DNA from: an uncultured Ectothiorhodospiraceae bacterium
GTDB lineage: Bacteria > Pseudomonadota > Gammaproteobacteria > GCA-002705445 > GCA-002716945
Direction of reading: 5' to 3'
Assembly (NCBI GenBank): GCA_964342155.1
Contig: CAYFEQ010000005.1
Location: 24,889-88,888 of the forward strand
DNA: 64,000 bases
Shown: positions 1-64,000 of the stretch, in pieces
How positions within the stretch are numbered: the first letter of the stretch is position 1
How the letters are laid out: the number at the start of each line of letters is the position of its first letter
Made by a program: the position numbers and the translations under genes
The notes under the pieces: model-generated
Database searches by the model: none
What the model saw: the letters and a program-made list of their open reading frames with translations, nothing else
What the model was told of the DNA's origin: nothing

Positions 1-2
1 AA

Positions 3-215
3 GCAGTAGCTTTAGTTCATAAATATGATGGTGAATTTCCAATCAGATACTGGAAAGAGTTTCTTGACTACTTAGATATTACGGAAAAAGAATTTTGGTA
101 TATTGCTGATAAATACAGGAGAGACCTTGTTTGGGAACCAACAAAAGCTAAGTTTTCTGGTTACTCACCAGAAGCTCAATACAAGCTATGGAAATTAAAA
201 GAACAAGTTGAGTAA
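3..215 (+). CDS. 3' end of an upstream CDS (partial, N-terminus outside the window). Function unknown. Weak guess: C-terminus of a glycan-cluster amidotransferase-type enzyme.
   Basis: Open frame from the window edge (frame of nt 3) to TAA at 213-215. The frame of nt 1 hits stops immediately. I recognise no motif in the 71 translated residues. Confidence 0.35.
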   Translation, partial: AVALVHKYDGEFPIRYWKEFLDYLDITEKEFWYIADKYRRDLVWEPTKAKFSGYSPEAQYKLWKLKEQVE

Positions 216-228
216 AACAAAGATTTAA

Positions 229-915
229 ATGAAAAAAATTTACGGTATATATGGCGCCGGTGGTTTTGCAAGCGAAGTAATGCCAATCTTAAAAGCCTAT
301 CTGAGTGACATCAAAGATAATACATCACGATTAGTGTATGTATCAGAATCGAGTGATGAATTAGCTATAAAACGTATTAATAATTACGACATTATTAGTT
401 TAGATGATTTTATAAATATTAATTCATCAAAGAAATATCTCACCCTTGCTATCGCTAATAATAAATTAAGAGAAGATCTAAATATCAGGCTGAATAATAA
501 AGAGTTTGAATATTTTACTATCAAAGCTTTAAATTCAACAATATTAGATAATGTGATAATTGGAGATGGGTCAATAATATGTCCATATGTAACTTTGACA
601 TCAAACATCAACATAGGAAAACATTTTCAAGCAAATATATATAGCTATGTGGCACATGACTGTCAAGTTGGTGATTTTGTAACATTTGCACCTGCTGTTA
701 AATGCAATGGGAATGTAATAATTGAGAACAATGTTTATATTGGAACTGGTGCTATTATAAAACAAGGAAAAAAAGATAAGCCGTTAATTATTGGTAAAAA
801 CTCAATAGTTGCTCCAGGCTCATTTGTTACTAAAAATGTACCTCCAAATACAACTGTTATTGGAAATCCTGCGAACCCCCTTAAAAAAAGCAATCTAAAA
901 GCTTCAAATGAATAA
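229..915 (+). CDS. NeuD/PglD-family sugar N-acetyltransferase (left-handed beta-helix, hexapeptide repeat)
   Basis: The N-terminal IYGAGGFASEV Rossmann-like motif is typical of the NeuD/PglD/WbpD family. The C-terminal half carries hexapeptide repeats (IGDGSIICPYV, IGKHFQANIYS, VGDFVTFAPAV, IGTGAII). Confidence 0.75.
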   Translation: MKKIYGIYGAGGFASEVMPILKAYLSDIKDNTSRLVYVSESSDELAIKRINNYDIISLDDFININSSKKYLTLAIANNKLREDLNIRLNNKEFEYFTIKALNSTILDNVIIGDGSIICPYVTLTSNINIGKHFQANIYSYVAHDCQVGDFVTFAPAVKCNGNVIIENNVYIGTGAIIKQGKKDKPLIIGKNSIVAPGSFVTKNVPPNTTVIGNPANPLKKSNLKASNE

Positions 916-1327
916 AATAAGAGACAGATTTGATTCAATTCATCTTGGCATGGATGAATCGATTCAAAAGATAATAACAGAAGATGATGTTATAGCATTT
1001 TCAAATATCTCTGGTGATACTAACCCAATACATTTGTCCGACGTATATGCAAAAGAAACAAGATATAAAAAGAAAATAGCGCACGGTTTATTATCAGCAT
1101 CGTTTTTTTCGGCTATCTTTGGCACAAAATTACCAGGAAATGGGTGTGTTTATTTGTCACAATCATTAAAATTTAAATACCCAGTCTACATAGGGGATGA
1201 AGTGACTGCAACTGTTACTGTTTTAGAAATAAATAAAGAAAAGAATATCATAACTTTTTCTACAGTATGCAGAGTTAAAAATAAAATTGTAATTGATGGT
1301 AAGGCAGAAATATATTTGTCTGATTAA
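908..1327 (+). CDS. MaoC-like (R)-specific enoyl-CoA hydratase / hot-dog fold dehydratase
   Basis: It has the hydratase-2 motif GDTNPIHLSD, an active-site AHG (IAHGLL) and a hot-dog-fold length of 139 aa. Its start overlaps the upstream stop by 8 nt, which indicates an operon. Confidence 0.75.
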   Translation: MNKIRDRFDSIHLGMDESIQKIITEDDVIAFSNISGDTNPIHLSDVYAKETRYKKKIAHGLLSASFFSAIFGTKLPGNGCVYLSQSLKFKYPVYIGDEVTATVTVLEINKEKNIITFSTVCRVKNKIVIDGKAEIYLSD

Positions 1328-1366
1328 TTTAAGCAATACATTAGATAATATTTTTCTATATACAAT

Positions 1367-2131
1367 ATGAAATTCCTAGAACTTCTAATAAAAATTAAAG
1401 ATATAAATAAAAAGGAAATTACATCTATATTCTCAACAGATGCGTTTTTTAGATATATATCATTTTATATAACTCCAATATTTTATTATTTAAGATTTTC
1501 ACCAAACTTAATCACATTAATTTCTTTAATGACTGGAGTCTATGGATCATTGCTGATAATAAGTTACGGGCAAGAATATTTACAAATTGGGATAATTTTA
1601 TACTTTTTATCAATCATAATTGATTATTGTGACGGAAACATAGCTAGAATTTTAAATATTCCTACTTTTTATGGTAGGTTTTTAGATGGATTTATCGATA
1701 CCATAGTCCTAGGTTCATTGCAGATTGCGTTGATAATAGTCTTAATGAATGCTGATCAAAACCACATCAATATCCTAGGCTTAAGTTTTGATAATAGTTT
1801 GATTTTTATTATATTACTTATTAGTCTATTCAGTACACCAATACAACATTTTATTTATGATCGTTATTCTTCATATATTAGATGGATAAAAGAAGAGCAT
1901 AATAAGAAATTATCACCAACAATAAAAACTGAAATTTCATTTACGTTCATCAATCTATTAAATGATTTGCAAATATTATTTATTATATTATGTGCTTTTT
2001 CGAATATATTTATATTTATTTATTTTTTAATTAACTTATTTTCAACATTATTAATAGTTAGCTACCATATGTATTTTTCTAAAAAAAATATGAATTTTTT
2101 TGCAGAAACACATCGTATTAAAAATGAATAA
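1367..2131 (+). CDS. CDP-alcohol phosphatidyltransferase family integral membrane protein
   Basis: The signature D-G-x2-A-R-x8-G-x3-D-x3-D is present as DYCDGNIAR-ILNIPTFY-GRFLDGFID. The protein is multi-helical and hydrophobic. Its 3' end overlaps the start of the next gene. Confidence 0.7.
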   Translation: MKFLELLIKIKDINKKEITSIFSTDAFFRYISFYITPIFYYLRFSPNLITLISLMTGVYGSLLIISYGQEYLQIGIILYFLSIIIDYCDGNIARILNIPTFYGRFLDGFIDTIVLGSLQIALIIVLMNADQNHINILGLSFDNSLIFIILLISLFSTPIQHFIYDRYSSYIRWIKEEHNKKLSPTIKTEISFTFINLLNDLQILFIILCAFSNIFIFIYFLINLFSTLLIVSYHMYFSKKNMNFFAETHRIKNE

Positions 2132-4913
2132 AAAAATTTCCTACACTTTTGTTATTGCTGATTTATTTCACTATGGTCACTTAAGAGTGCTTGAACAGGC
2201 GAAGAAATTTGGGAATTATCATATATGTGCAATTCTTTCAGATGATATTTGTGCACAGTGGCATGGACAAAATTTATGTAGTTTAAATGAAAGAAGCAAA
2301 GTCATAGAGGCATGTAGTTTTGTAGATGAAGTAATGGTTCAAAATTCAATAGATCCAACAGAAAACTTAAGAAAGATTCTTAAAAAATATAATGATTGTG
2401 AGATAACTGTATTTCATGGTGATGATTGGAATGTATTGCCTGGCAAATTATTTATGGAAAATAATAATATAGGTACTAAATTAATTAAATATTATAAGCG
2501 TCTATCAAGAACATCAATTTATCATCACTTTTCAAAAAAATCTAATAGCTCAAATAGCAACATTAGTGATTATAAACTTAATAATATTGTTAATTTATTT
2601 GAAACAAAAGCACAAACATTAGAAACACTTAATAAACTTTTAAATAAATCACTTATAGAGCCACTATACACATTTAAAGTTAAAGACTTTTTTAAATCAA
2701 AATCTAAGATTATCAAACAAATACAGACAAAGTTCTCTAAAAAAATTATTGTAAGAAGTTCTACAAGCAAAGAAGATGGATTAAACAGATCATGTGCTGG
2801 TGAATTCTTAACTGTTCAAAATATTGATGCTTTTTCAGAGAAATCAATTTCGAATGCAATCAATAAAGTTATTGCTGCTTATAAAGAGAGGATGGATAGC
2901 CATAGTGACGAAGAAATATTGATACAAGAACAGTCTGAGGGGATTATTTTGAGTGGAGTAGTTTTTACAAAAGGTTTACAAACAAACTCTCCATATTATG
3001 TAATTACTTACGATGATCAGTCTGGTAAAACAGATACAGTTACAAGTGGACAATCAAGTAGCACCATATGGCTGCACAGAGACACAAAAAAATACAAATG
3101 CCCAACAAAATGGAAAAATCTTATTGAGTCAATTAATGAAATAGAGAATATTTTTAAATCAATGGTGTTAGATATTGAATTTGCAATAAGAAAAAATGGT
3201 AAAGTTATAATTTATCAAGTTAGGCCTTTAGCTGCTAACATCAAATATATTGATTTAAATGAAGATTATATAGATGATTCAACTGAAAAAATTGTATCAG
3301 ACTATCAAATATATTCTCAGTCAGGATCAAATCTATTAAGCGATATGGCTTTTTGGAACCCATCGGAATTAATTGGAGAAAACCCAAAACCAATGTCTTA
3401 CTCAATATTTGAAGACATTTTAATGAAAAAACATTGGAATATTGGTTTAACTGAAATTGGATATAGTGAAGTAAATAAGAATTTAATATATAAAATTGGA
3501 AATAAACCATATATTAATGTTGATTATTCAATAAAAGCATTACTCCCAAGCTCTCTTCCAGAAAATATAAGAAAAAAACTGGAAAAATATTATAAAAATA
3601 AGTTTGTTAAGAATTTACATAATCATGATAAATTTGAATTTGAAGTCATACATTCATCGCATTTATTTGAATCAGAACTTGCTGATTTGATGCCCAAAAT
3701 ACTAAAGAAAAAAGAATATACAATATATAAGCAGTTGCTTAAAAGAATGACCATAAAGATTATAAAAAATTATCCAAAGAAAGAAAATCAATTTATAAAT
3801 GATGTTAAGAAATGTCTGAAGAAGTCAGTTAATGAAAATACAAACAATCATCTTTCAATAATCAATAATATTTTCCATAATATTAATTTGTTGAAGCAAT
3901 ATGCAACTTCACAATTCTCAACAGCTGCTAGAATGGCATTCATTAGCAAATCTATATTAAATAGCTTATTAAAAGAAAACTATTTAAAGGAAGAAGAAAT
4001 TAGTCTCTTTTACCAATCACTTAATACGGTGGCGGCTCAGTATAAAAATGATTTTAAAAGATTAAGTTTAGATAAATTTAAAAATAAATTTGGGCATTTA
4101 AGATCAGGGACATATAGTTTAACTTCAACCAAGTTAGAAGATAGGGAATTAAAGAAAACTTCTATTAATGTTAATAAAAAAGATAAATTTAATAAAAACA
4201 AATTTATTAATATTTTAGATGAAGTTCTTAAGAAAAACAAACTTGAGGTTTCAAAAGATAATTTATATAACTTTCTCTCTAAATCCTTTCAATTAAGGGA
4301 ATATTTAAAATTTGAATATACAAAAGTAATTAGTTCAATACTTGATATGATGTCAAATTTATCCAATATATTAAATATACCTATCTATGAATTTGAATAC
4401 TTAACTTTGGATGTTTTAAAATCAGGGTTAAATTTTGAAACAAAAACAGAATGTTCAGATTTTTATAATACATTTATAAATAAGTCTAGAAATGAATTTA
4501 TTGGTTATAAAAAACTTATCCAAAATCAAGTTATATGCGATAAGAATGATTTTTATATAATAGAACATAAGATTGCTAAACCAAACTATATAACTAGTAA
4601 ATCTATTGAAGGAAATGTATTGCTTCTTGATAATTCAAAATTCAAGGCATCAACATTAAATAACAAAATTATTATGATAGAGAGCGCAGACCCAGGATAC
4701 GACTGGATATTTACTCATAATATTAAAGGGCTAATTACAAAATTTGGTGGCGTTGGTTCTCATATGGCAATAAGATGCGCTGAATTTAATTTACCTGCAG
4801 CTATTGGATGTGGAAATGCAATATTTAATAATCTATTAAATAGCAAAAGGATCAAATTAGATTGTAATAATAACCAGATAATTAACCTAACAAGTAATGA
4901 AGTATTTAATTAG
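2100..4913 (+). CDS. Fusion protein of 937 aa. The N-terminus is an HxGH cytidylyltransferase-like domain (TagD / RfaE domain-II type). It is followed by a PEP-synthase-like ATP-grasp plus phosphohistidine (PEP-utilizing enzyme mobile) domain. It is a candidate Cj1418-like amide kinase.
   Basis: Residues 10-70 read FVIADLFHYGHLRVLEQAKKFGNYHICAILSDD, with a HIGH-type FHYGH motif. The middle, IVRSSTSKEDGLNRSCAGEFLTVQNI, resembles the PEP synthase and PPDK N-terminal VRSSATAEDLP..SFAGQ motif. The C-terminus, GGVGSHMAIRCAEFNLPAAIGCGNA, resembles the PEP-utilizing phosphohistidine loop GGxxSHAAIxAREL.IPAVVG. Confidence 0.7.
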   Translation: MQKHIVLKMNKKISYTFVIADLFHYGHLRVLEQAKKFGNYHICAILSDDICAQWHGQNLCSLNERSKVIEACSFVDEVMVQNSIDPTENLRKILKKYNDCEITVFHGDDWNVLPGKLFMENNNIGTKLIKYYKRLSRTSIYHHFSKKSNSSNSNISDYKLNNIVNLFETKAQTLETLNKLLNKSLIEPLYTFKVKDFFKSKSKIIKQIQTKFSKKIIVRSSTSKEDGLNRSCAGEFLTVQNIDAFSEKSISNAINKVIAAYKERMDSHSDEEILIQEQSEGIILSGVVFTKGLQTNSPYYVITYDDQSGKTDTVTSGQSSSTIWLHRDTKKYKCPTKWKNLIESINEIENIFKSMVLDIEFAIRKNGKVIIYQVRPLAANIKYIDLNEDYIDDSTEKIVSDYQIYSQSGSNLLSDMAFWNPSELIGENPKPMSYSIFEDILMKKHWNIGLTEIGYSEVNKNLIYKIGNKPYINVDYSIKALLPSSLPENIRKKLEKYYKNKFVKNLHNHDKFEFEVIHSSHLFESELADLMPKILKKKEYTIYKQLLKRMTIKIIKNYPKKENQFINDVKKCLKKSVNENTNNHLSIINNIFHNINLLKQYATSQFSTAARMAFISKSILNSLLKENYLKEEEISLFYQSLNTVAAQYKNDFKRLSLDKFKNKFGHLRSGTYSLTSTKLEDRELKKTSINVNKKDKFNKNKFINILDEVLKKNKLEVSKDNLYNFLSKSFQLREYLKFEYTKVISSILDMMSNLSNILNIPIYEFEYLTLDVLKSGLNFETKTECSDFYNTFINKSRNEFIGYKKLIQNQVICDKNDFYIIEHKIAKPNYITSKSIEGNVLLLDNSKFKASTLNNKIIMIESADPGYDWIFTHNIKGLITKFGGVGSHMAIRCAEFNLPAAIGCGNAIFNNLLNSKRIKLDCNNNQIINLTSNEVFN

Positions 4914-5571
4914 TCAATCACATATAAAAAATAATGATGAGATCTATGATGATTTAGATATTAAGTATCAGAACTATTTTTCTAATTATAATATTGATTT
5001 AATACCTATAAAAAATTCTAAAAATATCAAACAATCAAATATTGAAAAGTATCTTGATAGGGCTGATTCATTTGATGGAATCATATTGTCTGGCTCTGGA
5101 GATATCGACTTAACTCAATATAATTTACCTGACAACAAATCTACAAAATTTTCTGAGGATAGAGATTTAATAGAATCTAAATTGATAGATTTAGCCTTAT
5201 CTGAAACTAAGCCAATAATAGGAATATGTCATGGTATGCAAAAAATAAATCAATATTTCAATGGAAAGATACATCCTTATTATCACTGCAGGAAGGAAAC
5301 TTATAGTGAGCAAGGTATAGAACATCAAATAATAGGAACGGATGAATTAATCGGCTTGAAAAGTAAATACAAAGTGAATCAATATCATGATCATTGTATT
5401 CTAGAGGATGATTTATCTAATGACTTAAAATGTTTTGCATTAGACCCAAGATTTCAAACAGTAGAAGGATTTTATAATCAGAAAATGAATATTGTTGGCA
5501 TGCAATGGCATCCTGAAAGAAAAATATCTGATAAAAACATTACATCAAAAATTCTAAATCAATTCATATGA
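4897..5571 (+). CDS. Class I glutamine amidotransferase / gamma-glutamyl hydrolase-like (C26 peptidase family). It is a candidate Cj1417-like gamma-glutamyl-CDP-amidate hydrolase.
   Basis: It has the catalytic Cys motif IIGICHGMQ and a C-terminal MQWHPE His/Glu motif, at 224 aa. Its start overlaps the stop of the upstream fusion gene. Confidence 0.65.
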   Translation: MKYLISQSHIKNNDEIYDDLDIKYQNYFSNYNIDLIPIKNSKNIKQSNIEKYLDRADSFDGIILSGSGDIDLTQYNLPDNKSTKFSEDRDLIESKLIDLALSETKPIIGICHGMQKINQYFNGKIHPYYHCRKETYSEQGIEHQIIGTDELIGLKSKYKVNQYHDHCILEDDLSNDLKCFALDPRFQTVEGFYNQKMNIVGMQWHPERKISDKNITSKILNQFI

Positions 5572-6344
5572 AAGCAATTATTCTTGCGGCAGGCAAAGGA
5601 ACTAGATTAGGTAAAATAACTGAGAATCAACCTAAATGTTTATTAAAAATAGGTAAAACAAATATCTTAGATATTCAAACTAAACAGTTTATCGATAATA
5701 ATATACATGATATTTATGTTGTATCAGGACATTGCTCAAATCAAATTAAATCACAACAGATAAAAAACATAACTAATAAAGAATATAATACGACAAATAT
5801 GGTTTATTCATTAGTGCAGGCACGTCAATATTTAGATGATGACGTAATTATTTCATATGGAGATATAATTTTTCATGATTCAATATTGAAGGGTCTAATT
5901 TCAAATCAAAATAAAAATTTAGTAGTTTCAGATAAAAATTGGAGACAATACTGGGTAGAACGATATAATAGTTATGAAGTTGATATAGAATCATTCAAAA
6001 TAAAAAATGGAAAACTTATTGAAATAGGGCAAAATTGTAAATCTGCTGACAATATTGATGGAAGATATATAGGGTTGATGAAGTTTTCTCAATCAACAAT
6101 AAACAAAATCTTGGAAATATGGGATAGAGATTTTGATAGTTATACAAAAAAGTTTTGGAGAACAACAAAAAAATTTATTCAAGAGTCATTTATGACTGAT
6201 ATGTTACAAGAACTAATCAATGAAGGAGTTGATTTAGATGTTTATGAAATTAATAATCAATGGTGTGAAATTGATACAGTCAAAGATTATCAATTAGCAC
6301 AAAAATTTTATTCTAAAAATATAGATAATAATCATGGCAAATAA
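5568..6344 (+). CDS. LicC-like sugar/phospho-alcohol nucleotidyltransferase (NTP_transferase fold). It is a candidate Cj1416-like cytidylyltransferase.
   Basis: The N-terminal MKAIILAAGKGTRLG...QPKCLL matches the G-x-G-T-R-L signature of GlmU/LicC-type nucleotidyltransferases. Length is 258 aa. Its start overlaps the upstream stop. Confidence 0.7.
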   Translation: MKAIILAAGKGTRLGKITENQPKCLLKIGKTNILDIQTKQFIDNNIHDIYVVSGHCSNQIKSQQIKNITNKEYNTTNMVYSLVQARQYLDDDVIISYGDIIFHDSILKGLISNQNKNLVVSDKNWRQYWVERYNSYEVDIESFKIKNGKLIEIGQNCKSADNIDGRYIGLMKFSQSTINKILEIWDRDFDSYTKKFWRTTKKFIQESFMTDMLQELINEGVDLDVYEINNQWCEIDTVKDYQLAQKFYSKNIDNNHGK

Positions 6345-7878
6345 TATATCATCAAAAACAGTATCACCTGTAAAAGGATTGAAAGAGTCTTTTGCTAAAC
6401 AAAGAATTGCTTTTACAAATCGCGCATCAGCAGTATTTCCAGTTTATTTAAGAAATAAAACTGACCTGCATATAGTATTTTTAAACTATTGGACTATAAA
6501 GAATAATATACCAGCTAACGGTCTATCAATTAATATAAAAATCTATGATGACTTAGGAAATCTACTAATTGTTCATGTTTTAGAAGAGATTGAAGATCAT
6601 AATCAAATTTCTATTAGAGCTATATTAAATGATAAAAAGGAATTAGATTTAGATAAACTAGATGGTACTGCTCATATTGAAATAATATCTACACATAATC
6701 TTAGATTCTCATTTCCAGCCATCATTGGAATCTATCAAGCTGAAAACCTTTTTAGTGCTGTACATTCAGCAGGCAGAGTTAAAAATAGCGATGAACTACA
6801 AAAAATATCGTATACTGAAGAAACTAATTGGATTTGCAAGAATAATGAACAAACAACTCCTTTCTTTCATTTTTTTAATGGACCTCAATTACCAACGAAA
6901 AAAAATATATTAGTTAATTTACATAAATCTTCTGATAATAATTTAATCTCTACTAAAGAAATTGATATAAGCAACATACCTGAATTAGGGTCAAAATTTT
7001 TTACAGCAGACAATTTATTTTCAAAATCAGATCTAAAAAATGAATGCTATATATCAGTAAAGGTTGAACATAATTGTATTTTTCCAAGACTTGTAGTTGG
7101 AAATTTATATAAGGAAAATAATTTTTTAGAAGCGACGCATTCATTTCCTATTATAAAGAATATCGATCATATAAAATCTGATGAAAAGCCAATTACATAT
7201 AAAGCCTTATTATGTGGATTTACTTCAAAGGAGTTATCTCTTGATATGTCAGTCTTTCCAACAAATTGTGAGGGTGAATTTCAAGCTGATTTTCTTACTC
7301 AAAAATATAATGAAGATAAAATTAAGGCCATTGGAAATTCAGAATATTTTGACAAAAAAAAGTTGAAACAAATGCAAACTTTTAAATTAGATAATCAGGA
7401 ACAGTTTCTTGAGATAGGGTTAACGGGAGAATCTGTCCCGTCTCGAATTAACGCCTCTTTTATTTATAGAGTAAAAGATAAAGCAGGCCCAGACTATACA
7501 ACTAATATTGCAAATGGTGCAGTCTCACATGTTTTTCCGCCTAGACATAGACAATGGGGACATGGCTATTTAGGAAATAACTTTGAAACAAATATTCATA
7601 TAAGAAATACAAGTCATAACCCTGACGACACAAAGGATGGTAATGGGACAATAATATTCTATGGAAAAAATATGAAAATTGTTCATAAATTTAAAATTAA
7701 AGCTGAATCATCATTAGCAATAAGCCTTTCAGACATTATTTCAAAAGATAATATAAATGCTTATGATGATAATAATTTTATTAGTTGGATGATGGAAATA
7801 GATATTCCTAATTGTGATTCTCATTGGGTATCATTTAGAAAATCAGATGGAGCCATATTTGGCGAACATAGTTTCTAA
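6334..7878 (+). CDS. Hypothetical protein of 514 aa, soluble, with no recognisable motif
   Basis: It is a long uninterrupted ORF in the operon frame, overlapping its upstream neighbour by 11 nt. I see no TM segments or signal peptide. I cannot match it to any family from sequence alone. Confidence 0.5.
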   Translation: MANNISSKTVSPVKGLKESFAKQRIAFTNRASAVFPVYLRNKTDLHIVFLNYWTIKNNIPANGLSINIKIYDDLGNLLIVHVLEEIEDHNQISIRAILNDKKELDLDKLDGTAHIEIISTHNLRFSFPAIIGIYQAENLFSAVHSAGRVKNSDELQKISYTEETNWICKNNEQTTPFFHFFNGPQLPTKKNILVNLHKSSDNNLISTKEIDISNIPELGSKFFTADNLFSKSDLKNECYISVKVEHNCIFPRLVVGNLYKENNFLEATHSFPIIKNIDHIKSDEKPITYKALLCGFTSKELSLDMSVFPTNCEGEFQADFLTQKYNEDKIKAIGNSEYFDKKKLKQMQTFKLDNQEQFLEIGLTGESVPSRINASFIYRVKDKAGPDYTTNIANGAVSHVFPPRHRQWGHGYLGNNFETNIHIRNTSHNPDDTKDGNGTIIFYGKNMKIVHKFKIKAESSLAISLSDIISKDNINAYDDNNFISWMMEIDIPNCDSHWVSFRKSDGAIFGEHSF

Positions 7879-7923
7879 GAAAAAGTACAATACAAATTAA
7901 TTTAATCATTTATTTCTATAATA

Positions 7924-8847
7924 ATGGCATCAGACAATATTAGAAAAGAAGAAATTAAAAGATGGTGGGATAGCCCAAGAAATCTTAGGTGGGACAAATT
8001 TTATGAGACAAATGATTTAAACTCATACATGATCTCAAAGAGATTAGATAAGACTTTAGATATTTTAGATTCAATTAATAAATCAGAATTGAATATTATA
8101 GAATTAGGTTGTGGAGCAGGCCAGTCATCAGAAAAAATACTTAAAAGAGGTCATAAATATATTGGACTTGATATATCGCAACAATTAATAAAATGTGCTA
8201 AAGAAAGATGTGGAAAATACATTAAATCTAAAAATGCTAATTTTTATGCTCAAAGTGTTGATGAAAGATTACCAATAAAACCTAAAACACAAGACGTGGT
8301 CATAATCATTGGTATGCTCCAATATGTTGATGATATAGATTTTTGTTTTGATGAAATAAAACGAATTTTGAAGGATGATGGTCATATACTAATTTGTCAA
8401 ACCAACATGTATCACATACATGATTTTTTCTTACCTAGATCGCTATTGGTAAAACTCTCATATCTTTTTTTGCAAGAGAAATATGAAATATCAAATTCAA
8501 TAAAATCAATCTTGCTAGAGACTAAATTAAATAGAGTTTTTAGATTTAATAAAAATTCATCATTTATGAATTCAAATTTTGCAACGAAGGGCTATATAGA
8601 TAGAAAATATGATTTCAGAAAAAGATTAATATCATTGACAAGACTAACAAAAATTCTTAAGAAGTATAATTTTAATGTAATCACAAAGTCTGGGGCACCT
8701 TTTTTTTACACAGAAAATAGTTTTTTTAAACCAGTATTTAAATTATTAGACTTTGTATCAAATATTTTTTTAAAAGTACCACTTTTATCAGCTATTAAAT
8801 ATTTAGCTAATAATGTGATAATTTTAGGCAAAAATGAAAAAATTTAA
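7924..8847 (+). CDS. Class I SAM-dependent methyltransferase
   Basis: Motif I reads IIELGCGAGQSS, followed by an acidic residue at the end of beta-2 (YIGLDIS) and motif post-I/II (VVIIIGMLQYV). Length is 307 aa. Confidence 0.65.
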   Translation: MASDNIRKEEIKRWWDSPRNLRWDKFYETNDLNSYMISKRLDKTLDILDSINKSELNIIELGCGAGQSSEKILKRGHKYIGLDISQQLIKCAKERCGKYIKSKNANFYAQSVDERLPIKPKTQDVVIIIGMLQYVDDIDFCFDEIKRILKDDGHILICQTNMYHIHDFFLPRSLLVKLSYLFLQEKYEISNSIKSILLETKLNRVFRFNKNSSFMNSNFATKGYIDRKYDFRKRLISLTRLTKILKKYNFNVITKSGAPFFYTENSFFKPVFKLLDFVSNIFLKVPLLSAIKYLANNVIILGKNEKI

Positions 8848-10126
8848 AACTATTTATATAGCTGCGATCAATAGAAGTGGAGGTTCATTATTAGCTAGAC
8901 TCTTAGATAATCATAGCAAAGTTCTAAGTTATCCGATTGAAATTGGATTTCCAACTTTTGATAATTTTTATGAAGTTCATGAAATGCATCAAGGAGTGCC
9001 TCAAACAATCCCTAATTATTCAAAATCAATGAATATTGATGTATTTAACTTATTGGAGATTCCAAAAGAAGAGCATCAATATTCTACAACTTGGGGAAAA
9101 GAAACAAGTGATCCATTAGGAGTGAGAAAGAATTATATAGAAAAAGTATTTTATGGAAATATAAAAACTGATTTTGATTATGCAAAGTTCAAAAAAACAT
9201 TTGAAGAAGAATCAAATAATGCATCAAATATTGCTGAATTATATGATGCAAGACACAATGCTTATTTTAAATCCTGGGATAATGGAAAATATTTTAAAGA
9301 ACAATCTCATGTATTGATGCATGATAGTGGCGGCTTGTATTTAACCAATATAGATAAATTCTATGATGAATTTTCTGATTCAAAGTTAATATACCCTATA
9401 CGAAATGTAATTGGTTATGTTGCAGCTGAGAAAACAAGATTTGCAAGACGTTATTATGGTTCTAGAAGATTTGCATGGCCTCAATTACCAAACTTTTTTG
9501 TTAAAAGATTTGTTCATTATGACTTAGAAGCACAAATTCGTTGCTGGCTATCTGCATTAACGAGAGTGAGAATACTTCAAGAAAAATATGAGAAAAATAA
9601 ACTTATTGTCTATAGACATGAAAATTTAATACATAGACCTAAAGATGTAATGAAATCAATTAGTAGTCTACTCGATCTTAAATATGAGAATACATTAATA
9701 GAGCCGACAATTGCTGGAACTCCATGGTTAGGAAACTCTCATTACGGACCTGTAAAGGGTATTTCAAAAAGTATAAGTAAGAACTACAGCAAGGTATTAA
9801 GAGATGATGAAATTGAGATAATTTCTGAGACAACAAAAAAGTTAACTAAATCATTATATACCGAGGATAATATAACAGATATTTTATCAATCAATGAAAA
9901 CTTATTCTATAGATACTCAGAACAAAAAAAATATTTCAATGATGAAGAAAAATTAACCTTATATTATACTACTGTAAATTCTCCAAAGAGAAGAGTTTTG
10001 GTAAAGCAACCTGACATTTATTCTATTTTTGCTTTTTTTTATTCAATCTTTGTAAGAATTTTACATATACCAAGAATAATTAAACTTAAATTTTTTAAGG
10101 GAAAGGGGAAACAAAATTATACATGA
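8834..10126 (+). CDS. Sulfotransferase-like protein (stf0 / Sulfotransfer_3-like P-loop)
   Basis: The N-terminal IAAINRSGGSLLARLL resembles the 5'-PSB loop (RSGsTLL) of bacterial sulfotransferases. A possible 3'-PB-like IYPIRNVIGYV segment follows. Length is 430 aa. It overlaps both neighbours, indicating an operon. Confidence 0.45.
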   Translation: MKKFKTIYIAAINRSGGSLLARLLDNHSKVLSYPIEIGFPTFDNFYEVHEMHQGVPQTIPNYSKSMNIDVFNLLEIPKEEHQYSTTWGKETSDPLGVRKNYIEKVFYGNIKTDFDYAKFKKTFEEESNNASNIAELYDARHNAYFKSWDNGKYFKEQSHVLMHDSGGLYLTNIDKFYDEFSDSKLIYPIRNVIGYVAAEKTRFARRYYGSRRFAWPQLPNFFVKRFVHYDLEAQIRCWLSALTRVRILQEKYEKNKLIVYRHENLIHRPKDVMKSISSLLDLKYENTLIEPTIAGTPWLGNSHYGPVKGISKSISKNYSKVLRDDEIEIISETTKKLTKSLYTEDNITDILSINENLFYRYSEQKKYFNDEEKLTLYYTTVNSPKRRVLVKQPDIYSIFAFFYSIFVRILHIPRIIKLKFFKGKGKQNYT

Positions 10127-11097
10127 CAGAGATATTTGCAACCGTAGGTCCATCAACATTAAATAAAAAATTTCTTACTGCAATAAATAAGAGAAAAGTA
10201 AATTTATTAAGAATTAACTTATCTCATACAAAAATTAAAGATTTAGAAAGTACTGTAAACTTTATTAAACGATATACAAAAATACCCGTATGCTTTGATA
10301 CAGAAGGAGCACAAATAAGAACAACATCGATATTTAAAAATAAAATGATTTTGAAAACCAATACATCTGTATTCATCCATAAGAACAAACAAAGTAAGAA
10401 AAGTTTTAGTTTAACGCCTATAGAGGCATTCGACCTCATCAATGAAGGGGATATACTATCAATTGATTTTGATAGCGTTCAGATAAAAATTATTGAGAAA
10501 AAGAATTTATCATTAAAAGCGACTGTTATTAATGGAGGCAGTATTGCAATTAATAAAGGGGTATCAGTGAATAGACAAATTAAATTAGCTTCATTCACTA
10601 AAAAAGATATTCAAGCATTTAAAATTGCAAAGGATCTTAAAATTAAAAATATTGCTTTATCATTTGCATCAACTGGTCAGGATGTGAAAAGACTACGCGA
10701 GATATTCAAATATCCCATAAACATAATATCAAAAATTGAATCTAAAAGAGGTTTGAAAAATTTAAAGAATATAATAAGTGAATCAAATGGAATATTAATT
10801 GATAGAGGAGATCTTTCAAGAGAAGTTCCGTTAGAAAACATCCCTCAAACACAAAAAAATATTATAAATGTAGCAAAAAAAATGAAAAAATCAGTATATG
10901 TAGCAACTAATCTACTCGAGTCAATGGTTATTAAAAAAGATCCAACAAGAGCTGAAGTTAATGATATTTATAATACATTAATTGATGGAGCAAATGGATT
11001 AGTTCTTGCTGCTGAAACTGCCATTGGCAATTATCCATTAGAGTGTATAAATATGATTTCTAAAGTTGCCAAAGTATATAAAAAGAATCATAAATAA
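10123..11097 (+). CDS. Pyruvate-kinase-like protein with the PK TIM-barrel domain only and no C-terminal regulatory domain
   Basis: IFATVGPSTLNKKFLTAINKRKVNLLRINLSHT matches the pyruvate kinase N-terminus (IVCTIGPAS...G.nvaRlNfSHG). At 324 aa it is about 150 aa shorter than canonical PykF. Confidence 0.55.
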   Translation: MTEIFATVGPSTLNKKFLTAINKRKVNLLRINLSHTKIKDLESTVNFIKRYTKIPVCFDTEGAQIRTTSIFKNKMILKTNTSVFIHKNKQSKKSFSLTPIEAFDLINEGDILSIDFDSVQIKIIEKKNLSLKATVINGGSIAINKGVSVNRQIKLASFTKKDIQAFKIAKDLKIKNIALSFASTGQDVKRLREIFKYPINIISKIESKRGLKNLKNIISESNGILIDRGDLSREVPLENIPQTQKNIINVAKKMKKSVYVATNLLESMVIKKDPTRAEVNDIYNTLIDGANGLVLAAETAIGNYPLECINMISKVAKVYKKNHK

Positions 11098-11108
11098 TTA
11101 ATTTAGAA

Positions 11109-11636
11109 ATGTCACAAATAATTTGGTTTACAGGAATGTCAGGAGCTGGTAAATCTACGATTCTTGAATATGCAAACAAATATGTTCAAAGTAAAAAAAT
11201 GAATACAGCTTGTATTGATGGAGATCAAATTAGGAACAAGTATAAAATTCCAGTTGGATTTTCTTATGATGAAATCTGTATGAATAATAGATCAGTTGCA
11301 TCACTATGTAAGTCAATTTCAGAAAAGCATGATTTTATTTTTGTAGCTGTTATTTCTCCGTATGAAAAATTAAGAGAAGAAATTAAATCATTACTAAATA
11401 ATAATATTCATTTTGTATATGTATATGCTGATATAGATGTATTAAAAAAGCGCGATGTTAAAGGTTTATATAAAAAAGCTGATAATGGAGTAATAGATAA
11501 TCTAATTGGATATTCAAAAAACTCGCCATATGAAAAACCAACTAATCCTTCCTTGAAGATCAACACTTCAATAAAAAGTTTAGATGAATGTAAGGAACAA
11601 ATAAAAATATTTATTGATTCGTTATTAAACCAATAA
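11109..11636 (+). CDS. Adenylylsulfate (APS) kinase family protein (CysC fold). It is a candidate Cj1415-like cytidine diphosphoramidate kinase or a PAPS-forming kinase.
   Basis: The Walker A reads IIWFTGMSGAGKSTI, typical of APS kinase (vwfTGLSGSGKST). The 175-aa length is that of a stand-alone CysC. Confidence 0.75.
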   Translation: MSQIIWFTGMSGAGKSTILEYANKYVQSKKMNTACIDGDQIRNKYKIPVGFSYDEICMNNRSVASLCKSISEKHDFIFVAVISPYEKLREEIKSLLNNNIHFVYVYADIDVLKKRDVKGLYKKADNGVIDNLIGYSKNSPYEKPTNPSLKINTSIKSLDECKEQIKIFIDSLLNQ

Positions 11637-12655
11637 TGTTATTAAATAAAGAAAATAGATGCTTTATAAAATATTTATTTACGTTTAGTGGTATCTTTAA
11701 CACACTTAAATTTTTAATTCGTAAATTATATAATAAATGTTTTAGAAAAAATGATTATCATAATTACACAAAGCTTTTTAAATCTATTTTTAAAAGATAT
11801 GGTTGTAATAAAAAATTTGATTTATTTAAAAATGAAATCAATAGTTCAGCTAAAAAATATAAAATTCTTCTTGCAACAAAACCTTATCTACTGGATGAAA
11901 AGACTGACTGGAATATTAAATTTGATGATGAAGAAGATTATGAATCATTACATCGGTTTATTTGGTTAAGATATTTATTATCATCTGAAAAATCTATTTC
12001 AACTGAAGAAATCAATTTTATTGAAAACATCTTATTCTCCTGGTCAAATAAATTTATCCATGAGTGTTTTGATGATAAATCATTAGTTTGGCATCCTTAC
12101 ACGCTCTCTGAAAGAATTATAAATATTATAATCTTTTATGTAGTTTCAAATAGAAAAATGCCCATAAGTATTCAGAAAAATCTACATTTTATGCTGTCTA
12201 TACTTATAAAAAGATTAGAGTTCTATAATTATGGCCATGGCAATCATCTAATCAATAACTCAAGAGCGTTATTATATTACGCGCTATATTTTGATGACGA
12301 AGAATTATTAAGTTACGCTATACAATTACTAAGATATTCAACTGAGAGCTTTGTTATAAATAAGTATACTTGCGATGGATCATCTCATTATCAATTATTA
12401 TTATATTATTGGTTTGAGGATTTAAAACAGTTTAGTAATAAATATAAGAAAAAAGCAATTTCAGAATTATTATCTAACTATAATTTTTATCTAAAATCAG
12501 GATTAGAAACCTTTCTGATAAAAAATAACAAAAATATGATATTTACAGGTGATATTTCGCCAGATTATCCTCCAAATTATTTATTAACACTCTTAGATGA
12601 CAAAAAGTTATTTTTAAAAGAATATTCACTTAATTTACTTTATAAAAGATTATAA
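11636..12655 (+). CDS. Heparinase II/III-like protein, N-terminal (alpha/alpha toroid) part of a split gene
   Basis: It is contiguous with the next ORF, with a 1-nt gap. Together the two have the architecture of heparinase II/III-family proteins that accompany WbpS-type AsnB genes. Sequence similarity to the N-domain is weak (HGNHLINNSRALLYYA). Confidence 0.4.
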   Translation: MLLNKENRCFIKYLFTFSGIFNTLKFLIRKLYNKCFRKNDYHNYTKLFKSIFKRYGCNKKFDLFKNEINSSAKKYKILLATKPYLLDEKTDWNIKFDDEEDYESLHRFIWLRYLLSSEKSISTEEINFIENILFSWSNKFIHECFDDKSLVWHPYTLSERIINIIIFYVVSNRKMPISIQKNLHFMLSILIKRLEFYNYGHGNHLINNSRALLYYALYFDDEELLSYAIQLLRYSTESFVINKYTCDGSSHYQLLLYYWFEDLKQFSNKYKKKAISELLSNYNFYLKSGLETFLIKNNKNMIFTGDISPDYPPNYLLTLLDDKKLFLKEYSLNLLYKRL

Positions 12656-12656
12656 G

Positions 12657-13349
12657 ATGTGGAAAAAAGTAGAATATGGATTATGGAGCTTAGTGCTTAA
12701 GGAGAATGAAGACAAGATTGGATTTTATAATCATTCACATCATGATTTTTTACACTTAAATTTAAATTATGATCAAATACCAATCCTAATTGATACCGGA
12801 AGAGGTTCTTATAGCGACACTAGAGCGCATAGCAAATCATATTTACCTGAATATCATAATAGTGTAAGAATAAATGGATTAGGTTATAAACCGGATAATA
12901 TGAGACTTTATCCTCCAGAATACATAAATCATATTCATGATATCAAGATTGACGAATTAGATGAAAAATTAAAGATCACAATTTTTACTAATGGGTTTAA
13001 TCGAATAGATAAAGAAATAAATTTCAAAAGGGAAGTTAGTTTATATAAAGATAGGGTTGTAATAAAAGATATATCTGAAGCTAAAAAATCTTATTTAATA
13101 GAAAACTTCTTTCATTTTAATAATAATTTAGAGATTGTAGATAAAAAAACAAATTTATTAACAAATGGAAAAAATAAATTTAGGTTTATTTCCAACAATA
13201 GTTGCACTGAATATAAAAATAGTATTTATAATAAAGATTTATATTACATATCAAGGCAATATGGTGAGTTAGAAGAAAGTTTTGGATATTATATTTCTCA
13301 AAATTTTAATTTAGATGAATCTATCACACATAAAATTATAGTGAGCTAA
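12657..13349 (+). CDS. Heparinase II/III-like protein, C-terminal beta-sandwich part of the split gene
   Basis: NHSHHDFLHLNLNYDQIPILIDTGRGSY resembles the conserved H-x-H-x-D-x-L-s-F-x-L ... vivDxGt.xY motif of the Hepar_II_III C-terminal domain. Confidence 0.5.
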   Translation: MWKKVEYGLWSLVLKENEDKIGFYNHSHHDFLHLNLNYDQIPILIDTGRGSYSDTRAHSKSYLPEYHNSVRINGLGYKPDNMRLYPPEYINHIHDIKIDELDEKLKITIFTNGFNRIDKEINFKREVSLYKDRVVIKDISEAKKSYLIENFFHFNNNLEIVDKKTNLLTNGKNKFRFISNNSCTEYKNSIYNKDLYYISRQYGELEESFGYYISQNFNLDESITHKIIVS

Positions 13350-13352
13350 ATT

Positions 13353-15203
13353 ATGTGCGGAATATGTGGATATATTAATTTAAATCAAACTTCTCAAATT
13401 AATGACAATACGATTGTTAAAATGGCTAATAGAATGGAGCATCGTGGTCCTGATGACATTGGGCATTATTCAGAAAACAGTTTTTCATTAGCTATGAGAA
13501 GATTATCAATTATTGATACAGAAAATGGTAATCAACCTATTTATTCTGATGATAAAAAAATTGTAATTATAATGAATGGAGAACTCTATAACTATAAACA
13601 ACTAAGAGATGAGTTGATGGCTAAGAACATTAAATTTAAAACTAACTCAGATACAGAAGTTGTATTAAAAATGTATGAATTATATGGTCTGACTTGTATT
13701 GATAAACTTCAAGGTATGTTCGCCTTTTGCATAAATGATTCAAAATTGAATATTACCTGGTTGGTTAGAGATCGTTTTGGAATTAAACCCTTACTTTATT
13801 ATTACGATTCAGAAAAACTAATATTTGGATCTACGATTGATTCTATGCTTGCTTCAAAACAAATTGACACATCATTAGATGAGACAAGTATAAGATTATA
13901 TTTGCTAATATCTTATATACCTACACCTCATACTATTTATAAGAATATCAAGAAGTTGCAACCAGGTCATCAAATAATTATCAGAGATAAATCTGTCGCC
14001 ATATCTAAGTATTGGGAAATTGAAGATCATATAGATTCAAAAAAAAATCTTAAGTCTGAAGATGATTTTATTGATTTATTAAATAAATCTATTGATATTC
14101 ACTCTGTGTCAGATGTTCCAGTAGGGACTTTTTTAAGTGGAGGGATAGATAGTTCTGTTATTACAAAACTTTATAAAAAAATAAGTCGTGATGATTTTAA
14201 TACATTTTCAGCAGAATTTGACGGGAAAGATAACGCAGATTCAAAGACAGCTAATCTAATATCAGATAAATTAAAGACAACACATCATAATATTAAAATT
14301 ACTTCTGATGAGTTTTTACCAAATCTAGATGAATTAATTAACTATTTAGATGAACCTTTATATGATTCATCAATGGTTGCTTCATATCTGTTATCAAAAA
14401 CAGCACAAAAAAATAAAATAAAGGTACTTTTAGCAGGAAATGGGGCTGATGAAATCTTTGGTGGATATCATAGGCATTATTCAACAATTAAATCATTAAC
14501 GGCAGGGAAGTTAAAAATATTTTCAGATAGATTTCTTAAAAACTTATCATGGATATTGCCGAATTCTTATCATAAATTAGTTCAACTTAAATATGAACAT
14601 ATATCTCATGCGATTACTTTTTCTGGAATAAATTTAGAAACATATAGAAATGTTGTTAAAAATAGTGATTTTGATTCTATAAATAACTTACTAAATAATT
14701 ATTTCAATGTAAATCATGATGAAAATCTATCATATTCGAAGAAAATGATGATAAAAGACCTTAGAACTTATTTATTAGATAATGGGTTGAATATTCTAGA
14801 TAAAACAACTATGGCTGCATCAATTGAAGGTAGGGTTCCGTATCTTGATCATAAATTAGTTGAACATTTATTTTCAATGCATGAAAAATCATATTTATCA
14901 AATAATTATCATGGTTCAAAACCAATGTTGAAAAGATATGCAAATAGAATTGATTTAAATGAAGTTACAAAAAGGAAAAAGTCTGGCTTTAATCAGCCAT
15001 TAGAAAAAATATTCTCTTCATCTAAGAATATAAAAAAAATTAAAGAAACTTTAATCGAATCTAATAAGCATCTTAGTAAGTTTATAAATATAGAAGAATT
15101 AATATCAATAATAGATAGCAATAAGAATAATAAGAGCCTAGAGAATATTATGAATATTTATGTATTAGCAAAATGGTTTAATAAAAAACATATACAACAA
15201 TGA
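13353..15203 (+). CDS. asnB: Asparagine synthase (glutamine-hydrolysing), WbpS-like, of the kind found in glycan clusters
   Basis: It has the N-terminal nucleophile MCGICGY and the PP-loop SGGIDSS (FLSGGIDSSVIT). Length is 616 aa. Confidence 0.85.
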   Translation: MCGICGYINLNQTSQINDNTIVKMANRMEHRGPDDIGHYSENSFSLAMRRLSIIDTENGNQPIYSDDKKIVIIMNGELYNYKQLRDELMAKNIKFKTNSDTEVVLKMYELYGLTCIDKLQGMFAFCINDSKLNITWLVRDRFGIKPLLYYYDSEKLIFGSTIDSMLASKQIDTSLDETSIRLYLLISYIPTPHTIYKNIKKLQPGHQIIIRDKSVAISKYWEIEDHIDSKKNLKSEDDFIDLLNKSIDIHSVSDVPVGTFLSGGIDSSVITKLYKKISRDDFNTFSAEFDGKDNADSKTANLISDKLKTTHHNIKITSDEFLPNLDELINYLDEPLYDSSMVASYLLSKTAQKNKIKVLLAGNGADEIFGGYHRHYSTIKSLTAGKLKIFSDRFLKNLSWILPNSYHKLVQLKYEHISHAITFSGINLETYRNVVKNSDFDSINNLLNNYFNVNHDENLSYSKKMMIKDLRTYLLDNGLNILDKTTMAASIEGRVPYLDHKLVEHLFSMHEKSYLSNNYHGSKPMLKRYANRIDLNEVTKRKKSGFNQPLEKIFSSSKNIKKIKETLIESNKHLSKFINIEELISIIDSNKNNKSLENIMNIYVLAKWFNKKHIQQ

Positions 15204-16012
15204 TTTCAGTTATCTGCCCATATCATAATTGTTCTAAAATTATTTTAAATGCCATTAATAGTCTGTTAAGTCAGGAAGTTGATAATAAACTATTTGAAGT
15301 TATCTTTATTGATGATGGATCCACTGATGATACCACCAATATTGTTGCTAACAATCTTATTAAGTTTAAACAAAAAAATATTTCTTCTAGAATTATATCT
15401 CAAAATCATAAAGGCGCTGGCAGCGCAAGAAATCTAGGTATCAATAATTCTAAATATGATTTTATTGCATTTTTAGATGCAGATGATAGATGGAAAGATT
15501 TAAAACTGTCAAAATGTATAAATACAATTAAAAAGTATGGAAATGATGTAAATTTGATTATCCATGATGAATTATTTATTAGGTGTGATAATTCCACACA
15601 AAGGATTCACAATGGTAATTTTTACTATTCTACAATCGCTGAATCACTGTATAGACGTAATACATTTTCAACATCGGCGATAGTATTGAATAAAAATTTA
15701 CTTAAAAAATATGGACTTTTTAATGAAAATCTTATGTCGAGTCAAGATTATGAGTTATGGCTAAGAATGGCTCCAAATTTAAAAGTAATTAGAATTGATG
15801 AAGTATTAGGAGAATATTATGAAAACCCTAATGGAATAACATCAAAATACTATGCAAAGAGATTTTTGGATCAATTACGTATAGCCTATAAATATAGAAG
15901 CTATGTTTCTATACCAATATATATATATAAAATTTGTAGAATATTACTCAGTAAACAATGGATATACGGATTGTCAAATTTAATCACTTCAAAAAAAGGA
16001 CATAATTATTAA
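15200..16012 (+). CDS. Family 2 glycosyltransferase
   Basis: The N-terminal ISVICPYHN ... EVIFIDDGSTDDT is the classic GT-A / GT2 pattern, with a DAD motif (FLDADD). Confidence 0.8.
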   Translation: MISVICPYHNCSKIILNAINSLLSQEVDNKLFEVIFIDDGSTDDTTNIVANNLIKFKQKNISSRIISQNHKGAGSARNLGINNSKYDFIAFLDADDRWKDLKLSKCINTIKKYGNDVNLIIHDELFIRCDNSTQRIHNGNFYYSTIAESLYRRNTFSTSAIVLNKNLLKKYGLFNENLMSSQDYELWLRMAPNLKVIRIDEVLGEYYENPNGITSKYYAKRFLDQLRIAYKYRSYVSIPIYIYKICRILLSKQWIYGLSNLITSKKGHNY

Positions 16013-16064
16013 TAGAAAAATTACAATACAACCACAATTTAGTTATAAAAAACTATTATCATCT

Positions 16065-17033
16065 TTGTATGAAAAGAATAATAAAATCAATAAAAATTTA
16101 TATAAATCAGGAAGATATGCATTATATTATGGATTATCAAAAGTACTGAAACACAAAGTAAAATTAAAAAAGATTTTATTGCCTAACTTTATATGTAAAG
16201 AAGTAATTCAGCCATTACAAAGATTAGATTTAAATATAGATTTTTACCATGTTAATCGGGACTTAAATATAAATATAGAAGAAATAGTAAATAAAAATAT
16301 AAAAGATTCAACAATTTTCTTTGTAGTTAATTATTTTGGCTTCCCAGCAGATTGGAATTCTATTAATTCTCTAAAAAAAGATTTAAATTTATTTGTTGTA
16401 GAAGACAATGCACACTCAGCATTTACTAAATATAAGAATAAGAGGTTAGGGGATCAAGGAGATTTATCATTTAATAGTTTGAGAAAATTTTTACCAATAC
16501 TAGGTGGCTCAGAATTAATGACAGATTATAGTAATGAAACAATATATCAAAACCAAGTTAGTAGGATGCCATCACTTGAGGAGCTTAAATATTCATTGAG
16601 GCATCTTAAACCCAGTATATTGAAAAATAAAAAAAATAATGGAGTTGCTGATGATAGTTTTAATTTGAAGCTATCGTCTATAGACTGGATATCAAATACA
16701 CTATTAAATAAGAATAGTTTTGATGAAAATAAAATAGCTGAATCAAGAATAAATAACTATAAATTTTGGGAGAAATATTTACATAATTGGGATGTAAAAC
16801 TTTTTGACCATCTTAAAATAAACAATGATATATGCCCTTATGCTTTCCCTTGCATAACTAAAAATAATGATCAAACAAAAAAAATAATAGAATGGGGAAA
16901 TAAAAAAAATATCAATATAATTAAATGGCCAAAATTTCCAAATCATAAAAGATTTATTTATCCAGAAAATGATCTACAAAATGTGATTCTATTTCCTGTA
17001 AATCATCAATACGATTTAAATAAGATACTATGA
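16065..17033 (+). CDS. DegT/DnrJ/EryC1-like aminotransferase-fold protein, N-terminally short at 322 aa
   Basis: SGRYALYYGL...ILLPNFIC...VVEDNAHSAF...GDLSFNSLRKF parallels the DegT pattern sGTaAL..al / vi.P.ftf / iEDaAha.G / gd..cFSF...K. It begins with TTG and is preceded by an in-frame stop 18 nt upstream. It therefore lacks the about 50-residue DegT N-terminus. Confidence 0.5.
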   Translation: MYEKNNKINKNLYKSGRYALYYGLSKVLKHKVKLKKILLPNFICKEVIQPLQRLDLNIDFYHVNRDLNINIEEIVNKNIKDSTIFFVVNYFGFPADWNSINSLKKDLNLFVVEDNAHSAFTKYKNKRLGDQGDLSFNSLRKFLPILGGSELMTDYSNETIYQNQVSRMPSLEELKYSLRHLKPSILKNKKNNGVADDSFNLKLSSIDWISNTLLNKNSFDENKIAESRINNYKFWEKYLHNWDVKLFDHLKINNDICPYAFPCITKNNDQTKKIIEWGNKKNINIIKWPKFPNHKRFIYPENDLQNVILFPVNHQYDLNKIL

Positions 17034-17776
17034 AAAAGACTTTTAAAAGACATATAAAGAACTTCATAAGAGATTCGTTTGGTTCAATTTACTATCATTC
17101 ATATAAAAGATTTTCTAATGAACAAGGTAATAGATCCTTGATCTACCATGCATTTGGACTAAAGCTTAAACATGATACGTATGGTATTAGTATTGATATA
17201 AATAAATTTAATGAACACATCAAATATCTGTATGAAAATTATAAAATAATATCTTTAAAAGATTATGGCAATTATGATTCTAATAGTGTTTCTATTACAA
17301 TAGATGATGGTTATAAAGACACTATTTCAGCAATAGATATTTTGAATTCTTATGACATGCCATTTGATTTATTCATCACTACAGATAATATTGATAAGAA
17401 AAATCATCTTTCATCTCAGGATATTCGTGATATCGCAAGCTTGAATATCGCCAATATTGGAAGTCATGGTTGCTCACATAATCGATTAACTGATCTAAAT
17501 TCTTCACAGCAAAGCAATGAAATTAATGAAAGTAAGGAGAAATTAGAAAATATAATTGGTTCAAAAATAGAGAGTTACTCTTATCCGCATGGATCACATA
17601 ACGCTAAAACATTAAAAATTATGGAATTATCTGGATACAATTATGCAGCTTCAAGTATAAAGGGGCTTAACTGTAAATTAACATCAAAGTACATCTTAAG
17701 AAGGAGTGAAATAATAAGCACTGACACAATAAAAGATGTTTCAAAAAAAATTAGAGGATATTATGATTACTACTAG
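17030..17776 (+). CDS. Polysaccharide deacetylase (NodB homology domain)
   Basis: It has the TFDDG-like motif ISITIDDGYKD and the His motif IGSHGCSHNRL. Length is 248 aa. Confidence 0.7.
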   Translation: MKKTFKRHIKNFIRDSFGSIYYHSYKRFSNEQGNRSLIYHAFGLKLKHDTYGISIDINKFNEHIKYLYENYKIISLKDYGNYDSNSVSITIDDGYKDTISAIDILNSYDMPFDLFITTDNIDKKNHLSSQDIRDIASLNIANIGSHGCSHNRLTDLNSSQQSNEINESKEKLENIIGSKIESYSYPHGSHNAKTLKIMELSGYNYAASSIKGLNCKLTSKYILRRSEIISTDTIKDVSKKIRGYYDYY

Positions 17777-19076
17777 TTTTAAGATTAATTATGAAAATTT
17801 TTTAAAATTTACAATCATAGTAATATTTTTTGGAATTTTTTCGAGAACATTTGCTAAAGTTCCTGCTGCCCTTATTGAATATTCAGTAATCTTAGTTGCT
17901 CTTACTATGGCATTTATTTATATATCCGAAAGATTGACTAAACAACAAGCGATTTCTACTATTTTTTACTTATTTGCACTTTACCTTATCGCTCATTTAT
18001 TTGTTGCATGCGTTTTTAGACCTGCTGAAACTGGAGTACCTTTTTATTTTATTATTTTTTCAAATATGCATGAATTTGCACTGTCAACACTTGGATATTT
18101 TTTACCATTCTTATTTATTCCTTTACGTCATTACGATACAAGAAAATTTGATGACTTTATGTGTTTACTTATAAAGATCTCTATTATTTATACTTTATTT
18201 GAACAACTACTATCGCTTGGTGGTTTTAGAGGGGTGTTTGAACAAGTATACAAAAATGCCGGTTTAGTCCAACCTCAAAATATTTCTTCAAAAAGCTTAG
18301 GATTATACAGAGTATGGGGTTCTATAGGCTCACCGCAATTATTGGGTATTTTTAATATCATAGCTTTCTTCTATCTCATGAGCAATAACCAGAAGAATTG
18401 GGCAATGTTGAGTGTTTTAGCCATATTTTTAAGTACATCTAAAACTGCTTATTTTATTTTTCTAATACTTTTTTTAATCTATTTAATATATAAGAGGCAT
18501 TATTTAATTTTTATAACAATAACGATTATCTCATTGATTAGTGCTTATTATGCCATAGTATTCTTGAATCATATGGAAGATTTGCAAAGTGATGATTACC
18601 AAATGGCACAGCATTTTATTGGCTCTGTAAGAGGCTATTTTATTCTTTTTGATCAAACCTTGGATTACAAAAACATTAGACATGATGATGGTCCATTCAT
18701 ACATGTCCTGCAATATTTTCGTGATAACCCCTGGCAGCTTATTTTTGGGAAAGGTATAACATATGCGGCTATAGATACGGGATATGCCTTCGATATTTCT
18801 TCTAAGTCTATTCTTGAGTATAGGTACTTATCATCAGATTTCTATTTTTTAACCTTCTTTGAACAATATGGCTTTGTAGGAATGATTTTATTTATTAACT
18901 TATATCTTATTTATCCATTAATACTTCTTAGAAGAAATTTTGATTACAGTTATTTCATTCCAATAACATTTTTCTTATCAATATTGCACTATCCGCCACA
19001 AATATCAAAAATAATGATGATCTTTGTTGGTTACATAATTTGGAAAATGTATCTAACTGAGAGGAAAGAAACATGA
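17736..19076 (+). CDS. Polytopic membrane protein, a possible O-antigen polymerase/ligase (Wzy_C-like)
   Basis: It has about 10 or more hydrophobic helices and a loop with an RVWGSIGSPQLLG segment reminiscent of the Wzy_C domain. The family assignment is tentative. Confidence 0.4.
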   Translation: MFQKKLEDIMITTSFKINYENFLKFTIIVIFFGIFSRTFAKVPAALIEYSVILVALTMAFIYISERLTKQQAISTIFYLFALYLIAHLFVACVFRPAETGVPFYFIIFSNMHEFALSTLGYFLPFLFIPLRHYDTRKFDDFMCLLIKISIIYTLFEQLLSLGGFRGVFEQVYKNAGLVQPQNISSKSLGLYRVWGSIGSPQLLGIFNIIAFFYLMSNNQKNWAMLSVLAIFLSTSKTAYFIFLILFLIYLIYKRHYLIFITITIISLISAYYAIVFLNHMEDLQSDDYQMAQHFIGSVRGYFILFDQTLDYKNIRHDDGPFIHVLQYFRDNPWQLIFGKGITYAAIDTGYAFDISSKSILEYRYLSSDFYFLTFFEQYGFVGMILFINLYLIYPLILLRRNFDYSYFIPITFFLSILHYPPQISKIMMIFVGYIIWKMYLTERKET

Positions 19077-20218
19077 AGATCATGATTTTAGGGGCAGATG
19101 GCTATTTAGGTTGGCCTATGTCAGCAAACTTAAGTTTAACTAAACACAAACTAGTTATGATTGATAATTATGTCAAACGATCTTTATTTAAAAAATATGG
19201 TAAAACCCCATTAATTAATTATCCAAAAATAGATAAAAGATTGAAACTCTTAAAAAAATATAACAAAAATATTAAATTCTATAATTTAGATTGTACTGAC
19301 TCTCAAAAATTTTCAGATTTATTTAAAAAATATAAACCTGATGTGGTAATTCACTTTGCAGAATTGCCGTCAGCGCCATATTCGATGTACGGTCCTAAGG
19401 AAGGTTGGGTAACATTAGACAATAATCTCAAGAGCACATTTAATTTAATTGAAGCTGTTAAAAAGTATAATAAAAAATGTCACATTATAAAACTTGGTAC
19501 AATGGGTGAGTATGGAACACCAAATATTAATATTGAAGAAGGTTGGCTAACTGTTAAACATAAAGATCGACAACAAAAATTTTTATACCCAAGACAAGGA
19601 TCTAGTCTTTATCATACTTCAAAAATTATGGATACAGATTTACTATGGTTTTATGTAAGAACCTCTGATTTAAGAGTTACAGATTTAATGCAGGGACCAG
19701 TTTATGGTATAAGGATTGGAAAAGAGTTTGAAAAAGAAGAATTTTATCCAACTTTTGCATATGATGATATGTTTGGAACAGTATTGAATAGATTTATTGT
19801 CCAAGCAATTGCAAAAATTCCATTAACTGTTTATGGGTCAGGTAATCAGATAAGAGGATATTTAGATATCAAAGATACACTGCAATGTATAAACCTAGCA
19901 ATAAAGAATCCACCAAATCCTGGTGATTTAAAAATATATAATCAATTCACAGAACAATTTTCTGTTAATCAACTAGCTAAAAAGGTTAAAAGTGCACTTA
20001 AAAAAATTAATATAGAAACAGTAATTAAAAAAATAAAAAATCCACGCATTGAAAAAGAGAAACATTATTATAATGCAATGCACAATGGGATGAAAAAGTT
20101 AGGTTTAAAACCAACTTTACTGACTGATAAATCTATAATAGAAATCGCAGAATATGTATTTAAATATAAAAAACAAATTAATAAAAAAATTATACAGCCA
20201 AAGAGTATTTGGAAATGA
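19073..20218 (+). CDS. sqdB: UDP-sulfoquinovose synthase (SQD1/SqdB/Agl3 family, extended SDR)
   Basis: Long near-colinear matches to SQD1 are visible: GADGYLGW...IDN, HFAE.PSAPYSM, KLGTMGEYGTPNINIEEGW (SQD1 has KLGTMGEYGTPNIDIEEGY), LYHTSKIMD, TDLMQGPVYG, NRFIVQA, PLTVYGSGNQIRGYLDIKDT, YNQFTEQFSVNQLA (SQD1 has FNQFTEQFSVNELA) and NPRIEKEKHYYNA. Confidence 0.8.
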   Translation: MKIMILGADGYLGWPMSANLSLTKHKLVMIDNYVKRSLFKKYGKTPLINYPKIDKRLKLLKKYNKNIKFYNLDCTDSQKFSDLFKKYKPDVVIHFAELPSAPYSMYGPKEGWVTLDNNLKSTFNLIEAVKKYNKKCHIIKLGTMGEYGTPNINIEEGWLTVKHKDRQQKFLYPRQGSSLYHTSKIMDTDLLWFYVRTSDLRVTDLMQGPVYGIRIGKEFEKEEFYPTFAYDDMFGTVLNRFIVQAIAKIPLTVYGSGNQIRGYLDIKDTLQCINLAIKNPPNPGDLKIYNQFTEQFSVNQLAKKVKSALKKINIETVIKKIKNPRIEKEKHYYNAMHNGMKKLGLKPTLLTDKSIIEIAEYVFKYKKQINKKIIQPKSIWK

Positions 20219-21198
20219 AAATTTTAATTACAGGAGGCTTGGGATTTATAGGAAGTAATTTAATTGATTATCTTCTTAAAAAGAAGAATGTTAAAAAAAT
20301 TATAGTTGTAGATAATTTTTCAAAAAGTTCTCCTAGATATTTGAAATCTTTAACAGATTATAAATATTTTCAAAGACCAAACTTGTATGTAAATTCTACT
20401 AAGAGAGTTGAATTAATAAAAGCAGACATATCAAATTATAATTTTGCGGTAAAAATAACAAAGAATATTGATTATATAATTCATTTAGCAGCTGAATCTG
20501 GTGTAGATACTTCTGTAAAAAACCCTGAAAAATCTTTCAAAGTAAATGTAATAGGGACCTTTAATTATTTAAATGCAGCTAGAATCAATAATATTAAAGG
20601 CTTTATTTTCCCGTCTAGTGGTGCCGTATTTGGAGATGTTAAGCCTCCAATTGATGAAAATCTTGCAAGAAATCCAATTTCACCCTATGGATCAGGAAAA
20701 TTATCAGGTGAAACATTCTGCGAAACATTTTCAAAGGTATTTAAATTAAATACGACTATTTTAAGATTTAGCAATGCATACGGAAGATTCTCAACCCATA
20801 AAACCAGTGTTATTGCTAAATTTATACAGAATATTCTTAATAATAAGAGTGTCATAGTAAACGGTGATGGGCAACATACGAGAGACTTCATATTTGTAGA
20901 TGATATTTGTTCAGCTATTTATATATCTCTAACGAATAAAAAAAGATTACAGATATACAATGTTTCTACAGGGAAAGAAACATCTATTAATAACCTTATC
21001 TCTACAATGAAAAAAGTGCTGACTAGATATAATAAATATTCAATTAGTGTTAAATATTCAAAACAAAGGATTGGAGATATGAAAAGAAATTTTGCAAAGT
21101 CAAATAAAATAAACAAAGAGTTAGGTTGGAAATCAAAAATTGAATTGAAATCTGGTCTTAAAAAAACATTCGGCTGGTACGAAATTGAAAAAAAATAA
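20209..21198 (+). CDS. NAD-dependent sugar-nucleotide epimerase/dehydratase (GalE/UXS-like extended SDR)
   Basis: It has the N-terminal ILITGGLGFIGSNL Rossmann motif and the catalytic YGSGK (YxxxK). Length is 329 aa. Confidence 0.75.
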   Translation: MEMKILITGGLGFIGSNLIDYLLKKKNVKKIIVVDNFSKSSPRYLKSLTDYKYFQRPNLYVNSTKRVELIKADISNYNFAVKITKNIDYIIHLAAESGVDTSVKNPEKSFKVNVIGTFNYLNAARINNIKGFIFPSSGAVFGDVKPPIDENLARNPISPYGSGKLSGETFCETFSKVFKLNTTILRFSNAYGRFSTHKTSVIAKFIQNILNNKSVIVNGDGQHTRDFIFVDDICSAIYISLTNKKRLQIYNVSTGKETSINNLISTMKKVLTRYNKYSISVKYSKQRIGDMKRNFAKSNKINKELGWKSKIELKSGLKKTFGWYEIEKK

Positions 21199-22294
21199 AT
21201 CTATAACACTAGTTTCTAATAATTATTGGACATTATATAAATTTAGATATGATGTTGTTAATTTATTTATCAAAAAAGGATATATTGTAAATCTAATTGG
21301 AAAAAAAGATGGTTTTCAAAAAAAATTCACAGACAAATCAATTAATAAGTATTATATTCCAATAAGTGAACGTGGGATAAATATATTCAATGAAATAAGT
21401 ACATTTCTAAATCTGTATAAGATTTATAAAAAGCTAAAGACTGATTTAATTTTTCATTTTACCATAAAGCCAAATATCTACGGTTCAATTATATCTAGTT
21501 TATTTAATATTAAATCTATTGTTTTTGTGACTGGGTATGGTCACATTTTCCTTAAAAAGAAGTCTTTTGTTAAAAGATTAGTAATCTTAATGTATAAATA
21601 TGCTATAAAAAATAGCACAGAAGTATGGTTTGCAAATGAAGATGATAGAAAAGCATTTATACAAAATAAAATCATAAATAAACAGAAAACAAGAATAGTT
21701 CCTGGTGCTGGAGTAATTATAAGTAAAAAGCAAGTAGAATACATTGATATTAAACCTATAACTTTCTTAATGATATCGCGTATACAAAAAGCTAAGGGTA
21801 TTATTGAGTTCTTAAATGCAGCAAAAGATTACAAAGATAATAATCAAATTAGATTTATTTTAATTGGTTCACATGATACTGATGATTTAGATGCGGTCGA
21901 GTTTGATAACATCCAATCTTTAGTAGATAAAAAAATAATTACATATCATAATTATCAGGATGATATTGAATCACATTTATCTTCTGCTTCATGCTTAGTA
22001 CATCCTTCCTATAGAGAAGGCTTATCAACAGTTTTAGTTGAAGCTGCATCATTTAAAAAACCTATTATCACTACAAATACACCTGGTTGTATTGATGTAA
22101 TTCCCGATGAAACATATGGAGTTTTATGTCAACCACAAAACAGCTCATCTTTAAAAGATGCTATTAAAAGATTCTTATCATTAACTGATCAACAAAAAGA
22201 AAATATGGTTAATAAAACTTATGAGTATGTTAAAAATAACTTTGATCGCAATAAAATACTTACAGTTTATAGATCATCCCTTGAGTATATTTAA
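21185..22294 (+). CDS. Family 4 glycosyltransferase (GT-B, glycos_transf_1)
   Basis: It carries the C-terminal EGLSTVLVEAASFKKPIITTNTPG motif (E-x7-E type). Confidence 0.8.
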   Translation: MKKNKSITLVSNNYWTLYKFRYDVVNLFIKKGYIVNLIGKKDGFQKKFTDKSINKYYIPISERGINIFNEISTFLNLYKIYKKLKTDLIFHFTIKPNIYGSIISSLFNIKSIVFVTGYGHIFLKKKSFVKRLVILMYKYAIKNSTEVWFANEDDRKAFIQNKIINKQKTRIVPGAGVIISKKQVEYIDIKPITFLMISRIQKAKGIIEFLNAAKDYKDNNQIRFILIGSHDTDDLDAVEFDNIQSLVDKKIITYHNYQDDIESHLSSASCLVHPSYREGLSTVLVEAASFKKPIITTNTPGCIDVIPDETYGVLCQPQNSSSLKDAIKRFLSLTDQQKENMVNKTYEYVKNNFDRNKILTVYRSSLEYI

Positions 22295-23259
22295 TGAAAC
22301 CTAAAGTATTTTTAACTGGCGCAACAGGTTTTTTTGGTAGTTATTTAAAAAAAGCCTTGATTAAGAATGGTTATAATCTTGTTTGTCTCACGAGAAAGAA
22401 TGCTGAAGACTCTAATCATAAATTAATTACAGTGTCTGCTAAAAATGAAGATTTTTTTTCAAAAGACTTCTTAAAAAATGCTATGACTAACTGCGATGCT
22501 GTAATCCATCTCGCAGCAATATCAGATAGTAATTATCTTAATAATCAATATGATAGAGATGAATTTAATAAAATAAATAAAGAGTTTCCTCTTATATTAT
22601 ATAAAGCTGCAAAGGAATCTCAAATTAAGAAGTTTATTTTTATGAGTACCATTAAAGTAAATGGTGAATATACACAAGGGGTTTCTTTTTCAGAAAATAC
22701 ACCTCATGATACCTGCAATAGAAACCAATATGTTTTATCAAAAATAAATACAGAAAATGCACTTATAAATGAATATGAGGATAATAATCTTGAATTGCTA
22801 AGTATAATTAGACCTCCAATTATCTATGGAGAAGGCGTAAGAGGCAATATTAAGACATTAATAAAAATTATAAACAAAGGCTTTCCATTACCAACTTCAA
22901 GTTTAAATAAAAAAAGAAGCATGGTTTCAGTCTACAACTTGACTGATCTTATTATAAATATATTAAATTCAAAATTAACTGGAATAGTAAAATCATGTTG
23001 TAAAGATATAGATATCTCAACAAATGATCTTATAAAAAGAATTGCTATATCTCTTAATAAAGCAAAACCAGATTTTTACATACCAACAGGATTATTGCAA
23101 TTTGGGGCTTTCATAATTAATAAAACTGAGATGATGAATAAATTAACAAAACCTCTACTTATAAATGATAATGAAACAAGAGAAAATTTTAATTGGGAAC
23201 CATCGTTAGATTTTGAAACAGGTATGCACAAAACAATAGATTCATTAATAAAGAACTAA
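22294..23259 (+). CDS. NAD-dependent epimerase/dehydratase family protein (extended SDR)
   Basis: The N-terminal Rossmann motif is VFLTGATGFFGSYL. A YVLSK motif (YxxxK) is present. Confidence 0.7.
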   Translation: MKPKVFLTGATGFFGSYLKKALIKNGYNLVCLTRKNAEDSNHKLITVSAKNEDFFSKDFLKNAMTNCDAVIHLAAISDSNYLNNQYDRDEFNKINKEFPLILYKAAKESQIKKFIFMSTIKVNGEYTQGVSFSENTPHDTCNRNQYVLSKINTENALINEYEDNNLELLSIIRPPIIYGEGVRGNIKTLIKIINKGFPLPTSSLNKKRSMVSVYNLTDLIINILNSKLTGIVKSCCKDIDISTNDLIKRIAISLNKAKPDFYIPTGLLQFGAFIINKTEMMNKLTKPLLINDNETRENFNWEPSLDFETGMHKTIDSLIKN

Positions 23260-23261
23260 TC

Positions 23262-24302
23262 ATGTATGGGGAAGGATTATTTTTATTGAACTCAAGTGTT
23301 ATGATTAATATTTTAATAACTTTTTTTACAACTCTAACAGTAGCTTTTATATTAACAAAAAAACCTTTGGCTTTATCAATGCCAACTGATAGAGGTCTTC
23401 ATGAAAAAAATACACCTACATCTAGTGGAATTGCTTTGGCTATTGGATATATTTTTGGCATTCTATTAGATTTTAGCTCATGGTTTGACTACATGGCAAT
23501 ATTATTAATAATAATTGCTTTTGTTGGTTTTTTAGATGATAAGTATAGAATCTCAAAAGAATTCAGATTTCTTATACAAATTATTTTGGCATGCTTATTT
23601 GTATATTCTTTTGGTGACACTAGTTTAATTAGTTTCATCGGATTTATATACATCTTTATGATTGTATATTCTATTAATGCATATAATTTTATGGATGGAA
23701 TAGATTCATTAATATTATTTCAATCAATTTTTGTTTTATCATCATTATTATTATTAGCCCCTAATTCTATAGTAATTCAATATCTTCACATCGATCTAAT
23801 CTTAGCTGCATTAATTGCATTATTATTTTTTGGAAAATCACCTTCAAAATTATTTCTTGGTAACTCAGGAAGCTATTTTCTAGGTCTTTATTTATCAATG
23901 ATTATAATTACAGTTTTATATTATTGGGATATTAGTTTCTTAACTTATAGCATTCTATTTACAATTATATTAATTGATACAATTTATGTCATATTGAAAA
24001 GATTTTTTGTAAAACTATCTAACTTATATAGAGAAAATAAAAATTTACACATTTCGATCTACATTAGTCTCAAACATATAACTGAGCCACACTGTACTCA
24101 TAATTATCAGAAATTAACAAAAAAAATAAATAGTCATGCAAAGGTTGTTTTCATCTTAATGTTATATAATATTCTTTGGTGCTTGCCTTTAGCAATTGCT
24201 TCTGCAAAGTTTGATGACTATGCTTTATTATGCTTGGCATTAAGCTTTATTCCTTATATTATATGGTGCTATATTAATAATGCGGGGGTTGAATCAAATT
24301 GA
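23262..24302 (+). CDS. Undecaprenyl-phosphate sugar-1-phosphate transferase (WbpL/WecA, MraY-like GT4 family). This is the initiating enzyme.
   Basis: It is an integral membrane protein with the VGFLDDKYRIS and NAYNFMDGIDSL motifs (D-D-x-x-D and N-x-x-N-x-x-D-G-x-D-G-L). Confidence 0.75.
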   Translation: MYGEGLFLLNSSVMINILITFFTTLTVAFILTKKPLALSMPTDRGLHEKNTPTSSGIALAIGYIFGILLDFSSWFDYMAILLIIIAFVGFLDDKYRISKEFRFLIQIILACLFVYSFGDTSLISFIGFIYIFMIVYSINAYNFMDGIDSLILFQSIFVLSSLLLLAPNSIVIQYLHIDLILAALIALLFFGKSPSKLFLGNSGSYFLGLYLSMIIITVLYYWDISFLTYSILFTIILIDTIYVILKRFFVKLSNLYRENKNLHISIYISLKHITEPHCTHNYQKLTKKINSHAKVVFILMLYNILWCLPLAIASAKFDDYALLCLALSFIPYIIWCYINNAGVESN

Positions 24303-26224
24303 GAGATTTTTTACTAAATCTACCTAGAAATAAGAAAAGGGCCTTAGTTATTGTAGTAGATGCAATAAGCCTGATTGCTGCTGTTTGGATAGCATTTATA
24401 TTGAGAACAGACCAATTTTTTTGGCCTTCAAATGGATACCCATTAACTGCAATATCAGCAACACAACTATACATTGTTTTCCTGTTAGCTCCATTGATTA
24501 CAATATCAGTACTTTATTCGATCAAATTATATAGATCGATTACACGTTATATTACAAGTGAAACATATCTTAAGATGTCTAAAGCTTGTATATTTGCTTC
24601 TGTCGTTTGGACATTCTTGATTTATCAACTTGAATATCCAGTACCAAGATCCGTATACATAATCTATGCCATTTTATCTCTATCATTTTTAATTTTTACT
24701 AGATACACAGCATCAGCATTTCTTTCAACAACTAATTATTTTGGACGTAAAAATGTTTTAATTTATGGAACAGGATCTTCTTCAAGAAGAATGGCAAATC
24801 TATTAAGTAATGATCTTAAAATTAAACCAGTTGGCTTTATTAGTGATGATAATGATTTAGAAAAAACAAGTATTGCAGAATTGTCTGTTTATTCAAAAAA
24901 TGATATTGAAAGAATTATAAATAAAAAAAATATAGATGAGATCTTAATTGTTCTTTCAAAAAAATCAAGTTCACAATTAAGAAAAATAGTTAATAATCTA
25001 AAACCATATCGGACACAACTAAGAAAAGTGCCAGACATAAATCAAATAGCTCGAGGCCAATTAAAAATTAGCGACTTTAAAAAAATTGATATTGAGGACT
25101 TATTAGGTAGGGATGCCGTTAAGCCTGACCCATATCTTTTAAAATCATGTATTGAAAACAAAACTGTGTTAATTACAGGTTGTGGTGGATCAATTGGCTC
25201 AGAATTATCGCGACAAATAATTACTCTAAAACCAAAGAAAATTATTCTTCTAGAACAGTCAGAGTTTTTTCTATACCAAATTGATCAAGAACTTAGTGAT
25301 TTTAAAATAAAGGAGAATTCTGATATTGCTATTAGCTCATATCTAGGATCTGTCGCTGACGACAAATTTATCTCACATATATTTAGTAAAGAAAAAATTG
25401 ATACAGTATATCATGCTGCTGCTCATAAGCATGTACCATTAGTTGAATTTAACCCTTTGCCTGCAATTGAAACAAATATTTTTGGTACAAATATACTTGC
25501 AACTCATTCATATAAAAATAATGTTGATAATTTTGTTTTAATTTCTAGTGATAAAGCAGTAAGACCTACAAATATTATGGGAGCTACAAAAAGGTTTGCT
25601 GAATTAATTTTACAAGCACTACAAGAAAAGGTTAATGAATTACCTGCAAATCAATGTAGAACAAAATTCTGTATGGTTAGATTTGGCAATGTCTTAGATA
25701 CATCTGGATCCGTTGTTCCATTGTTTAGAAAACAAATTGCAAATGGCGGCCCTATCACTGTTACTGATCCACGAGTCATTCGATATTTTATGACTATACA
25801 AGAAGCTACTGAACTAGTTATACAAACAGGAACTTTAAGTAAAGGAGGGGATGTTTTTCTCTTAGAAATGGGTGAACCTGTCAGCGTTCTCGATTTAGCA
25901 AAGGAAATGATTAGACTCAGTGGAAATGAAATAAAAGATGAACAAAACCCATCTGGCAATATTGAGATTATGTTTACAGGATTGAGGGCTGGAGAGAAAC
26001 TTTACGAAGAATTACTAATTGGAGATAATGTTAACCCGACAATACATAAACATATTATGTCGGCAAATGAAGAAAAATTATCTGAACATAAGGTTAATGA
26101 GTTTATTGCCCAATTCAAACAAATTACTCCATCAACACCTATAGAAGATATACAAAAAACATTATATGATGCCGTATCTGGATATAAACCCGATAATAAT
26201 AAAGTTGTCAAAATAAAGAATTAA
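24299..26224 (+). CDS. Membrane-anchored UDP-N-acetylglucosamine 4,6-dehydratase (WbpM/PglF/CapD family)
   Basis: It has N-terminal TM helices, the Rossmann motif VLITGCGGSIGSEL and the CapD-type RFGNVLDTSGSVVPLF motif. Length is 641 aa. Confidence 0.85.
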   Translation: MRDFLLNLPRNKKRALVIVVDAISLIAAVWIAFILRTDQFFWPSNGYPLTAISATQLYIVFLLAPLITISVLYSIKLYRSITRYITSETYLKMSKACIFASVVWTFLIYQLEYPVPRSVYIIYAILSLSFLIFTRYTASAFLSTTNYFGRKNVLIYGTGSSSRRMANLLSNDLKIKPVGFISDDNDLEKTSIAELSVYSKNDIERIINKKNIDEILIVLSKKSSSQLRKIVNNLKPYRTQLRKVPDINQIARGQLKISDFKKIDIEDLLGRDAVKPDPYLLKSCIENKTVLITGCGGSIGSELSRQIITLKPKKIILLEQSEFFLYQIDQELSDFKIKENSDIAISSYLGSVADDKFISHIFSKEKIDTVYHAAAHKHVPLVEFNPLPAIETNIFGTNILATHSYKNNVDNFVLISSDKAVRPTNIMGATKRFAELILQALQEKVNELPANQCRTKFCMVRFGNVLDTSGSVVPLFRKQIANGGPITVTDPRVIRYFMTIQEATELVIQTGTLSKGGDVFLLEMGEPVSVLDLAKEMIRLSGNEIKDEQNPSGNIEIMFTGLRAGEKLYEELLIGDNVNPTIHKHIMSANEEKLSEHKVNEFIAQFKQITPSTPIEDIQKTLYDAVSGYKPDNNKVVKIKN

Positions 26225-26226
26225 TT

Positions 26227-27096
26227 ATGCATTCAAACACTATCTCAGTTGGATATGGAAGCGTAAATACAGTTAAGATTGGTAGCACCGAACCACTTGT
26301 ATTTATTGGAGGGCCATGCGCAATAGAAAGTAAAGAGCATGCATTTAAAGTTGCAGATATGATAAATAAAATTTGTAACAAGCATTCTATTCCCTGGATC
26401 TACAAATCTTGCTTTGATAAAGATTGTCGCTCATCTCCAGATAGTTATCATGGACTTGGTTTGGATGGCCTTAAAATCTTAAGTGAAATCAGAGATGAAT
26501 TTGGATGCCCAGTGGTTAGTGATTTTTCTAATCCTGCATGGGCTGAACCTGTTGGAGAAGTTTGTGACATGGTTCAAGTTCCTGCATATTTATGCAGACA
26601 AACTACTATCCTAAAAGGTGCAGCTGAAACTGGAAGACCAATACACCTAAAGAAAGGTCAATTCATGAGTCCATGGAATATGAAAAACTCTGTTAGAAAA
26701 ATTGAATCATATGGGAATAAGCAAATCTTATTGACTGATAGAGGAACTTTCTTTGGCTATAATATGCTCATAAATGATTATAGAAATTTTCCTATTATGA
26801 TGGAAACCAGTTATCCAGTTTGTTTTGATGCAACTCATTCTATTCAATTACCAACATCGATGGGAAATATTTCTGGAGGCCAAAGAGAATTTATCCCAAC
26901 TCTTACTAGAGCTGCTGCAGGAGCAGGGATACATGCATTATTTATGGAAGTTCATGATGATCCTGATAATGCAATGTCAGATGCTAATACACAATTAAAT
27001 ATTAAGTACTTAGAAAACGTACTTGTGCAGGCTAAAACAGTTCATATGACTAGAATAGAACTTTTTAATAAGCTTGGAGAAGATGATGTTAAATAA
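26227..27096 (+). CDS. kdsA: 3-deoxy-8-phosphooctulonate synthase
   Basis: FIGGPCAIES, VQVPAYLCRQTTIL (KdsA has iQlPAFLaRQTDL), FDATHSIQLP, GGQREF and GIHALFMEVHDDPDNA are colinear with KdsA. Confidence 0.8.
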   Translation: MHSNTISVGYGSVNTVKIGSTEPLVFIGGPCAIESKEHAFKVADMINKICNKHSIPWIYKSCFDKDCRSSPDSYHGLGLDGLKILSEIRDEFGCPVVSDFSNPAWAEPVGEVCDMVQVPAYLCRQTTILKGAAETGRPIHLKKGQFMSPWNMKNSVRKIESYGNKQILLTDRGTFFGYNMLINDYRNFPIMMETSYPVCFDATHSIQLPTSMGNISGGQREFIPTLTRAAAGAGIHALFMEVHDDPDNAMSDANTQLNIKYLENVLVQAKTVHMTRIELFNKLGEDDVK

Positions 27097-27496
27097 TATT
27101 AAAGAAATAGAAATTTCTGAAGCTATGTTTGAGACAGATAATTTTCCAGTTATTTCTTCTACAACATTGCTAAAAGAAGCTATAGAAGAAATGACAAAAT
27201 ATAATATTGGCATTGCATGCATTGTAGATAAAAAAGATTTATTAGGGGTCTTTACTGATGGAGATTTACGCAGATTGCTATTGTCACATCAAAAACCATT
27301 CCCAGCATTATTTAATGATGATGTATCAACATATATGACAAAAAACCCTAGTGTAATACAAAAAAGTTCTTCTATATTTGAAGCAATGAATTTAATTAAT
27401 GAGAAGAAAATTTGGGATTTACCAGTAGTTGAAAATAAGAAGTTAATTGGTTTAGTAAATTTACACACTCTCGTTAAATACATAAATAAAAAATGA
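27074..27496 (+). CDS. Stand-alone CBS-domain pair protein, like the KpsF/GutQ C-terminus but without a SIS domain
   Basis: It has two CBS repeats (IGIACIVDKKDLLGVFTDGDLRRLL and WDLPVVENKKLIGLVNLHTL). Length is 140 aa. It overlaps the kdsA 3' end by 23 nt. Confidence 0.6.
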   Translation: MEKMMLNNIKEIEISEAMFETDNFPVISSTTLLKEAIEEMTKYNIGIACIVDKKDLLGVFTDGDLRRLLLSHQKPFPALFNDDVSTYMTKNPSVIQKSSSIFEAMNLINEKKIWDLPVVENKKLIGLVNLHTLVKYINKK

Positions 27497-28254
27497 AAAC
27501 TTTAGCTGTTATTCCAGCTAGATGGACATCAAAAAGATTTCCTGGAAAGCCAATTGCAAATATTATGGGTTTACCTATGATTGTTCATGTTTATAACCGA
27601 ACAAAAGGTTCAAAAGAAATTACAGATGTCATAATTGCCACGGATGATAAAAGGATAGCTAATGTCTGTAAGCAACATTCATTGAACTACATAATGACAT
27701 CAAAGAAATGCAAGACTGGGACAGACAGAGTAGCAGAAGTTGCTAAAAAAATTCAAGCAACATTTTATATCAATATCCAAGGTGATAGCCCGTTAGTTAA
27801 TAAACAAGATATAGACAAAATGGTGAAAGCACATAAAATTTTTATTAAAAAAGGAATTTCAGTAACCAATTCTTATGTACTTGAAAATAAAACAAATTTT
27901 AAACGTTCATTAAAAAATTTATCTCCACATGCTTATTTAATTCAGAAAAAAGATGGAACCATTTTATCTATATCACGTCATACAATCCCATATATATTTA
28001 CAGGCGAAGGTAAGAATGTAGTTTCTTATAAATATAAGTCTCATGTTGGGATGTATGTATTTACAAGAAATAGTCTTCTAAAATACACTAAGTTAAAACA
28101 AGGAGAAATAGAAAAATCAGAAGGAATTGAAATGTTAAGATTTATAGAGAATGGTATAAAAATAGGTTGTGTCCAGATAAAAGGAGGAGATCAAACAGTT
28201 GATCATAAAGAGGATATAATCAAAGTAGAGAAAATGATGAGAAAAAAGGTATGA
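27493..28254 (+). CDS. kdsB: 3-deoxy-manno-octulosonate cytidylyltransferase (CMP-Kdo synthetase)
   Basis: The N-terminal AVIPARWTSKRFPGKPIANIMGLPMIVHV (KdsB has iPARy.StRLPGKPL..I.GkPMi) is followed by TGTDRVAEV and NIQGDSPL. Confidence 0.8.
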   Translation: MKTLAVIPARWTSKRFPGKPIANIMGLPMIVHVYNRTKGSKEITDVIIATDDKRIANVCKQHSLNYIMTSKKCKTGTDRVAEVAKKIQATFYINIQGDSPLVNKQDIDKMVKAHKIFIKKGISVTNSYVLENKTNFKRSLKNLSPHAYLIQKKDGTILSISRHTIPYIFTGEGKNVVSYKYKSHVGMYVFTRNSLLKYTKLKQGEIEKSEGIEMLRFIENGIKIGCVQIKGGDQTVDHKEDIIKVEKMMRKKV

Positions 28255-29027
28255 ACTATATTGAAAAAGAATTTGGTGTTAAGAATCGTGTTGTTGTGAT
28301 AACAGGGGCAGGAGGGCACATCTGTGGTTCTGTTGCTGAGGCTTTTGCTAAAGCAGGCGCAAAATTAGCTTTATTAGATATAAGAAAAAAGAATATTGAT
28401 AAAAAAAGTTTTTTGAAAAAAATGTCTCCAAGAAACTATCTTGCTTTGGAATGTGATGTGACAAATAAGAGCCAGATAATTGAATGTTCTAAAAAAGTAA
28501 TAAAAAAATTTGGAACTATTGATGTTTTAATAAATGGAAGTGGAATAAATTCACCATCTGAATTTTTTAATATTTCAGAAAAAGAATGGAATGATATTCT
28601 TTCTGTTAATTTGAAAGGCACCATGTTTTGTTGTCAAATCTTTGGAAAATATATGTGTAAAAAGAAAAAAGGATCGATTATCAATATTTCATCGGTTTCA
28701 TCTGACCCACCTTTATCTAAAGCTTTTACATATTCAGTATCAAAAGCTGCAATTAAAAACTTAACACAAAATTTAGCAAGAGAATGGGCTCAATCTAATG
28801 TGAGAGTAAATTCAATTAAACCAGGGTTTTTTCCAACAAAATGGAACTTACAAAATTTTATAACTCAAAAAAGAAAAAATGCTATTCTTAATCACACGCC
28901 AATGAAAAGATTTGGAAAACCAACAGAATTAGTAGGGGGTTTTATTTGGCTTGCATCAGATGCTTCTGTCTTTGTAACTGGGGCAGAGATTACTATCGAT
29001 GGTGGTTTTTCTTCCTGTACAATATAA
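28251..29027 (+). CDS. Short-chain dehydrogenase/reductase (classical SDR)
   Basis: It has the TGAGGHICGSVA glycine motif, NGSG (NNAG-like) and the catalytic YSVSK (YxxxK). Confidence 0.75.
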   Translation: MNYIEKEFGVKNRVVVITGAGGHICGSVAEAFAKAGAKLALLDIRKKNIDKKSFLKKMSPRNYLALECDVTNKSQIIECSKKVIKKFGTIDVLINGSGINSPSEFFNISEKEWNDILSVNLKGTMFCCQIFGKYMCKKKKGSIINISSVSSDPPLSKAFTYSVSKAAIKNLTQNLAREWAQSNVRVNSIKPGFFPTKWNLQNFITQKRKNAILNHTPMKRFGKPTELVGGFIWLASDASVFVTGAEITIDGGFSSCTI

Positions 29028-29030
29028 TAT

Positions 29031-29792
29031 ATGAGCGAATCAAAAAATAAAACTGTAGTTATTACTGGCGGAACACAAGGTATAGGTCTTGAAATTGTAA
29101 AAAAATTTCTAGTTAACGATAATAATGTTTTTGTTGGCAGTAGATCTGAGTCCAAAGAATTTAAAGAGCAATGTATTGGCGCTACATTCGTCAAGACAGA
29201 CGTTAAAAAAATTGCTGATATTGAAAATTTAATGGATATAGCTGTAAAACCTACTGGGAATATTGATGTACTTATAAATAATGCTGGTATATCAATTTGG
29301 AAAAAAATAGACAATGTAAATGAAAGTTTCTTTTACGATATAATAGATACAAATCTAAAAGGCGTAGTGTTTTGTTGTAAATATGCTACTAAACAAATGA
29401 AAAATAAAGGTATTATTATTAATATTGCAAGTTTAGCTGGAAAGCGTGGAAGCAAAAATAATTCAATTTATGTAGCTTCAAAATTTGCTGTTGTAGGAGT
29501 TACGCAAGCATTAGCTAAAGAACTAGGGGTTTATGGAATTAGAGTGAACAGTATTTGTCCCGTATATATTGATACCCCTTCATTGTTAGCCAATCTCTCG
29601 GGCGATCACCCTGAAGTTGGTGATTTAGAGCCGTCAGAATTTTTAAAACAATGGGGTAAAGCTAATAGTGCGCTACAAAGACTACCATCAGGAAGTGAAT
29701 GCGCGGATGCATGTTATTACCTTGCATCAGATTCATCTTCAGCAATTACAGGACAAAATATTAATGTTGACTGTGGAGTATTGCCTCAATAA
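29031..29792 (+). CDS. Short-chain dehydrogenase/reductase (classical SDR)
   Basis: It has TGGTQGIGLEI, NNAG and YVASK motifs. Confidence 0.75.
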   Translation: MSESKNKTVVITGGTQGIGLEIVKKFLVNDNNVFVGSRSESKEFKEQCIGATFVKTDVKKIADIENLMDIAVKPTGNIDVLINNAGISIWKKIDNVNESFFYDIIDTNLKGVVFCCKYATKQMKNKGIIINIASLAGKRGSKNNSIYVASKFAVVGVTQALAKELGVYGIRVNSICPVYIDTPSLLANLSGDHPEVGDLEPSEFLKQWGKANSALQRLPSGSECADACYYLASDSSSAITGQNINVDCGVLPQ

Positions 29793-29796
29793 ATCT

Positions 29797-30576
29797 ATGA
29801 ATATTAATGATATAAAAAATAATAATAAAACTATATTTAATGCTTGGTTGCATATTCCGTCGCCCTTTGGCGCTGAAATTATTGCTAAACAAGGTTGGGA
29901 TAGCATTACGATTGATATGCAGCATGGTTTGATCACACATAGTGATGCTTTAGCCATTTTACATGCGATTTCATCTACTAATACCATCCCTTTAATCAGA
30001 GTTCCGTCTAATAATTCAACTGATATTACAAAATGTTTGGATATGGGAGCAAAAGGCATCATCACACCAATGATAGATAATGCATCGCAAGCCCAAGAGT
30101 TTGTAGATGCATGCGTTTTCCCTCCAATAGGGAAAAGAAGTTTTGGGCCAATACGCGCTTATTACACAGAGGATAAAGACTATATCTTAAATTCACACAA
30201 TAAAGTATTGAAAATTATACAAATTGAATCTAAATCAGCATATGAAAACTTGGATTCTATTTTATCAGTTGAGCACCTAGATGGGGTTTATATTGGGCCA
30301 AATGATCTAGCGCTAGGATTAGGCACAAATAGACAAATTGATACAAAAAACCCTCAAAGAGCAAATGAGTTTCAGATAACAGATGAAACGATGGATGCTA
30401 TTGAACATATCCTTAAAAAAACCAAAGAATATGGCTTAATAGCGGGCATTCACAGTACTTCTGAACAGATTACGGCCCTTATGATAGAGAAGGGGTTTCA
30501 GATGGTTACAGCAACGTCTGATGAACGACTTTTAGCCTCTGGTTCACAAAACATGCTAAAAAACCTTAAAAAATAA
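29797..30576 (+). CDS. HpcH/HpaI-family class II pyruvate aldolase (2-keto-3-deoxy-acid aldolase type)
   Basis: WLHIPSPFGAEIIAKQGWDSITIDMQHG ... IRVPSNNSTDITKCLDMGAKGIITPMIDNASQAQEFVDACVFPPIGKRSFGP matches the HpcH/HpaI pattern (EH.p ... RVp ... krvLD.GA.gvmvP.V.taeeA...V.a.rYPP.G.RG). The start was trimmed to the first ATG after the upstream stop. The track ORF begins at 29668, inside the preceding gene. Confidence 0.7.
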   Translation: MNINDIKNNNKTIFNAWLHIPSPFGAEIIAKQGWDSITIDMQHGLITHSDALAILHAISSTNTIPLIRVPSNNSTDITKCLDMGAKGIITPMIDNASQAQEFVDACVFPPIGKRSFGPIRAYYTEDKDYILNSHNKVLKIIQIESKSAYENLDSILSVEHLDGVYIGPNDLALGLGTNRQIDTKNPQRANEFQITDETMDAIEHILKKTKEYGLIAGIHSTSEQITALMIEKGFQMVTATSDERLLASGSQNMLKNLKK

Positions 30577-30600
30577 ATATCTAAACAATCTTGTTTTAAA

Positions 30601-31350
30601 ATGAAAAATATTCTCAAGAATTTTATACTAAGCTTACTTCACTCTGTCAGGTGGGTTATTAAGAAACTTTACATTCACATTATACCTACTGATATCGTAA
30701 GAACAAAAAAACATGGAATGAATTGTTATGACTTGTATCACAAGGAAGAGCTAAAAAAATGTTTTGAGCATTTTAAAAAACATTATCTTACGTCAGTCCA
30801 TCTCACGGGAGATGATCTTCTAAATTATGCAATTCATCATGCTATTAAAAATAATGATGGTCTTTATTTAGAATTTGGTGTTTGGAAAGGTAGAACTTTA
30901 AATATATTTTCTAAACATTTGAAAAATAATAAAATATTTGGTTTTGATACATTTGAAGGAATTAATGAAGATTGGGCTGGAACAGATAAAGCAAAAGGTT
31001 TTTATGGTGCAAACAAAAAAATGCCAAAAGTTAATGATAATTGCATGCTTATAAAGGGATTGATACAGGATACTTTACCTAAATTTTTAACAGAAAACTC
31101 AGATACAAAAATTGCTTTTGCGCATATGGATGTAAATACATATAAATCATCAAAATTTATCTTGAAACTGATAAAGTCGCATTTACATGAAAATGCCATT
31201 ATACTTCTGAGAGGTTGCCATAATTATCCAGGTTGGTCAGTTGGTGAATATAAAGCATTTCAAGAAACTTTTAAACCAAAAGAATATAAGTTCTTGGCAT
31301 TCTCTAAGGATGGCAGTCCAGCTGTAATCCAATTTCTAAAGCATTCTTAA
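30601..31350 (+). CDS. TylF/MycF-like (Methyltransf_24) SAM-dependent O-methyltransferase
   Basis: LEFGVWKGRTLNIF resembles the TylF family vEcGVwrGgS motif, followed by an FGFDTFEG metal/SAM region. Length is 249 aa. Confidence 0.6.
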   Translation: MKNILKNFILSLLHSVRWVIKKLYIHIIPTDIVRTKKHGMNCYDLYHKEELKKCFEHFKKHYLTSVHLTGDDLLNYAIHHAIKNNDGLYLEFGVWKGRTLNIFSKHLKNNKIFGFDTFEGINEDWAGTDKAKGFYGANKKMPKVNDNCMLIKGLIQDTLPKFLTENSDTKIAFAHMDVNTYKSSKFILKLIKSHLHENAIILLRGCHNYPGWSVGEYKAFQETFKPKEYKFLAFSKDGSPAVIQFLKHS

Positions 31351-31411
31351 TTATTTGGTTTTCCATTAGCTTTAATATAGAATCACAATTTACTCAATCA
31401 AATAAAGATAT

Positions 31412-32602
31412 ATGAAATATAAAATTCCTTTTGCTAAGATTGAAACTAGCCTTAAAGAATTTGAATATGTTGAGAATGTTCTCAAGTCTGGGTGGTTGAC
31501 AACAGGTAGTGTAGCAAAAGAATTTGAGGATAACTTCTGCAAATTTACTGGAGCTAAACACGCTTTAGCAGTTAGTTCCTGTACAGCTGCTTTACATCTT
31601 GCATTGAATGCTATATCAATAAAAAAAGGTGACAAGGTTATCGTGCCTTCATTAACTTTTACATCTTCAGCTGAAGTTATTACTTATTTTCAAGCTGATC
31701 CTATATTTGTCGATATTGATTATGATACATGCTTAATAACTCCTGAAATCATACAGAAGGCAATTGATAAGCATGGTGATATTAAAGCAGTGATTACAGT
31801 TCATTTTGCAGGTCATCCAGCAATGATGACGAGTGATAATCAAAAGGGGATACTTGATATTTGTAAAGAAAATAACATAACCGTAATAGAAGATGCTGCT
31901 CACGCATTCCCATCAAAACTAAATAACACATATGTCGGTAACTTTGGAAAGATTACATGTTTTAGTTTTTATGCAAATAAAACTATCACAACAGGAGAAG
32001 GAGGGATGATTGTCTGCGATGATGAAAAATTAATTGAAAAGATTAAAATTATGAGATTGCACGGAATAGATAAAGATCCATGGAAAAGGCAAAACTCAGT
32101 TGGGCCAAAATGGAAATATGATGTGGTTATACCAGGTTTCAAATATAATATGCCTGATATTAATGCAGCTATTGGCCTTGCTCAATTAGAAAAAGCAGAA
32201 AAAATGAGATTAGAGAGACAGAGATGTGCTGAATATTATGCTAAACATTTATCAGAAATTGAATGCATTGAAATACCAAAGTTAAAAGTTAGTTTTTCTG
32301 ATCATTCATGGCATTTATATTTAATAGTTGTTAATGATAAATCAAATGTCTCAAGAGATGAATTGATGGACCTATTAGAGACAGATGGCATATCTACATC
32401 TTTGCACTATATACCACTTCATCAAATGACTTACTATAAAGATACATATAATTTAGATAATCAGGATTTTCCAAATACAGAAAGATACTTCAAGGGCTGT
32501 TTGTCATTACCAATATATCCATCACTAAAAAATGAAGAACTTGAATATATAGTTAAATCTATAAAAAACATTGTGTTACAAAATAATACAAACAAACCTT
32601 AA
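31412..32602 (+). CDS. DegT/DnrJ/EryC1/StrS-family PLP-dependent sugar aminotransferase
   Basis: It is full length at 396 aa, with SGWLTTGS, SSCTAALHLAL, KGDKVIVPSLTF, EDAAHAF and the PLP-lysine region FSFYANKTITTGEGG. Confidence 0.85.
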   Translation: MKYKIPFAKIETSLKEFEYVENVLKSGWLTTGSVAKEFEDNFCKFTGAKHALAVSSCTAALHLALNAISIKKGDKVIVPSLTFTSSAEVITYFQADPIFVDIDYDTCLITPEIIQKAIDKHGDIKAVITVHFAGHPAMMTSDNQKGILDICKENNITVIEDAAHAFPSKLNNTYVGNFGKITCFSFYANKTITTGEGGMIVCDDEKLIEKIKIMRLHGIDKDPWKRQNSVGPKWKYDVVIPGFKYNMPDINAAIGLAQLEKAEKMRLERQRCAEYYAKHLSEIECIEIPKLKVSFSDHSWHLYLIVVNDKSNVSRDELMDLLETDGISTSLHYIPLHQMTYYKDTYNLDNQDFPNTERYFKGCLSLPIYPSLKNEELEYIVKSIKNIVLQNNTNKP

Positions 32603-32623
32603 ATTAATTAATTACTAATTTAA

Positions 32624-33313
32624 ATGGATATTAATAATTCATTTTACGAAGCATCTAATCTAATTATTTCACTAGATTCAAGTTTAATTGAAATAATATC
32701 TTTATCATTATTTGTTTCATTATCAGCAGTTATTATTGCATGTATAATTTCATTTCCAATCGGAAGCTTTCTTGCTATGAAAAAATTTTATGGAAGAGAG
32801 ATTATTATTATAATAGTAAATGCTTTTATGGGTTTACCGCCTGTTGTAGTAGGTTTATTTTTATATCTTATATTCTCATCTGCAGGCATATTTGGTTATT
32901 ATCAATTGTTATACTCCCCAACAATTATGATTATTGCTCAGATTATTATAGTAACGCCAATTATTATTGGATTAACAAAACAAATTATTGAGGATTTATT
33001 TTTTGAATATAGCGATCTACTACTATCTCTTAAGGCAACGATGATACAAAAAATTCAAACCTTAATCTGGGATGCGAGATTTTCTTTACTTACAGTGGCT
33101 TTAGCTGGACTCGGTAGAGCATTAGCAGAAGTAGGGGCGGTAATTATTGTAGGTGGTAACATTGCTCATGTCTCAAGAGTAATGACCACTACAATTGCTA
33201 TGGAGACTTCAAAAGGTGATTTATCTCTTGCGTTAGGATTAGGAATCATTTTAATTTCTATATCCATTTTAATCAATGGAACATTATATTTACTTAGAAA
33301 GTTTCAGTACTGA
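32624..33313 (+). CDS. tupB: ABC transporter permease, TupB-like (tungstate/oxyanion family)
   Basis: ALAEVGAVIIVGGNIAHVSRVMTTTIAMETSKGDLSLALGLGIIL closely parallels the TupB core (EVGA..mVGGNI.g.TRv.TtAIalEtskGd...A). It has 5 to 6 TM helices. Confidence 0.65.
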   Translation: MDINNSFYEASNLIISLDSSLIEIISLSLFVSLSAVIIACIISFPIGSFLAMKKFYGREIIIIIVNAFMGLPPVVVGLFLYLIFSSAGIFGYYQLLYSPTIMIIAQIIIVTPIIIGLTKQIIEDLFFEYSDLLLSLKATMIQKIQTLIWDARFSLLTVALAGLGRALAEVGAVIIVGGNIAHVSRVMTTTIAMETSKGDLSLALGLGIILISISILINGTLYLLRKFQY

Positions 33314-34017
33314 TGCCTAAATACAATATACTTCCTATAAAACTCGATAACGTATGTCTGTCTTTTGGAACACATAAGTTTTTTAATAATTTGTCATTAG
33401 AAATTATAAATGAAGGGATTTCAATTATAATGGGTCCAAATGGTTCTGGTAAAACACTGGTTTTAAAACTGATGTCTGGGCTTCTTAATCCTGACAATGG
33501 AATCATAACTCATGCAAATAAACCTGCATCAACGAATCTGCCATGTGGATTTGTTTTCCAAAAACCAATTCTTTTAAGAAGAACTGTTAAAGAAAACTTA
33601 AGTCATTCTTTATCTATAATAGGAATACAAAGTAAATTTCATGATAATTATATAGAGGAAATTTTACCTAATGGTAAATGGAAGCTATTTTTAAATCGTA
33701 ATGCAAAAAAGTTATCCGTTGGAGAACAACAAGTCTTATCTTTATTAAGGGCATTAATCATAAAGCCTAAAGTTTTGTTTTTAGATGAACCAAGTAGCAG
33801 TTTGGATCCTACAGGTACTTTAATTATTGAAAACCTTATTAATCAAGTAACAAAACAAAAAGTAAAAATCATTATGACTACACATGATATTATTCAAGCT
33901 AAAAGATTGGCTAATGAAATCTTATATTTTGATAACGGTAGATTATTAGAACAAGGGTCTTCAAATGAGATTCTTAATAATCCAAAAAGTCTGACTTCAA
34001 CTTATTATTTTCAATGA
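33313..34017 (+). CDS. tupC: ABC transporter ATP-binding protein (TupC-like)
   Basis: It has Walker A GPNGSGKT, the signature LSVGEQQ and Walker B VLFLDEPSSSLD. It overlaps tupB by 1 nt. Confidence 0.7.
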   Translation: MPKYNILPIKLDNVCLSFGTHKFFNNLSLEIINEGISIIMGPNGSGKTLVLKLMSGLLNPDNGIITHANKPASTNLPCGFVFQKPILLRRTVKENLSHSLSIIGIQSKFHDNYIEEILPNGKWKLFLNRNAKKLSVGEQQVLSLLRALIIKPKVLFLDEPSSSLDPTGTLIIENLINQVTKQKVKIIMTTHDIIQAKRLANEILYFDNGRLLEQGSSNEILNNPKSLTSTYYFQ

Positions 34018-34835
34018 CTGTTATTAAAACAATATTTAATTATGTGATATTATTAGTCTTAGTTTTTAATCATAAAACAACTTTTGCGTCTGATAATTTT
34101 TTACTTCTACAAACTACCACTTCATTAAGAGATTCTGGCTTCCTTGAATATATAATTCCTAAATTTAATGAATTTAATCAAATAGAGATAAGATATGTAG
34201 CTGCTGGAACCGGTAAGGCAATTACTAATGCCAAAAATTGCGATGCTGACTTACTAATAGTACATTCAAAAATAGATGAAATTGCATTTATTAAAAATAA
34301 TTTTGGTAAAACTCGACGAGTACTTATGTACAATAAATTTGTTTTAGTTACTCCTAAGTCTAATCCAGCAAATATTTCTTCAAATGATGATATTGTTTCT
34401 GCATTTAAAAAAATTGCTAATACTAAATCTAAATTCTTAACACGATCAGATAATAGCGGAACCTACAAAGCTGAAACAAAAATTTGGAATATAGCAGAAA
34501 TAAATCCTATCCTTAATAGTGGGGATTGGTACCTTGAATCAGGCCTAGGAATGGGGGCAACTCTCAATATTGCAATAAACCTCGATGCATATGTGTTATC
34601 AGATAATGCCACTTGGTTGCAATTTAAGAATAAATATAATCATCATATAATTCCGATTCAAGATACTCATTTACTCAATATCTATAGTATTGTTACGATT
34701 AATCAAAAAAAATGTCCTAACACTAAGCGGAAGCTTGTGAATATCTTTAGTTCCTGGCTTCTATCTGATCAAGGTAAAGATGCTATCAATTCATTTACAG
34801 TTGATAATCAGCAGCTTTTCTATACATTTCAATAA
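34014..34835 (+). CDS. tupA: Periplasmic substrate-binding protein, TupA-like (PBP_like_2)
   Basis: It has an N-terminal hydrophobic signal. LLLQTTTSLRDSGFLEYIIPKFNEFNQIEIRYVAAGTGKAI...DADLLIVHS matches the TupA pattern (attTStqdSGLld.L.p.Fe...g..v.vvavGtGqal....GdaDvllvHa). Confidence 0.6.
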   Translation: MTVIKTIFNYVILLVLVFNHKTTFASDNFLLLQTTTSLRDSGFLEYIIPKFNEFNQIEIRYVAAGTGKAITNAKNCDADLLIVHSKIDEIAFIKNNFGKTRRVLMYNKFVLVTPKSNPANISSNDDIVSAFKKIANTKSKFLTRSDNSGTYKAETKIWNIAEINPILNSGDWYLESGLGMGATLNIAINLDAYVLSDNATWLQFKNKYNHHIIPIQDTHLLNIYSIVTINQKKCPNTKRKLVNIFSSWLLSDQGKDAINSFTVDNQQLFYTFQ

Positions 34836-34912
34836 TTTGATATTATAATTAGACATAATATATATTATGCGAATATAGATGTATATTTCATCACTACTAC
34901 CTATTCTAATAA

Positions 34913-35269
34913 ATGATTAAAGTACTATTTAATAATAAATGCCCAATATGCTCTAGAGAAATTAATCATTATAAAAGATTAGATCAAAGTAATATTAATT
35001 GGATAGATATCAATAATATAGAAGATTCATCTAAAATTTTTGGTAAGACAAATAGAGAGCTCTTACGAAGACTACATGTAATATATGATGCGCAAGTTTA
35101 TCAGGGTATAGATGCATTTATTATTATTTGGAAAAATATCCCTAAATATAGATTCTTATCAAAAATCATATCATCCCCTATCATTTATCAGATTTCATAT
35201 ATATTGTATGAAATGCTCGCTTTAATTCTATTTTATATAAATTTCAATCAGTTAAAGGACAATTCTTAA
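34913..35269 (+). CDS. DCC1-like thiol-disulfide oxidoreductase family protein (DUF393)
   Basis: The N-terminal VLFNNKCPICSREINHYKRLD matches the DUF393 C-x-x-C signature (lyDGdCplCsrev.f). Length is 118 aa. Confidence 0.6.
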   Translation: MIKVLFNNKCPICSREINHYKRLDQSNINWIDINNIEDSSKIFGKTNRELLRRLHVIYDAQVYQGIDAFIIIWKNIPKYRFLSKIISSPIIYQISYILYEMLALILFYINFNQLKDNS

Positions 35270-35270
35270 T

Positions 35271-36137
35271 TTATTTTCTATAATCTAGGTGACTTTTCAT
35301 AGTTCCCATATTTGGAAAAATTTTAAGTATCTCAGAGAGCTTATATAAAAGATTCTTATTCCCAATGGTCAACCATTGGTTTTGCCTAATTTGCCAGTAA
35401 AATCTACGAAATATAGAGATTTCTTTGAGATCTGAACTTTTAACCCAGAATTCATTATCGCTAAGGAATTCATATGGGTGTAAGTAGATTAAAGGTAAAA
35501 AACCTGCATCTATAGCCTTATTTATAAGTTTTTTAATTATATTTAAAGGCAGCACCTTTAAATAAGTGCCTCCAATTACTCTTGCCTTAAACCCCGGCAA
35601 TACTCTATAACTATAGATAGGAAACTCTATGAGTTTTTTGTCACCAAAAGTTTTAATATCTGTGGTGTTTTCTGGTTGAGATCTTTCTTCACATACATAA
35701 CTAGAATCATAAACAAATCTCTTTGCTAATTCTTCATATGCCCAATCATCTTGTGGCAGAATAGAAAAGCTTGGAGCTCTAAAGCCATATACTTTTTTTC
35801 CTGAAGACTTGCTGATTACCTCTATTGCTTTATCCAAAGATCTAGCAAAAGAGTCTCTTCCAAGTTTATGAACGTTATCATGATAATAGCTATGACACCC
35901 TATTTCGTGTCCGTTATTTGATAACTCTTTAATAATTTCTCCGTGGTCACGGGCAACTTGTCCCGTTGTAAAAAAAGTAACTTCATTTGAACCTGGAGAG
36001 TTTTTTATTGTTTCCATTATACGTTGAATAGAAAACATCAGAGCGTTCTTACGAGTCTGTGGTTTTTTTATTCCTAAAGCACGTTGTAGATCATGAGAGA
36101 AATCTTCAAAATCTATGGATAGATAACACCCTTTCAT
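35271..36137 (-). CDS. Polysaccharide deacetylase-family protein (DUF3473-type, often paired with carbamoyltransferases)
   Basis: LSIDFEDF, FFTTGQVARDHGEIIKEL, GHEIGCHSYYH and GFRAPSFSI are motifs of the NodB-like deacetylase fold. Its stop lies 1 nt from the stop of the convergent + strand gene. Confidence 0.65.
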   Translation of the reverse strand: MKGCYLSIDFEDFSHDLQRALGIKKPQTRKNALMFSIQRIMETIKNSPGSNEVTFFTTGQVARDHGEIIKELSNNGHEIGCHSYYHDNVHKLGRDSFARSLDKAIEVISKSSGKKVYGFRAPSFSILPQDDWAYEELAKRFVYDSSYVCEERSQPENTTDIKTFGDKKLIEFPIYSYRVLPGFKARVIGGTYLKVLPLNIIKKLINKAIDAGFLPLIYLHPYEFLSDNEFWVKSSDLKEISIFRRFYWQIRQNQWLTIGNKNLLYKLSEILKIFPNMGTMKSHLDYRK

Positions 36138-36139
36138 AA

Positions 36140-37924
36140 CTACTTACCCTCCGCTTCTTTTCTCCATTTTATATCACAGATATAAGAACCAATAGCTAGA
36201 AATTCAACTGAACTTCTAAGAAAACAGTCGATAGCTTGTGTAGGGTTTTCTACTATAGGTTCTTGTATATTAAAAGAAGTATTCAAAACAACTCCTACGC
36301 CAGTTTTCTTTTCAAATGCATCGATTAACTTCCAATATAATAGATTATCTTTTTTATCTACTGTATGAACTCTTGCAGTACCATCTGTGTGTGTCACGGC
36401 AGGAATAATATTTTTCTTATCCTCTCTAACATTAGCGACAATATTCATGTAAGGTGATTCTTGATTTATTTCAAAAAAATCATTAGCAACTTCAATTTTA
36501 CATGATGGAGCAAAAGGTCTAAACAATTCTCTCTTTTTAATTTTTTTATTTAAGATATCACGAATTGAATCATTTCTAGGGTCAGCAATAAATGATCTGT
36601 TGCCTAAAGCTCGAGGTCCAAATTCTGAAGCACCTTGGAACCAAGCTATTACTTCACTACGTGAAAGAGCTGAAGAAAGCATTTCCAATAATTCTTTCTC
36701 ATTAAATTTTGTTGGTACAACCAAGCCTCTATTTTCAAAAGCTGATTTTATTTCATCATCGTTATAGGTTCTTCCAAGGTATGGTGAGTCCATTTTTAAA
36801 TGGTGATTGCTTCTCTTATCAAGTTTCATATATTTTTTTTCTGCTAAGAATGCAGCTCCTACTGCACATCCAGCATCATGAGGTGCGGGAGGAATCAAAA
36901 TATTTTTAAATAATTTATTCTTAATAATCTTTCCATTTGCTGTTACATTTAAACCACAACCACCAGCAATACAAAGGTTTTCAAAATTTGGTTCCTGTTT
37001 TTTTGTCCAAGCTAACATATGAAAAAGAATTTCTTCAAATACTAATTGAACACTTGATGCTATATTGTGATGATGTTCAGTAAATTCCTCATTTGGTTTT
37101 CGCGGTTTTCCAAGCTTACTTTCTAATTCAAAAGAAAAGGTGCCATGTAATGCAGCATGATAATTTAAAATTTTGGTATTTAATATGTATTCACCATCTG
37201 GCTTTTTTTGGAGAATCTTACTTAAAATATACTCCTTGAATACAGGCTTTCCATAAGGCGCCAAACCCATCATTTTATATTCTCCTTCTAACATTCTGAA
37301 ACCCAAAAAGCCTGTAAAAGAACTATAGAAATGGCCTAATGAATTTGGCCAGAGAATTGTTTTTAATCTCTTCTGAACGTCTCCATTAACTGAATATATT
37401 ACAGTTGAATCTGACTCCCCTCCTCCGTCATATGTAAGGCAAATAGTCTGTTTATAATTTGCTAGATACAAAATGCTAGCCGCATGACAATCATGATGAT
37501 CATAATATTTTATAGTTGCTGAAAAATTACCATATTCTTTTTTCAAGATTGATTTAATTCTAAATAAGTCTATCCATGATCCTCTCAATTCAGGATAATC
37601 ATCATTTTTATTTTTTTTCCCACTTATAATTTCCATTACTCGTTTGGCACGAAATTTTATATTTTTTGGATCTAAAATTGCTCCTTTCAAGACAGCAATA
37701 CTACGATTCATAAATCTCCACGGTTGCCAGTAAACTGCAATCTCATCTAAATCAGAAAAATTCATATCTGCAGAATTCAAACATGTTTTTATAGCATGAA
37801 ATGGGAAGCCACCATCATTTTTCATTCTAGTTAACCTTTCTTCTTCTATAGCAGCAATAACTTTACCATCAACAGTAATTGCAGCTGCACTGTTACCCAT
37901 AGTAGATAAACCTAGAATTTTCAT
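36140..37924 (-). CDS. Carbamoyltransferase (NodU/CmcH family)
   Basis: The N-terminal KILGLSTMGNSAAAITVDGKVIAAIEEERLTRMKNDGGFP is the characteristic NodU/HypF-like carbamoyltransferase N-domain. Length is 594 aa, with a YrdC/Kae1-like C-half. Confidence 0.8.
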   Translation of the reverse strand: MKILGLSTMGNSAAAITVDGKVIAAIEEERLTRMKNDGGFPFHAIKTCLNSADMNFSDLDEIAVYWQPWRFMNRSIAVLKGAILDPKNIKFRAKRVMEIISGKKNKNDDYPELRGSWIDLFRIKSILKKEYGNFSATIKYYDHHDCHAASILYLANYKQTICLTYDGGGESDSTVIYSVNGDVQKRLKTILWPNSLGHFYSSFTGFLGFRMLEGEYKMMGLAPYGKPVFKEYILSKILQKKPDGEYILNTKILNYHAALHGTFSFELESKLGKPRKPNEEFTEHHHNIASSVQLVFEEILFHMLAWTKKQEPNFENLCIAGGCGLNVTANGKIIKNKLFKNILIPPAPHDAGCAVGAAFLAEKKYMKLDKRSNHHLKMDSPYLGRTYNDDEIKSAFENRGLVVPTKFNEKELLEMLSSALSRSEVIAWFQGASEFGPRALGNRSFIADPRNDSIRDILNKKIKKRELFRPFAPSCKIEVANDFFEINQESPYMNIVANVREDKKNIIPAVTHTDGTARVHTVDKKDNLLYWKLIDAFEKKTGVGVVLNTSFNIQEPIVENPTQAIDCFLRSSVEFLAIGSYICDIKWRKEAEGK

Positions 37925-38814
37925 CCGATCAATTTCTCCTTTTTTAGATATTCAATTGATGTTTGGCTTCCACAATCATACCAGTTTGAATGATGTTTTG
38001 TAACAACCACTTCTGAGAATTTTTTTTCTATGTATATTTTATCAAAAGGATCGTTGGTAACAATAGAGTCGAATGCGACATGCTTTAATATAATGGAATT
38101 ATTAATCTTTTTAAAATTATCTACTGTAATAGAAATAGGTTCATAAATATTAAAAAAATTATCTTTAAAAATAGAATTATGTTTTTTATTATTGAACATA
38201 AAAATTCCAGTATTCCATAAAAAATTTTTATCATTATAAATTTTTTTGGCTAATGAACTATTAGGTTTTTCCCTAAAACTTTTAATTGTATATAGATTTT
38301 GAATACCTAATATTTCTTCCTTTATTTCAATATACCCATATTCAGATGAGCAGTATTTTGGGTATACACCTATCAAAAGTATTTTATTTTCCATTTGTTT
38401 CATCATAAGATTTAATATTTCTTTATTGAGATTAAAATTTTTCATTAAATGATCTGTGGGTGCAACAATAATCCATCTTTCACCATATAGTTTTTCAGAA
38501 ATATATGAGCCAAGCATACAACTGACAGCTGTATTTTTTGCACTTGGTTCACAGACTATGTTTTTTAAAGGCACACCTATTTCCCTGGATTGATTTTTTA
38601 CATATAATTTATATTTTTCATTGGTGATTATAATTGGATGATCAAAATCATCACTGTTTGAGAATCTTAACAGTGCCTGTTGAAATAATGTTTTTTTACC
38701 AAAAAAGTTAGAAAATTGTTTAGGTAGACCGTCAGAAATATATTTGTTTACTCTAGAGCCCTCTCCTCCAGCTAGAAGTATTGGCAAAATTAAATTCGAT
38801 TTTTTTTTATTCAA
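37921..38814 (-). CDS. Mannose-1-phosphate guanylyltransferase-like sugar nucleotidyltransferase (N-terminal NTP_transferase domain only, no cupin)
   Basis: ILPILLAGGEGSRV...GLPKQF matches the ManC/GMP N-terminus (G-G-x-G-x-R-L). Length is 297 aa. Confidence 0.65.
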   Translation of the reverse strand: MNKKKSNLILPILLAGGEGSRVNKYISDGLPKQFSNFFGKKTLFQQALLRFSNSDDFDHPIIITNEKYKLYVKNQSREIGVPLKNIVCEPSAKNTAVSCMLGSYISEKLYGERWIIVAPTDHLMKNFNLNKEILNLMMKQMENKILLIGVYPKYCSSEYGYIEIKEEILGIQNLYTIKSFREKPNSSLAKKIYNDKNFLWNTGIFMFNNKKHNSIFKDNFFNIYEPISITVDNFKKINNSIILKHVAFDSIVTNDPFDKIYIEKKFSEVVVTKHHSNWYDCGSQTSIEYLKKEKLIG

Positions 38815-39265
38815 ATTTAATGAGAAGCTGTTTTCTGGCTAAAATATAATCATCCTCACTTATAAGTCCTCTTAAATATTGATCTTTAAGAGTTTCAAGT
38901 TGGACTAATGTCTTAGAAACCATGACCTCATATTGAGCATCTTTTGGTTTTGCGCACCCTTTTTTTTGATATAAACGTAACAAGTGTTCCTTTCTCTCGG
39001 AGGCATTATATTCAGCATGGATTGATGTTCCATAAGTCACAAAATATGCAGGAAAAAAGAATAATCCCGAAAGTATATTCTCATCTGTAGCTCCTTTATT
39101 TTGATGTGCAATATCTTCATTTAAATTAGCTGATTCATAAGCAAGCAAGAGCTCCTTACAGGTCATAACTTCATCACCAGCTTGCCTTATATCCATGGCC
39201 TTAGGTGTAGCACATGATGCAGAAAATATTAAGATTAATCCATATATTACTGATTTATTATACAT
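38807..39265 (-). CDS. Putative lipoprotein with a C-terminal SHOCT-like motif
   Basis: It has a signal peptide plus lipobox (LIFSASC). The C-terminal LRGLISEDDYILARKQLL resembles a SHOCT short C-terminal domain. Confidence 0.4.
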   Translation of the reverse strand: MYNKSVIYGLILIFSASCATPKAMDIRQAGDEVMTCKELLLAYESANLNEDIAHQNKGATDENILSGLFFFPAYFVTYGTSIHAEYNASERKEHLLRLYQKKGCAKPKDAQYEVMVSKTLVQLETLKDQYLRGLISEDDYILARKQLLIKFE

Positions 39266-39362
39266 TTTTATTAAATTTTTAAGATTACCCTATGTATATT
39301 CTATTAAAAATTGAAACTTATAGAAAGAACTAAAATATGCATTTCTCACAACTATACCTATT

Positions 39363-39845
39363 TTAGTATTTTTTTTTCCTAAACTTCCATGGTTCTACAG
39401 GTGAATAATTTGACCACAGTCCCAACTTATTTGTTCGAGCGTGATTCTCTAAATTCATAAGGTAGTGATTGGATCTATCAGATCTATAAACCCATGCATT
39501 TCCACTTTTTATCATTTTTGCATTAATAAAAATTCGCTTGTCAGAAGTATATAAGTAAATTTCTGCCAATTGCCTGCCATATCTATCATTTTTAATAGTA
39601 TCTATTATAACTTTTTTATTCATAATGATATTTTTTAAAAAATCTCTAGAAGAATTGCCATAGTCTTGATTTTTTTCAGGAGCATCAATATATAATAGTC
39701 TAATTTTAAATATTTCACCTTTAGTTTGAACATTGATTGTGTCACCATCCGTTACTTTCACAACAATTGCTTCATACTCATAAGCGTTTACAATTTTAAA
39801 AAAGGAGAGGACAAAAAATAAAAAGAATGTTTTAAAAATATTCAC
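39363..39845 (-). CDS. Secreted thermonuclease (staphylococcal nuclease / SNase-like)
   Basis: It has an N-terminal signal peptide (MNIFKTFFLFFVLSFFKIVNA). VTDGDTI, RLLYIDAPE and DRYGRQLAEIY are SNase catalytic motifs. Confidence 0.75.
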   Translation of the reverse strand: MNIFKTFFLFFVLSFFKIVNAYEYEAIVVKVTDGDTINVQTKGEIFKIRLLYIDAPEKNQDYGNSSRDFLKNIIMNKKVIIDTIKNDRYGRQLAEIYLYTSDKRIFINAKMIKSGNAWVYRSDRSNHYLMNLENHARTNKLGLWSNYSPVEPWKFRKKKY

Positions 39846-41035
39846 AGATTGGTAAAAAATTCTTTGATTGGAACTGAAAAGTTTTCAGTGTCAACTAAAA
39901 ATGAATCATGGCCTTGAATTGAATGTAAGGTTTTGAAGGTTACTTGAGATCCAGCTTGAGATAAACCTTCTGCTATTTCTTTTTGTTGTTGGATTGGGAA
40001 TAAGGTATCAGTATCTACTCCCAATACAAGAGCTTTTTTAATATTAGTTTTTGATAATGCATTAACTGTAGAATCTCCATGTTCAGCAAGATCAAACCAG
40101 TCCATAGCACGAGATAAGTAAAGATAACAGTTAGCATCAAAAACATTTTGAAATTTTACTGCGTGATGCTCTAAATACGATTCAATTTCATATTCAAAAT
40201 TGGTGTTATCAATTCCAAATGTATTTTGAGTAATTAAAGCACCTGAGGTTTTTTTTCTCCCAAACCTTTGAATCCATTCTGTCGATGATCTATATGAGGT
40301 CATTCCTAATTTACGTGCTATTCTAACACCGTTTAAGGGTGGCTCTTCATAAGAATAAAATCCGTTTTTCCATAAAGGATCTTTCCTTATAACCTCACGC
40401 TGCAATGATCGTATGGCAATAGCAAAAGGTAATGCCTGTGTAGCAGTAGAAATTAAAATTATATTTTCTACTGATTTATTATGGAGTACAGAATAAGCTA
40501 AGGCTTGCATCCCTCCCATAGATGGTCCAATTAAAACCTTAATTTTTTTTATTCCTATTTTTTTAATTAATAAATGAGATGCGTTCGCCATATCCTCAAT
40601 TGACAATGCTGGAAATGCAAGTCTATATGGCTTAGAAGTTTTTTTATTAATAGATACAGGGCTAGTTGAACCAAAACAACTTCCTAATGAATTAACACAA
40701 ATAACAAAATATTTATTTACATCAACTGCTTTGTCAGGACCTACAATTGAATCCCACCAACCTGGGGCACTATCTTTGTCCGAAGAAGCAATGTGAGAGC
40801 TAGGTGATAATCCGGTGAAGATAACAATGACATTTGTCTTATTTTCATTTAGTTTTCCCCATGTTTCATAAGCCATATCAAGATGGTCTAATTTTCCTCC
40901 CCTTTTCATTTCAAATGATTCCGCTACTGACATTACTGTTGCGGAAGTATTATCATGCTTAAACATAGGTATCACTTTTTTATTATCACTATTTTTCATA
41001 AGGGGGATGTTAGTATAAATTTTTATTGAGTACAA
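39842..41035 (-). CDS. metX: Homoserine O-acetyltransferase
   Basis: It has an alpha/beta hydrolase fold with the GPSMGGMQALAYS nucleophile elbow. The conserved GWWD..VGP...D and FVICVNSLGSCFGSTSP segments are typical of MetX. The start position is uncertain because it overlaps the holB 3' end. Confidence 0.8.
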   Translation of the reverse strand: MYSIKIYTNIPLMKNSDNKKVIPMFKHDNTSATVMSVAESFEMKRGGKLDHLDMAYETWGKLNENKTNVIVIFTGLSPSSHIASSDKDSAPGWWDSIVGPDKAVDVNKYFVICVNSLGSCFGSTSPVSINKKTSKPYRLAFPALSIEDMANASHLLIKKIGIKKIKVLIGPSMGGMQALAYSVLHNKSVENIILISTATQALPFAIAIRSLQREVIRKDPLWKNGFYSYEEPPLNGVRIARKLGMTSYRSSTEWIQRFGRKKTSGALITQNTFGIDNTNFEYEIESYLEHHAVKFQNVFDANCYLYLSRAMDWFDLAEHGDSTVNALSKTNIKKALVLGVDTDTLFPIQQQKEIAEGLSQAGSQVTFKTLHSIQGHDSFLVDTENFSVPIKEFFTNL

Positions 41036-42005
41036 TCAATAAATTATCAAAGTAAAGTTTCTGATTTATATTGTAAAAAGAGCTTTTTTTCTTTTCTAAA
41101 AGAATAGTTAATATTTTTATTGATTGTGCTGGTGATATGGATATTAATTCAAAAAGAGACTCATATAATTTTTTAATTGTCTTATTATTAGATATAAAAC
41201 TACCTTTCATCAATATATTAAAAATTGAAATTAAATAATCAACTACTATTATACCTCTAGAATGCCATTTTTCTGCTAAGACTAATGGATCAATTTTATT
41301 TTTATAGAGTAAGTGTAATTCATTCTCAATCTCAGCGTAATCTTCCATATAATTCTCATTTTCTAATATTACTTTTAATGTTGGCTTTGAAGATAGAAAA
41401 TGTTCAAAAAAACTTATATCAGACAAAGAGGTTTCACTTAAATTAAAATTAAATATATGACATCTACTTTTAATTGTTTCAGGAATCAGATGCACTTCGG
41501 AGTTTAGTAAAAAGAAAACTGCTGGAGAATTGGTTTCTTCAAGCGTTTTCAAAAAAGCCGCACTTGCTTCTTTATTTAAATCTTCAATATTATTTATAAT
41601 TATAAATTTATGATTATACCTAGATGAATAACTAACGAATTCAGATAATTCTCTAATCTGATCAATAGTAATTTCTGTACCAATCCGATTATCATCAATT
41701 TTTTCTTCAAAGCCAAATTTATATAATAGTCTTTCATTATTATCAGTAGTTTTAATTAATTTCCCAGATTTATCATAAATTGGTAATGACAGATGTAAAA
41801 TATCTGCATTATTTGATAAAGGTTTATTTAATTTAAAATTATTTTTACTAAAATAATCTGTGATAATATGTTCGACCAAAGCAAACTTTCCACAACTATC
41901 ATTTCCAGAAATAATTATATTATAATTTTTCTTTTTCAAGTCGTATTGTTCCGAAAATTGTTGAAAATTAATTTCTAGATAGTCATCAATCATTAAATAA
42001 TCCAT
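41010..42005 (-). CDS. holB: DNA polymerase III delta-prime subunit
   Basis: It has an AAA+ P-loop (GNDSCGKFALVEHI). Its position immediately after tmk follows the conserved tmk-holB synteny. Length is 331 aa. Confidence 0.65.
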   Translation of the reverse strand: MDYLMIDDYLEINFQQFSEQYDLKKKNYNIIISGNDSCGKFALVEHIITDYFSKNNFKLNKPLSNNADILHLSLPIYDKSGKLIKTTDNNERLLYKFGFEEKIDDNRIGTEITIDQIRELSEFVSYSSRYNHKFIIINNIEDLNKEASAAFLKTLEETNSPAVFFLLNSEVHLIPETIKSRCHIFNFNLSETSLSDISFFEHFLSSKPTLKVILENENYMEDYAEIENELHLLYKNKIDPLVLAEKWHSRGIIVVDYLISIFNILMKGSFISNNKTIKKLYESLFELISISPAQSIKILTILLEKKKSSFYNINQKLYFDNLLIVLNKNLY

Positions 42006-42606
42006 CTATATGTTTAGCAATAATTTTATTAACAGTACTTTTATCCTGAGTTGTTTCAATTTTTATAGCTTTTTTATTTTCTTTGAAAATATCCTCATAA
42101 CCCTCTTGAATCTTTTCTAAGAATTTTCTCCCTTTACTTTCAAATTTATCTGACGTCTCTCTTCTATTTAATCTCGCAAGGCAAGTATCTATGTCTGCAT
42201 CTAAATAAAAAATTAATGAAATTTTTTCTGAGAAATAATGATCTAAATTCTTATGTAAATTTATCACATCTTGGTCGGAATTAATAAGCCCTTGGTATAC
42301 GAGTGTAGAATAATGAAATCTATCGCAAATTACAGTTTGATTATCATCTAATGCTTTAAGAATAACGCTATGATAGTTTATAATTCTTGATGCATAAAAT
42401 AACAATGATTCTGAAAAAGGTTTTAAATTTGACTTATTGTCTAATAGAATTTTTCTTATACTCTCTCCTGCCGGTGTTCCGCCAGGTTCTCTGGTTACGA
42501 TATGTTTAATATTATTCTTTTTGAGGTGATCGGATGCAAAATCAATATGTGTGGATTTTCCAGTTCCTTCATTTCCTTCAAAAACGATAAATTTAGCTTT
42601 AGTCAT
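41986..42606 (-). CDS. tmk: Thymidylate kinase
   Basis: FIVFEGNEGTGKST and TREPGGT are Tmk hallmarks. Confidence 0.85.
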   Translation of the reverse strand: MTKAKFIVFEGNEGTGKSTHIDFASDHLKKNNIKHIVTREPGGTPAGESIRKILLDNKSNLKPFSESLLFYASRIINYHSVILKALDDNQTVICDRFHYSTLVYQGLINSDQDVINLHKNLDHYFSEKISLIFYLDADIDTCLARLNRRETSDKFESKGRKFLEKIQEGYEDIFKENKKAIKIETTQDKSTVNKIIAKHIDGLFND

Positions 42607-43433
42607 TGCTTGTTGGTATAAATAAATCTCTTGAGTACATTATACAATAACTTTGGTTTTGAAAATTTCTTTTTGCCAATTTGATTGATAAAAGTCAATC
42701 CTTGGATAGAATTAGTAATAAAACAGCTCTCATAGGATTTAATCATTTTCTTATTTATATCAATAATTTTAACGTTTAAATTCCTCTTTCTTAAAAAATT
42801 AATTATTTTATTTCGCAAAATACCCTCTATTCCACACATACTGATTTTTGGTGTCACAAAAATAAATTCATTATTTTTAGATGTGACAAAAAAAATATTT
42901 GAAGATAGGCACTCTATTAAATTATTGTTTTCATCTAAAACAACTAAGTCATCAAGTTCTTCGCGTTTACATAAATCATTTGCTATAAAAACTTGCTCCA
43001 GCCTTCCAAGATGCTTAATCTTTGCAAGCTGAATATTATATTTCAAATGGTATTTAGAAAAATCTAATTTATTTTTTTTATTAATGGGTTGGCGCTTCGA
43101 TTTAATTTTAAAAAAGTAAATATTAGGGGATATCTTTGTTTTAATTTTGTATCCAAAATCTGAAACCCCTCTTGTCAATACAATTTTTACAACACATTCC
43201 TTAACATTCCCAATACATAATTTGATATTTTTTTTAATTAGATTGTCTGAGGGTTTAGGTAATTTTAAAACTGAACAACCGTTATAAAGTCTCTTTATGT
43301 GTTCGCGAAGATAAATAGGCTGTCTATTCTTGATCAATATTGTCTCAAAAAGGCCATCACCATAATTAAACCCTCTATCATTCCATGGGATTGTCTTTTT
43401 GTTGATATAGACGTTAATTTTGGTTTTGCTCAT
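42603..43433 (-). CDS. pabC: Class IV aminotransferase-fold protein, probably aminodeoxychorismate lyase
   Basis: RGFNYGDGLFETI is the class IV PLP motif. Its position downstream of fabF and before tmk-holB follows the conserved fabF-pabC-(mltG)-tmk-holB arrangement. Confidence 0.6.
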   Translation of the reverse strand: MSKTKINVYINKKTIPWNDRGFNYGDGLFETILIKNRQPIYLREHIKRLYNGCSVLKLPKPSDNLIKKNIKLCIGNVKECVVKIVLTRGVSDFGYKIKTKISPNIYFFKIKSKRQPINKKNKLDFSKYHLKYNIQLAKIKHLGRLEQVFIANDLCKREELDDLVVLDENNNLIECLSSNIFFVTSKNNEFIFVTPKISMCGIEGILRNKIINFLRKRNLNVKIIDINKKMIKSYESCFITNSIQGLTFINQIGKKKFSKPKLLYNVLKRFIYTNKQ

Positions 43434-43441
43434 TCAAAATT

Positions 43442-44683
43442 CTAATTAAAATTAGAAAATATTAAAGATCCGTTTGTCCCACCAAAACCAAATGAATTTG
43501 ATAGAGCGTATTCAATTGAAAGGTCTCTTGATCCTGATACATTAAAATCTAAATCACATTCAGGGTCTTGTTCAAAAATATTAATTGTTGGATGAACTTT
43601 TTTGTTTGAAATAGAAAGAATCGTAACAATGGCTTCAACGCCACCTGCTGCACCAAGTAAATGCCCAATCATTGATTTAGTGGAATTCACTACTATTTTA
43701 TTCGAATTATTTATAAATACATTTTTAATAGCTTTTGCCTCAACCAAATCTCCAGCTGGTGTTGATGTTCCATGAGCATTAATGTAATTTATTTGATCAG
43801 GATTTATCTCCCCATCCTTTAAAGCATTAGTCATGCACCTACTTGCCCCTTCTCCAGTTTCAGATGGAAGCGTCATATGAAAAGCATCTGCACTCATCCC
43901 ATAGCCAATTACCTCTGCATATATTTTTGCATTTCTTTTTTTAGCATGTTCCAATTCTTCTAAAATAATTACCCCTGCTCCATCGCCTAGTACAAAACCA
44001 TCACGATCTTTGTCCCATGGCCTGCTAGCTGTCTCAGGAGAATCATTTCTTTTCGATAAAGCTCGAGCTGCTGCAAAACCTCCTACTCCTAAAGGAGAGG
44101 TTGCCATTTCTGCGCCTCCACAAACCATGATGTCTGCATGATTAAATTGTATCTGACGCAATCCCTCACCTATATTATGTGTTCCGGTTGTACACGCTGT
44201 TACAATCGATAAATTAGGGCCTTTAAATCCATATTTGATAGAAAGGTTTCCAGAAATCATATTTATTATAGATGCTGGAACAAAAAATGGAGATATCTTT
44301 CTTGCCCCCTCCTTTTCATAAACTGATCTCGTATCTTCAATATATTTTAACCCCCCTATTCCAGAACCAATAGATACTCCAACTTTTTCTAAATTAATTT
44401 TGTCTGAGTCTATTCCAGAATCTTTTACTGCATCAATCGCGGCCGCCATGCCGTATTGAAGAAACAAATCCATTTTACGTTGTTCTTTGGTATCTAGATA
44501 TTTATCAACTTCAAAATTCTTAACTGATGCAGAAAATTTAACTGGCATATCAGTTACATCAAAGGTAGTAATTGTTGATGCTCCAGATTTTCCAGCTAAA
44601 AGTGATTCCCAAAAACTATCAACGGTATTTCCGATAGGTGTTAGACAACCCATCCCTGTAACAACGACTCTTCTTTTTTGCAT
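43442..44683 (-). CDS. fabF: 3-oxoacyl-ACP synthase II
   Basis: It has the KAS active-site Cys region (SIVTACTTGTH), HGTSTPAGD and GHLLGAAGG. Length is 413 aa. Confidence 0.9.
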   Translation of the reverse strand: MQKRRVVVTGMGCLTPIGNTVDSFWESLLAGKSGASTITTFDVTDMPVKFSASVKNFEVDKYLDTKEQRKMDLFLQYGMAAAIDAVKDSGIDSDKINLEKVGVSIGSGIGGLKYIEDTRSVYEKEGARKISPFFVPASIINMISGNLSIKYGFKGPNLSIVTACTTGTHNIGEGLRQIQFNHADIMVCGGAEMATSPLGVGGFAAARALSKRNDSPETASRPWDKDRDGFVLGDGAGVIILEELEHAKKRNAKIYAEVIGYGMSADAFHMTLPSETGEGASRCMTNALKDGEINPDQINYINAHGTSTPAGDLVEAKAIKNVFINNSNKIVVNSTKSMIGHLLGAAGGVEAIVTILSISNKKVHPTINIFEQDPECDLDFNVSGSRDLSIEYALSNSFGFGGTNGSLIFSNFN

Positions 44684-44690
44684 TATGCTT

Positions 44691-44927
44691 TTATTTAAGA
44701 TTTGCGTTTATATAATCAATTGCCTGTTGAACAGATGTTATTTTTTCAGCTTCTTCATCAGGTATTTCGGTATCAAATTCATCCTCTAAGGCCATGACTA
44801 GTTCCACAGTGTCTAGTGAGTCAGCTCCAAGATCATCAACAAATTTTGACTCATTTTTAATTTCTTCTTCTTTTACCCCAAGTTGCTTAACAATGATGTT
44901 CTTCACTCGTTCATCTATGTCGCTCAT
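44691..44927 (-). CDS. acpP: Acyl carrier protein
   Basis: It has the phosphopantetheine-attachment motif [20 protein letters not shown]. Length is 78 aa. Confidence 0.9.
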
Positions 44928-45003
44928 ATCTAGTTTATCTCCTCTTTAAGTTTGAATTTTTGTTATATAGGTTATGAATATTCTACAAGATATTAAGAGA
45001 ATT

Positions 45004-45741
45004 TCACATATATAACCCACCATTTATATTAATATTTTCACCAGTAATGTATGAAGCATCATCAGACGCTAAAAAGTTTACTGCTGCCGCCAATTCAGAG
45101 GCCTCACCCATACGTGCTAGAGGGATAGAATTTAACAACATTTTTTTCTGTTCTTCTGTCATTACTTTTGTCATATCCGTATCTATGAATCCAGGGGAGA
45201 TAGAGTTTACGGTAATATTCCTAGATGCTACTTCTCTAGCCAAAGATTTAGTAAAACCAATCAACCCGGCTTTAGTGGATGAATAGTTAGTTTGACCTGC
45301 ATTTCCCATAAGCCCTACCACAGAACCGATATTTATTATTCTTCCATATCTATTTTTCATCATATCTTTTAAAAATTCTTTAGACATCCGATAGAGAGAG
45401 GACAAATTAGTGTTTATTACTTCATCCCATTCTTCTTCAGACATCCTAATTAGTAAGTTGTCTTTGTTTATACCGGCATTATTTACAAGCACAGAGACAA
45501 CACCGTATTCTTTTTGAATAAAGGCATTAAGATTAGCAATAGCTTCTATAGATTTGACATCTAAAACAAATCCTGCACCTTTAAAGTTATTTTCTTTGAT
45601 TGTTTGATTAATAATCGCCACACCTTCATCAGATCTTGAAGTTCCTATTACAGTATGTTGAGACTTTGCTAAGGCAATTAGAATTTCCTTTCCAATTCCT
45701 TTATTTGCACCACTTATTACTGCTATTTTTTCATTTTTCAC
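45004..45741 (-). CDS. fabG: 3-oxoacyl-ACP reductase
   Basis: It has SDR motifs (SGANKGIGKEI, NNAG, YSSTK) and sits within the fabD-fabG-acpP-fabF context. Confidence 0.9.
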   Translation of the reverse strand: MKNEKIAVISGANKGIGKEILIALAKSQHTVIGTSRSDEGVAIINQTIKENNFKGAGFVLDVKSIEAIANLNAFIQKEYGVVSVLVNNAGINKDNLLIRMSEEEWDEVINTNLSSLYRMSKEFLKDMMKNRYGRIINIGSVVGLMGNAGQTNYSSTKAGLIGFTKSLAREVASRNITVNSISPGFIDTDMTKVMTEEQKKMLLNSIPLARMGEASELAAAVNFLASDDASYITGENININGGLYM

Positions 45742-46669
45742 TAGAAATTAACTCCAGAGCATCATCAATATTAGTATAGTTTCCAATAGAGATAGTATTC
45801 AGTTCTCTATTAATCCTCTTATTAAGGCCGGCAAGAACATTACCTGGCCCTATTTCAACAAAGTTCTTAATCCCTAAACTACTTATATTTTCAATTGTCT
45901 TTTCCCATTCTACTGGACTATGGACCTGGGATGTTAAAGACTCTATTATAGCAGTTTCATTATCTTTTGACTCGGCATCTATATTGTGCAAAACAGGATA
46001 ATTTGGGATAGAAAAACTTATATTTTTCAATAATCTACTAAGCTTATCTTTGCAATTTTTTAAAAGTGAAGTATGGGCAGCAATGCTTACCGGAATAATT
46101 TTAACTAGTTTAGCTCCAGCTTTCTTAAATTTTTCTACAGAAGCTTCAATCAGATCAAGGTGACCGGCTACAACGGTTTGTTCAAGTGAATTGAAATTCA
46201 CTGCTTCTATAATTTGTTTCTCACTAGAAAACTCCTCACATAATTCAGTTATTTTTGATCGCTCTAACCCAATAATTGCAGCCATTCCTCCTCTAATATT
46301 CTGCATTTCTTCTTGCATATATATAGCTCTCTTCTTAACAATTTCTAAACACTCAGCAAATGGGATCCAGCCATTTGCTACCAGAGCTGAATATTCACCT
46401 AGGCTATGGCCAGCTGCTACAGTAGGTGCTTCTGAGACCTTATTTTTCCAAACATTCCACATTGCGATAGATACTGCTAGCACTACTGGTTGAGTAAATT
46501 CCGTTTTATTCAACTTAGATTCATCTTGAACTACTGATTTAACATCATATGTGAGAATAGAAGAAGCTTCTTCTATAGTTTCTTTAAAAATATTGGATTC
46601 TAAATATGACGATAACATTTCCGTATTCTGCGAACCTTGGCCTGGAAAAATTATTCCGTATTTACTCAT
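45731..46669 (-). CDS. fabD: Malonyl-CoA:ACP transacylase
   Basis: It has FPGQGSQ and the active-site GHSLGEYSAL. Confidence 0.9.
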   Translation of the reverse strand: MSKYGIIFPGQGSQNTEMLSSYLESNIFKETIEEASSILTYDVKSVVQDESKLNKTEFTQPVVLAVSIAMWNVWKNKVSEAPTVAAGHSLGEYSALVANGWIPFAECLEIVKKRAIYMQEEMQNIRGGMAAIIGLERSKITELCEEFSSEKQIIEAVNFNSLEQTVVAGHLDLIEASVEKFKKAGAKLVKIIPVSIAAHTSLLKNCKDKLSRLLKNISFSIPNYPVLHNIDAESKDNETAIIESLTSQVHSPVEWEKTIENISSLGIKNFVEIGPGNVLAGLNKRINRELNTISIGNYTNIDDALELISSEK

Positions 46670-47471
46670 CTATCTTACTCATATAATCGTTAAAATGGTA
46701 TAAACCAGGTGCCTGTTTTGCAATCCAAAGCGATGTATCTAACGCTCCTTTAGCAAATATTGATCTGCTATATGCTTTGTGTGTAAGTGTTAATTCGTTT
46801 GTTCCGTCCTTGAAAATTACTTCATGCGTACCAATTTCAGAATCAATTCTGTGCGATTCAATTTTTATTGGGCACGTGCTGCTTTTTACATCACCCAATT
46901 CAATATTTTTTGCATCGCATATAATTTCTGCCATTTTAATTGCAGTTCCAGAAGGTGAATCTAGTTTATTTTTATGATGAGTTTCTGAAATAGATATTTC
47001 ATAGTTGTTTAATTTTTTTGTTAATGTGGATAACATATGAAAACAAATATTCACCCCATAACTCATATTTGGGGCAAGCAAAATAGGTATAGAGTCAGAT
47101 GCCAGCAATATTTTCTTCATTTGCTCTTTTGTAAAGCCTGTTGTCCCTATAGTTATTGGTTTTTTCAATTGCGTACATATTTTTATTAATTCCAAAGAAG
47201 AAGCTGGTAATGAAAAATCTATCACAACATCAAATAAATCTTTGCACTCATTCAAATCAGATGTAAGTATCGCCCCTCCAGATTTTTTGTGCCATTTGTC
47301 AGGATCAGATTTTAATTCATTTATTTTATCAGATATATCGCAACCAACTCTCACATCATATTTTGTTGAGTTTTTAGATTCATTGAAAATAGATTGTCCC
47401 ATTTTACCCAGAAAACCATTTATTGCTATTTTGTTAGAAAGATTTATTGTTGATCCCATAATTTTATTCAA
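46662..47471 (-). CDS. dapB: 4-hydroxy-tetrahydrodipicolinate reductase
   Basis: It has the N-terminal Rossmann motif [14 protein letters not shown] and the Dap[16 protein letters not shown] motif ([15 protein letters not shown]). Confidence 0.8.
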
Positions 47472-48576
47472 AAAAGTTTTTTATACTATCGACCCAACTC
47501 TTTTCTTGTGGTCTATGCGAAGATTTATTTTTTCCTATAGAAGCTTCAAACTGATTAAGAAGATCTTTTTGTTCTTTATTCAAATTCACAGGAGTTTCTA
47601 TTGTTACCCTACAAATTAAATCACCAGTCATCGATGATCTAACTGATTTCACGCCTTTACTTGTAATTCTAAATGCCTTCCCTGATTGTGTTCCACCTGG
47701 AATCTTTAATTTAACTTTTCCATTTAAAGTTGGCACAATAATTTCATCTCCTAAAGCGGCGGCTGTAAATGTAATTGGAATATTGCAATGTAAATTATCG
47801 CCTTCACGATGAAAAATTTTATGTTGTTTGACCCTAACAGTTACATAGAGGTCTCCAGGAGCAGCGCCTTGTTGACCAGCTTCACCTTCTCCTCCCAGTC
47901 TGATTTGATCGCCGTTATCAACTCCTTCAGGTATGTTTACAGATAATGTTTTTGTTTTTTTTATATGACCAGTACTTGAACATACTTTGCAAGGAGTGGT
48001 AATCATCTTTCCTCTACCTTGGCATTTAGGGCAAGTCTGTTGAAGCGAGAAAAAACCTTGGCTTATTCTTATCTGTCCAGATCCACGACATTCACTACAA
48101 GTGTCAAGAGATGTTCCTTTTTCAGCACCTGTACCTTTGCACTCACTGCATGATACAAGTGTTGGAATCTTCATTTTTGCTTCTTTGCCATTTATTGCTT
48201 CTTCTAGCGTTAGATCAATTACATATTCTAAATCTGTGCCTCTCTGAGTTCTTTGTCTACCTGTTCCTCCAAAAATATCTCCAAAGACATCGCCAAAGAT
48301 GTCATTGAAAGCACCAGCACCAGAAAAGCCACCTGCTTGACCAAATCTAGAATTTACCCCTTCATGACCAAACTGATCGTATGTATTGCGTTTATCAGCG
48401 TTACTAAGGACTTCATAGGCTTCAGATAATTCTTTAAATTTTGATTCAGCTTTTTTATCCCCTGGATTTCTATCCGGATGATATTTCATAGCTAATTTTT
48501 TGTATGCTTTTTTAATAGCATCACCAGAGGCATTTCTTGCTACGCCAAGAATTGAATAATAATCACGTTTTGACAT
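47464..48576 (-). CDS. dnaJ: Chaperone DnaJ
   Basis: It has a J-domain ([16 protein letters not shown]), a G/F-rich linker and four CxxCxGxG zinc-finger repeats. Confidence 0.95.
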
Positions 48577-48585
48577 TTTTATTTA

Positions 48586-50529
48586 TTATTTGCTGTCAGC
48601 TTTAGGTTCGTCTTTTTTTTCTTCGTCTACTTCTTTAAAGTCTGCATCAACAACATTGTCATCTGTTTTTTTATTTTCTTTATTAGGTTCATCAGGCCCT
48701 TTTTGAGCAGCCTGTTCTTGATACGCTTGTTGTGCAATTTTACCGGCAGCTTCAGTTAGTTTCATGGTCTTATCTTTAATCTTCTGAACATCATCAGTTT
48801 TGATTTCTTCTTTAAGATCCTTGATAGCTGACTCAACTTTTTCTATCTCATTTTTGTCAGCTTTAGCACCTAAATCTTTTATTGCTTTTTCAGAACCATG
48901 TATCATAGCTTCCGCTTGATTCTTTGTATCCACAAGCTCTCTTGCTTTTTTATCTTCTTCTGCATGTGTTTCAGCATCTTTAACCATTTTTTGTATTTCT
49001 TCTTCGGATAAACCACTGGAAGCTTTAATAATTATTGACTGCTCTTTTCCTGTTGCATTATCTTTTGCAGACACATTGAGTATCCCGTTAGCATCAATAT
49101 CAAAAGTTACCTCAATTTGAGGAGTTCCTCTTGGTGCCGGAGGTATGTCTGTTAAATCAAACCTACCGAGTGATTTATTTCCTGCACTCATTTCTCTTTC
49201 TCCCTGAAGGACATGTACTGTAACTGCAGGTTGATTATCTTCCGCAGTAGAAAATACTTGAGATTTTTTTGTAGGTATAGTTGTGTTTTTATCTATTAAG
49301 CGAGTCATCACTCCGCCCATAGTTTCTATACCTAAAGATAAAGGGGTGACATCAAGCAACAAGACATCTTTTACTTCACCACCTAAAACTCCTGCTTGTA
49401 TTGCTGCTCCCATTGCTACTGCTTCATCAGGGTTGACATCTTTTTTTGGCTCTTTGTTAAAAAAATTTTTAACAACTTCTTGAACTTTAGGCATACGAGT
49501 CTGCCCACCAACAAGTATTACTTCATTAATATCATTGATTGATAAGTCAGCATCTTTAAGGGCCGTTTTGCATGGTTCAAGAGTTTGTGCAACTAAATCT
49601 TCAACAAGTGCTTCTAACTTGGCACGTGTTAATTTCATGTTTAAGTGTTTTGGCCCTGAAGCATCAGCTGTAATATATGGTAAATTAACATCAGTCTGGC
49701 TGCTTGAAGAGAGTTCTATTTTTGCTTTTTCCGCAGCTTCTTTTAATCTCTGTACAGCTAGTTTGTCATTTTTTAAATCTATTCCTTGATCTTTCTTAAA
49801 TTCATCAGCTAAGTAATCTATGAGGCGTAAATCAAAGTCTTCTCCTCCAAGAAATGTATTTCCATTAGTTGATAAAACATCAAATTGCTGTTCCCCATCA
49901 ATCTTTGTCATCTCTATGATTGAGACATCAAAAGTTCCGCCCCCTAAATCATAAACAACCACTTTTTGTTCAGATGTATTTTTATCCAAACCATATGCAA
50001 GCGCTGCTGCAGTCGGTTCATTAATAATTCTTTTTACATTTAATCCAGCAATTCTGCCCGCATCTTTTGTAGCTTGTCTTTGAGAATCATTAAAATATGC
50101 TGGAACCGTTATTACAGCATCTTTAATTTCCTCTCCAAGAAAATCTTCAGCAGTTTTCCTCATTTTCATTAAAACCTTAGCGGATATTTCAGGTGGAGCT
50201 ACTTTTTTCCCTTTTGCTTCAACCCAAGCGTCATCATTATCTGCTTTAACGATTGAATATGGCACTAAATTGATATCTTTCTTTACTTCATCTTCGCCAA
50301 ACTTTCTCCCTATTAGCCTTTTTATAGCAAATAAGGTATTGGTTGGATTAGTCACAGCTTGTCTTTTTGCTGCTTGCCCTACCAAAACTTCATTTTCATC
50401 ATTATATGCTACATAAGAAGGCGTTGTTCTGTCTCCCTCACTATTTTCAATTACTTTAGGTTTATCTCCATCCATGACAGAGACACAAGAATTCGTTGTT
50501 CCTAGGTCAATACCTATAATTCTAGCCAT
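48586..50529 (-). CDS. dnaK: Chaperone DnaK (Hsp70)
   Basis: [18 protein letters not shown] and [11 protein letters not shown] are Hsp70 signatures. Length is 647 aa. Confidence 0.95.
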
Positions 50530-50597
50530 ATTTTATTTACTCCTATTCTGATTCTAATATAAGGATATGAACGAATTACAATATTTCAAGTGCTGCA

Positions 50598-51146
50598 TCA
50601 AGAGTTTTTGATGACGATTACAAGAGCTGGCTTTATAACTCTTTCATTAAGGATATAACCCTTCTGTATCACTTCGGTGATCAAATTATTTTCTAAGTTT
50701 TGGTCTGGTTTTGTGCTGATAGCTTGATGATAGTCAGGATTAAATTGTTCATTTAAAGGATTGATTATTTTAATATTATTACCTTCAAATAATTTTTCAA
50801 ACATAGATAAAAGGATTTTATTACCTTCTTTAATTTTATCAAGAGTTACTGCCTCGCCATCTAATTTTAGGCTTAGATCAAGGCTTTCATAGATAGGAAT
50901 CAGTTCCTGAATGATTGATTCGTTAGAAAATTTATATATATTTTCAATTTCTTTCTGAGATCTCTTTTTTATATTTTCAATTTCAGCAGTTGCTCTCAAT
51001 AATGAGTCATAAACCTCATCATGCTTCTTCTGCAGCGCAGCGAACTTTTCATTTGTAGGTTCAGAAGCTAATTTAGTGTCTGAAGCCTCTGTTTTTGGCT
51101 TATTGGCTTTATTTGATTTTATTTTTTTATCCTTACTTTTTTCCAT
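50598..51146 (-). CDS. grpE: Nucleotide exchange factor GrpE
   Basis: It has the length, coiled-coil N-half and GrpE C-terminal beta domain expected, and lies between hrcA and dnaK. Confidence 0.85.
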   Translation of the reverse strand: MEKSKDKKIKSNKANKPKTEASDTKLASEPTNEKFAALQKKHDEVYDSLLRATAEIENIKKRSQKEIENIYKFSNESIIQELIPIYESLDLSLKLDGEAVTLDKIKEGNKILLSMFEKLFEGNNIKIINPLNEQFNPDYHQAISTKPDQNLENNLITEVIQKGYILNERVIKPALVIVIKNS

Positions 51147-51149
51147 TAT

Positions 51150-52154
51150 TTATTGTTTTTTTGAGATAATTTTAGCAGTAAAATCAACAATTTCCATTAC
51201 TTTCTGATAATCCATTCTATGAGGTCCAATTACACCTAAGACCCCTATAACTTTATTTTGTTCCATATATGGAGCTGCTATCAGACTGCAATCAGTTAAT
51301 AGTTTTTCTCCTGACTCATTCCCTATAAATATTTTAATTCCATCAGTATTCATGCATTCATTCAATAGATAAGCTAGCGTTTGCTTCTTCTCAAATAATT
51401 CTATTAGTTTTTTGATCTTATTAATATTCGATAAATCATCGTTTTCAACTAGCTTGGATTGTCCATTAACTATACATCCTGATTCTTCTGGTTTTATGAA
51501 TTCTGTTAAGATTTTAAGGAGCATATTGATCTCATTTCTGATAGCCGCCATTCCTTTTTTTAATAATCCTGGTATTTCATCAATTGGTTGACCAACAAAA
51601 TTTTCGTTTAAATAATTTTTGAAAATATTTAACTTTTTTTCATCTAAATCTACAGAAATATTGAAAATTTTATTATCCACATCCTCATTATTACTTATAA
51701 GAATTGCTAAGATTTTATTAGAAGAAAGCTTATGAAATTCAATATGTTGGAATACTTTTCTGTCATATTCTATAGGAGTTATAACGGCAGCTAGATCTGT
51801 TAAATTCGACAAGGTCATAGATGTGCTTTCTAAAATATTCTTGTTTGCTTTATTTTTAAGCATAACGGCTTTTAGTTGTTGCTTTTCAGCAGCAGTTAGA
51901 GGTTTCCTTGTCATGCAGTTATCAATAAATAACCTATACCCCCGAACAGTGGGTATTCGTCCAGAAGAGTGATGCGTTGAACGTATAAGCCCTCTTTTTT
52001 CTAGGGCTGCTAATTCAGTACGTATTGTTGCTGAGCTACATTTCAATGAAGATTCTTTGAGCAAAGTTTCTGACCCAACAGGGTTCCCATTGTGTATATA
52101 AGCCTCTACTAGGTGTTTTATAATAACTTGTTCTCTTTCTGATAACATTTTCAA
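51150..52154 (-). CDS. hrcA: Heat-inducible transcription repressor HrcA
   Basis: It has an N-terminal winged-helix (LSEREQVIIKHLVEAYIHNGNPVGSE), a C-terminal HrcA domain and hrcA-grpE-dnaK-dnaJ synteny. Confidence 0.85.
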   Translation of the reverse strand: MKMLSEREQVIIKHLVEAYIHNGNPVGSETLLKESSLKCSSATIRTELAALEKRGLIRSTHHSSGRIPTVRGYRLFIDNCMTRKPLTAAEKQQLKAVMLKNKANKNILESTSMTLSNLTDLAAVITPIEYDRKVFQHIEFHKLSSNKILAILISNNEDVDNKIFNISVDLDEKKLNIFKNYLNENFVGQPIDEIPGLLKKGMAAIRNEINMLLKILTEFIKPEESGCIVNGQSKLVENDDLSNINKIKKLIELFEKKQTLAYLLNECMNTDGIKIFIGNESGEKLLTDCSLIAAPYMEQNKVIGVLGVIGPHRMDYQKVMEIVDFTAKIISKKQ

Positions 52155-52177
52155 TATTTTAAAGATTAACCTCTAAT

Positions 52178-53410
52178 ATGCAATATAATACACATATGGA
52201 TACAAGGCGACCAACATTATCTGTGAGAATTGGCAACCTGTCAGTAGGGTCAAATCATAGTATTAAAGTACAATCAATGACTAATACTGATACATCAGAT
52301 GTCGTATCTACTGTCAAACAGATCAAAGAGCTCAATAATGCTGGATCAGAACTAGTTAGGGTTACTGTAAATGATAATGCTTCGGCATCATCTATTACAA
52401 AAATAAAAGATGCCTTAGAAAAAGATAATTATGATGTGCCCTTGATCGGTGACTTCCATTACAACGCACATCTTCTCCTTGAAAAATATCCAAATATGGC
52501 TGAAAGACTTGATAAATATAGGATTAATCCCGGCAATATTGGTAGCAAAGGCAAATTTGATCAAAACTTTGAGAAAATTATAAAAATAGCAATTAAATAT
52601 GATAAGCCAATAAGAATTGGTGGTAATTGGGGGAGTATAAATAAAGCTACTCTGGATGATCTAATAAAAAAGAAAAATTCTTATAAAAACTCGGTAAGTT
52701 ACTCAAATTTAATAAAAAAAGCCTTAATTGATTCTGTTATAAATTCTGCGAATCTTGCCCAACAAATTGGCTTAGCTGAGGATAAAATCATACTTTCATG
52801 TAAAACAAGCAATGTCTTGGATCTCATAGATGTTTATACAGAAATAGCAGAGTTATGCAATTATCCTCTCCATCTAGGTTTAACTGAGGCAGGTATGGGT
52901 GTAGAAGCAGCTGTTTCATCAGCTTCTGCCCTATCTATTCTTCTTAATAAAGGTATTGGTGACACCATACGTGTTTCAGTGACACCAGAGAATAGCCAAG
53001 ATCGTATTGAAGAAGTTAAAATTTGCCAACAAATATTATCAAGCCTTCAGATAAGAAATTTTACTCCTAAAGTTATTTCATGCCCTGGTTGTGGAAGAAC
53101 AACTAATGATTTTTTCATTAAATTATCTGCATCAACAAAAGACTTTATAGATAAAAAAATGCCTTTATGGAAATCAACATACCAAGGAGTTGAAGATATG
53201 AAGGTGGCTGTTATGGGCTGTATAGTTAATGGTCCAGGAGAATCAAAACAAGCAGATGTTGGTATAAGTTTACCTGGCACAAATGAAGATCCAAATATAC
53301 CCGTCTATGTTAAGGGTAAAAAATATAAAACTCTTAATGGCAGCAATATTGAATCTGAATTTTTTAATATATTACAGGAGTTTATTGATAATAATTATAA
53401 AAAAATTTAA
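52178..53410 (+). CDS. ispG: 4-hydroxy-3-methylbut-2-enyl diphosphate synthase (GcpE)
   Basis: VRIGNLSVGSNHSIKVQSMTNTDTSDV matches IspG (v.vG.v.iGg.aPi.VQSMTnT.T.Dv). The C-terminal Fe-S cysteines are present (SCPGCGRT). Confidence 0.85.
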   Translation: MQYNTHMDTRRPTLSVRIGNLSVGSNHSIKVQSMTNTDTSDVVSTVKQIKELNNAGSELVRVTVNDNASASSITKIKDALEKDNYDVPLIGDFHYNAHLLLEKYPNMAERLDKYRINPGNIGSKGKFDQNFEKIIKIAIKYDKPIRIGGNWGSINKATLDDLIKKKNSYKNSVSYSNLIKKALIDSVINSANLAQQIGLAEDKIILSCKTSNVLDLIDVYTEIAELCNYPLHLGLTEAGMGVEAAVSSASALSILLNKGIGDTIRVSVTPENSQDRIEEVKICQQILSSLQIRNFTPKVISCPGCGRTTNDFFIKLSASTKDFIDKKMPLWKSTYQGVEDMKVAVMGCIVNGPGESKQADVGISLPGTNEDPNIPVYVKGKKYKTLNGSNIESEFFNILQEFIDNNYKKI

Positions 53411-54258
53411 CTATCTATCTTTGCAATTGGTCGGCTTGAGTCAGTTATCCATTCACTCCATGAACCAACAAATAGTTTGGTCCCCTTTAGACCCGCTATC
53501 TCCATTGCCAATATGTTGTGGCATGCGGTAATTCCAGATCCACACATAGAAATCATGGTTGATGGAGACGTATCACCCAATATTTTGCTGTATATCAACC
53601 TTAACTCTGAAGGAGATTTGAATGTTCCGCCTTTAACTAAATTGTTGCTTAGCGGTTGAGATATTGCTCCCGGTACATGTCCAGCAATTGGATCCACCTT
53701 ATCTTCAATTCCTAAATATCTTTCTTTTGAACGAGCATCTATAATTATTCTATCCATTTTATATTGAGCATCTTCTACTTCTGAAACATCAACCTGCATT
53801 TCATCATTTATGTTTGTTTCAAATTCAGATCTATTAAAAATAGTTTGTTCAGTTACCAATTTTCCGCCCTTCTTATTCCATTCATGTATCCCACCATCTA
53901 ATACGGCTACTTTATCATGCCCCATCCACTTTAAAATCCACCACATACGGCTAGCAAAAGCTCCTCCTGCATCATCATAAACGACAGCTTGTTTACTGTT
54001 TGATAATCCCCATTGAGATAATTTTTGAGCTAACAAATCGGGATCTGGAAGTGGATGTCTGCCACTTTTAAGAGTTTTTTTACTAGCAAGGTCATTATCT
54101 ATATCTACAAAGATGGAGTTTCTGATATGTCCTTCTGTGTATGATTCAATGCCATGTTTGGGATCTTTAATATCACATCTGCAATCAAAAATGATGAATT
54201 CTTCATTATCTAAATTTTTTATTAAATCTTCGATAGAAATTATTGTTTTATATGACAT
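53407..54258 (-). CDS. sseA: 3-mercaptopyruvate/thiosulfate sulfurtransferase (tandem rhodanese)
   Basis: It has two rhodanese domains, with the catalytic cysteine loop CGSGITACH in the C-terminal domain. Confidence 0.75.
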   Translation of the reverse strand: MSYKTIISIEDLIKNLDNEEFIIFDCRCDIKDPKHGIESYTEGHIRNSIFVDIDNDLASKKTLKSGRHPLPDPDLLAQKLSQWGLSNSKQAVVYDDAGGAFASRMWWILKWMGHDKVAVLDGGIHEWNKKGGKLVTEQTIFNRSEFETNINDEMQVDVSEVEDAQYKMDRIIIDARSKERYLGIEDKVDPIAGHVPGAISQPLSNNLVKGGTFKSPSELRLIYSKILGDTSPSTMISMCGSGITACHNILAMEIAGLKGTKLFVGSWSEWITDSSRPIAKIDS

Positions 54259-54434
54259 TTATTATACCTTACAAAATAGTTCTATTATCTAGGAATATCT
54301 AAGAATAACATCAATAACTAAAAATAAAAAAACTACAATTGTCCAAAACAGTATGCTTTTTAAAAATTCACTCATATTCAAAATCAAACCATCAACTCTT
54401 GATTATACAACATCTATAATTAAGCCGGTATTTT

Positions 54435-54508
54435 CGCGCACGGGAGGATTCGAACCCCCGACCCCAAGCTTAGAAGGCTCGTGCTCTATCCAACTGAGCT
54501 ACGTGCGC
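54435..54508 (-). tRNA. tRNA-Arg (anticodon UCU)
   Basis: The reverse complement folds as a cloverleaf. The acceptor stem is GCGCACG/CGTGCGC, the D-arm GCTC-AGTTGGATA-GAGC, the anticodon stem CGAGC/GCTTG with loop CTTCTAA (anticodon TCT), and the T-arm GGGGG-TTCGAAT-CCTCC. It is 74 nt and no CCA is encoded. Confidence 0.85.
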
Positions 54509-54510
54509 AA

Positions 54511-55458
54511 TTAGTCATTCTTTCTGATAGAAACTAATTTTTCTGGCTGATCTTTTTTTGGCTCCAAGCCACCTATTTTACGGAAATTTTCAACTTTATT
54601 AACTAATTTTTCTGTTCGTTTTCTACCATCGCTCACGGATGCTCTAGATTTTTCTAAAAACTCTTCAAAATCACAGAATGACTCACCTACTAAACGAGTT
54701 TGATCATAAATATCAGTGGCTAATTGTATTATCTTTTGGGTAGCTTCGCCCTGTTTCTTGTTATTCCATGTTCTTAGAATAATCTGTATGATGGCGATCA
54801 ACGTTGTTGGGCCGACAATAGCAATTTTATTCCTAAATGCTTCTTCTATTAGACTATCTTCACAAGCTAAGATATAAGCCCCTTCTATCGGCATAAACAT
54901 AACAATTAGATCTAATGCTTCTGAACCAAACAATGACCTATACTCTGTATTAGATAATGATTTGATATGTCTCTTTAGTGAAGTTATATGGTCCTTTCTA
55001 TGCCTCTCTTTGTCATTTTGATCCTCGGCTTTCAGGTATTGAGCATAATCTAAAGTAGAGACCTTCGAATCCACAACAATCTTTCTTCCTTCGGGTAGTT
55101 TAATGACATAATCTGGCCTCTCTGATCCTCTTTGTTTGTCCTCGTCAAAATCTATCCCTTCTTTCAATCCTGCATTTTCTAATATTTTTCGGAGCGTTAT
55201 TTCACCAAATTGACCAATTTTCTTTGAGCTGCCTTTAGTTAATAGGGTATACATATCATGAACTGATTCTTTAAGACTGGCTTGCTGATAGGCGTGTTGA
55301 TTCTTAAAATCATCCACAGTTAACTTTAGTTCATCTATTTTAGAAGAATAACCCTCTAGATTATTGTTTTTTATATTATTATTAATGAGATAATAGATAG
55401 CAACCACTAAACCGGCTATTACAATTACTAAGAGAATTGAAAGCGTTTCTATATTCAT
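54511..55458 (-). CDS. rmuC: DNA recombination protein RmuC
   Basis: It has an N-terminal TM/coiled-coil region and an RmuC-family C-terminal nuclease-like domain. Length is 315 aa. Confidence 0.75.
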   Translation of the reverse strand: MNIETLSILLVIVIAGLVVAIYYLINNNIKNNNLEGYSSKIDELKLTVDDFKNQHAYQQASLKESVHDMYTLLTKGSSKKIGQFGEITLRKILENAGLKEGIDFDEDKQRGSERPDYVIKLPEGRKIVVDSKVSTLDYAQYLKAEDQNDKERHRKDHITSLKRHIKSLSNTEYRSLFGSEALDLIVMFMPIEGAYILACEDSLIEEAFRNKIAIVGPTTLIAIIQIILRTWNNKKQGEATQKIIQLATDIYDQTRLVGESFCDFEEFLEKSRASVSDGRKRTEKLVNKVENFRKIGGLEPKKDQPEKLVSIRKND

Positions 55459-55502
55459 ATAACACTCAAGCTACAATAATAACATGCTTGCGATAAATTG
55501 TG

Positions 55503-55592
55503 CGGAGAAGGAGGGATTCGAACCCTCGGTAGAGTTATAAACCCTACAACACCTTAGCAGGGTGCCGCTTTCAACCACTCAGCCACTTCTCC
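55503..55592 (-). tRNA. tRNA-Ser (anticodon GCU), with a long variable arm
   Basis: The reverse complement has acceptor GGAGAAG/CTTCTCC, a D-arm with GTGGTTGAA, anticodon loop CTGCTAA (anticodon GCT), an extended variable arm and T-arm GAGGG-TTCGAAT-CCCTC. It is about 90 nt. Confidence 0.85.
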
Positions 55593-55814
55593 CTAGTGTT
55601 CTTTGCTAGTTTGATCTTGAGATTCATTAGCTGAAATTGATTTTGCTTTATTTTCATCTCTGATTTTTTCAAAAATCTCTTCTCTGTGAACCTCAACTTC
55701 CTTAGGTGCATTTATGCCAAGTCTAATTTGACTGCCTTTAACACCCAGAATTACGACTTTTGTTTTATCACCTATCATCAACGCTTCGCCAACTCTTCTT
55801 GTTAGTATAAGCAT
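55593..55814 (-). CDS. csrA: Carbon storage regulator CsrA
   Basis: [47 protein letters not shown] is near-canonical CsrA. Length is 73 aa. Confidence 0.9.
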
Positions 55815-55851
55815 GACAACCCCCTCCCTTTTTGGTGCAAAAGCTTAATTT

Positions 55852-57069
55852 TTAAATTTTATCAAGCCTAAATTCATTATGAAGTGCCTGAATAGCCTTT
55901 TCTAGACTTTTTTGATCTATAATCACGGAAATCTTGATTTCTGAAGTGGAAATCATTCGTATATTAATCTTTTTCTTAGCAAGACAACTAAACATTGAAC
56001 CCGCTATTCCAGCGTGTGAGCGCATTCCAACGCCAACTAGTGAAACTTTGACAATATTTTTTGTAGCAGTTATTTCTGTGTAGCCCATAACTTTCTTATT
56101 TTTTTCAATAACTTGTATAGCTTTCTTATAATCATTTCTACTTACTGTAAACGTAAAATCTGCAAGTCCATCTGATCCAACGTTTTGAACTATCATATCA
56201 ACCTCAATATTAGCATCCCCTATTGGACCTAAAATCTTTGCAGCAACACCAGGTTGGTCTTTTACACCTTTCATCATGATTTCAGCCTCATCTTTAGTAA
56301 AAGCAATTCCTGAAATCAAAGCACCTTCGACTTTCTTTTCTTCCTTTTTAATTAATGTACCGTTACCAGGACAATGCGCATGCAAAACACGCAATGGAAC
56401 ATTATATTTACTGGCAAATTCTACAGAACGTAATTGGAGGACTTTTGAGCCTAATCCAGACATTTCGAGCATCTCTTCGTAAGTTAAATTTTCTAATTTC
56501 CTTGCCTTCTTGCATAATTTTGGATCTGTTGTATAAACTCCATCAACATCAGAAAAAATCTGACATTCATTAGCTTTCAAAGCTGCAGCAAGAGCCACAG
56601 CCGTTGTATCCGAACCACCTCGTCCTAAAGTTGTGATATCTAAGTTTTTATTAATCCCTTGAAAACCTGCAACAATAACAACTTCATTCTTTTTTAAAGA
56701 AGATTTTATTCGTTTTGTGGATATTCGTGAGATTCTTGCTTTATTATGAGTTTCATCTGTTTCAATACCAGCCTGCCAACCAGTAAATGCATTTGCCTTA
56801 ATCCCTAATTCATTTAATGCAATAGATAAAAGAGAAGTGCTGACTTGTTCGCCGGAGGATAATAACAAATCATAGTCTCTTGGGTTTGGAGAATGTGAAA
56901 TTTTTTCAGCAAGTTTAACTAGCTGATCAGTGCTATCACCCATTGCAGATAAGACAACAACTATTTTTTTACCACGCTTGTGATCGAGCTGTATTTTTTT
57001 TGCAATATTTTTTATTTTAGTTATAGATGAGACTGAAGTCCCACCATACTTCTTAACAATAACTGACAT
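55852..57069 (-). CDS. lysC: Aspartate kinase
   Basis: It has the N-terminal VKKYGGTS kinase motif and C-terminal ACT domains. Length is 405 aa. Confidence 0.9.
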   Translation of the reverse strand: MSVIVKKYGGTSVSSITKIKNIAKKIQLDHKRGKKIVVVLSAMGDSTDQLVKLAEKISHSPNPRDYDLLLSSGEQVSTSLLSIALNELGIKANAFTGWQAGIETDETHNKARISRISTKRIKSSLKKNEVVIVAGFQGINKNLDITTLGRGGSDTTAVALAAALKANECQIFSDVDGVYTTDPKLCKKARKLENLTYEEMLEMSGLGSKVLQLRSVEFASKYNVPLRVLHAHCPGNGTLIKKEEKKVEGALISGIAFTKDEAEIMMKGVKDQPGVAAKILGPIGDANIEVDMIVQNVGSDGLADFTFTVSRNDYKKAIQVIEKNKKVMGYTEITATKNIVKVSLVGVGMRSHAGIAGSMFSCLAKKKINIRMISTSEIKISVIIDQKSLEKAIQALHNEFRLDKI

Positions 57070-57070
57070 A

Positions 57071-59653
57071 TTATTTTTCTTTTAAAGTTTGTTTAATGTA
57101 ATTCAATACATCTGCTGATGTAACATCTTTGATAATTGCGGTTGCAAAAGTATCGCTACCTCCACCTTTGGAACTAAATTTATCATTCAGCAGCTGTATA
57201 ATTTGTTTTGCATTATATCGATGTTTTGATCCTTTTGAAACACCTACAAAACAATTTATTTCATTATCAGCAGGTCGGCAAAAAATAGAAACAGAGTCTT
57301 GGTATTGAGTTTTCACTAAATCAGATAAAGTTTTGATTTGATTAATATCAAGGTCTGGTAAATTTTCTAAAAAAAATGTAGTTTTTTCTGAAATAATTTT
57401 CTTTGACTCCAGAGAGTCTAATAAATATTTTGCGAGAATCTTATTTGTCGTTTCTGATTTTTTATCAGTTTTTGACTGCTCATCTTTAAAGTCTTGAATT
57501 TTATTTTTTATTTCTTTAGGCTTGGTATTCAAAAGCTGGGAGATTTCTTTGTTTTGTTCAAATAACTCTTGAAAGTAAGCATATGCTGTATGACCAGTTA
57601 CAGCCTCTATTCTTCTCACTCCAGTTGAAACACTAGACTCACTGAGTATTTTAAAAACTTTTATATCAGATGTTGATTCTACATGGGTTCCTCCACATAG
57701 TTCTACTGATTTGGTACCAATTTTAAGTACACGCACTTCATCACCATATTTTTCTTCAAAAAAAGCTAGAGCCCCGTCTTCTATAGCATCTTTATATTTC
57801 ATATTTTTGATCACAGTTTGAATATCTGCATCAATTTCTCTTGCAATATCATTCTCAATAATAGAAATTTCATCTTTAGTTAATGACCTATCATGTGTGA
57901 AATCAAATGTTAGCCTTTTGTCTGTCACGCTGGATCCGCGTTGCTGAACATCTTCCCCAAGTATTTCTCTAAGAGAATTATGCAATAAGTGTGTAGCTGA
58001 ATGATTCGCTGCTGTTCTTTTGCGTAATTCCTTTCTAACACTACATTTTACTTCATCATTGACATTAACGCTTCCTGAGGTTAAATGGCCAAAATGAATT
58101 ATTACATCATTAACCATTTGTACATCTTCTACATTAAATTCAAATGATTCATTCATTATGATGCCAGTGTCTGATTGTTGACCACCACCTTCGGGGTAGA
58201 AAGGGGTATTTTCGATAATTAATATGGATTGATTTAGTTGATTATCTAAATTTGCGACTTTATTCTTTTTATGATTATAAATAGCAACAATTTTAGATTT
58301 ATTTTCTAACTTTCCGTATCCTACAAATTGTGTGTTATATTGCTCCTTAAGGTAATTATAATCTTTTGCATCAAACTGGCTAGCACTTCTACTTCTCATT
58401 TTTTGTTTATTCATCAATATACTAAAACCTTTTAAGTCGAGTGAGATTTTTTTTTCATTAGCTATTTCTTGTATAATTTCTATAGGAAATCCATATGTAT
58501 CATATAATTTAAATATTTCTTCAGCTGAAAGTCCCTTATTGTTCTTAATAGCCTTATTAATTAATTCTAAACCAATAGAAAGTGTTTTTAAGCAATTTTC
58601 TTCTTCATTAAATATAACTTTTTCAATTTTTTTATTATTTTTTAATTGCGGATGATCTTTTGTCATGTCACGACATATTATATTTACGCAAGTGTATAAA
58701 TAAGGTTCTTTTAGACCAACATTATAGAGATATCTTATAGCTCTTCTAATAATTCTCCTTAATACATAACCACGTCCTTCTTTATCAGGTATGATTCCAT
58801 CAGATATTAAAAAACAAGCAGCTCTAACATGATCCATAATGATTTTTTTAATAAAAAAATCTACTTTCTTTACTTTTATAGATTTATCTAAAAAAGTATT
58901 GAGTGAATTAAAAATTGATGACTGATAGTTATCTAATTTACCTTCAACTACAGCTTGAATTCTTTCTAAACCCATTCCTGTATCAACACATTTAGCAGGA
59001 AGGTCTGTCAGTTTACCATTTTTATCTTTGTTAAATTGAGTGAAAACTAGATTCCAAATTTCTGTATATCTATCTCCTGTCTCACCTTTCCCAGGTAATT
59101 CGCCAGTTAAATTTGCTCCTAAATCATAATATATTTCAGTGGAAGGTCCGCATGGCCCGGTTTCGCCCATTTGCCAAAAATTATCTTCATCATCTAAAAA
59201 CGATAAGTGGCTCTTATTAATTCCAATTTTATTGAGCCAAATATCAGCAGTTTCTTTATCATTTTTATGCACAGAGATATATAATCTCTTTTGATCTAAA
59301 GATAATCTATTAGTCATAAAGTCCCAAGCAAAATCAATTGCTTCTTCTTTAAAATAATCTCCAAAACTAAAATTTCCAAGCATTTCAAAAAAGGAATGAT
59401 GTCGATTTGTGTAACCAATATTTTCTAAATCATTATGTTTGCCACCGGCCCTCATACATTTTTGGCAAGTTACAATCTTTGTGCTTTTTGGTTTTTCGTT
59501 ACCTAGAAAAATATCTTTGAATTGGACCATCCCAGAGTTTGTAAACAATAGTGATTTATCATTTACCGGCACTAAGGAGCTAGAATCCATAAGGTGGTGT
59601 TCCTTTTCTATAAAATATTCTAAAAATAATTTTCTTACATTCATGATTTCCAA
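57071..59653 (-). CDS. alaS: Alanine--tRNA ligase
   Basis: It has the N-terminal class II aaRS core (FTNSGMVQFK), an editing domain with HxxxH...CGGTH, and a C-terminal DHHA1-like region. Length is 860 aa. Confidence 0.95.
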   Translation of the reverse strand: MEIMNVRKLFLEYFIEKEHHLMDSSSLVPVNDKSLLFTNSGMVQFKDIFLGNEKPKSTKIVTCQKCMRAGGKHNDLENIGYTNRHHSFFEMLGNFSFGDYFKEEAIDFAWDFMTNRLSLDQKRLYISVHKNDKETADIWLNKIGINKSHLSFLDDEDNFWQMGETGPCGPSTEIYYDLGANLTGELPGKGETGDRYTEIWNLVFTQFNKDKNGKLTDLPAKCVDTGMGLERIQAVVEGKLDNYQSSIFNSLNTFLDKSIKVKKVDFFIKKIIMDHVRAACFLISDGIIPDKEGRGYVLRRIIRRAIRYLYNVGLKEPYLYTCVNIICRDMTKDHPQLKNNKKIEKVIFNEEENCLKTLSIGLELINKAIKNNKGLSAEEIFKLYDTYGFPIEIIQEIANEKKISLDLKGFSILMNKQKMRSRSASQFDAKDYNYLKEQYNTQFVGYGKLENKSKIVAIYNHKKNKVANLDNQLNQSILIIENTPFYPEGGGQQSDTGIIMNESFEFNVEDVQMVNDVIIHFGHLTSGSVNVNDEVKCSVRKELRKRTAANHSATHLLHNSLREILGEDVQQRGSSVTDKRLTFDFTHDRSLTKDEISIIENDIAREIDADIQTVIKNMKYKDAIEDGALAFFEEKYGDEVRVLKIGTKSVELCGGTHVESTSDIKVFKILSESSVSTGVRRIEAVTGHTAYAYFQELFEQNKEISQLLNTKPKEIKNKIQDFKDEQSKTDKKSETTNKILAKYLLDSLESKKIISEKTTFFLENLPDLDINQIKTLSDLVKTQYQDSVSIFCRPADNEINCFVGVSKGSKHRYNAKQIIQLLNDKFSSKGGGSDTFATAIIKDVTSADVLNYIKQTLKEK

Positions 59654-60162
59654 AATTCCTCAATAGCTTTTTCTATGATTCTATAATCAAATCCTCTTAG
59701 TTCTAGGAATGATCTTTGTTTTTTAATTTTAATATCAGTATTATCAAATTTGTCTGGAAAAGTTTTCTTTTTCAAAGCAGTTATAGCTGCATTTTCCCAA
59801 TCTTCTCTTGTATACTCCAACAAGACAGAACTTATGATGTTTTTATTGATGCCATTTTTAATAAGGTTAGATTTAATTAATTGAGGTCCTTTTTGCGCCT
59901 TAATTTTTGATTTCACGTATATTTCTGCATATCTGTGATCTGATTGTAGTCCTTTAACTTCGAAGTCTGATATACATTCTTTAATTTGTAATTGATCAAA
60001 TTTTTTTCTGTAAAGTTTTTCAAAAAGTTCTGATTTAGAATGCTCTCTAATACTGAGATATCGTGAAATACAATTTTTTATCTCATCAATTTGATTGAAG
60101 CTCATTACTACTTGTTTCTTCTGGTTCCTCGTTATTAGCTTCTTCTGTTTTGGCATCTCCAT
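59641..60162 (-). CDS. recX: Regulatory protein RecX. The start is uncertain and may be the internal Met at about 60105.
   Basis: It has a RecX-family helical repeat sequence immediately downstream of recA. The track ORF overlaps the recA 3' end by 77 nt, and the MSFNQ start reduces the overlap to about 20 nt. Confidence 0.7.
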
Positions 60163-61174
60163 TTTTTTTCTTTGTTTTTACAGGCTTACTATCAGAGAAA
60201 CCTTTTATTTTTGATTCAATGTCGGCTGCAATCTTCGGATTATCTCTGAGAAATATTCGAGAATTATCCTTACCTTGTCCTATTCTATCCTTTCCATAAC
60301 TAAACCATGCTCCTGCTTTTTCAATAATATTGAACTTAGTTCCCAAATCAATTAATTCAGATTCCTTTGAAACTCCTTCGCCATACAGAATATCAAATTC
60401 AGCTATTTTGAATGGAGGGGCAACTTTATTTTTTACAATTTTTACTCTTGTTTCATTCCCAATTATTTCATCACCTTTTTTAATAGCACCAATTCTTCTT
60501 ATATCTAATCGAACAGATGCATAAAATTTAAGAGCGTTTCCTCCAGTAGTAGTTTCAGGGCTACCAAACATCACACCAATTTTCATTCTAATTTGGTTAA
60601 TAAATATTAAAAGAGTATTTGATTTTTTTATATTTGCTGCTAATTTACGGAGTGCTTGAGACATTAATCTTGCCTGTAGTCCCATATGTGAATCACCCAT
60701 GTCTCCATCTATTTCTGCTTTTGGAGTAAGCGCGGCAACTGAATCTATAACAATCGTATTCACTGCGCCTGATCTAACAAGGGTGTCCGCAATTTCTAGC
60801 GCTTGTTCTCCGGAATCAGGTTGTGACAATAGTAAATCATCAATATTTACACCAAGATTCTCAGCATATTTTGGATCAAGCGCATGTTCAGCATCAATGA
60901 AAGCAGCAGTTCCTCCTTTTTTTTGAGTTTCTGCGATGACTTGGAGCGTCATTGTGGTCTTTCCTGAGGATTCTGGTCCATAGATTTCTACGACTCTGCC
61001 CATTGGTAATCCACCAATACCCAAAGCATTATCAAGCGTTAATGATCCAGTTGATACTGACTCAATTTCAGGATAAGCAGAACCATCGCCTAATTTCATC
61101 AAGGCTCCTTTCCCATGTTCTTTTTCTATTTGACTGATTGCTGATTGAAGTGCTTTTTCTTTATTTTCTTCCAT
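60086..61174 (-). CDS. recA: Recombinase RecA
   Basis: It has GPESSGKTT Walker A and canonical RecA core sequence ([21 protein letters not shown]), with an acidic C-terminal tail. Confidence 0.95.
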
Positions 61175-61222
61175 AATTGTTGGGCCTCTCTAGATTAATT
61201 ACCTTAGACATTATATTAACAA

Positions 61223-61708
61223 TTATATTTCTTTTATGAAATCATATAAACCTAATAATGCAATTTTGGTTGTTTCAAGGCGGTTTTTTCCTCTATCTTC
61301 CCCTAGTTCTGTATAAAAAGTTTTAGACTTCTCTTGGTTAAGCCAACAAATCCAGACTTTCTCATTTTCCTCATTTTTATTTTTTTTATCTATGCCCATT
61401 ACACCAGATACTGCTATCACTATCGAAGAATCTGTTAGTTTGAGTAGCCCCAAAGCCATTTCTTTCACGGTGTCTTCTGAAACAGCTCCTTTAGATTTTA
61501 TTGTCTCAGGATTGACTTTAAGCAGGTCAATCTTAGCCTTATTAGAATAAGCAATTATAGATGAATTAAAAAAATTTGAAGACCCAGGTAAGTCTGTGAG
61601 GTATTTCGAAATCAGTCCGCCAGTACAAGACTCTGCGGTTGAAACAGTGATCTTTTTTTTAATGGATAATGCCATTAAATCTTTTACAATTGCTGTAATG
61701 TCATTCAT
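61223..61708 (-). CDS. CinA C-terminal domain protein / nicotinamide-nucleotide amidohydrolase PncC-like
   Basis: TAESCTGGLIS is the CinA_C signature. The 161-aa length is that of a stand-alone C-domain. Confidence 0.8.
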   Translation of the reverse strand: MNDITAIVKDLMALSIKKKITVSTAESCTGGLISKYLTDLPGSSNFFNSSIIAYSNKAKIDLLKVNPETIKSKGAVSEDTVKEMALGLLKLTDSSIVIAVSGVMGIDKKNKNEENEKVWICWLNQEKSKTFYTELGEDRGKNRLETTKIALLGLYDFIKEI

Positions 61709-61776
61709 TTAAGTATATGATAAATTAATTTATAATATTTATATTATATATTATTTCTCTACATAGAATTGAAAAA

Positions 61777-62625
61777 ATGAAAAAAATAAAAAATGTAACA
61801 CTAGTAACACATAAGAATTACCTAAAAAATAAGGAAATTAAAAAATTGTGTAATTTTTTATCTAGAGAATCAATCTCTCTTACAACTATTGCTATAGATA
61901 AAAATTATGATCATATGAATACAATGATTAAAAAATCAGATCTATTGATTGTCTTTGGTGGCGATGGTTTGTTTCTGACAGCTTCAAAAATTGCATACAA
62001 ATTCTCTATACCAATACTCGGCGTGAATTATGGCAAGATCGGTTTTCTGGTAGATGTAGATAAAAAAGATATTCTTAAAAAAATAAAAGATATATTGATG
62101 GGTAATTTTTTATTGGATAAGAGATTATTAATAGATGGAATAGTCACAACTAATAATTCGAAAAAAATTAGGTCTTCAGCTCTTAATGACATCGTTATAC
62201 ATAATTTTGGTTTACTAAAAATGATTGAAGTTAAAGTTTATGTTAATGACTATCTTATTAATACAGAAAGATCTGATGGGATAATTATTGCGACCCCTAC
62301 TGGATCAACCGCCTACTCAATGTCAAATGGTTGTCCTATAGTTAGTCCCGATTCTAATATTATAAGTATTGTTCCTGTTGCGCCTCATACTTACAGTCAT
62401 AGACCCATTATTATTAACTCAAATGATAAAATAAAAATTATTATTTCAAAAAGATCAGTTAAACATTCTTTGGTAACTTTTGATGGTCATAGCAATTTGA
62501 GTGTAGCTGATCCGTGTGAAATTGAGATTAAAAAAAGCAGCAAATATCTAGAAATTATTCACCCTAAAAATTATAATTATTTTGAAATATTAAATAAAAA
62601 ATTAAAATGGGGACGTAAACCGTAA
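61777..62625 (+). CDS. nadK: NAD(+) kinase
   Basis: It has the GGDG motif (VFGGDGLFL), NYGKIGFL (N-x-G-x-LGFL) and ATPTGSTAYS. Confidence 0.85.
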   Translation: MKKIKNVTLVTHKNYLKNKEIKKLCNFLSRESISLTTIAIDKNYDHMNTMIKKSDLLIVFGGDGLFLTASKIAYKFSIPILGVNYGKIGFLVDVDKKDILKKIKDILMGNFLLDKRLLIDGIVTTNNSKKIRSSALNDIVIHNFGLLKMIEVKVYVNDYLINTERSDGIIIATPTGSTAYSMSNGCPIVSPDSNIISIVPVAPHTYSHRPIIINSNDKIKIIISKRSVKHSLVTFDGHSNLSVADPCEIEIKKSSKYLEIIHPKNYNYFEILNKKLKWGRKP

Positions 62626-62645
62626 AACAGACCTAGATAAGAAAA

Positions 62646-63074
62646 CTATTTTTTATTCTCTGTGCATTTAGAGTCATTGCATTCACCAAAGAGAGTCATT
62701 ACATGTGTCTTTAACTTAAAATTATAATCTAACGAGATTTTTTCCTGCATTTTTTCTATATCAGGATTATTAAATTCGACAATTTTTCCACATTTCGTAC
62801 AAATCAAATGATCATGATGTGCTTTTTTCAGTTCATAGTTTGATTGAGAATTGTTAAATTGATTTTTTTCTATGAGCCCAGCTACCTCTAACTGAGTTAA
62901 AACTCTATAAACTGTAGCTAATCCAACATTTTCACTATTCTTAATTAATTCAAGATGAACATCATCAGCGCTAAAATGACTTTCTGGTTTAGTTTGAAAG
63001 ATTTCAAGAATCTTGCTTCTTGGGTGCGTTACCTTTAATCCGGCACTTTTCAGTTTATCTGAATTAGAAGTCAT
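62646..63074 (-). CDS. fur: Fur-family transcriptional regulator (Fur/Zur/Irr)
   Basis: It has the DNA-binding helix ATVYRVLTQLEVAGLI and metal-site HHDHLICTKCGKIVEF. Length is 142 aa. Confidence 0.8.
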   Translation of the reverse strand: MTSNSDKLKSAGLKVTHPRSKILEIFQTKPESHFSADDVHLELIKNSENVGLATVYRVLTQLEVAGLIEKNQFNNSQSNYELKKAHHDHLICTKCGKIVEFNNPDIEKMQEKISLDYNFKLKTHVMTLFGECNDSKCTENKK

Positions 63075-63130
63075 AATATATTTGTTACCCTATATTTACA
63101 TTATTATAGTTATGAGATGTGAATTCAAGG

Positions 63131-63424
63131 TTATTTATTCTTCTTTTTTGTATTTGCTATTCTTTTTCTCATAGTTTTTGGGTCAATAGAAATCGGTTCA
63201 TAAATTTCAATTCTATCCTTATCTTTCAAGATATAGTTGTATGGAATCATATTTCCAAAAATACCTATCTTATTTTTTTTCTTAGAAAAAAAGGGGATGG
63301 TATTGATTAAATCGAATTGATTAAAAAGTTCTTCTACTGTTAAATCGTTAGTTATTGTAAATTGCTTATGATATTTTATTTTTTTGCTTAGATAGATTAC
63401 TTCAATTTTTATTTTATTTTTCAT
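63131..63424 (-). CDS. RnfH-family ubiquitin-like protein (RatB/PasI-like)
   Basis: The C-terminal DRIEIYEPISIDPKTMRKRIA matches the RnfH/UPF0125 signature (DRVEIYRPL.aDPKe.RR.RA). Length is 97 aa. Confidence 0.6.
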   Translation of the reverse strand: MKNKIKIEVIYLSKKIKYHKQFTITNDLTVEELFNQFDLINTIPFFSKKKNKIGIFGNMIPYNYILKDKDRIEIYEPISIDPKTMRKRIANTKKKNK

Positions 63425-63851
63425 ATTTAACTTTAAAAGCTTCAGAAATAAAAGAATCGAGAATAGATGACATTATAGACGTAAAAACTGGTTTAATTGA
63501 TAATTCAATTATCTTGTTAGAAAATTCATATTCAAGAATAAAACTAACTTGTGTATTATTATTATCAATTTTCAAAAAATTCCATTCTCCATTTAGATTT
63601 TTAAAGGGTCCATCTATTAGAGTTAGATAAATTTTTTTATTTTTGATGTAGTGATTCTCAGTCGTAAATGTCCAATTAACAAAATTTTTAGATACACTAA
63701 TTTTTCCAACCATTATATTATTTTTATCAGATATTACTTTTGAATTGCTGCACCAAGGCAAAAAATCTGAATATTTATCAACTTGATTTATTAGAGTAAA
63801 TATTGTTTGAATATCGATATTGATAGATTCATTTTTTTTAATACAATCCAT
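63414..63851 (-). CDS. SRPBCC-fold protein (RatA/PasT/Coq10-like polyketide-cyclase superfamily)
   Basis: Its 145-aa length, START/Bet v1-like pattern and genomic pairing with the RnfH-family gene are typical of ratA-ratB. The assignment rests on context and fold-level resemblance. Confidence 0.5.
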   Translation of the reverse strand: MDCIKKNESINIDIQTIFTLINQVDKYSDFLPWCSNSKVISDKNNIMVGKISVSKNFVNWTFTTENHYIKNKKIYLTLIDGPFKNLNGEWNFLKIDNNNTQVSFILEYEFSNKIIELSIKPVFTSIMSSILDSFISEAFKVKYEK

Positions 63852-63856
63852 AAAAA

Positions 63857-64000
63857 TTACATAAAGCCATTAGTAAATATAACCATGACCGCAATAGGAG
63901 CAATATATCTTATTAATACTCGCCAGATACTATAGATCGATGGAGACATTTCAAGCTCTGAATGTGATGTAGATTTTTTTACCAAATATCCAACAAAGAT
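63857..64000 (-). CDS. 3' end of a CDS (partial, N-terminus beyond the window edge). It ends in a hydrophobic membrane-protein-like C-terminus.
   Basis: An open frame from the window end reads ...SIWRVLIRYIAPIAVMVIFTNGFM and ends at stop 63857-63859. Confidence 0.3.
   Translation of the reverse strand: MFVGYLVKKSTSHSELEMSPSIYSIWRVLIRYIAPIAVMVIFTNGFM

What the first reader, a model, noticed from the sequence alone, without database searches (positions are those of the whole stretch)
1367..4913. Unusual fusion of a HIGH-motif cytidylyltransferase with a PEP-synthase-like kinase, translationally coupled to a CDP-alcohol phosphotransferase
The 937-aa ORF starts with a TagD/RfaE-type HxGH cytidylyltransferase domain (FHYGH) of about 130 aa. 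This domain is fused in frame to the PEP-synthase-like ATP-grasp and phosphohistidine domains. I know of no described single-polypeptide enzyme with this architecture. Its start overlaps the end of a CDP-alcohol phosphatidyltransferase-family membrane protein (1367-2131).

One attractive reading is a single polypeptide that phosphorylates a substrate and then converts it to a CDP-linked intermediate. The upstream membrane enzyme would consume that intermediate by transferring a phospho-alcohol or phospho-amide head group onto a lipid-linked glycan.

The separate LicC-like nucleotidyltransferase (5568-6344) makes two candidate cytidylyltransferases. This raises the question of which one makes which CDP-intermediate.
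Basis: partly seen in the sequence, partly recalled or inferred. Interest (0 to 1): 0.7.

Follow-up and report, generated by a model that had tools for sequence, protein, structure and literature searches.

The report
Cytidylyltransferase-glutamine kinase fusion, phosphoramidate pathway
The long gene is a real and very widespread, but apparently unstudied, fusion of a cytidylyltransferase-type domain to the glutamine kinase that starts the Campylobacter-type phosphoramidate sugar-decoration pathway, which puts that supposedly rare pathway in marine bacteria, gut bacteria and archaea and leaves the job of its second cytidylyltransferase open.

Summary
A 929-aa ORF (ATG 2124 to 4913) joins a TagD/Fom1-like HxGH cytidylyltransferase (CT) domain, through a disordered 20-residue linker, to a PEP-synthase/rifampin-phosphotransferase-like kinase. 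Its start overlaps the stop of a CDP-alcohol phosphotransferase gene by 8 nt.

It is not an assembly artefact. The same 929-aa protein recurs in independent marine assemblies, and hundreds of homologues across bacterial and archaeal phyla share the architecture.

The kinase part scores as the Cj1418-type L-glutamine kinase. The next two genes are the Cj1417-like amidohydrolase and the Cj1416-like cytidylyltransferase. The locus is therefore a phosphoramidate (P-N) glycan-decoration module inside an O-antigen-like cluster.

Across 163 related loci the fused N-domain never replaces the free Cj1416-like enzyme. It co-occurs with CMP-releasing phosphotransferases (LicD, TagF-like, CDP-alcohol type) in 20/34 fused loci against 5/59 unfused loci.

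In this clade the N-domain keeps HxGH but has lost TagD's acceptor lysines and has a remodelled second motif. I favour an active second cytidylyltransferase that feeds those phosphotransferases (about 0.45). A regulatory nucleotide-binding domain is the main rival (about 0.3).

I found no paper describing the architecture. I rate it a new variant of a known kind.

The parts
1367..2131 (+). CDP-alcohol phosphotransferase-family membrane protein (254 aa). It is the candidate CMP-releasing transferase that consumes a CDP-linked donor.
   Evidence: PF01066, 43.1 bits against a cut-off of 22. All specific NCBIfam equivalogs (PIP synthase, PgsA, PssA and others) score far below their cut-offs. The motif DYCDGNIARx8GRFLDGFID is intact at aa 85-110. 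Hydrophobic segments are present. The stop overlaps the next gene's ATG by 8 nt.
2124..2534 (+). N-terminal HIGH-signature cytidylyltransferase-like domain (aa 1-137) of the fused protein. HYGH lies at nt 2169-2180, the W46-H-G48 site at 2259-2267 and YYKRLSR at 2490-2510.
   Evidence: PF01467 and TIGR00125 score above their cut-offs, while the TagD equivalog TIGR01518 gives 46 bits against a cut-off of 165. By sequence, the PDB relatives are ECT 3elb, TagD 1coz and the Fom1 CyTase 5x3d. By fold, they are TarD 2b7l (TM 0.84), TagD (0.83) and Fom1 (0.79). Residues G18, H19, D40, E56, R57, Q73, P78 and N81 are invariant in 85 homologues. The domain is well folded in the model.
2535..2594 (+). 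Low-complexity flexible linker (aa 138-157, KKSNSSNSNISDYKLNNIVN).
   Evidence: pLDDT is below 50 for residues 138-157. Length and sequence vary among homologues.
2595..4913 (+). L-glutamine-kinase-type module (aa 158-929). It comprises a PPDK_N ATP-grasp domain, a helical substrate domain and a C-terminal phosphohistidine swivel domain (aa about 805-925). The catalytic His880 lies at nt 4761-4763.
   Evidence: NCBIfam NF004508 covers aa 156-922 at E 2e-201, 671 bits against a cut-off of 501. Pfam finds PPDK_N and PEP-utilizers. H880 in GGxxSHMAIRC is invariant. The best fold match is rifampin phosphotransferase 5hv1, E 1e-19. JGI names several homologues 'glutamine kinase'.
4897..5571 (+). 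Class-I glutamine amidotransferase / Peptidase_C26 protein, Cj1417-like (gamma-glutamyl-CDP-amidate hydrolase type).
   Evidence: Pfam finds Peptidase_C26 and GATase. The best NCBIfam hit is NF045546 gamma-glutamyl-CDP-amidate hydrolase, but at 83.5 bits against a cut-off of 250. The gene follows the kinase in 30/33 fused and 56/59 canonical loci. It overlaps the kinase gene by 17 nt.
5568..6344 (+). LicC/PntC-like nucleotidyltransferase, Cj1416-like (phosphoglutamine cytidylyltransferase type).
   Evidence: Pfam finds NTP_transf_3 and NTP_transferase. The best PDB relatives are T. denticola PntC 6pd1 and LicC 1jyk. The GxGTR signature is kept here (AAGKGTRL) and in 28/31 family members of fused loci by a strict pattern, none of the three exceptions being a clear loss. 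The gene is present in all complete fused loci. It overlaps the neighbouring genes by 4 nt and 11 nt.
6334..7878 (+). 514-aa protein with no family assignment. It is in the same overlapping gene chain but is probably not specific to the module.
   Evidence: No Pfam or NCBIfam hit. It has 74 homologues, none with a Pfam domain apart from one spurious 7%-coverage hit. Homologues in Roseateles and Pelagibacteraceae sit in glycan clusters that lack any glutamine kinase.
7924..8847 (+). SAM-dependent methyltransferase. It could be an O-methylase for a MeOPN-like group (inference only).
   Evidence: Several methyltransferase Pfam families hit. An orthologue lies in the related locus L016.
8834..11636 (+). 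Three genes: a sulfotransferase-like protein (8834-10126), a pyruvate-kinase barrel-only protein (10123-11097) and an APS-kinase family protein (11109-11636). They form either a sulfation arm or a Cj1415-like 3'-kinase route.
   Evidence: Pfam finds Sulfotransfer_3 and PK. TIGR00455 apsK gives 148.8 bits against a cut-off of 138.7. The same trio occurs in L016. The sulfotransferase-like family also sits inside unfused modules L072 and L085. A PK barrel is fused to ATP sulfurylase in L087 and L165.

Best explanation
**What it is**

Gene 2124-4913 encodes a natural two-part enzyme of a phosphoramidate (P-N) glycan-decoration pathway.

**The core pathway (kinase identification shown by homology; chemistry inferred from the C. 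jejuni enzymes)**
1. The C-terminal 770 residues are an L-glutamine kinase of the Cj1418 type. It takes up phosphate from ATP on His880 and phosphorylates the amide N of glutamine.
2. The Cj1416-like nucleotidyltransferase (5568-6344) adds CMP to that product, giving CDP-L-glutamine.
3. The Cj1417-like amidohydrolase (4897-5571) removes glutamate, giving cytidine diphosphoramidate.

**The N-terminal domain (inferred from co-occurrence)**
- The 137 N-terminal residues are a TagD/ECT/Fom1-type cytidylyltransferase domain on a flexible tether.
- It is an extra, pathway-dedicated module. It is not a substitute for the Cj1416-like enzyme.
- I think it most likely remains a working cytidylyltransferase. 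Its CDP-linked product would be consumed by the CMP-releasing phosphotransferase that travels with this version of the pathway.
- Here that phosphotransferase is the translationally coupled CDP-alcohol phosphotransferase 1367-2131. Elsewhere it is LicD or a TagF-like enzyme.
- That enzyme would place a phosphoryl head group on the O-antigen-like glycan or its lipid carrier.

**What is not resolved**

The nucleophile of the N-domain is unknown. It could be a P-N compound of the pathway (glutamine phosphate or phosphoramidate) or an ordinary phospho-alcohol.
For: **The fusion is real and old**
- Identical copies occur in independent assemblies.
- All 120 listed homologues (36-100% identity, 100% being the database copy of this protein) continue from the N-domain into the kinase. 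They include Clostridium tetani, Selenomonas, Lachnospiraceae and Elusimicrobiota.
- Genome loci carrying the fusion add Parabacteroides, Synergistales, Euryarchaeota, Woesearchaeota and Gottesmanbacteria.
- N-domain relatives fall into 238 representatives at 50% identity.
- The kinase family has 5016 members, and 63 of the best 120 hits to an unfused query are fused.

**Kinase identity**
- NF004508 scores above its cut-off.
- The phosphohistidine motif is invariant.
- The fold is that of rifampin phosphotransferase.

**Module conservation**
- GATase and NTP transferase follow the kinase in 30/33 fused and about 56/59 canonical loci.
- The NTP transferase keeps its catalytic signature in fused loci.

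**N-domain conservation**
- G18-H19, D40, E56-R57, Q73, P78 and N81 are invariant in 85 sequences. H16 is at least 90% conserved.
- The fold is that of TagD and Fom1.

**Pathway membership by fusion pattern**
- The same N-domain is fused to a second, permuted kinase architecture that is again followed by NTP transferase and GATase.
- It also occurs in APS-kinase + CT + kinase triple fusions.

**Link to CMP-releasing phosphotransferases**
- LicD, TagF-like or CDP-OH enzymes occur in 20/34 fused loci, 5/59 canonical loci and 0/66 other loci. Fisher p is 2.5e-7 overall, and 6e-5 with at least 3 kb of flank.
- The phosphotransferase gene abuts the module in the window, L003, L076, L121, L130, L144, L012, L013 and L123.
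- At most one of the loci scanned (L004) has another intact PF01467 cytidylyltransferase to supply these enzymes; two others hold only fragments.

**Precedent**
- About 60% of PEP mutases are fused to PF01467 or PF12804 nucleotidyltransferases. Their clusters can also carry a second nucleotidyltransferase, and LicD-like transferases are found alongside (PMC6697681).
- The Fom1 CyTase domain is active.
Against: - **Active-site changes in the window's clade.** The residues that align with TagD K44/K46 (CCT K122) are W46 and G48, with no basic residue conserved nearby. RTxGISTT is replaced by YYKRLSR. Half of the classic catalytic set is therefore missing.
- **No obvious missing step.** The Cj1416-like and Cj1417-like enzymes should already suffice to make cytidine diphosphoramidate, so no step visibly needs a second cytidylyltransferase.
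- **The phosphotransferase link is not absolute.** Five unfused loci carry TagF-like or CDP-OH enzymes, including L073 where a CDP-OH gene directly follows the NTP transferase. Fourteen fused loci show none, although many of these are short contigs.
- **Weak statistics.** The loci are phylogenetically non-independent; one gut clade contributes 18 fused loci. The p-values therefore overstate the evidence.
- **A degenerate parallel.** In L131 and L149 an NTP-transferase paralogue that has lost its GxGTR signature is fused at the same N-terminal position. This suggests that N-terminal nucleotidyltransferase-like domains on this kinase can be non-catalytic.
- **No direct Cj1418 comparison.** I could not retrieve the C. 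jejuni sequence, so the link between NF004508 and Cj1418 rests on annotation and on my own knowledge.
Confidence: 0.45

Rival explanations
1. The N-domain is a nucleotide-binding regulatory or scaffolding domain derived from a cytidylyltransferase; it no longer catalyses transfer. It would sense CTP or a CDP-linked product and gate the first committed, ATP-costly kinase step, or tether partner enzymes to the kinase.
For: - TagD's acceptor lysines are lost and the second motif is remodelled in this clade. Other clades keep YRxKP and YYxRLST.
- The domain never replaces the free, intact NTP transferase.
- It hangs on a disordered tether at the N-terminus of the first pathway enzyme.
- L131 and L149 offer a parallel. 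There a Cj1416-like paralogue with a destroyed GxGTR signature is fused at the same position, next to an intact free copy.
Against: - G18-H19 are invariant and H16 is at least 90% conserved, along with D13, D40, E56-R57, D68 and GDDW. This is more than binding alone would usually need.
- It does not explain the enrichment of CMP-releasing phosphotransferases in fused loci.
- The related Fom1 CyTase domain, fused in the same way, is catalytically active (PMC6697681).
Confidence: 0.3
2. One reading: the N-domain is the cytidylyltransferase for the kinase's own product (glutamine phosphate to CDP-glutamine). This would make the fused protein self-sufficient and the separate LicC-like enzyme redundant, or dedicated to something else.
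For: - Fusion of consecutive enzymes is common.
- The N-domain is fused to two different kinase architectures in the same context.
- Q73 and the ENLR stretch are shared with the Fom1 CyTase, which acts on a small pathway-specific phosphonate.
Against: - All 30 complete fused loci keep the Cj1416-like enzyme, with its catalytic signature.
- No lineage was seen with the N-domain but without that enzyme.
- The clade that lost the N-domain also lost the NTP transferase.
- No conserved residues are evident that could bind the amino-acid end of glutamine phosphate. This point is inference.
Confidence: 0.12
3. The fusion is a sequencing or assembly artefact that joins a tagD-like gene to a separate kinase gene.
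For: The only support is the low-complexity, AT-rich linker region (nt 2535-2594), which is the kind of sequence where indels arise.
Against: - Identical 929-aa products occur in independent assemblies from different projects.
- Hundreds of homologues down to 35% identity are continuous across the junction.
- There is no stop codon in the frame.
Confidence: 0.01

Closest known systems
Campylobacter jejuni O-methyl phosphoramidate (MeOPN) pathway: Cj1418 L-glutamine kinase, Cj1416 phosphoglutamine cytidylyltransferase, Cj1417 gamma-glutamyl-CDP-amidate hydrolase, Cj1415 cytidine diphosphoramidate 3'-kinase (Taylor and Raushel 2017-2019, as summarised in the preprint read and the review read; genetics in PMC3907429)
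   Same: - The kinase family is the same (NF004508 scores above its cut-off).
- The GATase and the LicC-like nucleotidyltransferase lie directly downstream.
- An APS-kinase-family gene and a methyltransferase are in the same cluster.
- The setting is a polysaccharide locus.
   Different: - Cj1418 is described without a cytidylyltransferase domain; the family model is 789 positions long and starts at aa 156 of this protein.
- Here a HIGH-type domain is fused in front, and a CDP-alcohol phosphotransferase is translationally coupled.
- The host is an uncultured marine Pseudomonadota bacterium.
- The GATase scores well below the Cj1417 equivalog cut-off (83.5 against 250).
Fom1 (CyTase-PEP mutase) and the wider set of PEP mutases fused to PF01467 or PF12804 nucleotidyltransferases (PMC6697681)
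   Same: - A PF01467 domain is fused N-terminally to the first committed enzyme that makes an unusual phosphorus bond.
- The clusters can also hold a second nucleotidyltransferase.
- LicD-like phosphotransferases are found alongside the phosphonate genes in such clusters.
- The N-domain resembles the Fom1 CyTase (E 2e-8, TM 0.79) and shares Q..D..ENLR and HGDDW with it.
   Different: - The partner enzyme is a PPDK-type kinase making a P-N bond, not a PEP mutase making a P-C bond.
- Fom1 keeps a lysine (YKR) where this clade has WHG.
Kennedy-type pairs of a cytidylyltransferase with a CMP-releasing phosphotransferase: TagD/TagF, LicC/LicD, IPCT/DIPPS, ECT/ethanolamine phosphotransferase
   Same: - The N-domain has the fold and the HxGH motif of TagD, ECT and CCT.
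- It co-occurs with TagF-like, LicD or CDP-alcohol phosphotransferases.
   Different: - It fails the TagD equivalog (46 bits against 165).
- The acceptor lysines and RTxGISTT are missing.
- In this sample it is always fused to a glutamine-kinase-type protein, never found as a free gene next to the transferase.
Rifampin phosphotransferase (RPH-Lm, PDB 5hv1/5fbs)
   Same: It is the closest solved structure to the kinase part. Both have an ATP-grasp domain, a helical substrate domain and a C-terminal swivelling His domain.
   Different: Sequence identity is about 14%. The substrate and the biology are different, and RPH has no N-terminal cytidylyltransferase domain.
Clostridioides difficile FtaA-D flagellin type A modification, which uses CDP-threonine and a TagF-like phosphotransferase
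   Same: The logic is the same. A phospho-amino-acid-type head group is activated as a CDP conjugate and then transferred to a glycan by a TagF-like enzyme.
   Different: - The nucleotidyltransferase is of a different family (CD0242 is modelled on GDP-mannose pyrophosphorylase), and no PPDK-type kinase is described there.
- The linkage is a phosphodiester to threonine, not a P-N bond.
- There is no fusion.

Membership tests
L-glutamine kinase (Cj1418 type; NCBIfam NF004508/PRK05849) | Whole-protein score above the curated equivalog cut-off | tested here: met
   671 bits against a cut-off of 501, E 2e-201, aa 156-922 against model positions 8-788 of 789. The model itself is named only 'hypothetical protein'. 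Its link to Cj1418 rests on my own knowledge and on JGI 'glutamine kinase' names for homologues.
L-glutamine kinase (Cj1418 type; NCBIfam NF004508/PRK05849) | PPDK_N ATP-grasp domain plus a C-terminal phosphohistidine swivel domain with the catalytic His, and no PEP/pyruvate TIM barrel | tested here: met
   Pfam finds PPDK_N and PEP-utilizers only. H880 in GGxxSHMAIRC is invariant in 85 sequences. The fold has the three-domain layout of rifampin phosphotransferase.
L-glutamine kinase (Cj1418 type; NCBIfam NF004508/PRK05849) | Operon partners: a Cj1417-like amidohydrolase and a Cj1416-like cytidylyltransferase | tested here: met
   Genes 4897-5571 and 5568-6344 overlap the kinase gene chain. 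The same pair is found in 86 of 92 fused or canonical loci.
L-glutamine kinase (Cj1418 type; NCBIfam NF004508/PRK05849) | [quoted passage not shown] | not testable with these tools
   This needs an enzyme assay (31P NMR or HPLC).
HIGH-signature cytidylyltransferases (PF01467; TagD, CCT, ECT, Fom1 CyTase) | HxGH motif, family-level profile score and Rossmann-like fold | tested here: met
   HYGH lies at aa 16-19. PF01467 gives 40.8 bits against 21 and TIGR00125 gives 35.1 against 27.7. Foldseek TM scores are 0.79-0.84 to TarD, TagD and Fom1.
HIGH-signature cytidylyltransferases (PF01467; TagD, CCT, ECT, Fom1 CyTase) | Second signature RTxGISTT/S, which binds the triphosphate | tested here: not met
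   It is replaced by YYKRLSR; the family consensus is YYx[KR][LM]S[PR] in this clade and YYxRLST in others. The site is remodelled but conserved, so it is not simply decayed.
HIGH-signature cytidylyltransferases (PF01467; TagD, CCT, ECT, Fom1 CyTase) | Lysine(s) that bind the acceptor phosphate (TagD K44/K46, CCT K122, the KG of ECT) | tested here: not met
   The aligned positions are W46 and G48, and the preceding residue is not conserved. Other N-domain clades keep YRxKP.
Glycerol-3-phosphate cytidylyltransferase TagD (TIGR01518 equivalog) | Equivalog score | tested here: not met
   46.1 bits against a cut-off of 165.4. I do not file it as TagD.
CDP-alcohol phosphotransferases (PF01066), gene 1367-2131 | Family profile, the DxxDGxxARx8Gx3Dx3D motif and a polytopic membrane protein | tested here: met
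   43.1 bits against 22. The motif is at aa 85-110. Several hydrophobic segments are present. No specific equivalog (PIP synthase, PgsA, PssA, ClsA) is reached. The fourth Asp is not kept in relatives L016, L013, L073 and L165.
Gamma-glutamyl-CDP-amidate hydrolase Cj1417 (NF045546), gene 4897-5571 | Equivalog score | tested here: not met
   This is the best-scoring NCBIfam family, but at 83.5 bits against a cut-off of 250. Position and family make a Cj1417-like role likely, but orthology is not established.
Phosphoglutamine cytidylyltransferase Cj1416, gene 5568-6344 | LicC-type NTP transferase with an intact GxGTR signature, encoded next to the kinase and the hydrolase | tested here: inconclusive
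   The fold family and the signature are present, and the position is conserved. No family-specific model appeared among the hits and no C. jejuni sequence was available for direct comparison.

The most novel reading that the evidence does not exclude
The N-domain catalyses a cytidylyl transfer that has not been described. The nucleophile would be a P-N compound: glutamine phosphate, or free phosphoramidate in an ATP-sulfurylase-like reaction. This would create a Kennedy-like route in which LicD, TagF-like or CDP-alcohol phosphotransferases install phosphoramidate-type head groups on glycans or lipids. It would define a second, widespread delivery branch of phosphoramidate biosynthesis in marine bacteria, gut anaerobes, CPR bacteria and DPANN archaea. 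That branch would be distinct from the Campylobacter route through 3'-phospho-cytidine diphosphoramidate.
Probability: 0.25. Interest if true: 0.75.

Novelty: new variant of a known kind. Interest (0 to 1): 0.55.

Why it matters
- **Distribution of the pathway.** Phosphoramidate decorations of glycans are treated as rare and essentially as a Campylobacter trait (PMC3907429). The data here show that the kinase family has thousands of members. A large share, perhaps the majority in some lineages, carries an extra cytidylyltransferase domain that nobody appears to have studied.
- **A second route for delivery.** If the domain is active, it marks a different way of delivering the P-N group, through CMP-releasing phosphotransferases. 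That gives a direct handle for finding P-N-modified surface glycans in gut commensals, Clostridium tetani flagella, marine bacteria and archaea.
- **If it is regulatory.** It would then be an example of an enzyme domain recruited to control the first committed step of its pathway.
- **A concrete, testable question.** The parallel with PEP mutase-nucleotidyltransferase fusions suggests a general design rule for pathways that build unusual phosphorus bonds. The unresolved need for two cytidylyltransferases is a question that can be tested directly.

Tried and rejected
- **Assembly artefact.** Rejected.
- **N-domain replaces the Cj1416-like enzyme.** Rejected, because that enzyme is present and intact in every complete fused locus.
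- **N-domain replaces the APS-kinase-like Cj1415 step.**
  - This was first suggested by an apparent anticorrelation: 4 of 33 fused loci have an APS kinase, against 16 of 59 canonical loci.
  - I dropped it after finding C. tetani, the window and L016 with both.
  - APS-kinase + CT + kinase triple fusions settle the point.
- **The CDP-alcohol phosphotransferase is the fixed partner of the fusion.** Rejected. It occurs in only five of the 34 fused loci surveyed (again in L165 and L168, fetched later), while LicD or TagF-like enzymes occur in most of the others.
- **The transferase gene always sits next to the N-domain-coding end.** Not upheld. It lies on either side of the module.
- **orf514 (6334-7878) is the P-N transferase.** Not supported. 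Its homologues lie in clusters without the kinase.
- **A single origin of the fusion.** A neighbour-joining tree gives a poorly resolved ladder, so the number of gains and losses is left open.
- **Literature.**
  - The primary Raushel papers and the Fom1 paper are not held in the library.
  - Full-text searches for the domain combination and for glutamine kinase found no description of the fusion.
- **Direct comparison with C. jejuni Cj1415-Cj1422.** I could not obtain the sequences. A third homologue search did not list Campylobacter among its best 120 hits.

Full report
**1. Observation**

The window has about 26-30% G+C. From 229 to about 27 kb it carries one long run of plus-strand genes that overlap or abut.

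The mechanical ORF 2100-4913 (937 aa, TTG start) contains an ATG at 2124, which gives 929 aa. This ATG lies in the sequence ATGAATAA, so it overlaps the TAA stop (2129-2131) of gene 1367-2131 by 8 nt. Every database copy was called from this ATG.

Pfam finds three domains in the protein: CTP_transf_like at the N-terminus, then PPDK_N, then PEP-utilizers. The upstream gene is a CDP-alcohol phosphotransferase-family protein. Its DxxDGxxARx8Gx3Dx3D motif is intact and it has several hydrophobic segments.

**2. Not an artefact**

- The exact 929-aa protein, with the same neighbours, occurs in a Tara Oceans assembly and in an unrelated Logan assembly.
- Its cluster at 90% identity or more has 31 members; of the 15 listed, 12 are 929 aa and the others are partial copies. 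They are annotated as coming from uncultured marine Pseudomonadota.
- All 120 listed homologues, at 36-100% identity, continue from the N-domain into the kinase: 118 are full length (917-971 aa) and two are cut short.
- An AlphaFold2 model built on 85 homologues has mean pLDDT 86.6 and pTM 0.78. It shows a folded alpha/beta N-domain (aa 1-137), a disordered linker (aa 138-157) and a confident kinase body.

**3. What the parts are**

*The kinase.* The kinase part (aa 156-922) matches the NCBIfam equivalog NF004508 at 671 bits, against a cut-off of 501. The model is unnamed. JGI names several fused homologues 'glutamine kinase'. From my own knowledge this is the family of C. jejuni Cj1418. The phosphohistidine motif GGxxSH880MAIRC is invariant. 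The closest solved fold is rifampin phosphotransferase (E 1e-19).

*The two downstream genes.* The next gene (4897-5571) is a Peptidase_C26/GATase protein. Its best NCBIfam hit is gamma-glutamyl-CDP-amidate hydrolase, although below the cut-off. The gene after it (5568-6344) is a LicC/PntC-like nucleotidyltransferase with an intact GxGTR signature.

*The rest of the cluster.* It also holds a methyltransferase, a sulfotransferase-like protein, a pyruvate-kinase barrel and an APS-kinase-family protein. Further downstream lie Wzy-like, glycosyltransferase, epimerase and AsnB-like genes.

*The match to Campylobacter.* The core genes match those of the Campylobacter MeOPN pathway. There, cj1415-cj1418 are the biosynthetic genes (PMC3907429). 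The reactions are:
1. Glutamine is converted to glutamine phosphate.
2. Glutamine phosphate is converted to CDP-L-glutamine.
3. CDP-L-glutamine is converted to cytidine diphosphoramidate.

The steps to cytidine diphosphoramidate are summarised in the preprint read and the 3'-phospho form is named in the review read; that Cj1415 makes it is from my own knowledge. The primary papers were not available.

**4. The N-domain**

*Relatives.* By sequence it is nearest to ECT (E 6.5e-15), TagD (2.8e-10), the Fom1 CyTase domain (2e-8) and CCT. By fold it is nearest to TarD and TagD (TM 0.83-0.84) and Fom1 (0.79).

*What is conserved.* G18, H19, D40, E56, R57, Q73, P78 and N81 are invariant in 85 homologues. 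H16, D13, W46, G48, D68, G99 and Y124 are at least 90% conserved. Q73 and the ENLR stretch are shared with Fom1 but not with TagD.

*What is missing.*
- The residues that align with TagD K44/K46 are W46 and G48.
- The RTxGISTT motif is replaced by YYKRLSR.
- Other clades of the same N-domain keep YRxKP and YYxRLST, so the window's clade is the derived one.
- The domain fails the TagD equivalog, at 46 bits against 165.

It is a member of the HIGH cytidylyltransferase superfamily but not of any characterised specificity group.

**5. Comparative genomics**

Two collection scans gave 163 loci with a kinase of this family. I called genes and searched them with profiles built from the window proteins and from Pfam-verified seeds.

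*Kinase architectures found*

| Architecture | Loci |
|---|---|
| Plain kinase | 90 |
| HIGH-CT fused at the N-terminus | 35, of which 2 are copies of the window locus |
| GATase fused at the C-terminus | 35 |
| Degenerate NTP-transferase paralogue fused at the N-terminus | 2 |
| APS kinase fused at the N-terminus | 1 |

*Module content.* Fused loci carry the GATase and the NTP transferase in 30 of 33 cases. The three exceptions are truncated contigs. The NTP transferase keeps its signature. The N-domain therefore never substitutes for the Cj1416-like enzyme.

*Candidate delivery enzymes.* These are the enzymes that could pass the head group on to the glycan, and they differ by class.

| Candidate enzyme | Fused loci | Canonical unfused loci | Other loci |
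|---|---|---|---|
| LicD, TagF-like or CDP-alcohol phosphotransferase | 20/34 | 5/59 | 0/66 |
| 389-aa alkaline-phosphatase-superfamily protein | 1/33 | 36/59 | not counted |
| APS-kinase gene | 4/33 | 16/59 | not counted |

For the first row, Fisher p is 2.5e-7 overall. With at least 3 kb of flank on both sides it is 14/20 against 3/26, p 6e-5. The alkaline-phosphatase-superfamily protein was identified.

In the window, L003, L076, L121, L130 and L144 the phosphotransferase gene lies directly upstream of the fused gene.

These counts are not phylogenetically independent. A rough tree shows the fused forms as a poorly resolved ladder that includes one 18-member gut clade.

**6. How widespread it is**

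- A search of 1.84 billion representatives with the N-domain alone gave 238 representatives at E<=1e-10. Most full-length ones are 920-1000 aa kinase fusions.
- A search with an unfused Leptospira kinase found 5016 family members. Of the best 120, 63 carry the N-domain. Many are from Woesearchaeota and Nanoarchaeota.
- The N-domain is also fused to a permuted kinase architecture, with PEP-utilizers before PPDK_N. That locus again has NTP transferase, GATase and a CDP-alcohol phosphotransferase.
- It also occurs in APS-kinase + CT + kinase triple fusions. Their archaeal locus contains a CDP-alcohol phosphotransferase, GATase, NTP transferase, an AP-superfamily protein and methyltransferases.

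The fusion pattern therefore places the domain inside this pathway.

**7. Interpretation**

*Well supported.* The kinase, hydrolase and LicC-like transferase form a phosphoramidate-donor module inside a surface-polysaccharide cluster. The N-domain is an ancient, conserved add-on to that module.

*Inferred.* The enrichment of CMP-releasing phosphotransferases in fused loci suggests that the N-domain is their cytidylyltransferase partner. At most one of the scanned loci (L004) has another intact PF01467 enzyme to supply them.

*Unresolved.* I could not determine the nucleophile, and both candidates raise problems.
- A pathway P-N compound fits the fusion logic and the Fom1 and PEP-mutase precedent (PMC6697681). 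It does not explain why the Cj1416-like enzyme is always kept.
- An ordinary phospho-alcohol fits the TagD/ECT kinship. It leaves most fused loci without an evident outlet for cytidine diphosphoramidate, and it conflicts with the loss of the acceptor lysines.

*Main rival.* The domain may be a non-catalytic nucleotide sensor or scaffold. The motif losses support this. So does the parallel in L131 and L149, where an NTP-transferase paralogue with a destroyed signature sits at the same position.

*Weights.*

| Reading of the N-domain | Probability |
|---|---|
| Active cytidylyltransferase feeding the phosphotransferase | about 0.45 |
| Regulatory or scaffold domain | about 0.3 |
| Simple 'cytidylylates the kinase product and replaces Cj1416' | about 0.1 |
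| Artefact | about 0.01 |

**8. Novelty**

Full-text searches for the domain combination, for glutamine kinase and for the pathway intermediates found no description of this architecture. The library lacks most subscription journals, so this is not proof of absence. Databases label the proteins 'PEP-utilizing enzyme', 'adenylyltransferase/cytidyltransferase family protein' or 'glutamine kinase'.

I rate it a new variant of a known kind. It is a known pathway and known folds in an uncharacterised but very common arrangement, with a distinct set of downstream transferases.

Noticed in passing
L015, L017, L019, L021-L024 and others (35 loci; for example L019:10025-13087): In many Lachnospiraceae, Butyrivibrio and Coprococcus loci the kinase is fused at its C-terminus to the GATase. 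These loci have no Cj1416-like nucleotidyltransferase, no N-domain and no LicD, TagF-like or CDP-OH gene nearby. This suggests a nucleotide-independent branch, perhaps direct hydrolysis of glutamine phosphate to free phosphoramidate. In a rough tree this clade nests inside the N-domain-fused lineages.
   Followed up: partly
L131:769-3882 and L149:695-3757: In these two loci the kinase carries an N-terminal Cj1416-like NTP-transferase paralogue whose GxGTR signature is destroyed, and an intact free copy lies two genes downstream. This parallels the HIGH-domain fusion, but the fused domain has a different fold and is apparently inactive.
   Followed up: partly
P0511 and P0528 (locus L168:9001-12393); L153:1656-4613: Triple fusions of APS-kinase-like domain, HIGH cytidylyltransferase domain and kinase occur (1130-1143 aa, in an archaeal locus with an S-layer gene nearby). 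A simpler APS-kinase-kinase fusion occurs in L153.
   Followed up: partly
P0261, P0267, P0268 and P0284; locus L165:121-3507: The same N-domain is fused to a permuted kinase, with the PEP-utilizer domain before PPDK_N (1128-1208 aa). In the one locus examined (L165, encoding P0268) the kinase is followed by NTP_transf_3 and GATase. Several N-domain proteins (P0261, P0266, P0284, P0286) also carry a roughly 35-residue N-terminal extension of unknown nature, with the motif KNKSNGQL.VT.PK.
   Followed up: partly
window 10123-11636; L087:8687-10966; L165:5033-7285: A pyruvate-kinase barrel without the C-terminal domain sits next to the APS kinase in the window. In L087 and L165 the same barrel is fused to PUA_2 and ATP sulfurylase. 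In L165 it lies next to a kinase-sulfotransferase fusion and a CysQ-like Inositol_P protein. This is an unusual pairing of a PK barrel with sulfate activation. It suggests that the window's APS kinase and sulfotransferase may form a true sulfation arm.
   Followed up: partly
window 8834-10126; L072:13839-15209; L085 (429-aa gene after the NTP transferase): The 430-aa sulfotransferase-like protein has very close relatives (E 1e-135 to 1e-174). In unfused modules these lie between the NTP transferase and the APS-kinase gene. Because 3'-phospho-cytidine diphosphoramidate resembles PAPS, this family could be a phosphoramidate transferase rather than a sulfotransferase. That idea was not tested.
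   Followed up: no
L150:13895-15061 and 35 other unfused loci: A 389-aa alkaline-phosphatase-superfamily protein (Sulfatase and Phosphodiest Pfam hits) lies close to the NTP transferase, usually just downstream of it. It occurs in 36/59 canonical unfused loci, mostly marine, against 1/33 fused loci. It is a candidate delivery enzyme or hydrolase for cytidine diphosphoramidate. A 715-aa Sulfatase-family gene precedes the module in C. tetani.
   Followed up: partly
window 6334-7878: This 514-aa protein has no Pfam or NCBIfam family. It has 74 homologues of about 500 aa, all unannotated, in Pelagibacteraceae, Roseateles, Myxococcales and metagenomes. In the two loci examined, they sit in polysaccharide or nonulosonic-acid clusters.
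   Followed up: partly
L083 (Clostridium tetani, GCA_004119295.1): In C. tetani the fused module (Sulfatase-family, APS kinase, fused kinase, GATase, NTP transferase) lies in a flagellin-glycosylation island with MptE/Maf-like, NeuB and flagellin genes. This hints at a phosphoramidate-type modification of flagellin glycans.
   Followed up: no
window about 32000-36000: Cumulative GC skew peaks at about 32-34 kb. Gene orientation also switches there, from all plus-strand (up to 34835) to nearly all minus-strand (from 35271). This is convergent transcription, as expected at a replication terminus. Two tRNA genes lie at 54435-54508 and 55503-55592 on the minus strand.
   Followed up: no
L016:16385-17155, L013:5938-6684, L073:13868-14680, L165:9466-10176: The CDP-alcohol phosphotransferase relatives that accompany these modules often lack the fourth Asp of the family motif; it is N, G or H instead. 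The window protein keeps all four. This may mark an atypical subfamily.
   Followed up: no

Follow-up and report, generated by a model that had tools for sequence, protein, structure and literature searches.

A Pro101-type homolog of the UDP-sulfoquinovose synthase SQD1 in a bacterial surface-glycan island, with relatives linked to CysH

The window, by which we mean the whole 64,000-nucleotide stretch of DNA analyzed here, carries an island of surface-glycan genes (Table 1), among them a genuine open reading frame for a 381-residue SQD1-like protein, as a preliminary description had proposed. Its placement between a putative O-antigen polymerase and epimerases and glycosyltransferases was likewise described correctly: a Wzy_C-family gene lies upstream, and an SDR (hereafter the partner SDR) and a GT4 lie downstream. 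The partner SDR carries SSGAVFG...YGSGK motifs without the Asp/Glu dehydratase pair, and among solved structures it is nearest to 4-epimerases acting on UDP-Glc, UDP-GlcNAc, and UDP-GlcA (E = 1e-37 to 1e-48), yet it reaches none of the curated equivalog cutoffs (GalE, 173.6 vs. 262; TviC, 151 vs. 760). The protein is encoded on at least 22 marine contigs; on the six displayed, island synteny is identical, and the same module surrounds relatives that are 67-70% identical. Contigs of 205-390 kb, among them ERZ6778701 NODE_14, carry the island. An NTP-transferase gene of the window (37921-38814), considered as GalU, is instead Man-1-P guanylyltransferase-like. A CDP-glucose 4,6-dehydratase-like SDR and a cytidylyltransferase, found upstream in relatives, were rejected as required feeders of the SQD1-like enzyme because both are missing from the window island.

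Table 1. Features of the glycan island and residues of its SQD1-like protein
Feature	Position	Strand	Remark
Sulfotransfer_3-family sulfotransferase	8834..10126	+	Would O-sulfate some acceptor with PAPS
APS kinase (CysC)	11109..11636	+	PAPS-forming
Asparagine synthase (AsnB)-like amidotransferase	13353..15203	+	Kept in related islands
GT2 glycosyltransferase	15200..16012	+	
Polysaccharide deacetylase	17030..17776	+	Kept in islands of marine relatives
Wzy_C-family O-antigen polymerase/ligase-like membrane protein	17736..19076	+	ATGA overlap with start of SQD1-like gene
SQD1/SqdB/Agl3-family extended SDR, Pro101 type	19073..20218	+	ATG start, 381 aa
Partner SDR	20215..21198	+	~327 aa; ATG overlaps stop of SQD1-like gene (ATGA)
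GT4-family glycosyltransferase, not SqdX-like	21185..22294	+	
Second extended SDR	22294..23259	+	321 aa
WecA/MraY-family polyprenyl-phosphate sugar-1-phosphate transferase	23262..24302	+	Initiates lipid-linked glycan
PglF/CapD/WbpM-type membrane-anchored UDP-GlcNAc 4,6-dehydratase-like protein	24299..26224	+	
Residues of the SQD1-like protein			G7-x-x-G10-x-x-G13, H94, T143-M144-G145-E146-Y147, R174, Y180-H181-x-x-K184, Q207
Substitutions in the SQD1-like protein			P99 (SQD1 R101), M206 (SQD1 N208)

The proposed membership in the SQD1/SqdB/Agl3 superfamily is borne out by full-length phmmer and BLASTP matches and by the predicted fold. Among PDB chains, phmmer matches residues 2-381 to Arabidopsis SQD1 with E = 1e-103 to 1e-104, and BLASTP finds 42% identity and 61% positives with 1 gap, a similarity far above chance level. 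The sqdB product of the Sinorhizobium meliloti sqdB-sqdD locus aligns to SQD1 with 43% identity and 16 gaps, and by this measure the window protein is as near to SQD1 as S. meliloti SqdB is (42% vs. 43%). An AlphaFold2 model (pLDDT 88) superposes on 1qrr with a TM score of 0.95 and an rmsd of 2.0 Å, the next-best fold reaching TM <=0.70. Three of the sequence motifs quoted in the preliminary description, KLGTMGEYGTPNINIEEG, YNQFTEQFSV, and NPRIEKEKHYYNA, are exact; the fourth was off by one residue and actually reads PLTVYGSGNQIRGYLDIKDT, with QIR in the protein instead of the quoted QTR. The score against NCBIfam NF041015 is 422 bits (cutoff 575), but we dropped this cutoff as a membership criterion: crystallized Arabidopsis SQD1 itself scores 484.7 bits and other Arg-type family members 289-474 bits, and because all of these fall below it, the cutoff does not define function. 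NDP-hexose 4,6-dehydratases of the RmlB, CDP-Glc, GMD, and PglF types were rejected as identities for the protein, which lacks their acid/base pair ([ST]DE, [ST]DK, or [ST]SE), has T-M-G instead, and scores <=59 bits against 4,6-dehydratase equivalog cutoffs of 278-365.

The NAD+ motif (G7ADG10YLG13) and the catalytic stretch (Y180-H181-T-S-K184) are readily recognized, as is the [ST]MG...Yx3K fingerprint of SQD1 and Agl3 (PMC8987622), with a His after the catalytic Tyr; H96, Y149, Y182, H183, K186, and Q209 are invariant in 64 family members, the window protein included. The claim of a "block-for-block" match to SQD1 and SqdB, however, breaks down at the active site, where HFGEQRSAPY of SQD1 becomes HFAELPSAPY and Arg101 is thus replaced by Pro; in addition, Asn/His208 is changed to Met and Lys176 to Arg. 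In Agl3, the R101A substitution abolishes activity (PMC4388408). A search of the Pro101 type for a compensating basic residue found no new charge, only the exchange of Lys176 for Arg. By homology to Lys84 and Asn179 of GalE and Gly102 of WbpP, we take positions 101 and 208 to line the sugar-binding box. An x-Pro occupies position 101 in 118/120 of the closest homologs, and close homologs of the Pro101 type number >8000 (367 clusters at 50% identity, E <= 1e-30), spread across many phyla and located in surface-glycan clusters. This large, distinct, and uncharacterized subfamily is marked by Pro101, Arg176, and Met208; Histidinibacterium aquaticum and Roseovarius nitratireducens are cultured bacteria with a Pro101-type gene. 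Arg101, for its part, is present in every typed enzyme from canonical sulfolipid-type loci or SQ-lipid-producing genera (SQD1, S. meliloti SqdB, Marinovum SqdB, and Alicyclobacillus).

We surveyed 67 Pro101-type and 9 Arg-type loci on genome contigs from other phyla; the genome-contig matches listed were homologs of 40-56% identity, none among them from the window's lineage. CysH, the sulfite-producing PAPS/APS reductase, lies within 3 kb in 6/67 Pro101-type loci (directly adjacent in 4 of the 6) vs. 0/9 Arg-type loci, where we estimate that chance would yield ~0.1-0.2 loci. All six CysH proteins pass the NF002537 equivalog cutoff, and all six loci are surrounded by glycan genes (UDP-GlcNAc 2-epimerase, NeuB, Bac_transf initiating transferase, Polysacc_synt_2, and GT2); three of them also contain CysNC or Sat-CysC, and a sulfite reductase was found beside the Pro101-type gene in 0/6. 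Pro101/Asn208 enzymes, which occur in Saccharibacteria-type loci and whose pocket departs from the SQD1 type essentially at position 101 alone, also adjoin CysH. Furthermore, the same GalE/WbpP-like partner SDR is adjacent in 15/67 Pro101-type and 0/9 Arg-type loci, a link specific to the Pro101-type SQD1 homologs. Outside the marine group, the proteins linked to CysH are those closest to the window protein (48-52% identity). In a neighbor-joining tree with 100 bootstraps, built without authentic Agl3 or cyanobacterial SqdB anchored by name, deep nodes are poorly resolved: the marine clade has 60% support, and its grouping with QP/M has 26%.

The homology, the fold, the conserved catalytic residues, the gene context, and the CysH linkage that the subfamily shows in other bacteria are established; that the enzyme uses sulfite, what it makes, what its partner does, and where the sugar goes we infer. 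We consider it probable that the gene encodes a variant UDP-sulfoquinovose synthase feeding a surface glycan, possibly after C4 epimerization. A surface glycan of the sulfoquinovose type, as opposed to a membrane lipid, had been proposed in the preliminary description and is the best reading of the island context and the CysH-linked relatives, the presence of CysH beside Pro101-type genes in glycan clusters lending it extra support. As in SQD1 and Agl3, the enzyme would oxidize C4 of UDP-glucose with a tightly bound NAD+, eliminate water across C5-C6, add sulfite at C6, and return the hydride to C4, yielding UDP-6-sulfoquinovose. The translationally coupled GalE/WbpP-like SDR would then probably modify this product, C4 epimerization being the simplest possibility, after which the island's GT4, WecA-type transferase, and Wzy-type protein would incorporate the sugar in a lipid-linked polysaccharide of the cell surface and not in SQDG. 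Points against a UDP-sulfoquinovose synthase are Pro101, the Arg101 of all typed sulfolipid-type enzymes, the uncharacterized status of the Pro101 type, Met208, a window without CysH, ATP sulfurylase, or desulfonase, the poorly resolved deep nodes of the tree, and, weakly, the NF041015 score.

The principal alternative, which we regard as unlikely, is that the Pro101 subfamily has lost sulfite addition and acts as a UDP-glucose 5,6-dehydratase or 6-deoxy-sugar enzyme, the partner SDR finishing a deoxyhexose that contains no sulfur, for instance quinovose or fucose. Pro in place of an Arg that is essential in Agl3, and Met for the polar Asn/His208, would fit such a loss, as would the formation of UDP-glucose-5,6-ene by Agl3 without sulfite, the failure to find a sulfite-generating gene in the window, and an SDR coupling as tight as in two-step deoxysugar pathways. 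However, 6 independent glycan clusters, none with a sulfite reductase close by, have CysH beside the Pro101-type gene, an arrangement difficult to account for unless sulfite is required; moreover, the Asp/Glu or Asp/Lys pair of 4,6-dehydratases is missing, T-M-G is the SQD1/Agl3 fingerprint, and His183 and Gln209 are still invariant. It is very unlikely that the C5-C6 enone is attacked not by sulfite but by another nucleophile, for example sulfide, thiosulfate, or a thiol, to give a different C6-substituted sugar: positions 101 and 208, where the pocket of the subfamily departs from that of known synthases, have indeed turned nonpolar, but the CysH linkage points to sulfite specifically, and the Saccharibacteria-type Pro101/Asn208 enzymes adjoin CysH with a pocket altered essentially only at 101.

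Most improbable is an ordinary SqdB whose UDP-sulfoquinovose goes into the membrane sulfolipid SQDG, the nearby GT4 serving as SqdX, since, although a GT4-family transferase lies two genes downstream, SqdX and SQD2 are GT4 enzymes, and an Arg-type sqdB in Alicyclobacillus is directly followed by a GT4, the window GT4 resembles that protein, itself SqdX by position only, no more than generically (18% identity, E = 1.3; 14-19 bits by phmmer), S. meliloti and Marinovum SqdD (GT8) find no match in the 64-kb window by phmmer or tblastn, translation of the gene is coupled to that of a Wzy-like gene and a WecA-type initiating transferase lies downstream, the same glycan module is repeated in relatives, and the canonical sqdB-sqdD(-sqdC) operons encode Arg-type enzymes. 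The earlier statement that no lipid sqdX/sqdD pair neighbors the gene therefore stands, the GT4 being unrelated and the window having no SqdD homolog.

The host had been taken for SAR11, a premise that fails because the relatives of RecA and AlaRS and the gene order from recA to the tRNAs are gammaproteobacterial. RecA is 85-91% identical to its relatives, and the named RecA and AlaRS relatives, from MAGs, are all labeled Gammaproteobacteria or Pseudomonadota; the window order recA-recX-alaS-lysC-csrA-tRNA-Ser-tRNA-Arg is one we take to be the gammaproteobacterial arrangement. The host is a low-GC marine gammaproteobacterium, possibly SAR86-like, and not SAR11. A 67%-identical homolog of the SQD1-like protein is present in a MAG labeled Pelagibacterales. 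Regarding sulfite supply, which the preliminary description would derive from organosulfonate catabolism, we found no CysH, ATP sulfurylase (Sat), CysDN, or desulfonase in the 64-kb window. The island does contain an APS kinase and a sulfotransferase, overlooked earlier, and some sulfate activation must therefore exist in the genome; as CysC makes PAPS from APS, the APS must come from elsewhere in the genome.

Phototrophs are currently credited with the production of sulfoquinovose. In a 2026 review of how this sugar cycles in aquatic systems, heterotrophs such as Pelagibacter appear as sulfonate consumers only (PMC13436972), and our literature search for sulfoquinovose in SAR11/Pelagibacter, O-antigens, or heterotroph polysaccharide clusters found nothing relevant. 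The location of the enzyme variant in a surface-polysaccharide island suggests that a sulfonated sugar adorns the cells of heterotrophs abundant in the ocean. If UDP-sulfosugars are made by Pro101-type enzymes, bacterial cell surfaces would be an unrecognized pool of C-S bonded sulfur, the surface chemistry by which phages and grazers recognize cells would include a permanently anionic sulfonate, and the part played by Arg101 in the SQD1 mechanism would have to be reconsidered. More speculatively, and with rather low confidence, the conserved and translationally coupled pair of Pro101-type SQD1 homolog and GalE/WbpP-like SDR may be the missing route by which UDP-sulfofucose (6-deoxy-6-sulfo-D-galactose), or some other sugar derived from sulfoquinovose, is made. 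We know of no pathway for sulfofucose biosynthesis, for which the Pro101 family supplies candidate genes. If this route were real, many heterotrophs, including very abundant marine plankton, would show sulfonated sugars in O-antigen- or capsule-like glycans and would be producers of sulfosugars, not consumers alone; it could also explain why dedicated sulfofucose catabolism exists for a sugar with almost no known source (PMC12421959).

Compared with known systems, the window protein is a full-length colinear match, with the same fold, to SQD1 and cyanobacterial SqdB (EC 3.13.1.1; 1qrr, 1i24, and 1i2b), sharing GxxGxxG, His96, T-M-G-E-Y, Y-H-x-x-K, Gln209, and the C-terminal substrate-domain motifs YNQFTEQFSV and NPRxExExHYYNA, but it has Pro for Arg101, Arg for Lys176, and Met for Asn208, and its gene, which is coupled to that of a GalE-like SDR, belongs to a glycan island of the Wzy/WecA type without SqdX or SQD2. 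Agl3 of Sulfolobus acidocaldarius, the UDP-sulfoquinovose synthase for the N-glycan, has the same fingerprint, and its sulfosugar, like the one proposed here, is bound for a lipid-linked surface glycan and not SQDG; unlike Agl3, the window protein has Pro for Arg101 and belongs to a bacterial host, whose pathway is of the O-antigen/capsule type (Wzy, WecA-type) and not the AglB-type N-glycosylation of archaea. The alphaproteobacterial SqdB of the sqdB-sqdD-sqdC operon (S. meliloti and Marinovum; Rhodobacter type) belongs to the same superfamily and likewise to a bacterial, non-photosynthetic-capable host, but is only ~35% identical to the window protein, has Arg101 with His208, and differs in being followed by glycogenin-like SqdD and then SqdC for lipid synthesis. 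Finally, the partner SDR resembles UDP-hexose 4-epimerases (Thermotoga GalE, 4zrm; WbgU; WbpP; and the Bacillus cereus UDP-GlcA 4-epimerase, 6zl6), with which it shares the Ser...Yx3K epimerase-type active site, and differs from them in its linkage to Pro101-type SQD1 homologs and in scoring below the curated equivalog cutoffs.

The ORF of the SQD1-like gene had been placed exactly by the preliminary description, and the likeness of its product to Arabidopsis SQD1 is unambiguous: phmmer aligns residues 2-381 (E ~1e-104), and BLASTP gives 42% identity with one gap, on a scale where the S. meliloti sqdB product and SQD1 share 43% identity with 16 gaps. An AlphaFold2 model (pLDDT 88) superposes on 1qrr with a TM of 0.95, the runner-up fold reaching at most 0.70. 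The window protein carries GxxGxxG, His96, and the [ST]MG...Yx3K fingerprint of SQD1 and the Sulfolobus acidocaldarius synthase Agl3 (PMC8987622), and it keeps every position that is invariant in our 64-member family alignment (H96, G144, G147, Y149, G150, Y182, H183, K186, Q209, G210, and G237 in SQD1 numbering). Its assignment to the SQD1/SqdB family is right; three of the four motifs quoted for it are exact, and the fourth reads QIR where QTR was given. The sole stretch of the model with pLDDT below 50, the loop TPNINIE directly after T-M-G-E-Y-G, is presumably a mobile active-site lid.

Coordinates of features in the window
Feature	Position	Strand	Length	Remarks
CDP-alcohol phosphatidyltransferase and fusion protein	1367-4913		937 aa (fusion)	
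Sulfation module	8834-11636			
Sulfotransfer_3 protein	8834-10126		430 aa	glycan island
APS kinase	11109-11636		175 aa	glycan island
Conserved pair	11636-13349		~320-340 and ~225-230 aa	
SQD1-like ORF	19073-20218	+	381 aa	ATG start
Loop TPNINIE	19514-19534			residues 148-154
Partner SDR	20215-21198		~327 aa	
KdsA-like gene group	26227-31350			
Carbamoyltransferase	36140-37924	-		island edge
recA to tRNA-Arg(TCT)	54434-61174	-		
AlaRS	57071-59653	-		
RecA	60086-61174	-		

One active-site departure from SQD1 had been overlooked: SQD1 and Agl3 read HF(G/A)EQ-R-SAPY where the window protein reads HFAEL-P-SAPY, with Pro in place of Arg at SQD1 position 101. The Agl3 R101A mutant is inactive (PMC4388408). 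[L/M/I/F]-Pro is present in 118 of the 120 closest homologs; across the entire superfamily, most representatives at 50% identity have x-Pro and a minority Q-Arg; and 80 loci from named genomes include 67 of the Pro type and nine of the Arg type. The Pro is thus not an accident of a single protein. In the family alignment the window subgroup differs from Arg types by a four-position signature (P101, R176, T190, and M208), and positions 101 and 208 presumably line the sugar-binding box, by homology to GalE Lys84 and Asn179 and WbpP Gly102. On the NCBIfam UDP-sulfoquinovose synthase equivalog the window protein scores 422 bits against a cutoff of 575, and because of such scores its relatives are named only "NAD-dependent epimerase/dehydratase" by NCBI; JGI labels the same relatives UDP-sulfoquinovose synthase. 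Crystallised SQD1 (485 bits) and other Arg-type members (289-474) also fall under 575, and the cutoff is therefore uninformative. The window protein is best filed as a UDP-sulfoquinovose synthase variant of a Pro101 subfamily linked to glycan clusters, a subfamily for which our literature search found no describing paper.

The best evidence on sulfite use is comparative and comes from gene linkage. A gene for CysH, the PAPS/APS reductase that makes sulfite, lies within 3 kb of the Pro-type gene in 6/67 loci, being immediately downstream in Histidinibacterium and Algimonas, immediately upstream in an uncultured bacterium and a Saccharibacteria MAG, and a few kb off in Litorilinea and a Rhodanobacteraceae MAG. 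All six CysH proteins (184-266 bits) pass the curated phosphoadenylyl-sulfate reductase cutoff of 154 bits, and that of Histidinibacterium contains ECGIH and CC...CxxC. Their neighbours are glycan genes (UDP-GlcNAc 2-epimerase, CMP-sugar cytidylyltransferase with NeuB, a Bac_transf initiating transferase, Polysacc_synt_2 dehydratases, and GT2); CysNC or Sat-CysC occurs in three loci, and a sulfite reductase adjoins CysH in none. We estimate that chance would yield ~0.1-0.2 such loci, assuming one cysH per few-Mb genome. The linkage spans four phyla and at least three gene arrangements, is seen in 0/9 Arg-type loci (a small sample), and involves the closest non-marine relatives of the window protein (48-52% identity). 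Since a sulfite generator in a glycan cluster makes sense only with a sulfite-consuming neighbour, we infer that Pro101-type enzymes are sulfite-dependent, comparative gene linkage being an indication and not proof. The window protein is probably a UDP-sulfoquinovose synthase variant that still depends on sulfite; the main rival reading, in which it acts without sulfur as a 5,6-dehydratase or in deoxysugar formation, is unlikely.

The 64-kb window lacks CysH, ATP sulfurylase, and sulfite reductase, and we saw no desulfonase in it. The organosulfonate catabolism originally proposed is a conceivable source of sulfite, neither favoured nor contradicted by this gene content. The APS kinase and Sulfotransfer_3 protein of the island imply APS synthesis somewhere in the genome and also O-sulfation, either of the glycan or of another acceptor; should the lineage lack sulfate assimilation, a sulfation module with no ATP sulfurylase in 64 kb would be notable. 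This module also encodes a 324-aa pyruvate-kinase-like protein that consists of the barrel only, lacks the C-terminal domain, and scores below the PK equivalog cutoff. The premise of a SAR11 host does not hold: named relatives of AlaRS (57-78% identity) are Gammaproteobacteria or Pseudomonadota MAGs, those of RecA (85-91%) are all Gammaproteobacteria or Pseudomonadota, and the order recA-recX-alaS-lysC-csrA-tRNA-Ser(GCT)-tRNA-Arg(TCT), a gammaproteobacterial synteny shared with E. coli and Pseudomonas, contradicts it. Low GC (25-36%) and high abundance in Tara-type metagenomes are compatible with a candidate SAR86-like lineage. SAR86 reportedly has neither uptake nor assimilatory reduction of sulfate (PMC3358033), so the puzzle might be a similar one. 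A MAG labelled Pelagibacterales contains a homolog with 67% identity, and the gene family may therefore also reach SAR11.

At least 22 marine contigs carry the window protein, and island synteny is identical on the six displayed. Relatives with 67-70% identity have the same parts in a different order (deacetylase, Wzy-like protein, SQD1-like gene, ~327-aa SDR, GT4, WecA-type transferase, ~330-aa unknown protein, heparinase-II/III-C-like protein, AsnB, and GT2), the constant unit being the SQD1-like gene with the ~327-aa SDR. This partner SDR is adjacent in 15 of the 67 distant Pro-type loci, within 10 kb in eight more, and found in 0/9 Arg-type loci. Its site is of epimerase type (SSGAVFG...YGSGK, lacking the Asp/Glu pair), and the closest solved structures are UDP-Glc, UDP-GlcNAc, and UDP-GlcA 4-epimerases. 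It could epimerise UDP-sulfoquinovose at C4 to UDP-sulfofucose, although we regard this as unlikely; a 2025 paper (PMC12421959) states that the biosynthetic pathway of this sugar is not known, and that dedicated bacterial catabolism exists.

Other genes accompany these parts. The conserved pair, a protein with no Pfam or NCBIfam match and a Hepar_II_III_C-like protein, recurs in two loci of the marine relatives (L007, 11100-12796; L013, 12304-13942), always alongside AsnB and GT2. The islands of the 67-70% identical marine relatives also hold a glucose-1-P cytidylyltransferase-like gene and, directly upstream of the SQD1-like gene, an SDR whose fingerprint (SDK...YDVSK) is that of CDP-glucose 4,6-dehydratase (L007, 6270-8004; L010, 6273-8001; L013, 5486-8004); both are absent from the window. 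The 937-aa fusion, adjacent to the CDP-alcohol phosphatidyltransferase, joins a cytidylyltransferase-like domain to PPDK_N and a PEP-utilizer mobile domain, an unusual architecture in the glycan island. Read together, the genes for a KdsA-like DAHP_synth_1 protein, a CBS protein, a CMP-sugar cytidylyltransferase, two classical SDRs, an HpcH/HpaI aldolase, and a methyltransferase suggest a route to a Kdo-like or nonulosonic keto-acid sugar. The carbamoyltransferase (Carbam_trans_N/C) neighbours polysaccharide-deacetylase-like and Man-1-P guanylyltransferase-like proteins. GC is 25-28% in the island (1-24000) and 32-36% in the housekeeping part (44000-62000), a contrast typical of surface-glycan islands that are exchanged horizontally.

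The SQD1-like gene shares ATGA overlaps with both neighbours, its ATG with the stop codon of the preceding Wzy_C-family gene and its stop codon with the ATG of the following SDR at 20215, so all three are translationally coupled. No paper that places sulfoquinovose in O-antigen or capsule clusters of bacteria came up in our literature search. Every typed enzyme from a canonical sulfolipid-type locus or sulfolipid-producing genus is of the Arg type: SQD1 and those of S. meliloti (sqdB-sqdD), Marinovum (sqdB-glycogenin(sqdD)-sqdC), and Alicyclobacillus (GT4 gene directly after sqdB). The 64-kb window has no homolog of the sulfolipid (SQDG) glycosyltransferase SqdD, and its GT4, two genes downstream, matches that of Alicyclobacillus by generic fold only (E = 1.3). 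Taken with the coupling to Wzy and a WecA-type initiating transferase, these results support the glycan context originally proposed, favouring a polyprenol-linked surface glycan over SQDG.

What the first reader, a model, noticed from the sequence alone, without database searches (positions are those of the whole stretch)
28251..32602. SDR-SDR-HpcH aldolase-TylF methyltransferase-DegT aminotransferase module next to kdsA/kdsB: a possible pyruvate-aldolase route to a modified ulosonic acid
An HpcH/HpaI class-II pyruvate aldolase (29797-30576) is unusual in a polysaccharide cluster. These enzymes condense pyruvate with aldehydes to give 2-keto-3-deoxy acids. That product class is chemically the same as the PEP-dependent KdsA/NeuB products.

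It is flanked upstream by kdsA, a CBS protein, CMP-activating kdsB and two SDRs. Downstream lie a sugar O-methyltransferase and a PLP sugar aminotransferase.

The arrangement suggests synthesis of an aminated and/or O-methylated 3-deoxy-2-ulosonic acid (a Kdo/Kdo8N-like or higher-carbon sugar). The aldolase would either build an alternative backbone from pyruvate or edit the chain.
Basis: inference. Interest (0 to 1): 0.6.

Follow-up and report, generated by a model that had tools for sequence, protein, structure and literature searches.

The report
Conserved Kdo-like sugar cassette with aldolase
The genes are real and belong to a widespread, apparently undescribed gene cassette that most likely makes a CMP-activated, remodelled Kdo-like acidic sugar for a cell-surface polysaccharide, using an unusual Kdo-8-phosphate synthase variant, two dehydrogenases and a pyruvate aldolase.

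Summary

The core, 26227-30576, is KdsA - CBS protein - KdsB - SDR1 - SDR2 - HpcH aldolase. It is not a chance neighbourhood. HpcH, SDR1, SDR2 and a KdsB-type cytidylyltransferase recur together in dozens of unrelated metagenomic contigs (26-68% G+C), inside polysaccharide loci. Most of these contigs also carry the same KdsA and CBS protein.

The KdsA is a distinct, highly conserved subfamily. All 144 sequences examined carry KDCRS where ordinary Kdo8P synthases carry the arabinose-5-phosphate-binding motif KANRS.

The aldolase keeps all its catalytic residues. However, it comes from a different HpcH clade than the aldolases of other cassettes. Its 69%-identical ortholog in a syntenic relative stands alone, without the rest of the cassette.

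The methyltransferase has the fold of TylF/CalS11 sugar O-methyltransferases. Other cassettes carry unrelated O-methyl- or carbamoyl-transferases.

The DegT enzyme is ArnB-like and is not part of the cassette. It probably serves the adjacent WbpM-like dehydratase, so an aminated Kdo is not supported.

The exact product and the role of the aldolase remain unresolved. No description of the cassette was found.

The parts
24299..26224 (+). WbpM/PglF-like membrane-anchored UDP-GlcNAc 4,6-dehydratase. It is context, not cassette, and is the likely supplier of the 4-keto sugar for the DegT enzyme.
   Evidence: Polysacc_synt_2, 376 bits; PseB model, 171 bits, below cutoff. It follows a WecA/WbpL-like transferase at 23262-24302. 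The pairing with DegT is inferred. A DegT-WbpM pair is adjacent in L036.
26227..27096 (+). KdsA*: a PEP-dependent 3-deoxy-ulosonate-phosphate synthase of a distinct subfamily (KDCRS in place of KANRS).
   Evidence: NF003543, 335.5 bits (cutoff 242); best solved structures are KDO8P synthases, E 4e-74. The motifs KSC[YF]DKDCRS, S[FY]HG and SDFS are invariant in 23 cassette copies and in 144 database proteins. It is 68-80% identical to cassette copies in contigs of 26-68% G+C.
27074..27496 (+). Stand-alone CBS-pair protein that always accompanies KdsA*. It is a probable regulatory partner (inferred).
   Evidence: CBS, 75 bits. It resembles the C-terminal CBS part of KpsF/KdsD (TIGR00393, 72 bits, profile positions 160-268). 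It overlaps or directly follows KdsA* in all loci that hold KdsA*.
27493..28254 (+). KdsB*: a CMP-ulosonate synthetase (cytidylyltransferase).
   Evidence: CTP_transf_3, 160 bits; NF003952, 239 bits (cutoff 193); the equivalog model TIGR00466 scores 136, below its cutoff of 155. The nearest relatives outside this population are 54% and 47% identical, and both lie in cassettes.
28251..29027 (+). SDR1: a sugar-acid-type short-chain dehydrogenase with an NAD-type signature. Proposed oxidising step.
   Evidence: Best NCBIfam match is D-mannonate oxidoreductase, 250.9 bits, below the cutoff of 281. It is 49-61% identical to at least 540 metagenomic relatives; the best 80 all lie in cassettes. Asp43 at the end of strand beta2 is invariant. 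The closest plasmid-borne relative sits next to uxaC.
29031..29792 (+). SDR2: a FabG/glucose-1-dehydrogenase-like short-chain dehydrogenase with an NADP-type signature. Proposed reducing step.
   Evidence: adh_short, 169 bits. Its one-to-one orthologs (42-64% identical) directly follow SDR1 in the cassettes. Arg38 after strand beta2 is conserved.
29797..30576 (+). HpcH/HpaI-family class II (metal-dependent) pyruvate aldolase, sitting in the cassette's aldolase slot.
   Evidence: PF03328, 96.7 bits; best solved structure is 6r62, the SwHKA hydroxyketoacid aldolase, E 9e-39. H43, R68, E144 and D170 are invariant in 64 aligned family members. It belongs to clade C with L001, the SAR11-like aldolases and SwHKA, and is only 24-31% identical to the aldolases of other cassettes.
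30601..31350 (+). TylF-superfamily sugar O-methyltransferase, a tailoring enzyme specific to this lineage.
   Evidence: Methyltransf_24, 42.4 bits; CalS11, E 1e-10. The AlphaFold model (pLDDT 93) matches CalS11, NovP, MycF, SpnH and MeT1 best. No homolog was found in other cassette loci.
31412..32602 (+). ArnB-like DegT nucleotide-sugar 4-aminotransferase. It is probably a separate amino-sugar branch, not part of the cassette.
   Evidence: DegT, 408 bits; ArnB structures, E 1e-79, against PseC/PglE about 1e-40 and KdnA 3e-32. Only distant DegT genes (29-35% identical), several kilobases away, occur in 6 of the other loci.

Best explanation
Positions 26227-31350 carry one copy of a mobile, widely distributed biosynthetic cassette. 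It makes a CMP-activated, remodelled 3-deoxy-2-ulosonic acid (Kdo-like) for the large surface-polysaccharide locus in which it sits.

**Proposed steps**
1. KdsA*, a metal-type Kdo8P-synthase homolog with an altered sugar-phosphate pocket, condenses PEP with a sugar phosphate. This may be arabinose-5-phosphate or a close analogue. The small CBS protein, which always accompanies KdsA*, probably regulates this committed step.
2. A phosphatase frees the acid. None is encoded in this copy; other copies carry a HAD-type enzyme.
3. The invariant trio remodels the free acid: SDR1 (NAD type) oxidises, the class II pyruvate aldolase acts on a C-C bond, and SDR2 (NADP type) reduces. My preferred reading is inversion of stereocentres. 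The SDR pair would do this by oxidation and re-reduction. The aldolase would invert C4 by retro-aldol cleavage and re-addition.
4. KdsB* activates the product with CTP.
5. The TylF-type enzyme O-methylates a hydroxyl, either on the sugar or after it is transferred.

**Separate branch.** The ArnB-like DegT enzyme belongs elsewhere. It probably aminates the 4-keto-6-deoxy-HexNAc made by the WbpM-like dehydratase.

**Shown and inferred.** Shown: the family assignments, the conserved co-occurrence, the KdsA* signature, the intact aldolase catalytic residues and the methyltransferase fold. Inferred: every substrate, the order of steps, cofactor use and the role of the aldolase.
For: **The cassette is conserved**
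- The nearest KdsB relatives (54% and 47% identical) lie in CBS-KdsA-(HAD)-KdsB-SDR-SDR-HpcH or CBS-KdsA-KdsB-HpcH-SDR-SDR arrays, inside loci with a Wzx flippase and glycosyltransferases.
- An SDR1-anchored metagenome scan found at least 540 relatives. The best 80 loci show HpcH, SDR1, SDR2 and KdsB together, and KdsA* + CBS in most.
- Look-ups anchored on KdsA* gave the same arrays in an Enterobacterales MAG and a Syntrophales MAG.
- The contigs span 26-68% G+C.

**KdsA\* is not ordinary**
- KDCRS, S[FY]HG and SDFS are invariant, where a canonical enzyme (PDB 6mdy) has KANRS, SYRGPG and TDVHE.
- Asn57 and Arg58 of that motif are ligand contacts in Neisseria KDO8PS (PMC6650799).
- In one locus KdsA*-CBS-KdsB occur without the trio. 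KdsA* therefore appears to make an acid that can be activated directly, and the trio looks like a remodelling module.

**The remodelling enzymes**
- The aldolase catalytic residues H, R, E and D are invariant.
- SDR1 has the NAD-type Asp and SDR2 the NADP-type Arg. The rule linking these residues to cofactor preference comes from the established SDR literature.

**Tailoring enzymes recur next to the cassette**
- NanM-like O-methyltransferases (TIGR04371), FkbM-type and class I methyltransferases, and a carbamoyltransferase occur there.
- The window's methyltransferase has a sugar O-methyltransferase fold.

**Other points**
- Gene spacing is tight.
- The module's proteins are seen on about as many contigs as RecA of this population.
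Against: - The window's aldolase is not orthologous to the aldolases of other cassettes (24-31% identity). Its closest relatives are SAR11 aldolases in inositol-like catabolic clusters.
- In the syntenic relative L001, a 69%-identical aldolase sits alone between a WbpL-like transferase and tupB, with none of the other cassette genes next to it.
- No phosphatase and no identifiable CMP-ulosonate glycosyltransferase were found in the window.
- A cassette type without KdsA* (Type II) shows that the trio plus KdsB can work without a PEP-dependent synthase nearby. This fits a backbone-building aldolase at least as well as an editing one.
- KdsA* still scores above the curated KDO8PS cutoffs, so its substrate may simply be arabinose-5-phosphate.
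- No biochemical data exist for any of these proteins.
Confidence: 0.6

Rival explanations
1. The aldolase builds or extends the carbon chain instead of editing it. There are two versions.
- It condenses pyruvate (or hydroxypyruvate) with an aldose or aldose phosphate to make the ulosonic acid, as it would have to in cassettes that lack KdsA*.
- It adds pyruvate to an aldehyde that SDR1 generates on the KdsA* product, and SDR2 then reduces the new keto group. This would give a higher-carbon or dicarboxylic ulosonic acid.
For: - Type II cassettes have the order GFO, methyltransferase, GmhA-like SIS, TAL/FSA, HpcH, HAD, SDR1, SDR2, KdsB, 2-hydroxyacid dehydrogenase. They have no KdsA- or NeuB-type synthase within 10 kb, so HpcH and TAL/FSA are the only enzymes there that form C-C bonds.
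- An NAD-type SDR1, an aldolase and an NADP-type SDR2 fit an oxidise / add / reduce sequence.
- The closest solved relative of the window's aldolase accepts hydroxypyruvate. That is the depositors' name for 6r62 together with my own knowledge of that enzyme.
Against: - In this window, and in most cassettes, a PEP-dependent synthase is also present, which makes a second backbone-forming enzyme look redundant.
- To my knowledge no natural ulosonic acid of the predicted higher-carbon kind is known.
- KdsA*-CBS-KdsB can stand alone.
Confidence: 0.22
2. The aldolase is a resident gene of this chromosomal spot, next to tupBCA, with a catabolic or general pyruvate-aldolase role. It is adjacent to the cassette only because the cassette was inserted beside it.
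For: - L001, whose core genes are 58-83% identical to those of the window, has the 69%-identical aldolase at the same place without the cassette.
- The window's aldolase groups with catabolic-context SAR11 aldolases and with SwHKA.
- It is the most conserved gene of the module among close relatives: 95% identical in L006, against 71-90% for its neighbours.
- It has the highest GC3 of the module.
Against: - The cassettes closest to the window's (L008: KdsB 54%, SDR1 59%, SDR2 64% identical) have an HpcH aldolase in exactly this position after SDR2.
- All 17 well-flanked cassettes have an HpcH aldolase. Landing next to an unrelated member of the same family by chance is therefore unlikely.
- Cassettes already use at least two other HpcH clades, so replacement by a non-orthologous aldolase is evidently tolerated.
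- The gap to SDR2 is only 4 bases.
Confidence: 0.15
3. These are the genome's only kdsA and kdsB. They supply ordinary LPS-core Kdo, and the SDRs, aldolase and methyltransferase serve unrelated sugars of the O-antigen.
For: - KdsA scores above the curated KDO8PS cutoffs, and its PEP- and metal-binding motifs are retained.
- No second copy lies within the 64 kb window or in the 10 kb upstream of it.
Against: - The KANRS motif is replaced in every member of this clade.
- The clade is 72-80% identical across unrelated MAGs and travels with the cassette.
- The syntenic relative L001, which encodes the lipid A deacylase PagL, lacks the pair at this locus. No KdsB ortholog 60-80% identical was found.
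- KdsB falls below its equivalog cutoff.
Confidence: 0.05

Closest known systems
Kdo pathway (KdsD-KdsA-KdsC-KdsB) and the capsule paralogs KpsF/KpsU
   Same: - A PEP-dependent DAHP_synth_1-fold synthase and a CTP_transf_3 cytidylyltransferase, both scoring as KdsA/KdsB family members.
- A CBS pair like the C-terminus of KpsF/KdsD.
- Some cassette copies carry a HAD phosphatase.
   Different: - KANRS is replaced by KDCRS, with two further signature changes.
- There is no SIS isomerase domain.
- Two SDRs and a class II aldolase are obligatory companions.
- The cassette is embedded in variable polysaccharide loci and spread across contigs of 26-68% G+C.
Kdo8N pathway of Shewanella (KdnB oxidase + KdnA aminotransferase acting on free Kdo)
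   Same: The logic of remodelling free Kdo between the phosphatase step and CMP activation, starting with an oxidation. This comparison rests on my own knowledge of that pathway.
   Different: - There is no Fe-dependent alcohol dehydrogenase; the oxidoreductases here are SDRs.
- The window's aminotransferase is ArnB-like (E 1e-79), far from KdnA (E 3e-32), and is not conserved with the cassette.
HpcH/HpaI class II pyruvate aldolases (HpaI, GarL, YfaU/RhmA, SwHKA)
   Same: The fold, the Pfam family and the invariant catalytic residues H, R, E and D.
   Different: - Scores are far below every equivalog cutoff: HpaI 142.8 (cutoff 368.8), RhmA 114.5 (cutoff 441), GarL-type NF007849 107.1 (cutoff 393) and TIGR03239 102.6 (cutoff 406.75).
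- The genomic context is nucleotide-sugar biosynthesis, not aromatic or sugar-acid catabolism.
Nonulosonic acid (legionaminic / pseudaminic / sialic acid) cassettes: NeuB-type synthase + NeuA-type cytidylyltransferase + tailoring enzymes
   Same: - A modular, horizontally mobile cassette in glycan loci that ends in a CMP-activated 2-ulosonic acid.
- A NeuB-type cassette lies about 7-10 kb upstream of the window's first base in the same locus.
   Different: - The synthase is KdsA-type, not NeuB-type.
- There is no aminotransferase or acetyltransferase core.
- It includes a pyruvate aldolase.
L-ribulose-5-phosphate 4-epimerase (AraD), a class II aldolase-fold enzyme that epimerises by retro-aldol cleavage and re-addition
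   Same: It is only a mechanistic precedent for the proposed C4 inversion by a metal-dependent aldolase. This comparison rests on my own knowledge.
   Different: The fold family is different, and no evidence here shows epimerase activity.

Membership tests
KDO8P synthase (KdsA, EC 2.5.1.55) | DAHP_synth_1 fold and a score above the curated equivalog cutoffs | tested here: met
   PF00793, 219 bits; NF003543, 335.5 bits (cutoff 242); TIGR01362, 327.9 bits (cutoff 314).
KDO8P synthase (KdsA, EC 2.5.1.55) | PEP- and metal-site motifs (GPC.IE Cys, KKGQF, DATHS, SGGQR) | tested here: met
   All are present in the alignment to PDB 6mdy and are conserved across the clade.
KDO8P synthase (KdsA, EC 2.5.1.55) | The KANRS motif that binds arabinose-5-phosphate | tested here: not met
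   It reads KDCRS in the window, in 23 cassette copies and in all 144 database proteins examined. The canonical KANRS is seen in 6mdy.
KDO8P synthase (KdsA, EC 2.5.1.55) | Catalysis with arabinose-5-phosphate + PEP | not testable with these tools
   Requires an enzyme assay.
CMP-Kdo synthetase (KdsB) | CTP_transf_3 fold and the NCBIfam KdsB models | tested here: inconclusive
   The subfamily model NF003952 scores 239 (cutoff 193), which is met. The equivalog model TIGR00466 scores 136.1 (cutoff 155.2), which is not met.
HpcH/HpaI class II pyruvate aldolase | Pfam family membership and the catalytic His/Arg plus the metal-binding Glu/Asp | tested here: met
   PF03328, 96.7 bits (cutoff 25). H43, R68, E144 and D170 are invariant in 64 sequences.
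HpaI / GarL / RhmA catabolic aldolase equivalogs | A score above the equivalog cutoff and a catabolic gene context | tested here: not met
   HpaI (TIGR02311) 142.8 against 368.8; RhmA (NF007521) 114.5 against 441; GarL-type NF007849 107.1 against 393 and TIGR03239 102.6 against 406.75. The context is a glycan locus.
TylF-superfamily sugar O-methyltransferase | The fold shared with CalS11, NovP, MycF and SpnH | tested here: met
   The model has pLDDT 93. The top Foldseek hits are CalS11 (E 2.6e-12), NovP, MycF, SpnH and MeT1.
TylF-superfamily sugar O-methyltransferase | Pfam TylF gathering score and the metal-binding acidic triad | tested here: inconclusive
   TylF scores 19.6 against a cutoff of 23. 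Invariant Asp116 and Asp177 and the nearly invariant Asp179 and Asp204 exist in the family alignment, but they were not mapped onto the metal site.
DegT/ArnB-type nucleotide-sugar aminotransferase | DegT fold and the PLP-lysine motif | tested here: met
   PF01041, 408 bits. The sequence SFYANK, read, is at the expected place. ArnB structures match at E 1e-79. The specific equivalog cutoffs (PseC, ArnB) are not reached.
Kdo8N pathway (KdnA/KdnB) | A KdnB-type metal-dependent alcohol dehydrogenase and a KdnA-type aminotransferase | tested here: not met
   No Fe-dependent alcohol dehydrogenase is in the window. KdnA (5k8b) matches at only E 3e-32, over residues 36-269.
The unnamed conserved cassette (KdsA*-CBS / HpcH-SDR1-SDR2 / KdsB) | KdsA* with the KDCRS motif and an adjacent CBS protein | tested here: met
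The unnamed conserved cassette (KdsA*-CBS / HpcH-SDR1-SDR2 / KdsB) | One-to-one orthologs of SDR1 and SDR2, side by side | tested here: met
   SDR1 is 49-61% and SDR2 42-64% identical to their cassette counterparts. The two paralogs are only 25-33% identical to each other.
The unnamed conserved cassette (KdsA*-CBS / HpcH-SDR1-SDR2 / KdsB) | An aldolase orthologous to the cassette aldolases (clades A or B) | tested here: not met
   An HpcH aldolase occupies the slot, but it belongs to clade C and is 24-31% identical to clades A and B.

The most novel reading that the evidence does not exclude
The invariant trio (NAD-type SDR, class II pyruvate aldolase, NADP-type SDR) is a PEP-independent, aldolase-based way of building or extending CMP-activated ulosonic acids. 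In cassettes without KdsA* the aldolase would make the whole 2-keto-3-deoxy head from pyruvate. In cassettes with KdsA*, including this window, it would add a second three-carbon unit, or re-form C3-C4, on the product of a synthase with a re-tooled sugar pocket. The result would be an acidic sugar not yet catalogued: a stereoisomer, a dicarboxylic acid or a higher-carbon ulosonic acid. It would be common on the surfaces of uncultured marine, freshwater and sediment bacteria.
Probability: 0.25. Interest if true: 0.85.

Novelty: new variant of a known kind. Interest (0 to 1): 0.68.

Why it matters
- Ulosonic acids (Kdo, sialic, legionaminic and pseudaminic acids) are major determinants of bacterial surface recognition, phage adsorption and immune evasion. 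All known routes build them with PEP-dependent synthases.
- This cassette occurs in hundreds of environmental contigs but is annotated only as 'KDO 8-P synthase', 'SDR' and 'aldolase/citrate lyase'.
- It combines a synthase subfamily whose substrate-binding motif is systematically changed with a pyruvate aldolase and a redox pair.
- Working out its product would probably add a new sugar, or a new enzymatic route, to glycobiology.
- It would also correct a widespread annotation: these KdsA/KdsB copies should not be read as LPS-core genes.
- Finally, it would give a marker for a surface trait in abundant uncultured marine bacteria.

Tried and rejected
- **Literature.** Eight full-text searches found no description of the cassette. 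They combined HpcH with O-antigen, capsule, cytidylyltransferase or Kdo, and also covered KANRS, ulosonic acid with aldolase, and heptulosaric acid biosynthesis. One further search failed on syntax.
- **Plasmid and phage collections.** No cassette copy was found. The plasmid search gave only generic SDRs, and one hexuronate-context relative.
- **Promoter and terminator scan of 22000-35500.** Counts equal those of shuffled sequence, so the scan says nothing about operon limits.
- **Kdo8N-like amination.** Rejected, because DegT is ArnB-like and is not conserved with the cassette.
- **A shared origin for the window's methyltransferase and the NanM-like cassette methyltransferases.** No similarity was found.
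- **The two unknown families that precede KdsA\* in many cassettes (about 261 and 277 aa).** No Pfam, NCBIfam or PDB match, and they are absent from the window.
- **Homologs in the window of the cassette-associated HAD, 2-hydroxyacid dehydrogenase, TAL/FSA, SIS, GFO, NanM-like and TIGR04326-like proteins.** None were found.
- **Finding a second kdsA/kdsB in the same genome.** This was not possible.
- **A specific product (for example 3-deoxy-heptulosaric acid or an 11-carbon diacid).** This was considered, but nothing computed here discriminates between the candidates.

Full report
**1. What is there**

The window is AT-rich (25-36% G+C). It comes from an uncultured marine gammaproteobacterium. 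Near-identical loci are in the MAGs 'Gammaproteobacteria bacterium NAT478' and 'Pseudomonadota bacterium XB_MAG282'. The window's RecA, FabF and DnaK are on Tara and ENA contigs of up to 390 kb.

Positions 1-32602 are one co-directional surface-polysaccharide locus. It continues at least 10 kb upstream of the window, where there is a NeuB-type nonulosonic-acid gene set. Beyond 38.8 kb the window holds core genes: holB, tmk, fabF/G/D, dapB, dnaJ/K, grpE, ispG, alaS, recA and others.

- KdsA, 26227-27096
- a CBS-pair protein, 27074-27496
- KdsB, 27493-28254
- two SDRs, 28251-29027 and 29031-29792
- an HpcH/HpaI aldolase, 29797-30576
- a methyltransferase, 30601-31350
- a DegT aminotransferase, 31412-32602

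Spacing between neighbours runs from a 23-base overlap to a 61-base gap. A tungstate/molybdate-type ABC transporter starts at 32624, so the glycan locus ends there.

**2. The key result: a conserved cassette**

The window's KdsB has close relatives only in its own population (100%, 88% and 76% identical). The next hits, 54% and 47% identical, lie in unrelated contigs. Both contigs carry the same gene set inside loci with a Wzx flippase and glycosyltransferases:
- CBS - KdsA - HAD - KdsB - SDR - SDR - HpcH (L008)
- CBS - KdsA - KdsB - HpcH - SDR - SDR (L009, L010)

Between the window and these loci, KdsA (54-59%), KdsB (47-54%), SDR1 (51-59%) and SDR2 (51-64%) are one-to-one orthologs.

A metagenome scan with an SDR1 alignment found at least 540 relatives. 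I analysed the best 80 loci by tblastn and by clustering all their ORFs. All 17 loci with about 4 kb or more on both sides of SDR1 have HpcH, SDR1, SDR2 and a KdsB-type cytidylyltransferase together. Eleven of the 17 also have KdsA followed by the CBS protein.

Look-ups anchored on KdsA instead of SDR1 gave the same arrays in an Enterobacterales MAG, a Syntrophales MAG and another contig. Cassette-bearing contigs range from 26% to 68% G+C. The unit has therefore spread across many lineages.

**3. Architecture**

Four arrangements were seen.
- **Type I:** [hexapeptide acyltransferase, HAD, two unknown families] KdsA* - CBS - [tailoring enzyme] - HpcH - SDR1 - SDR2 - KdsB - a protein of about 500 aa distantly like TIGR04326 - GT2.
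- **Type II:** GFO-type oxidoreductase - methyltransferase - GmhA-like SIS - TAL/FSA - HpcH - HAD - SDR1 - SDR2 - KdsB - 2-hydroxyacid dehydrogenase. There is no KdsA- or NeuB-type synthase within 10 kb.
- **Type III (this window, L008, L009):** KdsA* - CBS - KdsB - SDR1 - SDR2 - HpcH, or with HpcH before the SDRs.
- **Type IV:** KdsA* - CBS - KdsB - a 503-aa protein, without the aldolase and the SDRs. This was seen in one locus.

The parts therefore behave as three modules:
- KdsA* + CBS
- HpcH + SDR1 + SDR2, which are never separated
- KdsB, often with the roughly 500-aa protein

The slot between CBS and HpcH holds enzymes that decorate hydroxyl groups. These are a NanM-like O-methyltransferase (TIGR04371, 45.2 bits against a cutoff of 44), other methyltransferases, or a carbamoyltransferase.

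**4. KdsA\* is a distinct subfamily**

It passes the curated KDO8PS cutoffs. It keeps the metal-binding Cys and the PEP-site motifs. Three loops differ from a canonical enzyme (PDB 6mdy):

| Canonical (6mdy) | KdsA* |
|---|---|
| KSSFDKANRSS | KSC[YF]DKDCRS[SA] |
| SYRGPG | S[FY]HG.G |
| TDVHE | SDFS[DEN] |

The KDCRS and S[FY]HG changes are invariant in 23 full-length cassette copies and in all 144 database proteins retrieved. The third change is conserved across the clade.

The Asn and Arg of KANRS are ligand contacts in Neisseria KDO8PS (PMC6650799). From my own knowledge of the KDO8PS literature, this motif is the one that distinguishes arabinose-5-phosphate binding from the KPRS/T motif of DAHP synthases.

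The 120 best database hits are all 72-96% identical and come from diverse sources. That is far tighter than would be expected for housekeeping orthologs from lineages this far apart. The pocket for the sugar phosphate has thus been changed and then frozen. Whether the substrate differs from arabinose-5-phosphate cannot be decided here.

**5. Is this the housekeeping Kdo pair?**

Probably not.
- The syntenic relative L001 has core proteins 58-83% identical to the window's and encodes the lipid A deacylase PagL. It lacks kdsA and kdsB at this locus.
- No KdsB 60-80% identical was found, although such an ortholog was found for the aldolase.
- The clade travels with the cassette.

A direct search of the whole genome for a canonical second copy was not possible.

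**6. The aldolase**

It has the invariant His43, Arg68, Glu144 and Asp170 of class II pyruvate aldolases. It scores far below the HpaI, GarL and RhmA equivalog cutoffs.

A neighbour-joining tree shows three HpcH clades in cassettes:
- clade A, used by most loci, with the Type I and Type II aldolases in separate sub-clades
- clade B: L008, L009, L054 and L080
- clade C: the window and its population

Clade C also contains L001, SAR11-type aldolases (44-48% identical) that sit in inositol-like catabolic clusters, and the hydroxyketoacid aldolase SwHKA.

The window's aldolase is only 24-31% identical to clades A and B, while its cassette neighbours are 47-64% identical to their counterparts. In L001 the 69%-identical ortholog stands alone between a WbpL-like transferase and tupB.

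Two readings fit.
- The cassette's aldolase was replaced by, or recruited from, a resident HpcH gene. This would be a non-orthologous displacement, which evidently happened more than once.
- The adjacency is accidental.

The slot after SDR2 is the same as in L008, every well-flanked cassette has an HpcH aldolase, and the gap is 4 bases. I give the second reading 0.15.

**7. The SDRs**

SDR1 is closest to the D-mannonate / gluconate-5 / KduD-type sugar-acid dehydrogenases. Its nearest relative in an annotated replicon lies beside uxaC and a LarA-like enzyme. It has an invariant Asp at the end of strand beta2.

SDR2 has a conserved Arg just after strand beta2.

By the established SDR cofactor rules this suggests an NAD+-linked oxidation and an NADPH-linked reduction. 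That pattern fits epimerisation through a keto intermediate, or an oxidise / C-C step / reduce sequence. This is inference.

**8. Methyltransferase and aminotransferase**

The methyltransferase model (pLDDT 93) matches CalS11 (TDP-rhamnose 3'-O-methyltransferase), NovP, MycF, SpnH and MeT1 best. A role as a sugar O-methyltransferase is therefore supported. It has no homolog in other cassette loci.

DegT matches ArnB structures at E 1e-79, PseC and PglE at about 1e-40, and KdnA at 3e-32. DegT genes occur in only 6 of the other loci, far from the cassette and only 29-35% identical. With the WbpM/PglF-like 4,6-dehydratase at 24299-26224 and the WbpL-like transferase at 23262-24302, it most simply makes a 4-amino-4,6-dideoxy-HexNAc. 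An aminated Kdo is not supported.

**9. Mechanism**

My best account is the following.
1. KdsA*, regulated by the CBS partner, commits PEP and a sugar phosphate to a phosphorylated 3-deoxy-2-ulosonate.
2. A phosphatase frees the acid.
3. SDR1, the aldolase and SDR2 remodel it.
4. KdsB* activates it with CTP.
5. The methyltransferase decorates it.

The Type IV locus supports the view that KdsA* makes an acid that can be activated on its own and that the trio is a remodelling module.

What the aldolase does is open. One possibility is C4 inversion by retro-aldol cleavage and re-addition, analogous in principle to AraD. The other is chain building or extension with pyruvate. The Type II cassettes, which lack any PEP-dependent synthase nearby, make the second possibility a serious rival (0.22).

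**10. Novelty and verdict**

No paper in the searchable library mentions this combination. Public annotations read only 'KDO 8-P synthase', 'SDR family oxidoreductase' and 'aldolase/citrate lyase family protein'.

I classify it as a new variant of a known kind, namely cassettes for CMP-activated ulosonic acids. The new features are the KDCRS synthase subfamily and the obligatory class II aldolase with its SDR pair.

Interest is moderately high, because the system is widespread, hidden by generic annotation and directly testable.

Noticed in passing
window 2100-7878 and 11109-11636: This gene set resembles the Campylobacter O-methyl-phosphoramidate pathway, going by my own knowledge of Cj1415-Cj1418. 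It comprises a 937-aa protein with cytidylyltransferase, PPDK_N and PEP-utilizer domains (PRK05849 family, 671 bits), a Peptidase_C26 glutamine amidotransferase, an NTP_transf_3 protein, a 514-aa protein with no family match, and an APS-kinase-like kinase.
   Followed up: no
window 8834-11097 and 19073-20218: These are signs of sulfated or sulfonated sugars. There is a sulfotransferase (8834-10126), a UDP-sulfoquinovose-synthase-like protein (422 bits, below the cutoff of 575), and the APS-kinase-like gene at 11109-11636. Beside them is a protein that is only the barrel of pyruvate kinase (10123-11097, 266.8 bits, below the cutoff of 306.4).
   Followed up: no
L098 1-9987 (the 10 kb directly upstream of the window): The same locus continues upstream with a legionaminic-acid-like nonulosonic acid set: DegT, a UDP-GlcNAc 2-epimerase family protein, NeuB, a CBS-nucleotidyltransferase, a GFO oxidoreductase, a NeuA-type CTP_transf_3 protein, an SDR and a HisF/HisH-like pair. 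This organism therefore encodes two different CMP-ulosonic acid routes in one locus.
   Followed up: partly
L022, L043, L079, L038, L080 and others (Type II cassettes): In this variant KdsA* and CBS are absent. A GFO oxidoreductase, a GmhA-like SIS isomerase, a TAL/FSA-type aldolase, a HAD phosphatase and a PGDH-like 2-hydroxyacid dehydrogenase accompany HpcH-SDR1-SDR2-KdsB. No KdsA or NeuB homolog lies within 10 kb.
   Followed up: partly
L026, L042, L047, L053, L055, L060, L072, L089, L090 (just upstream of KdsA*): Two adjacent conserved protein families of about 261 and 277 aa have invariant His-rich motifs (for example SLEHTHPP and FVHGNLDA). They have no Pfam, NCBIfam or PDB match. They are absent from the window.
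   Followed up: partly
L095 9001-12703: KdsA*-CBS-KdsB-503 aa occurs without the aldolase and the SDR pair. Upstream of it are a DHQ-synthase-like gene, a 2-hydroxyacid dehydrogenase, a GFO oxidoreductase and a cytidylyltransferase fused to a cupin.
   Followed up: no
window 35271-38814 (minus strand); L099 2163-3962: Beyond the tup operon the window has a polysaccharide deacetylase, a NodU-like carbamoyltransferase and a mannose-1-phosphate guanylyltransferase-like gene. These are absent from the syntenic relative L001. In L099 and L100 a carbamoyltransferase sits inside the cassette, between CBS and HpcH.
   Followed up: no
L006 6642-9419: In the NAT478 relative, three extra ORFs (219, 262 and 404 aa) lie between the tupB and tupC homologs. 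In the window these two genes are contiguous.
   Followed up: no
L002-L004 (SAR11/Pelagibacter contigs): The aldolases closest to the window's clade (44-48% identical) lie next to an aldehyde dehydrogenase. An IolD-like TPP enzyme, GFO/IolG-like dehydrogenases, a ROK kinase and a sugar ABC transporter are nearby. This suggests an HpcH aldolase in an inositol-like catabolic route.
   Followed up: no
L001 6555-6938: The syntenic relative carries a PagL (lipid A deacylase) gene between the 152-aa ORF and the SNase gene. The window has no gene at the corresponding place, 39265-39363.
   Followed up: no
window 1-24000 versus 24000-32600: The upstream part of the glycan locus has 25-26% G+C, while the WbpM-to-DegT part has 30-32%, close to the core genes. 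The aldolase has the highest third-position G+C (0.28) of the module.
   Followed up: partly
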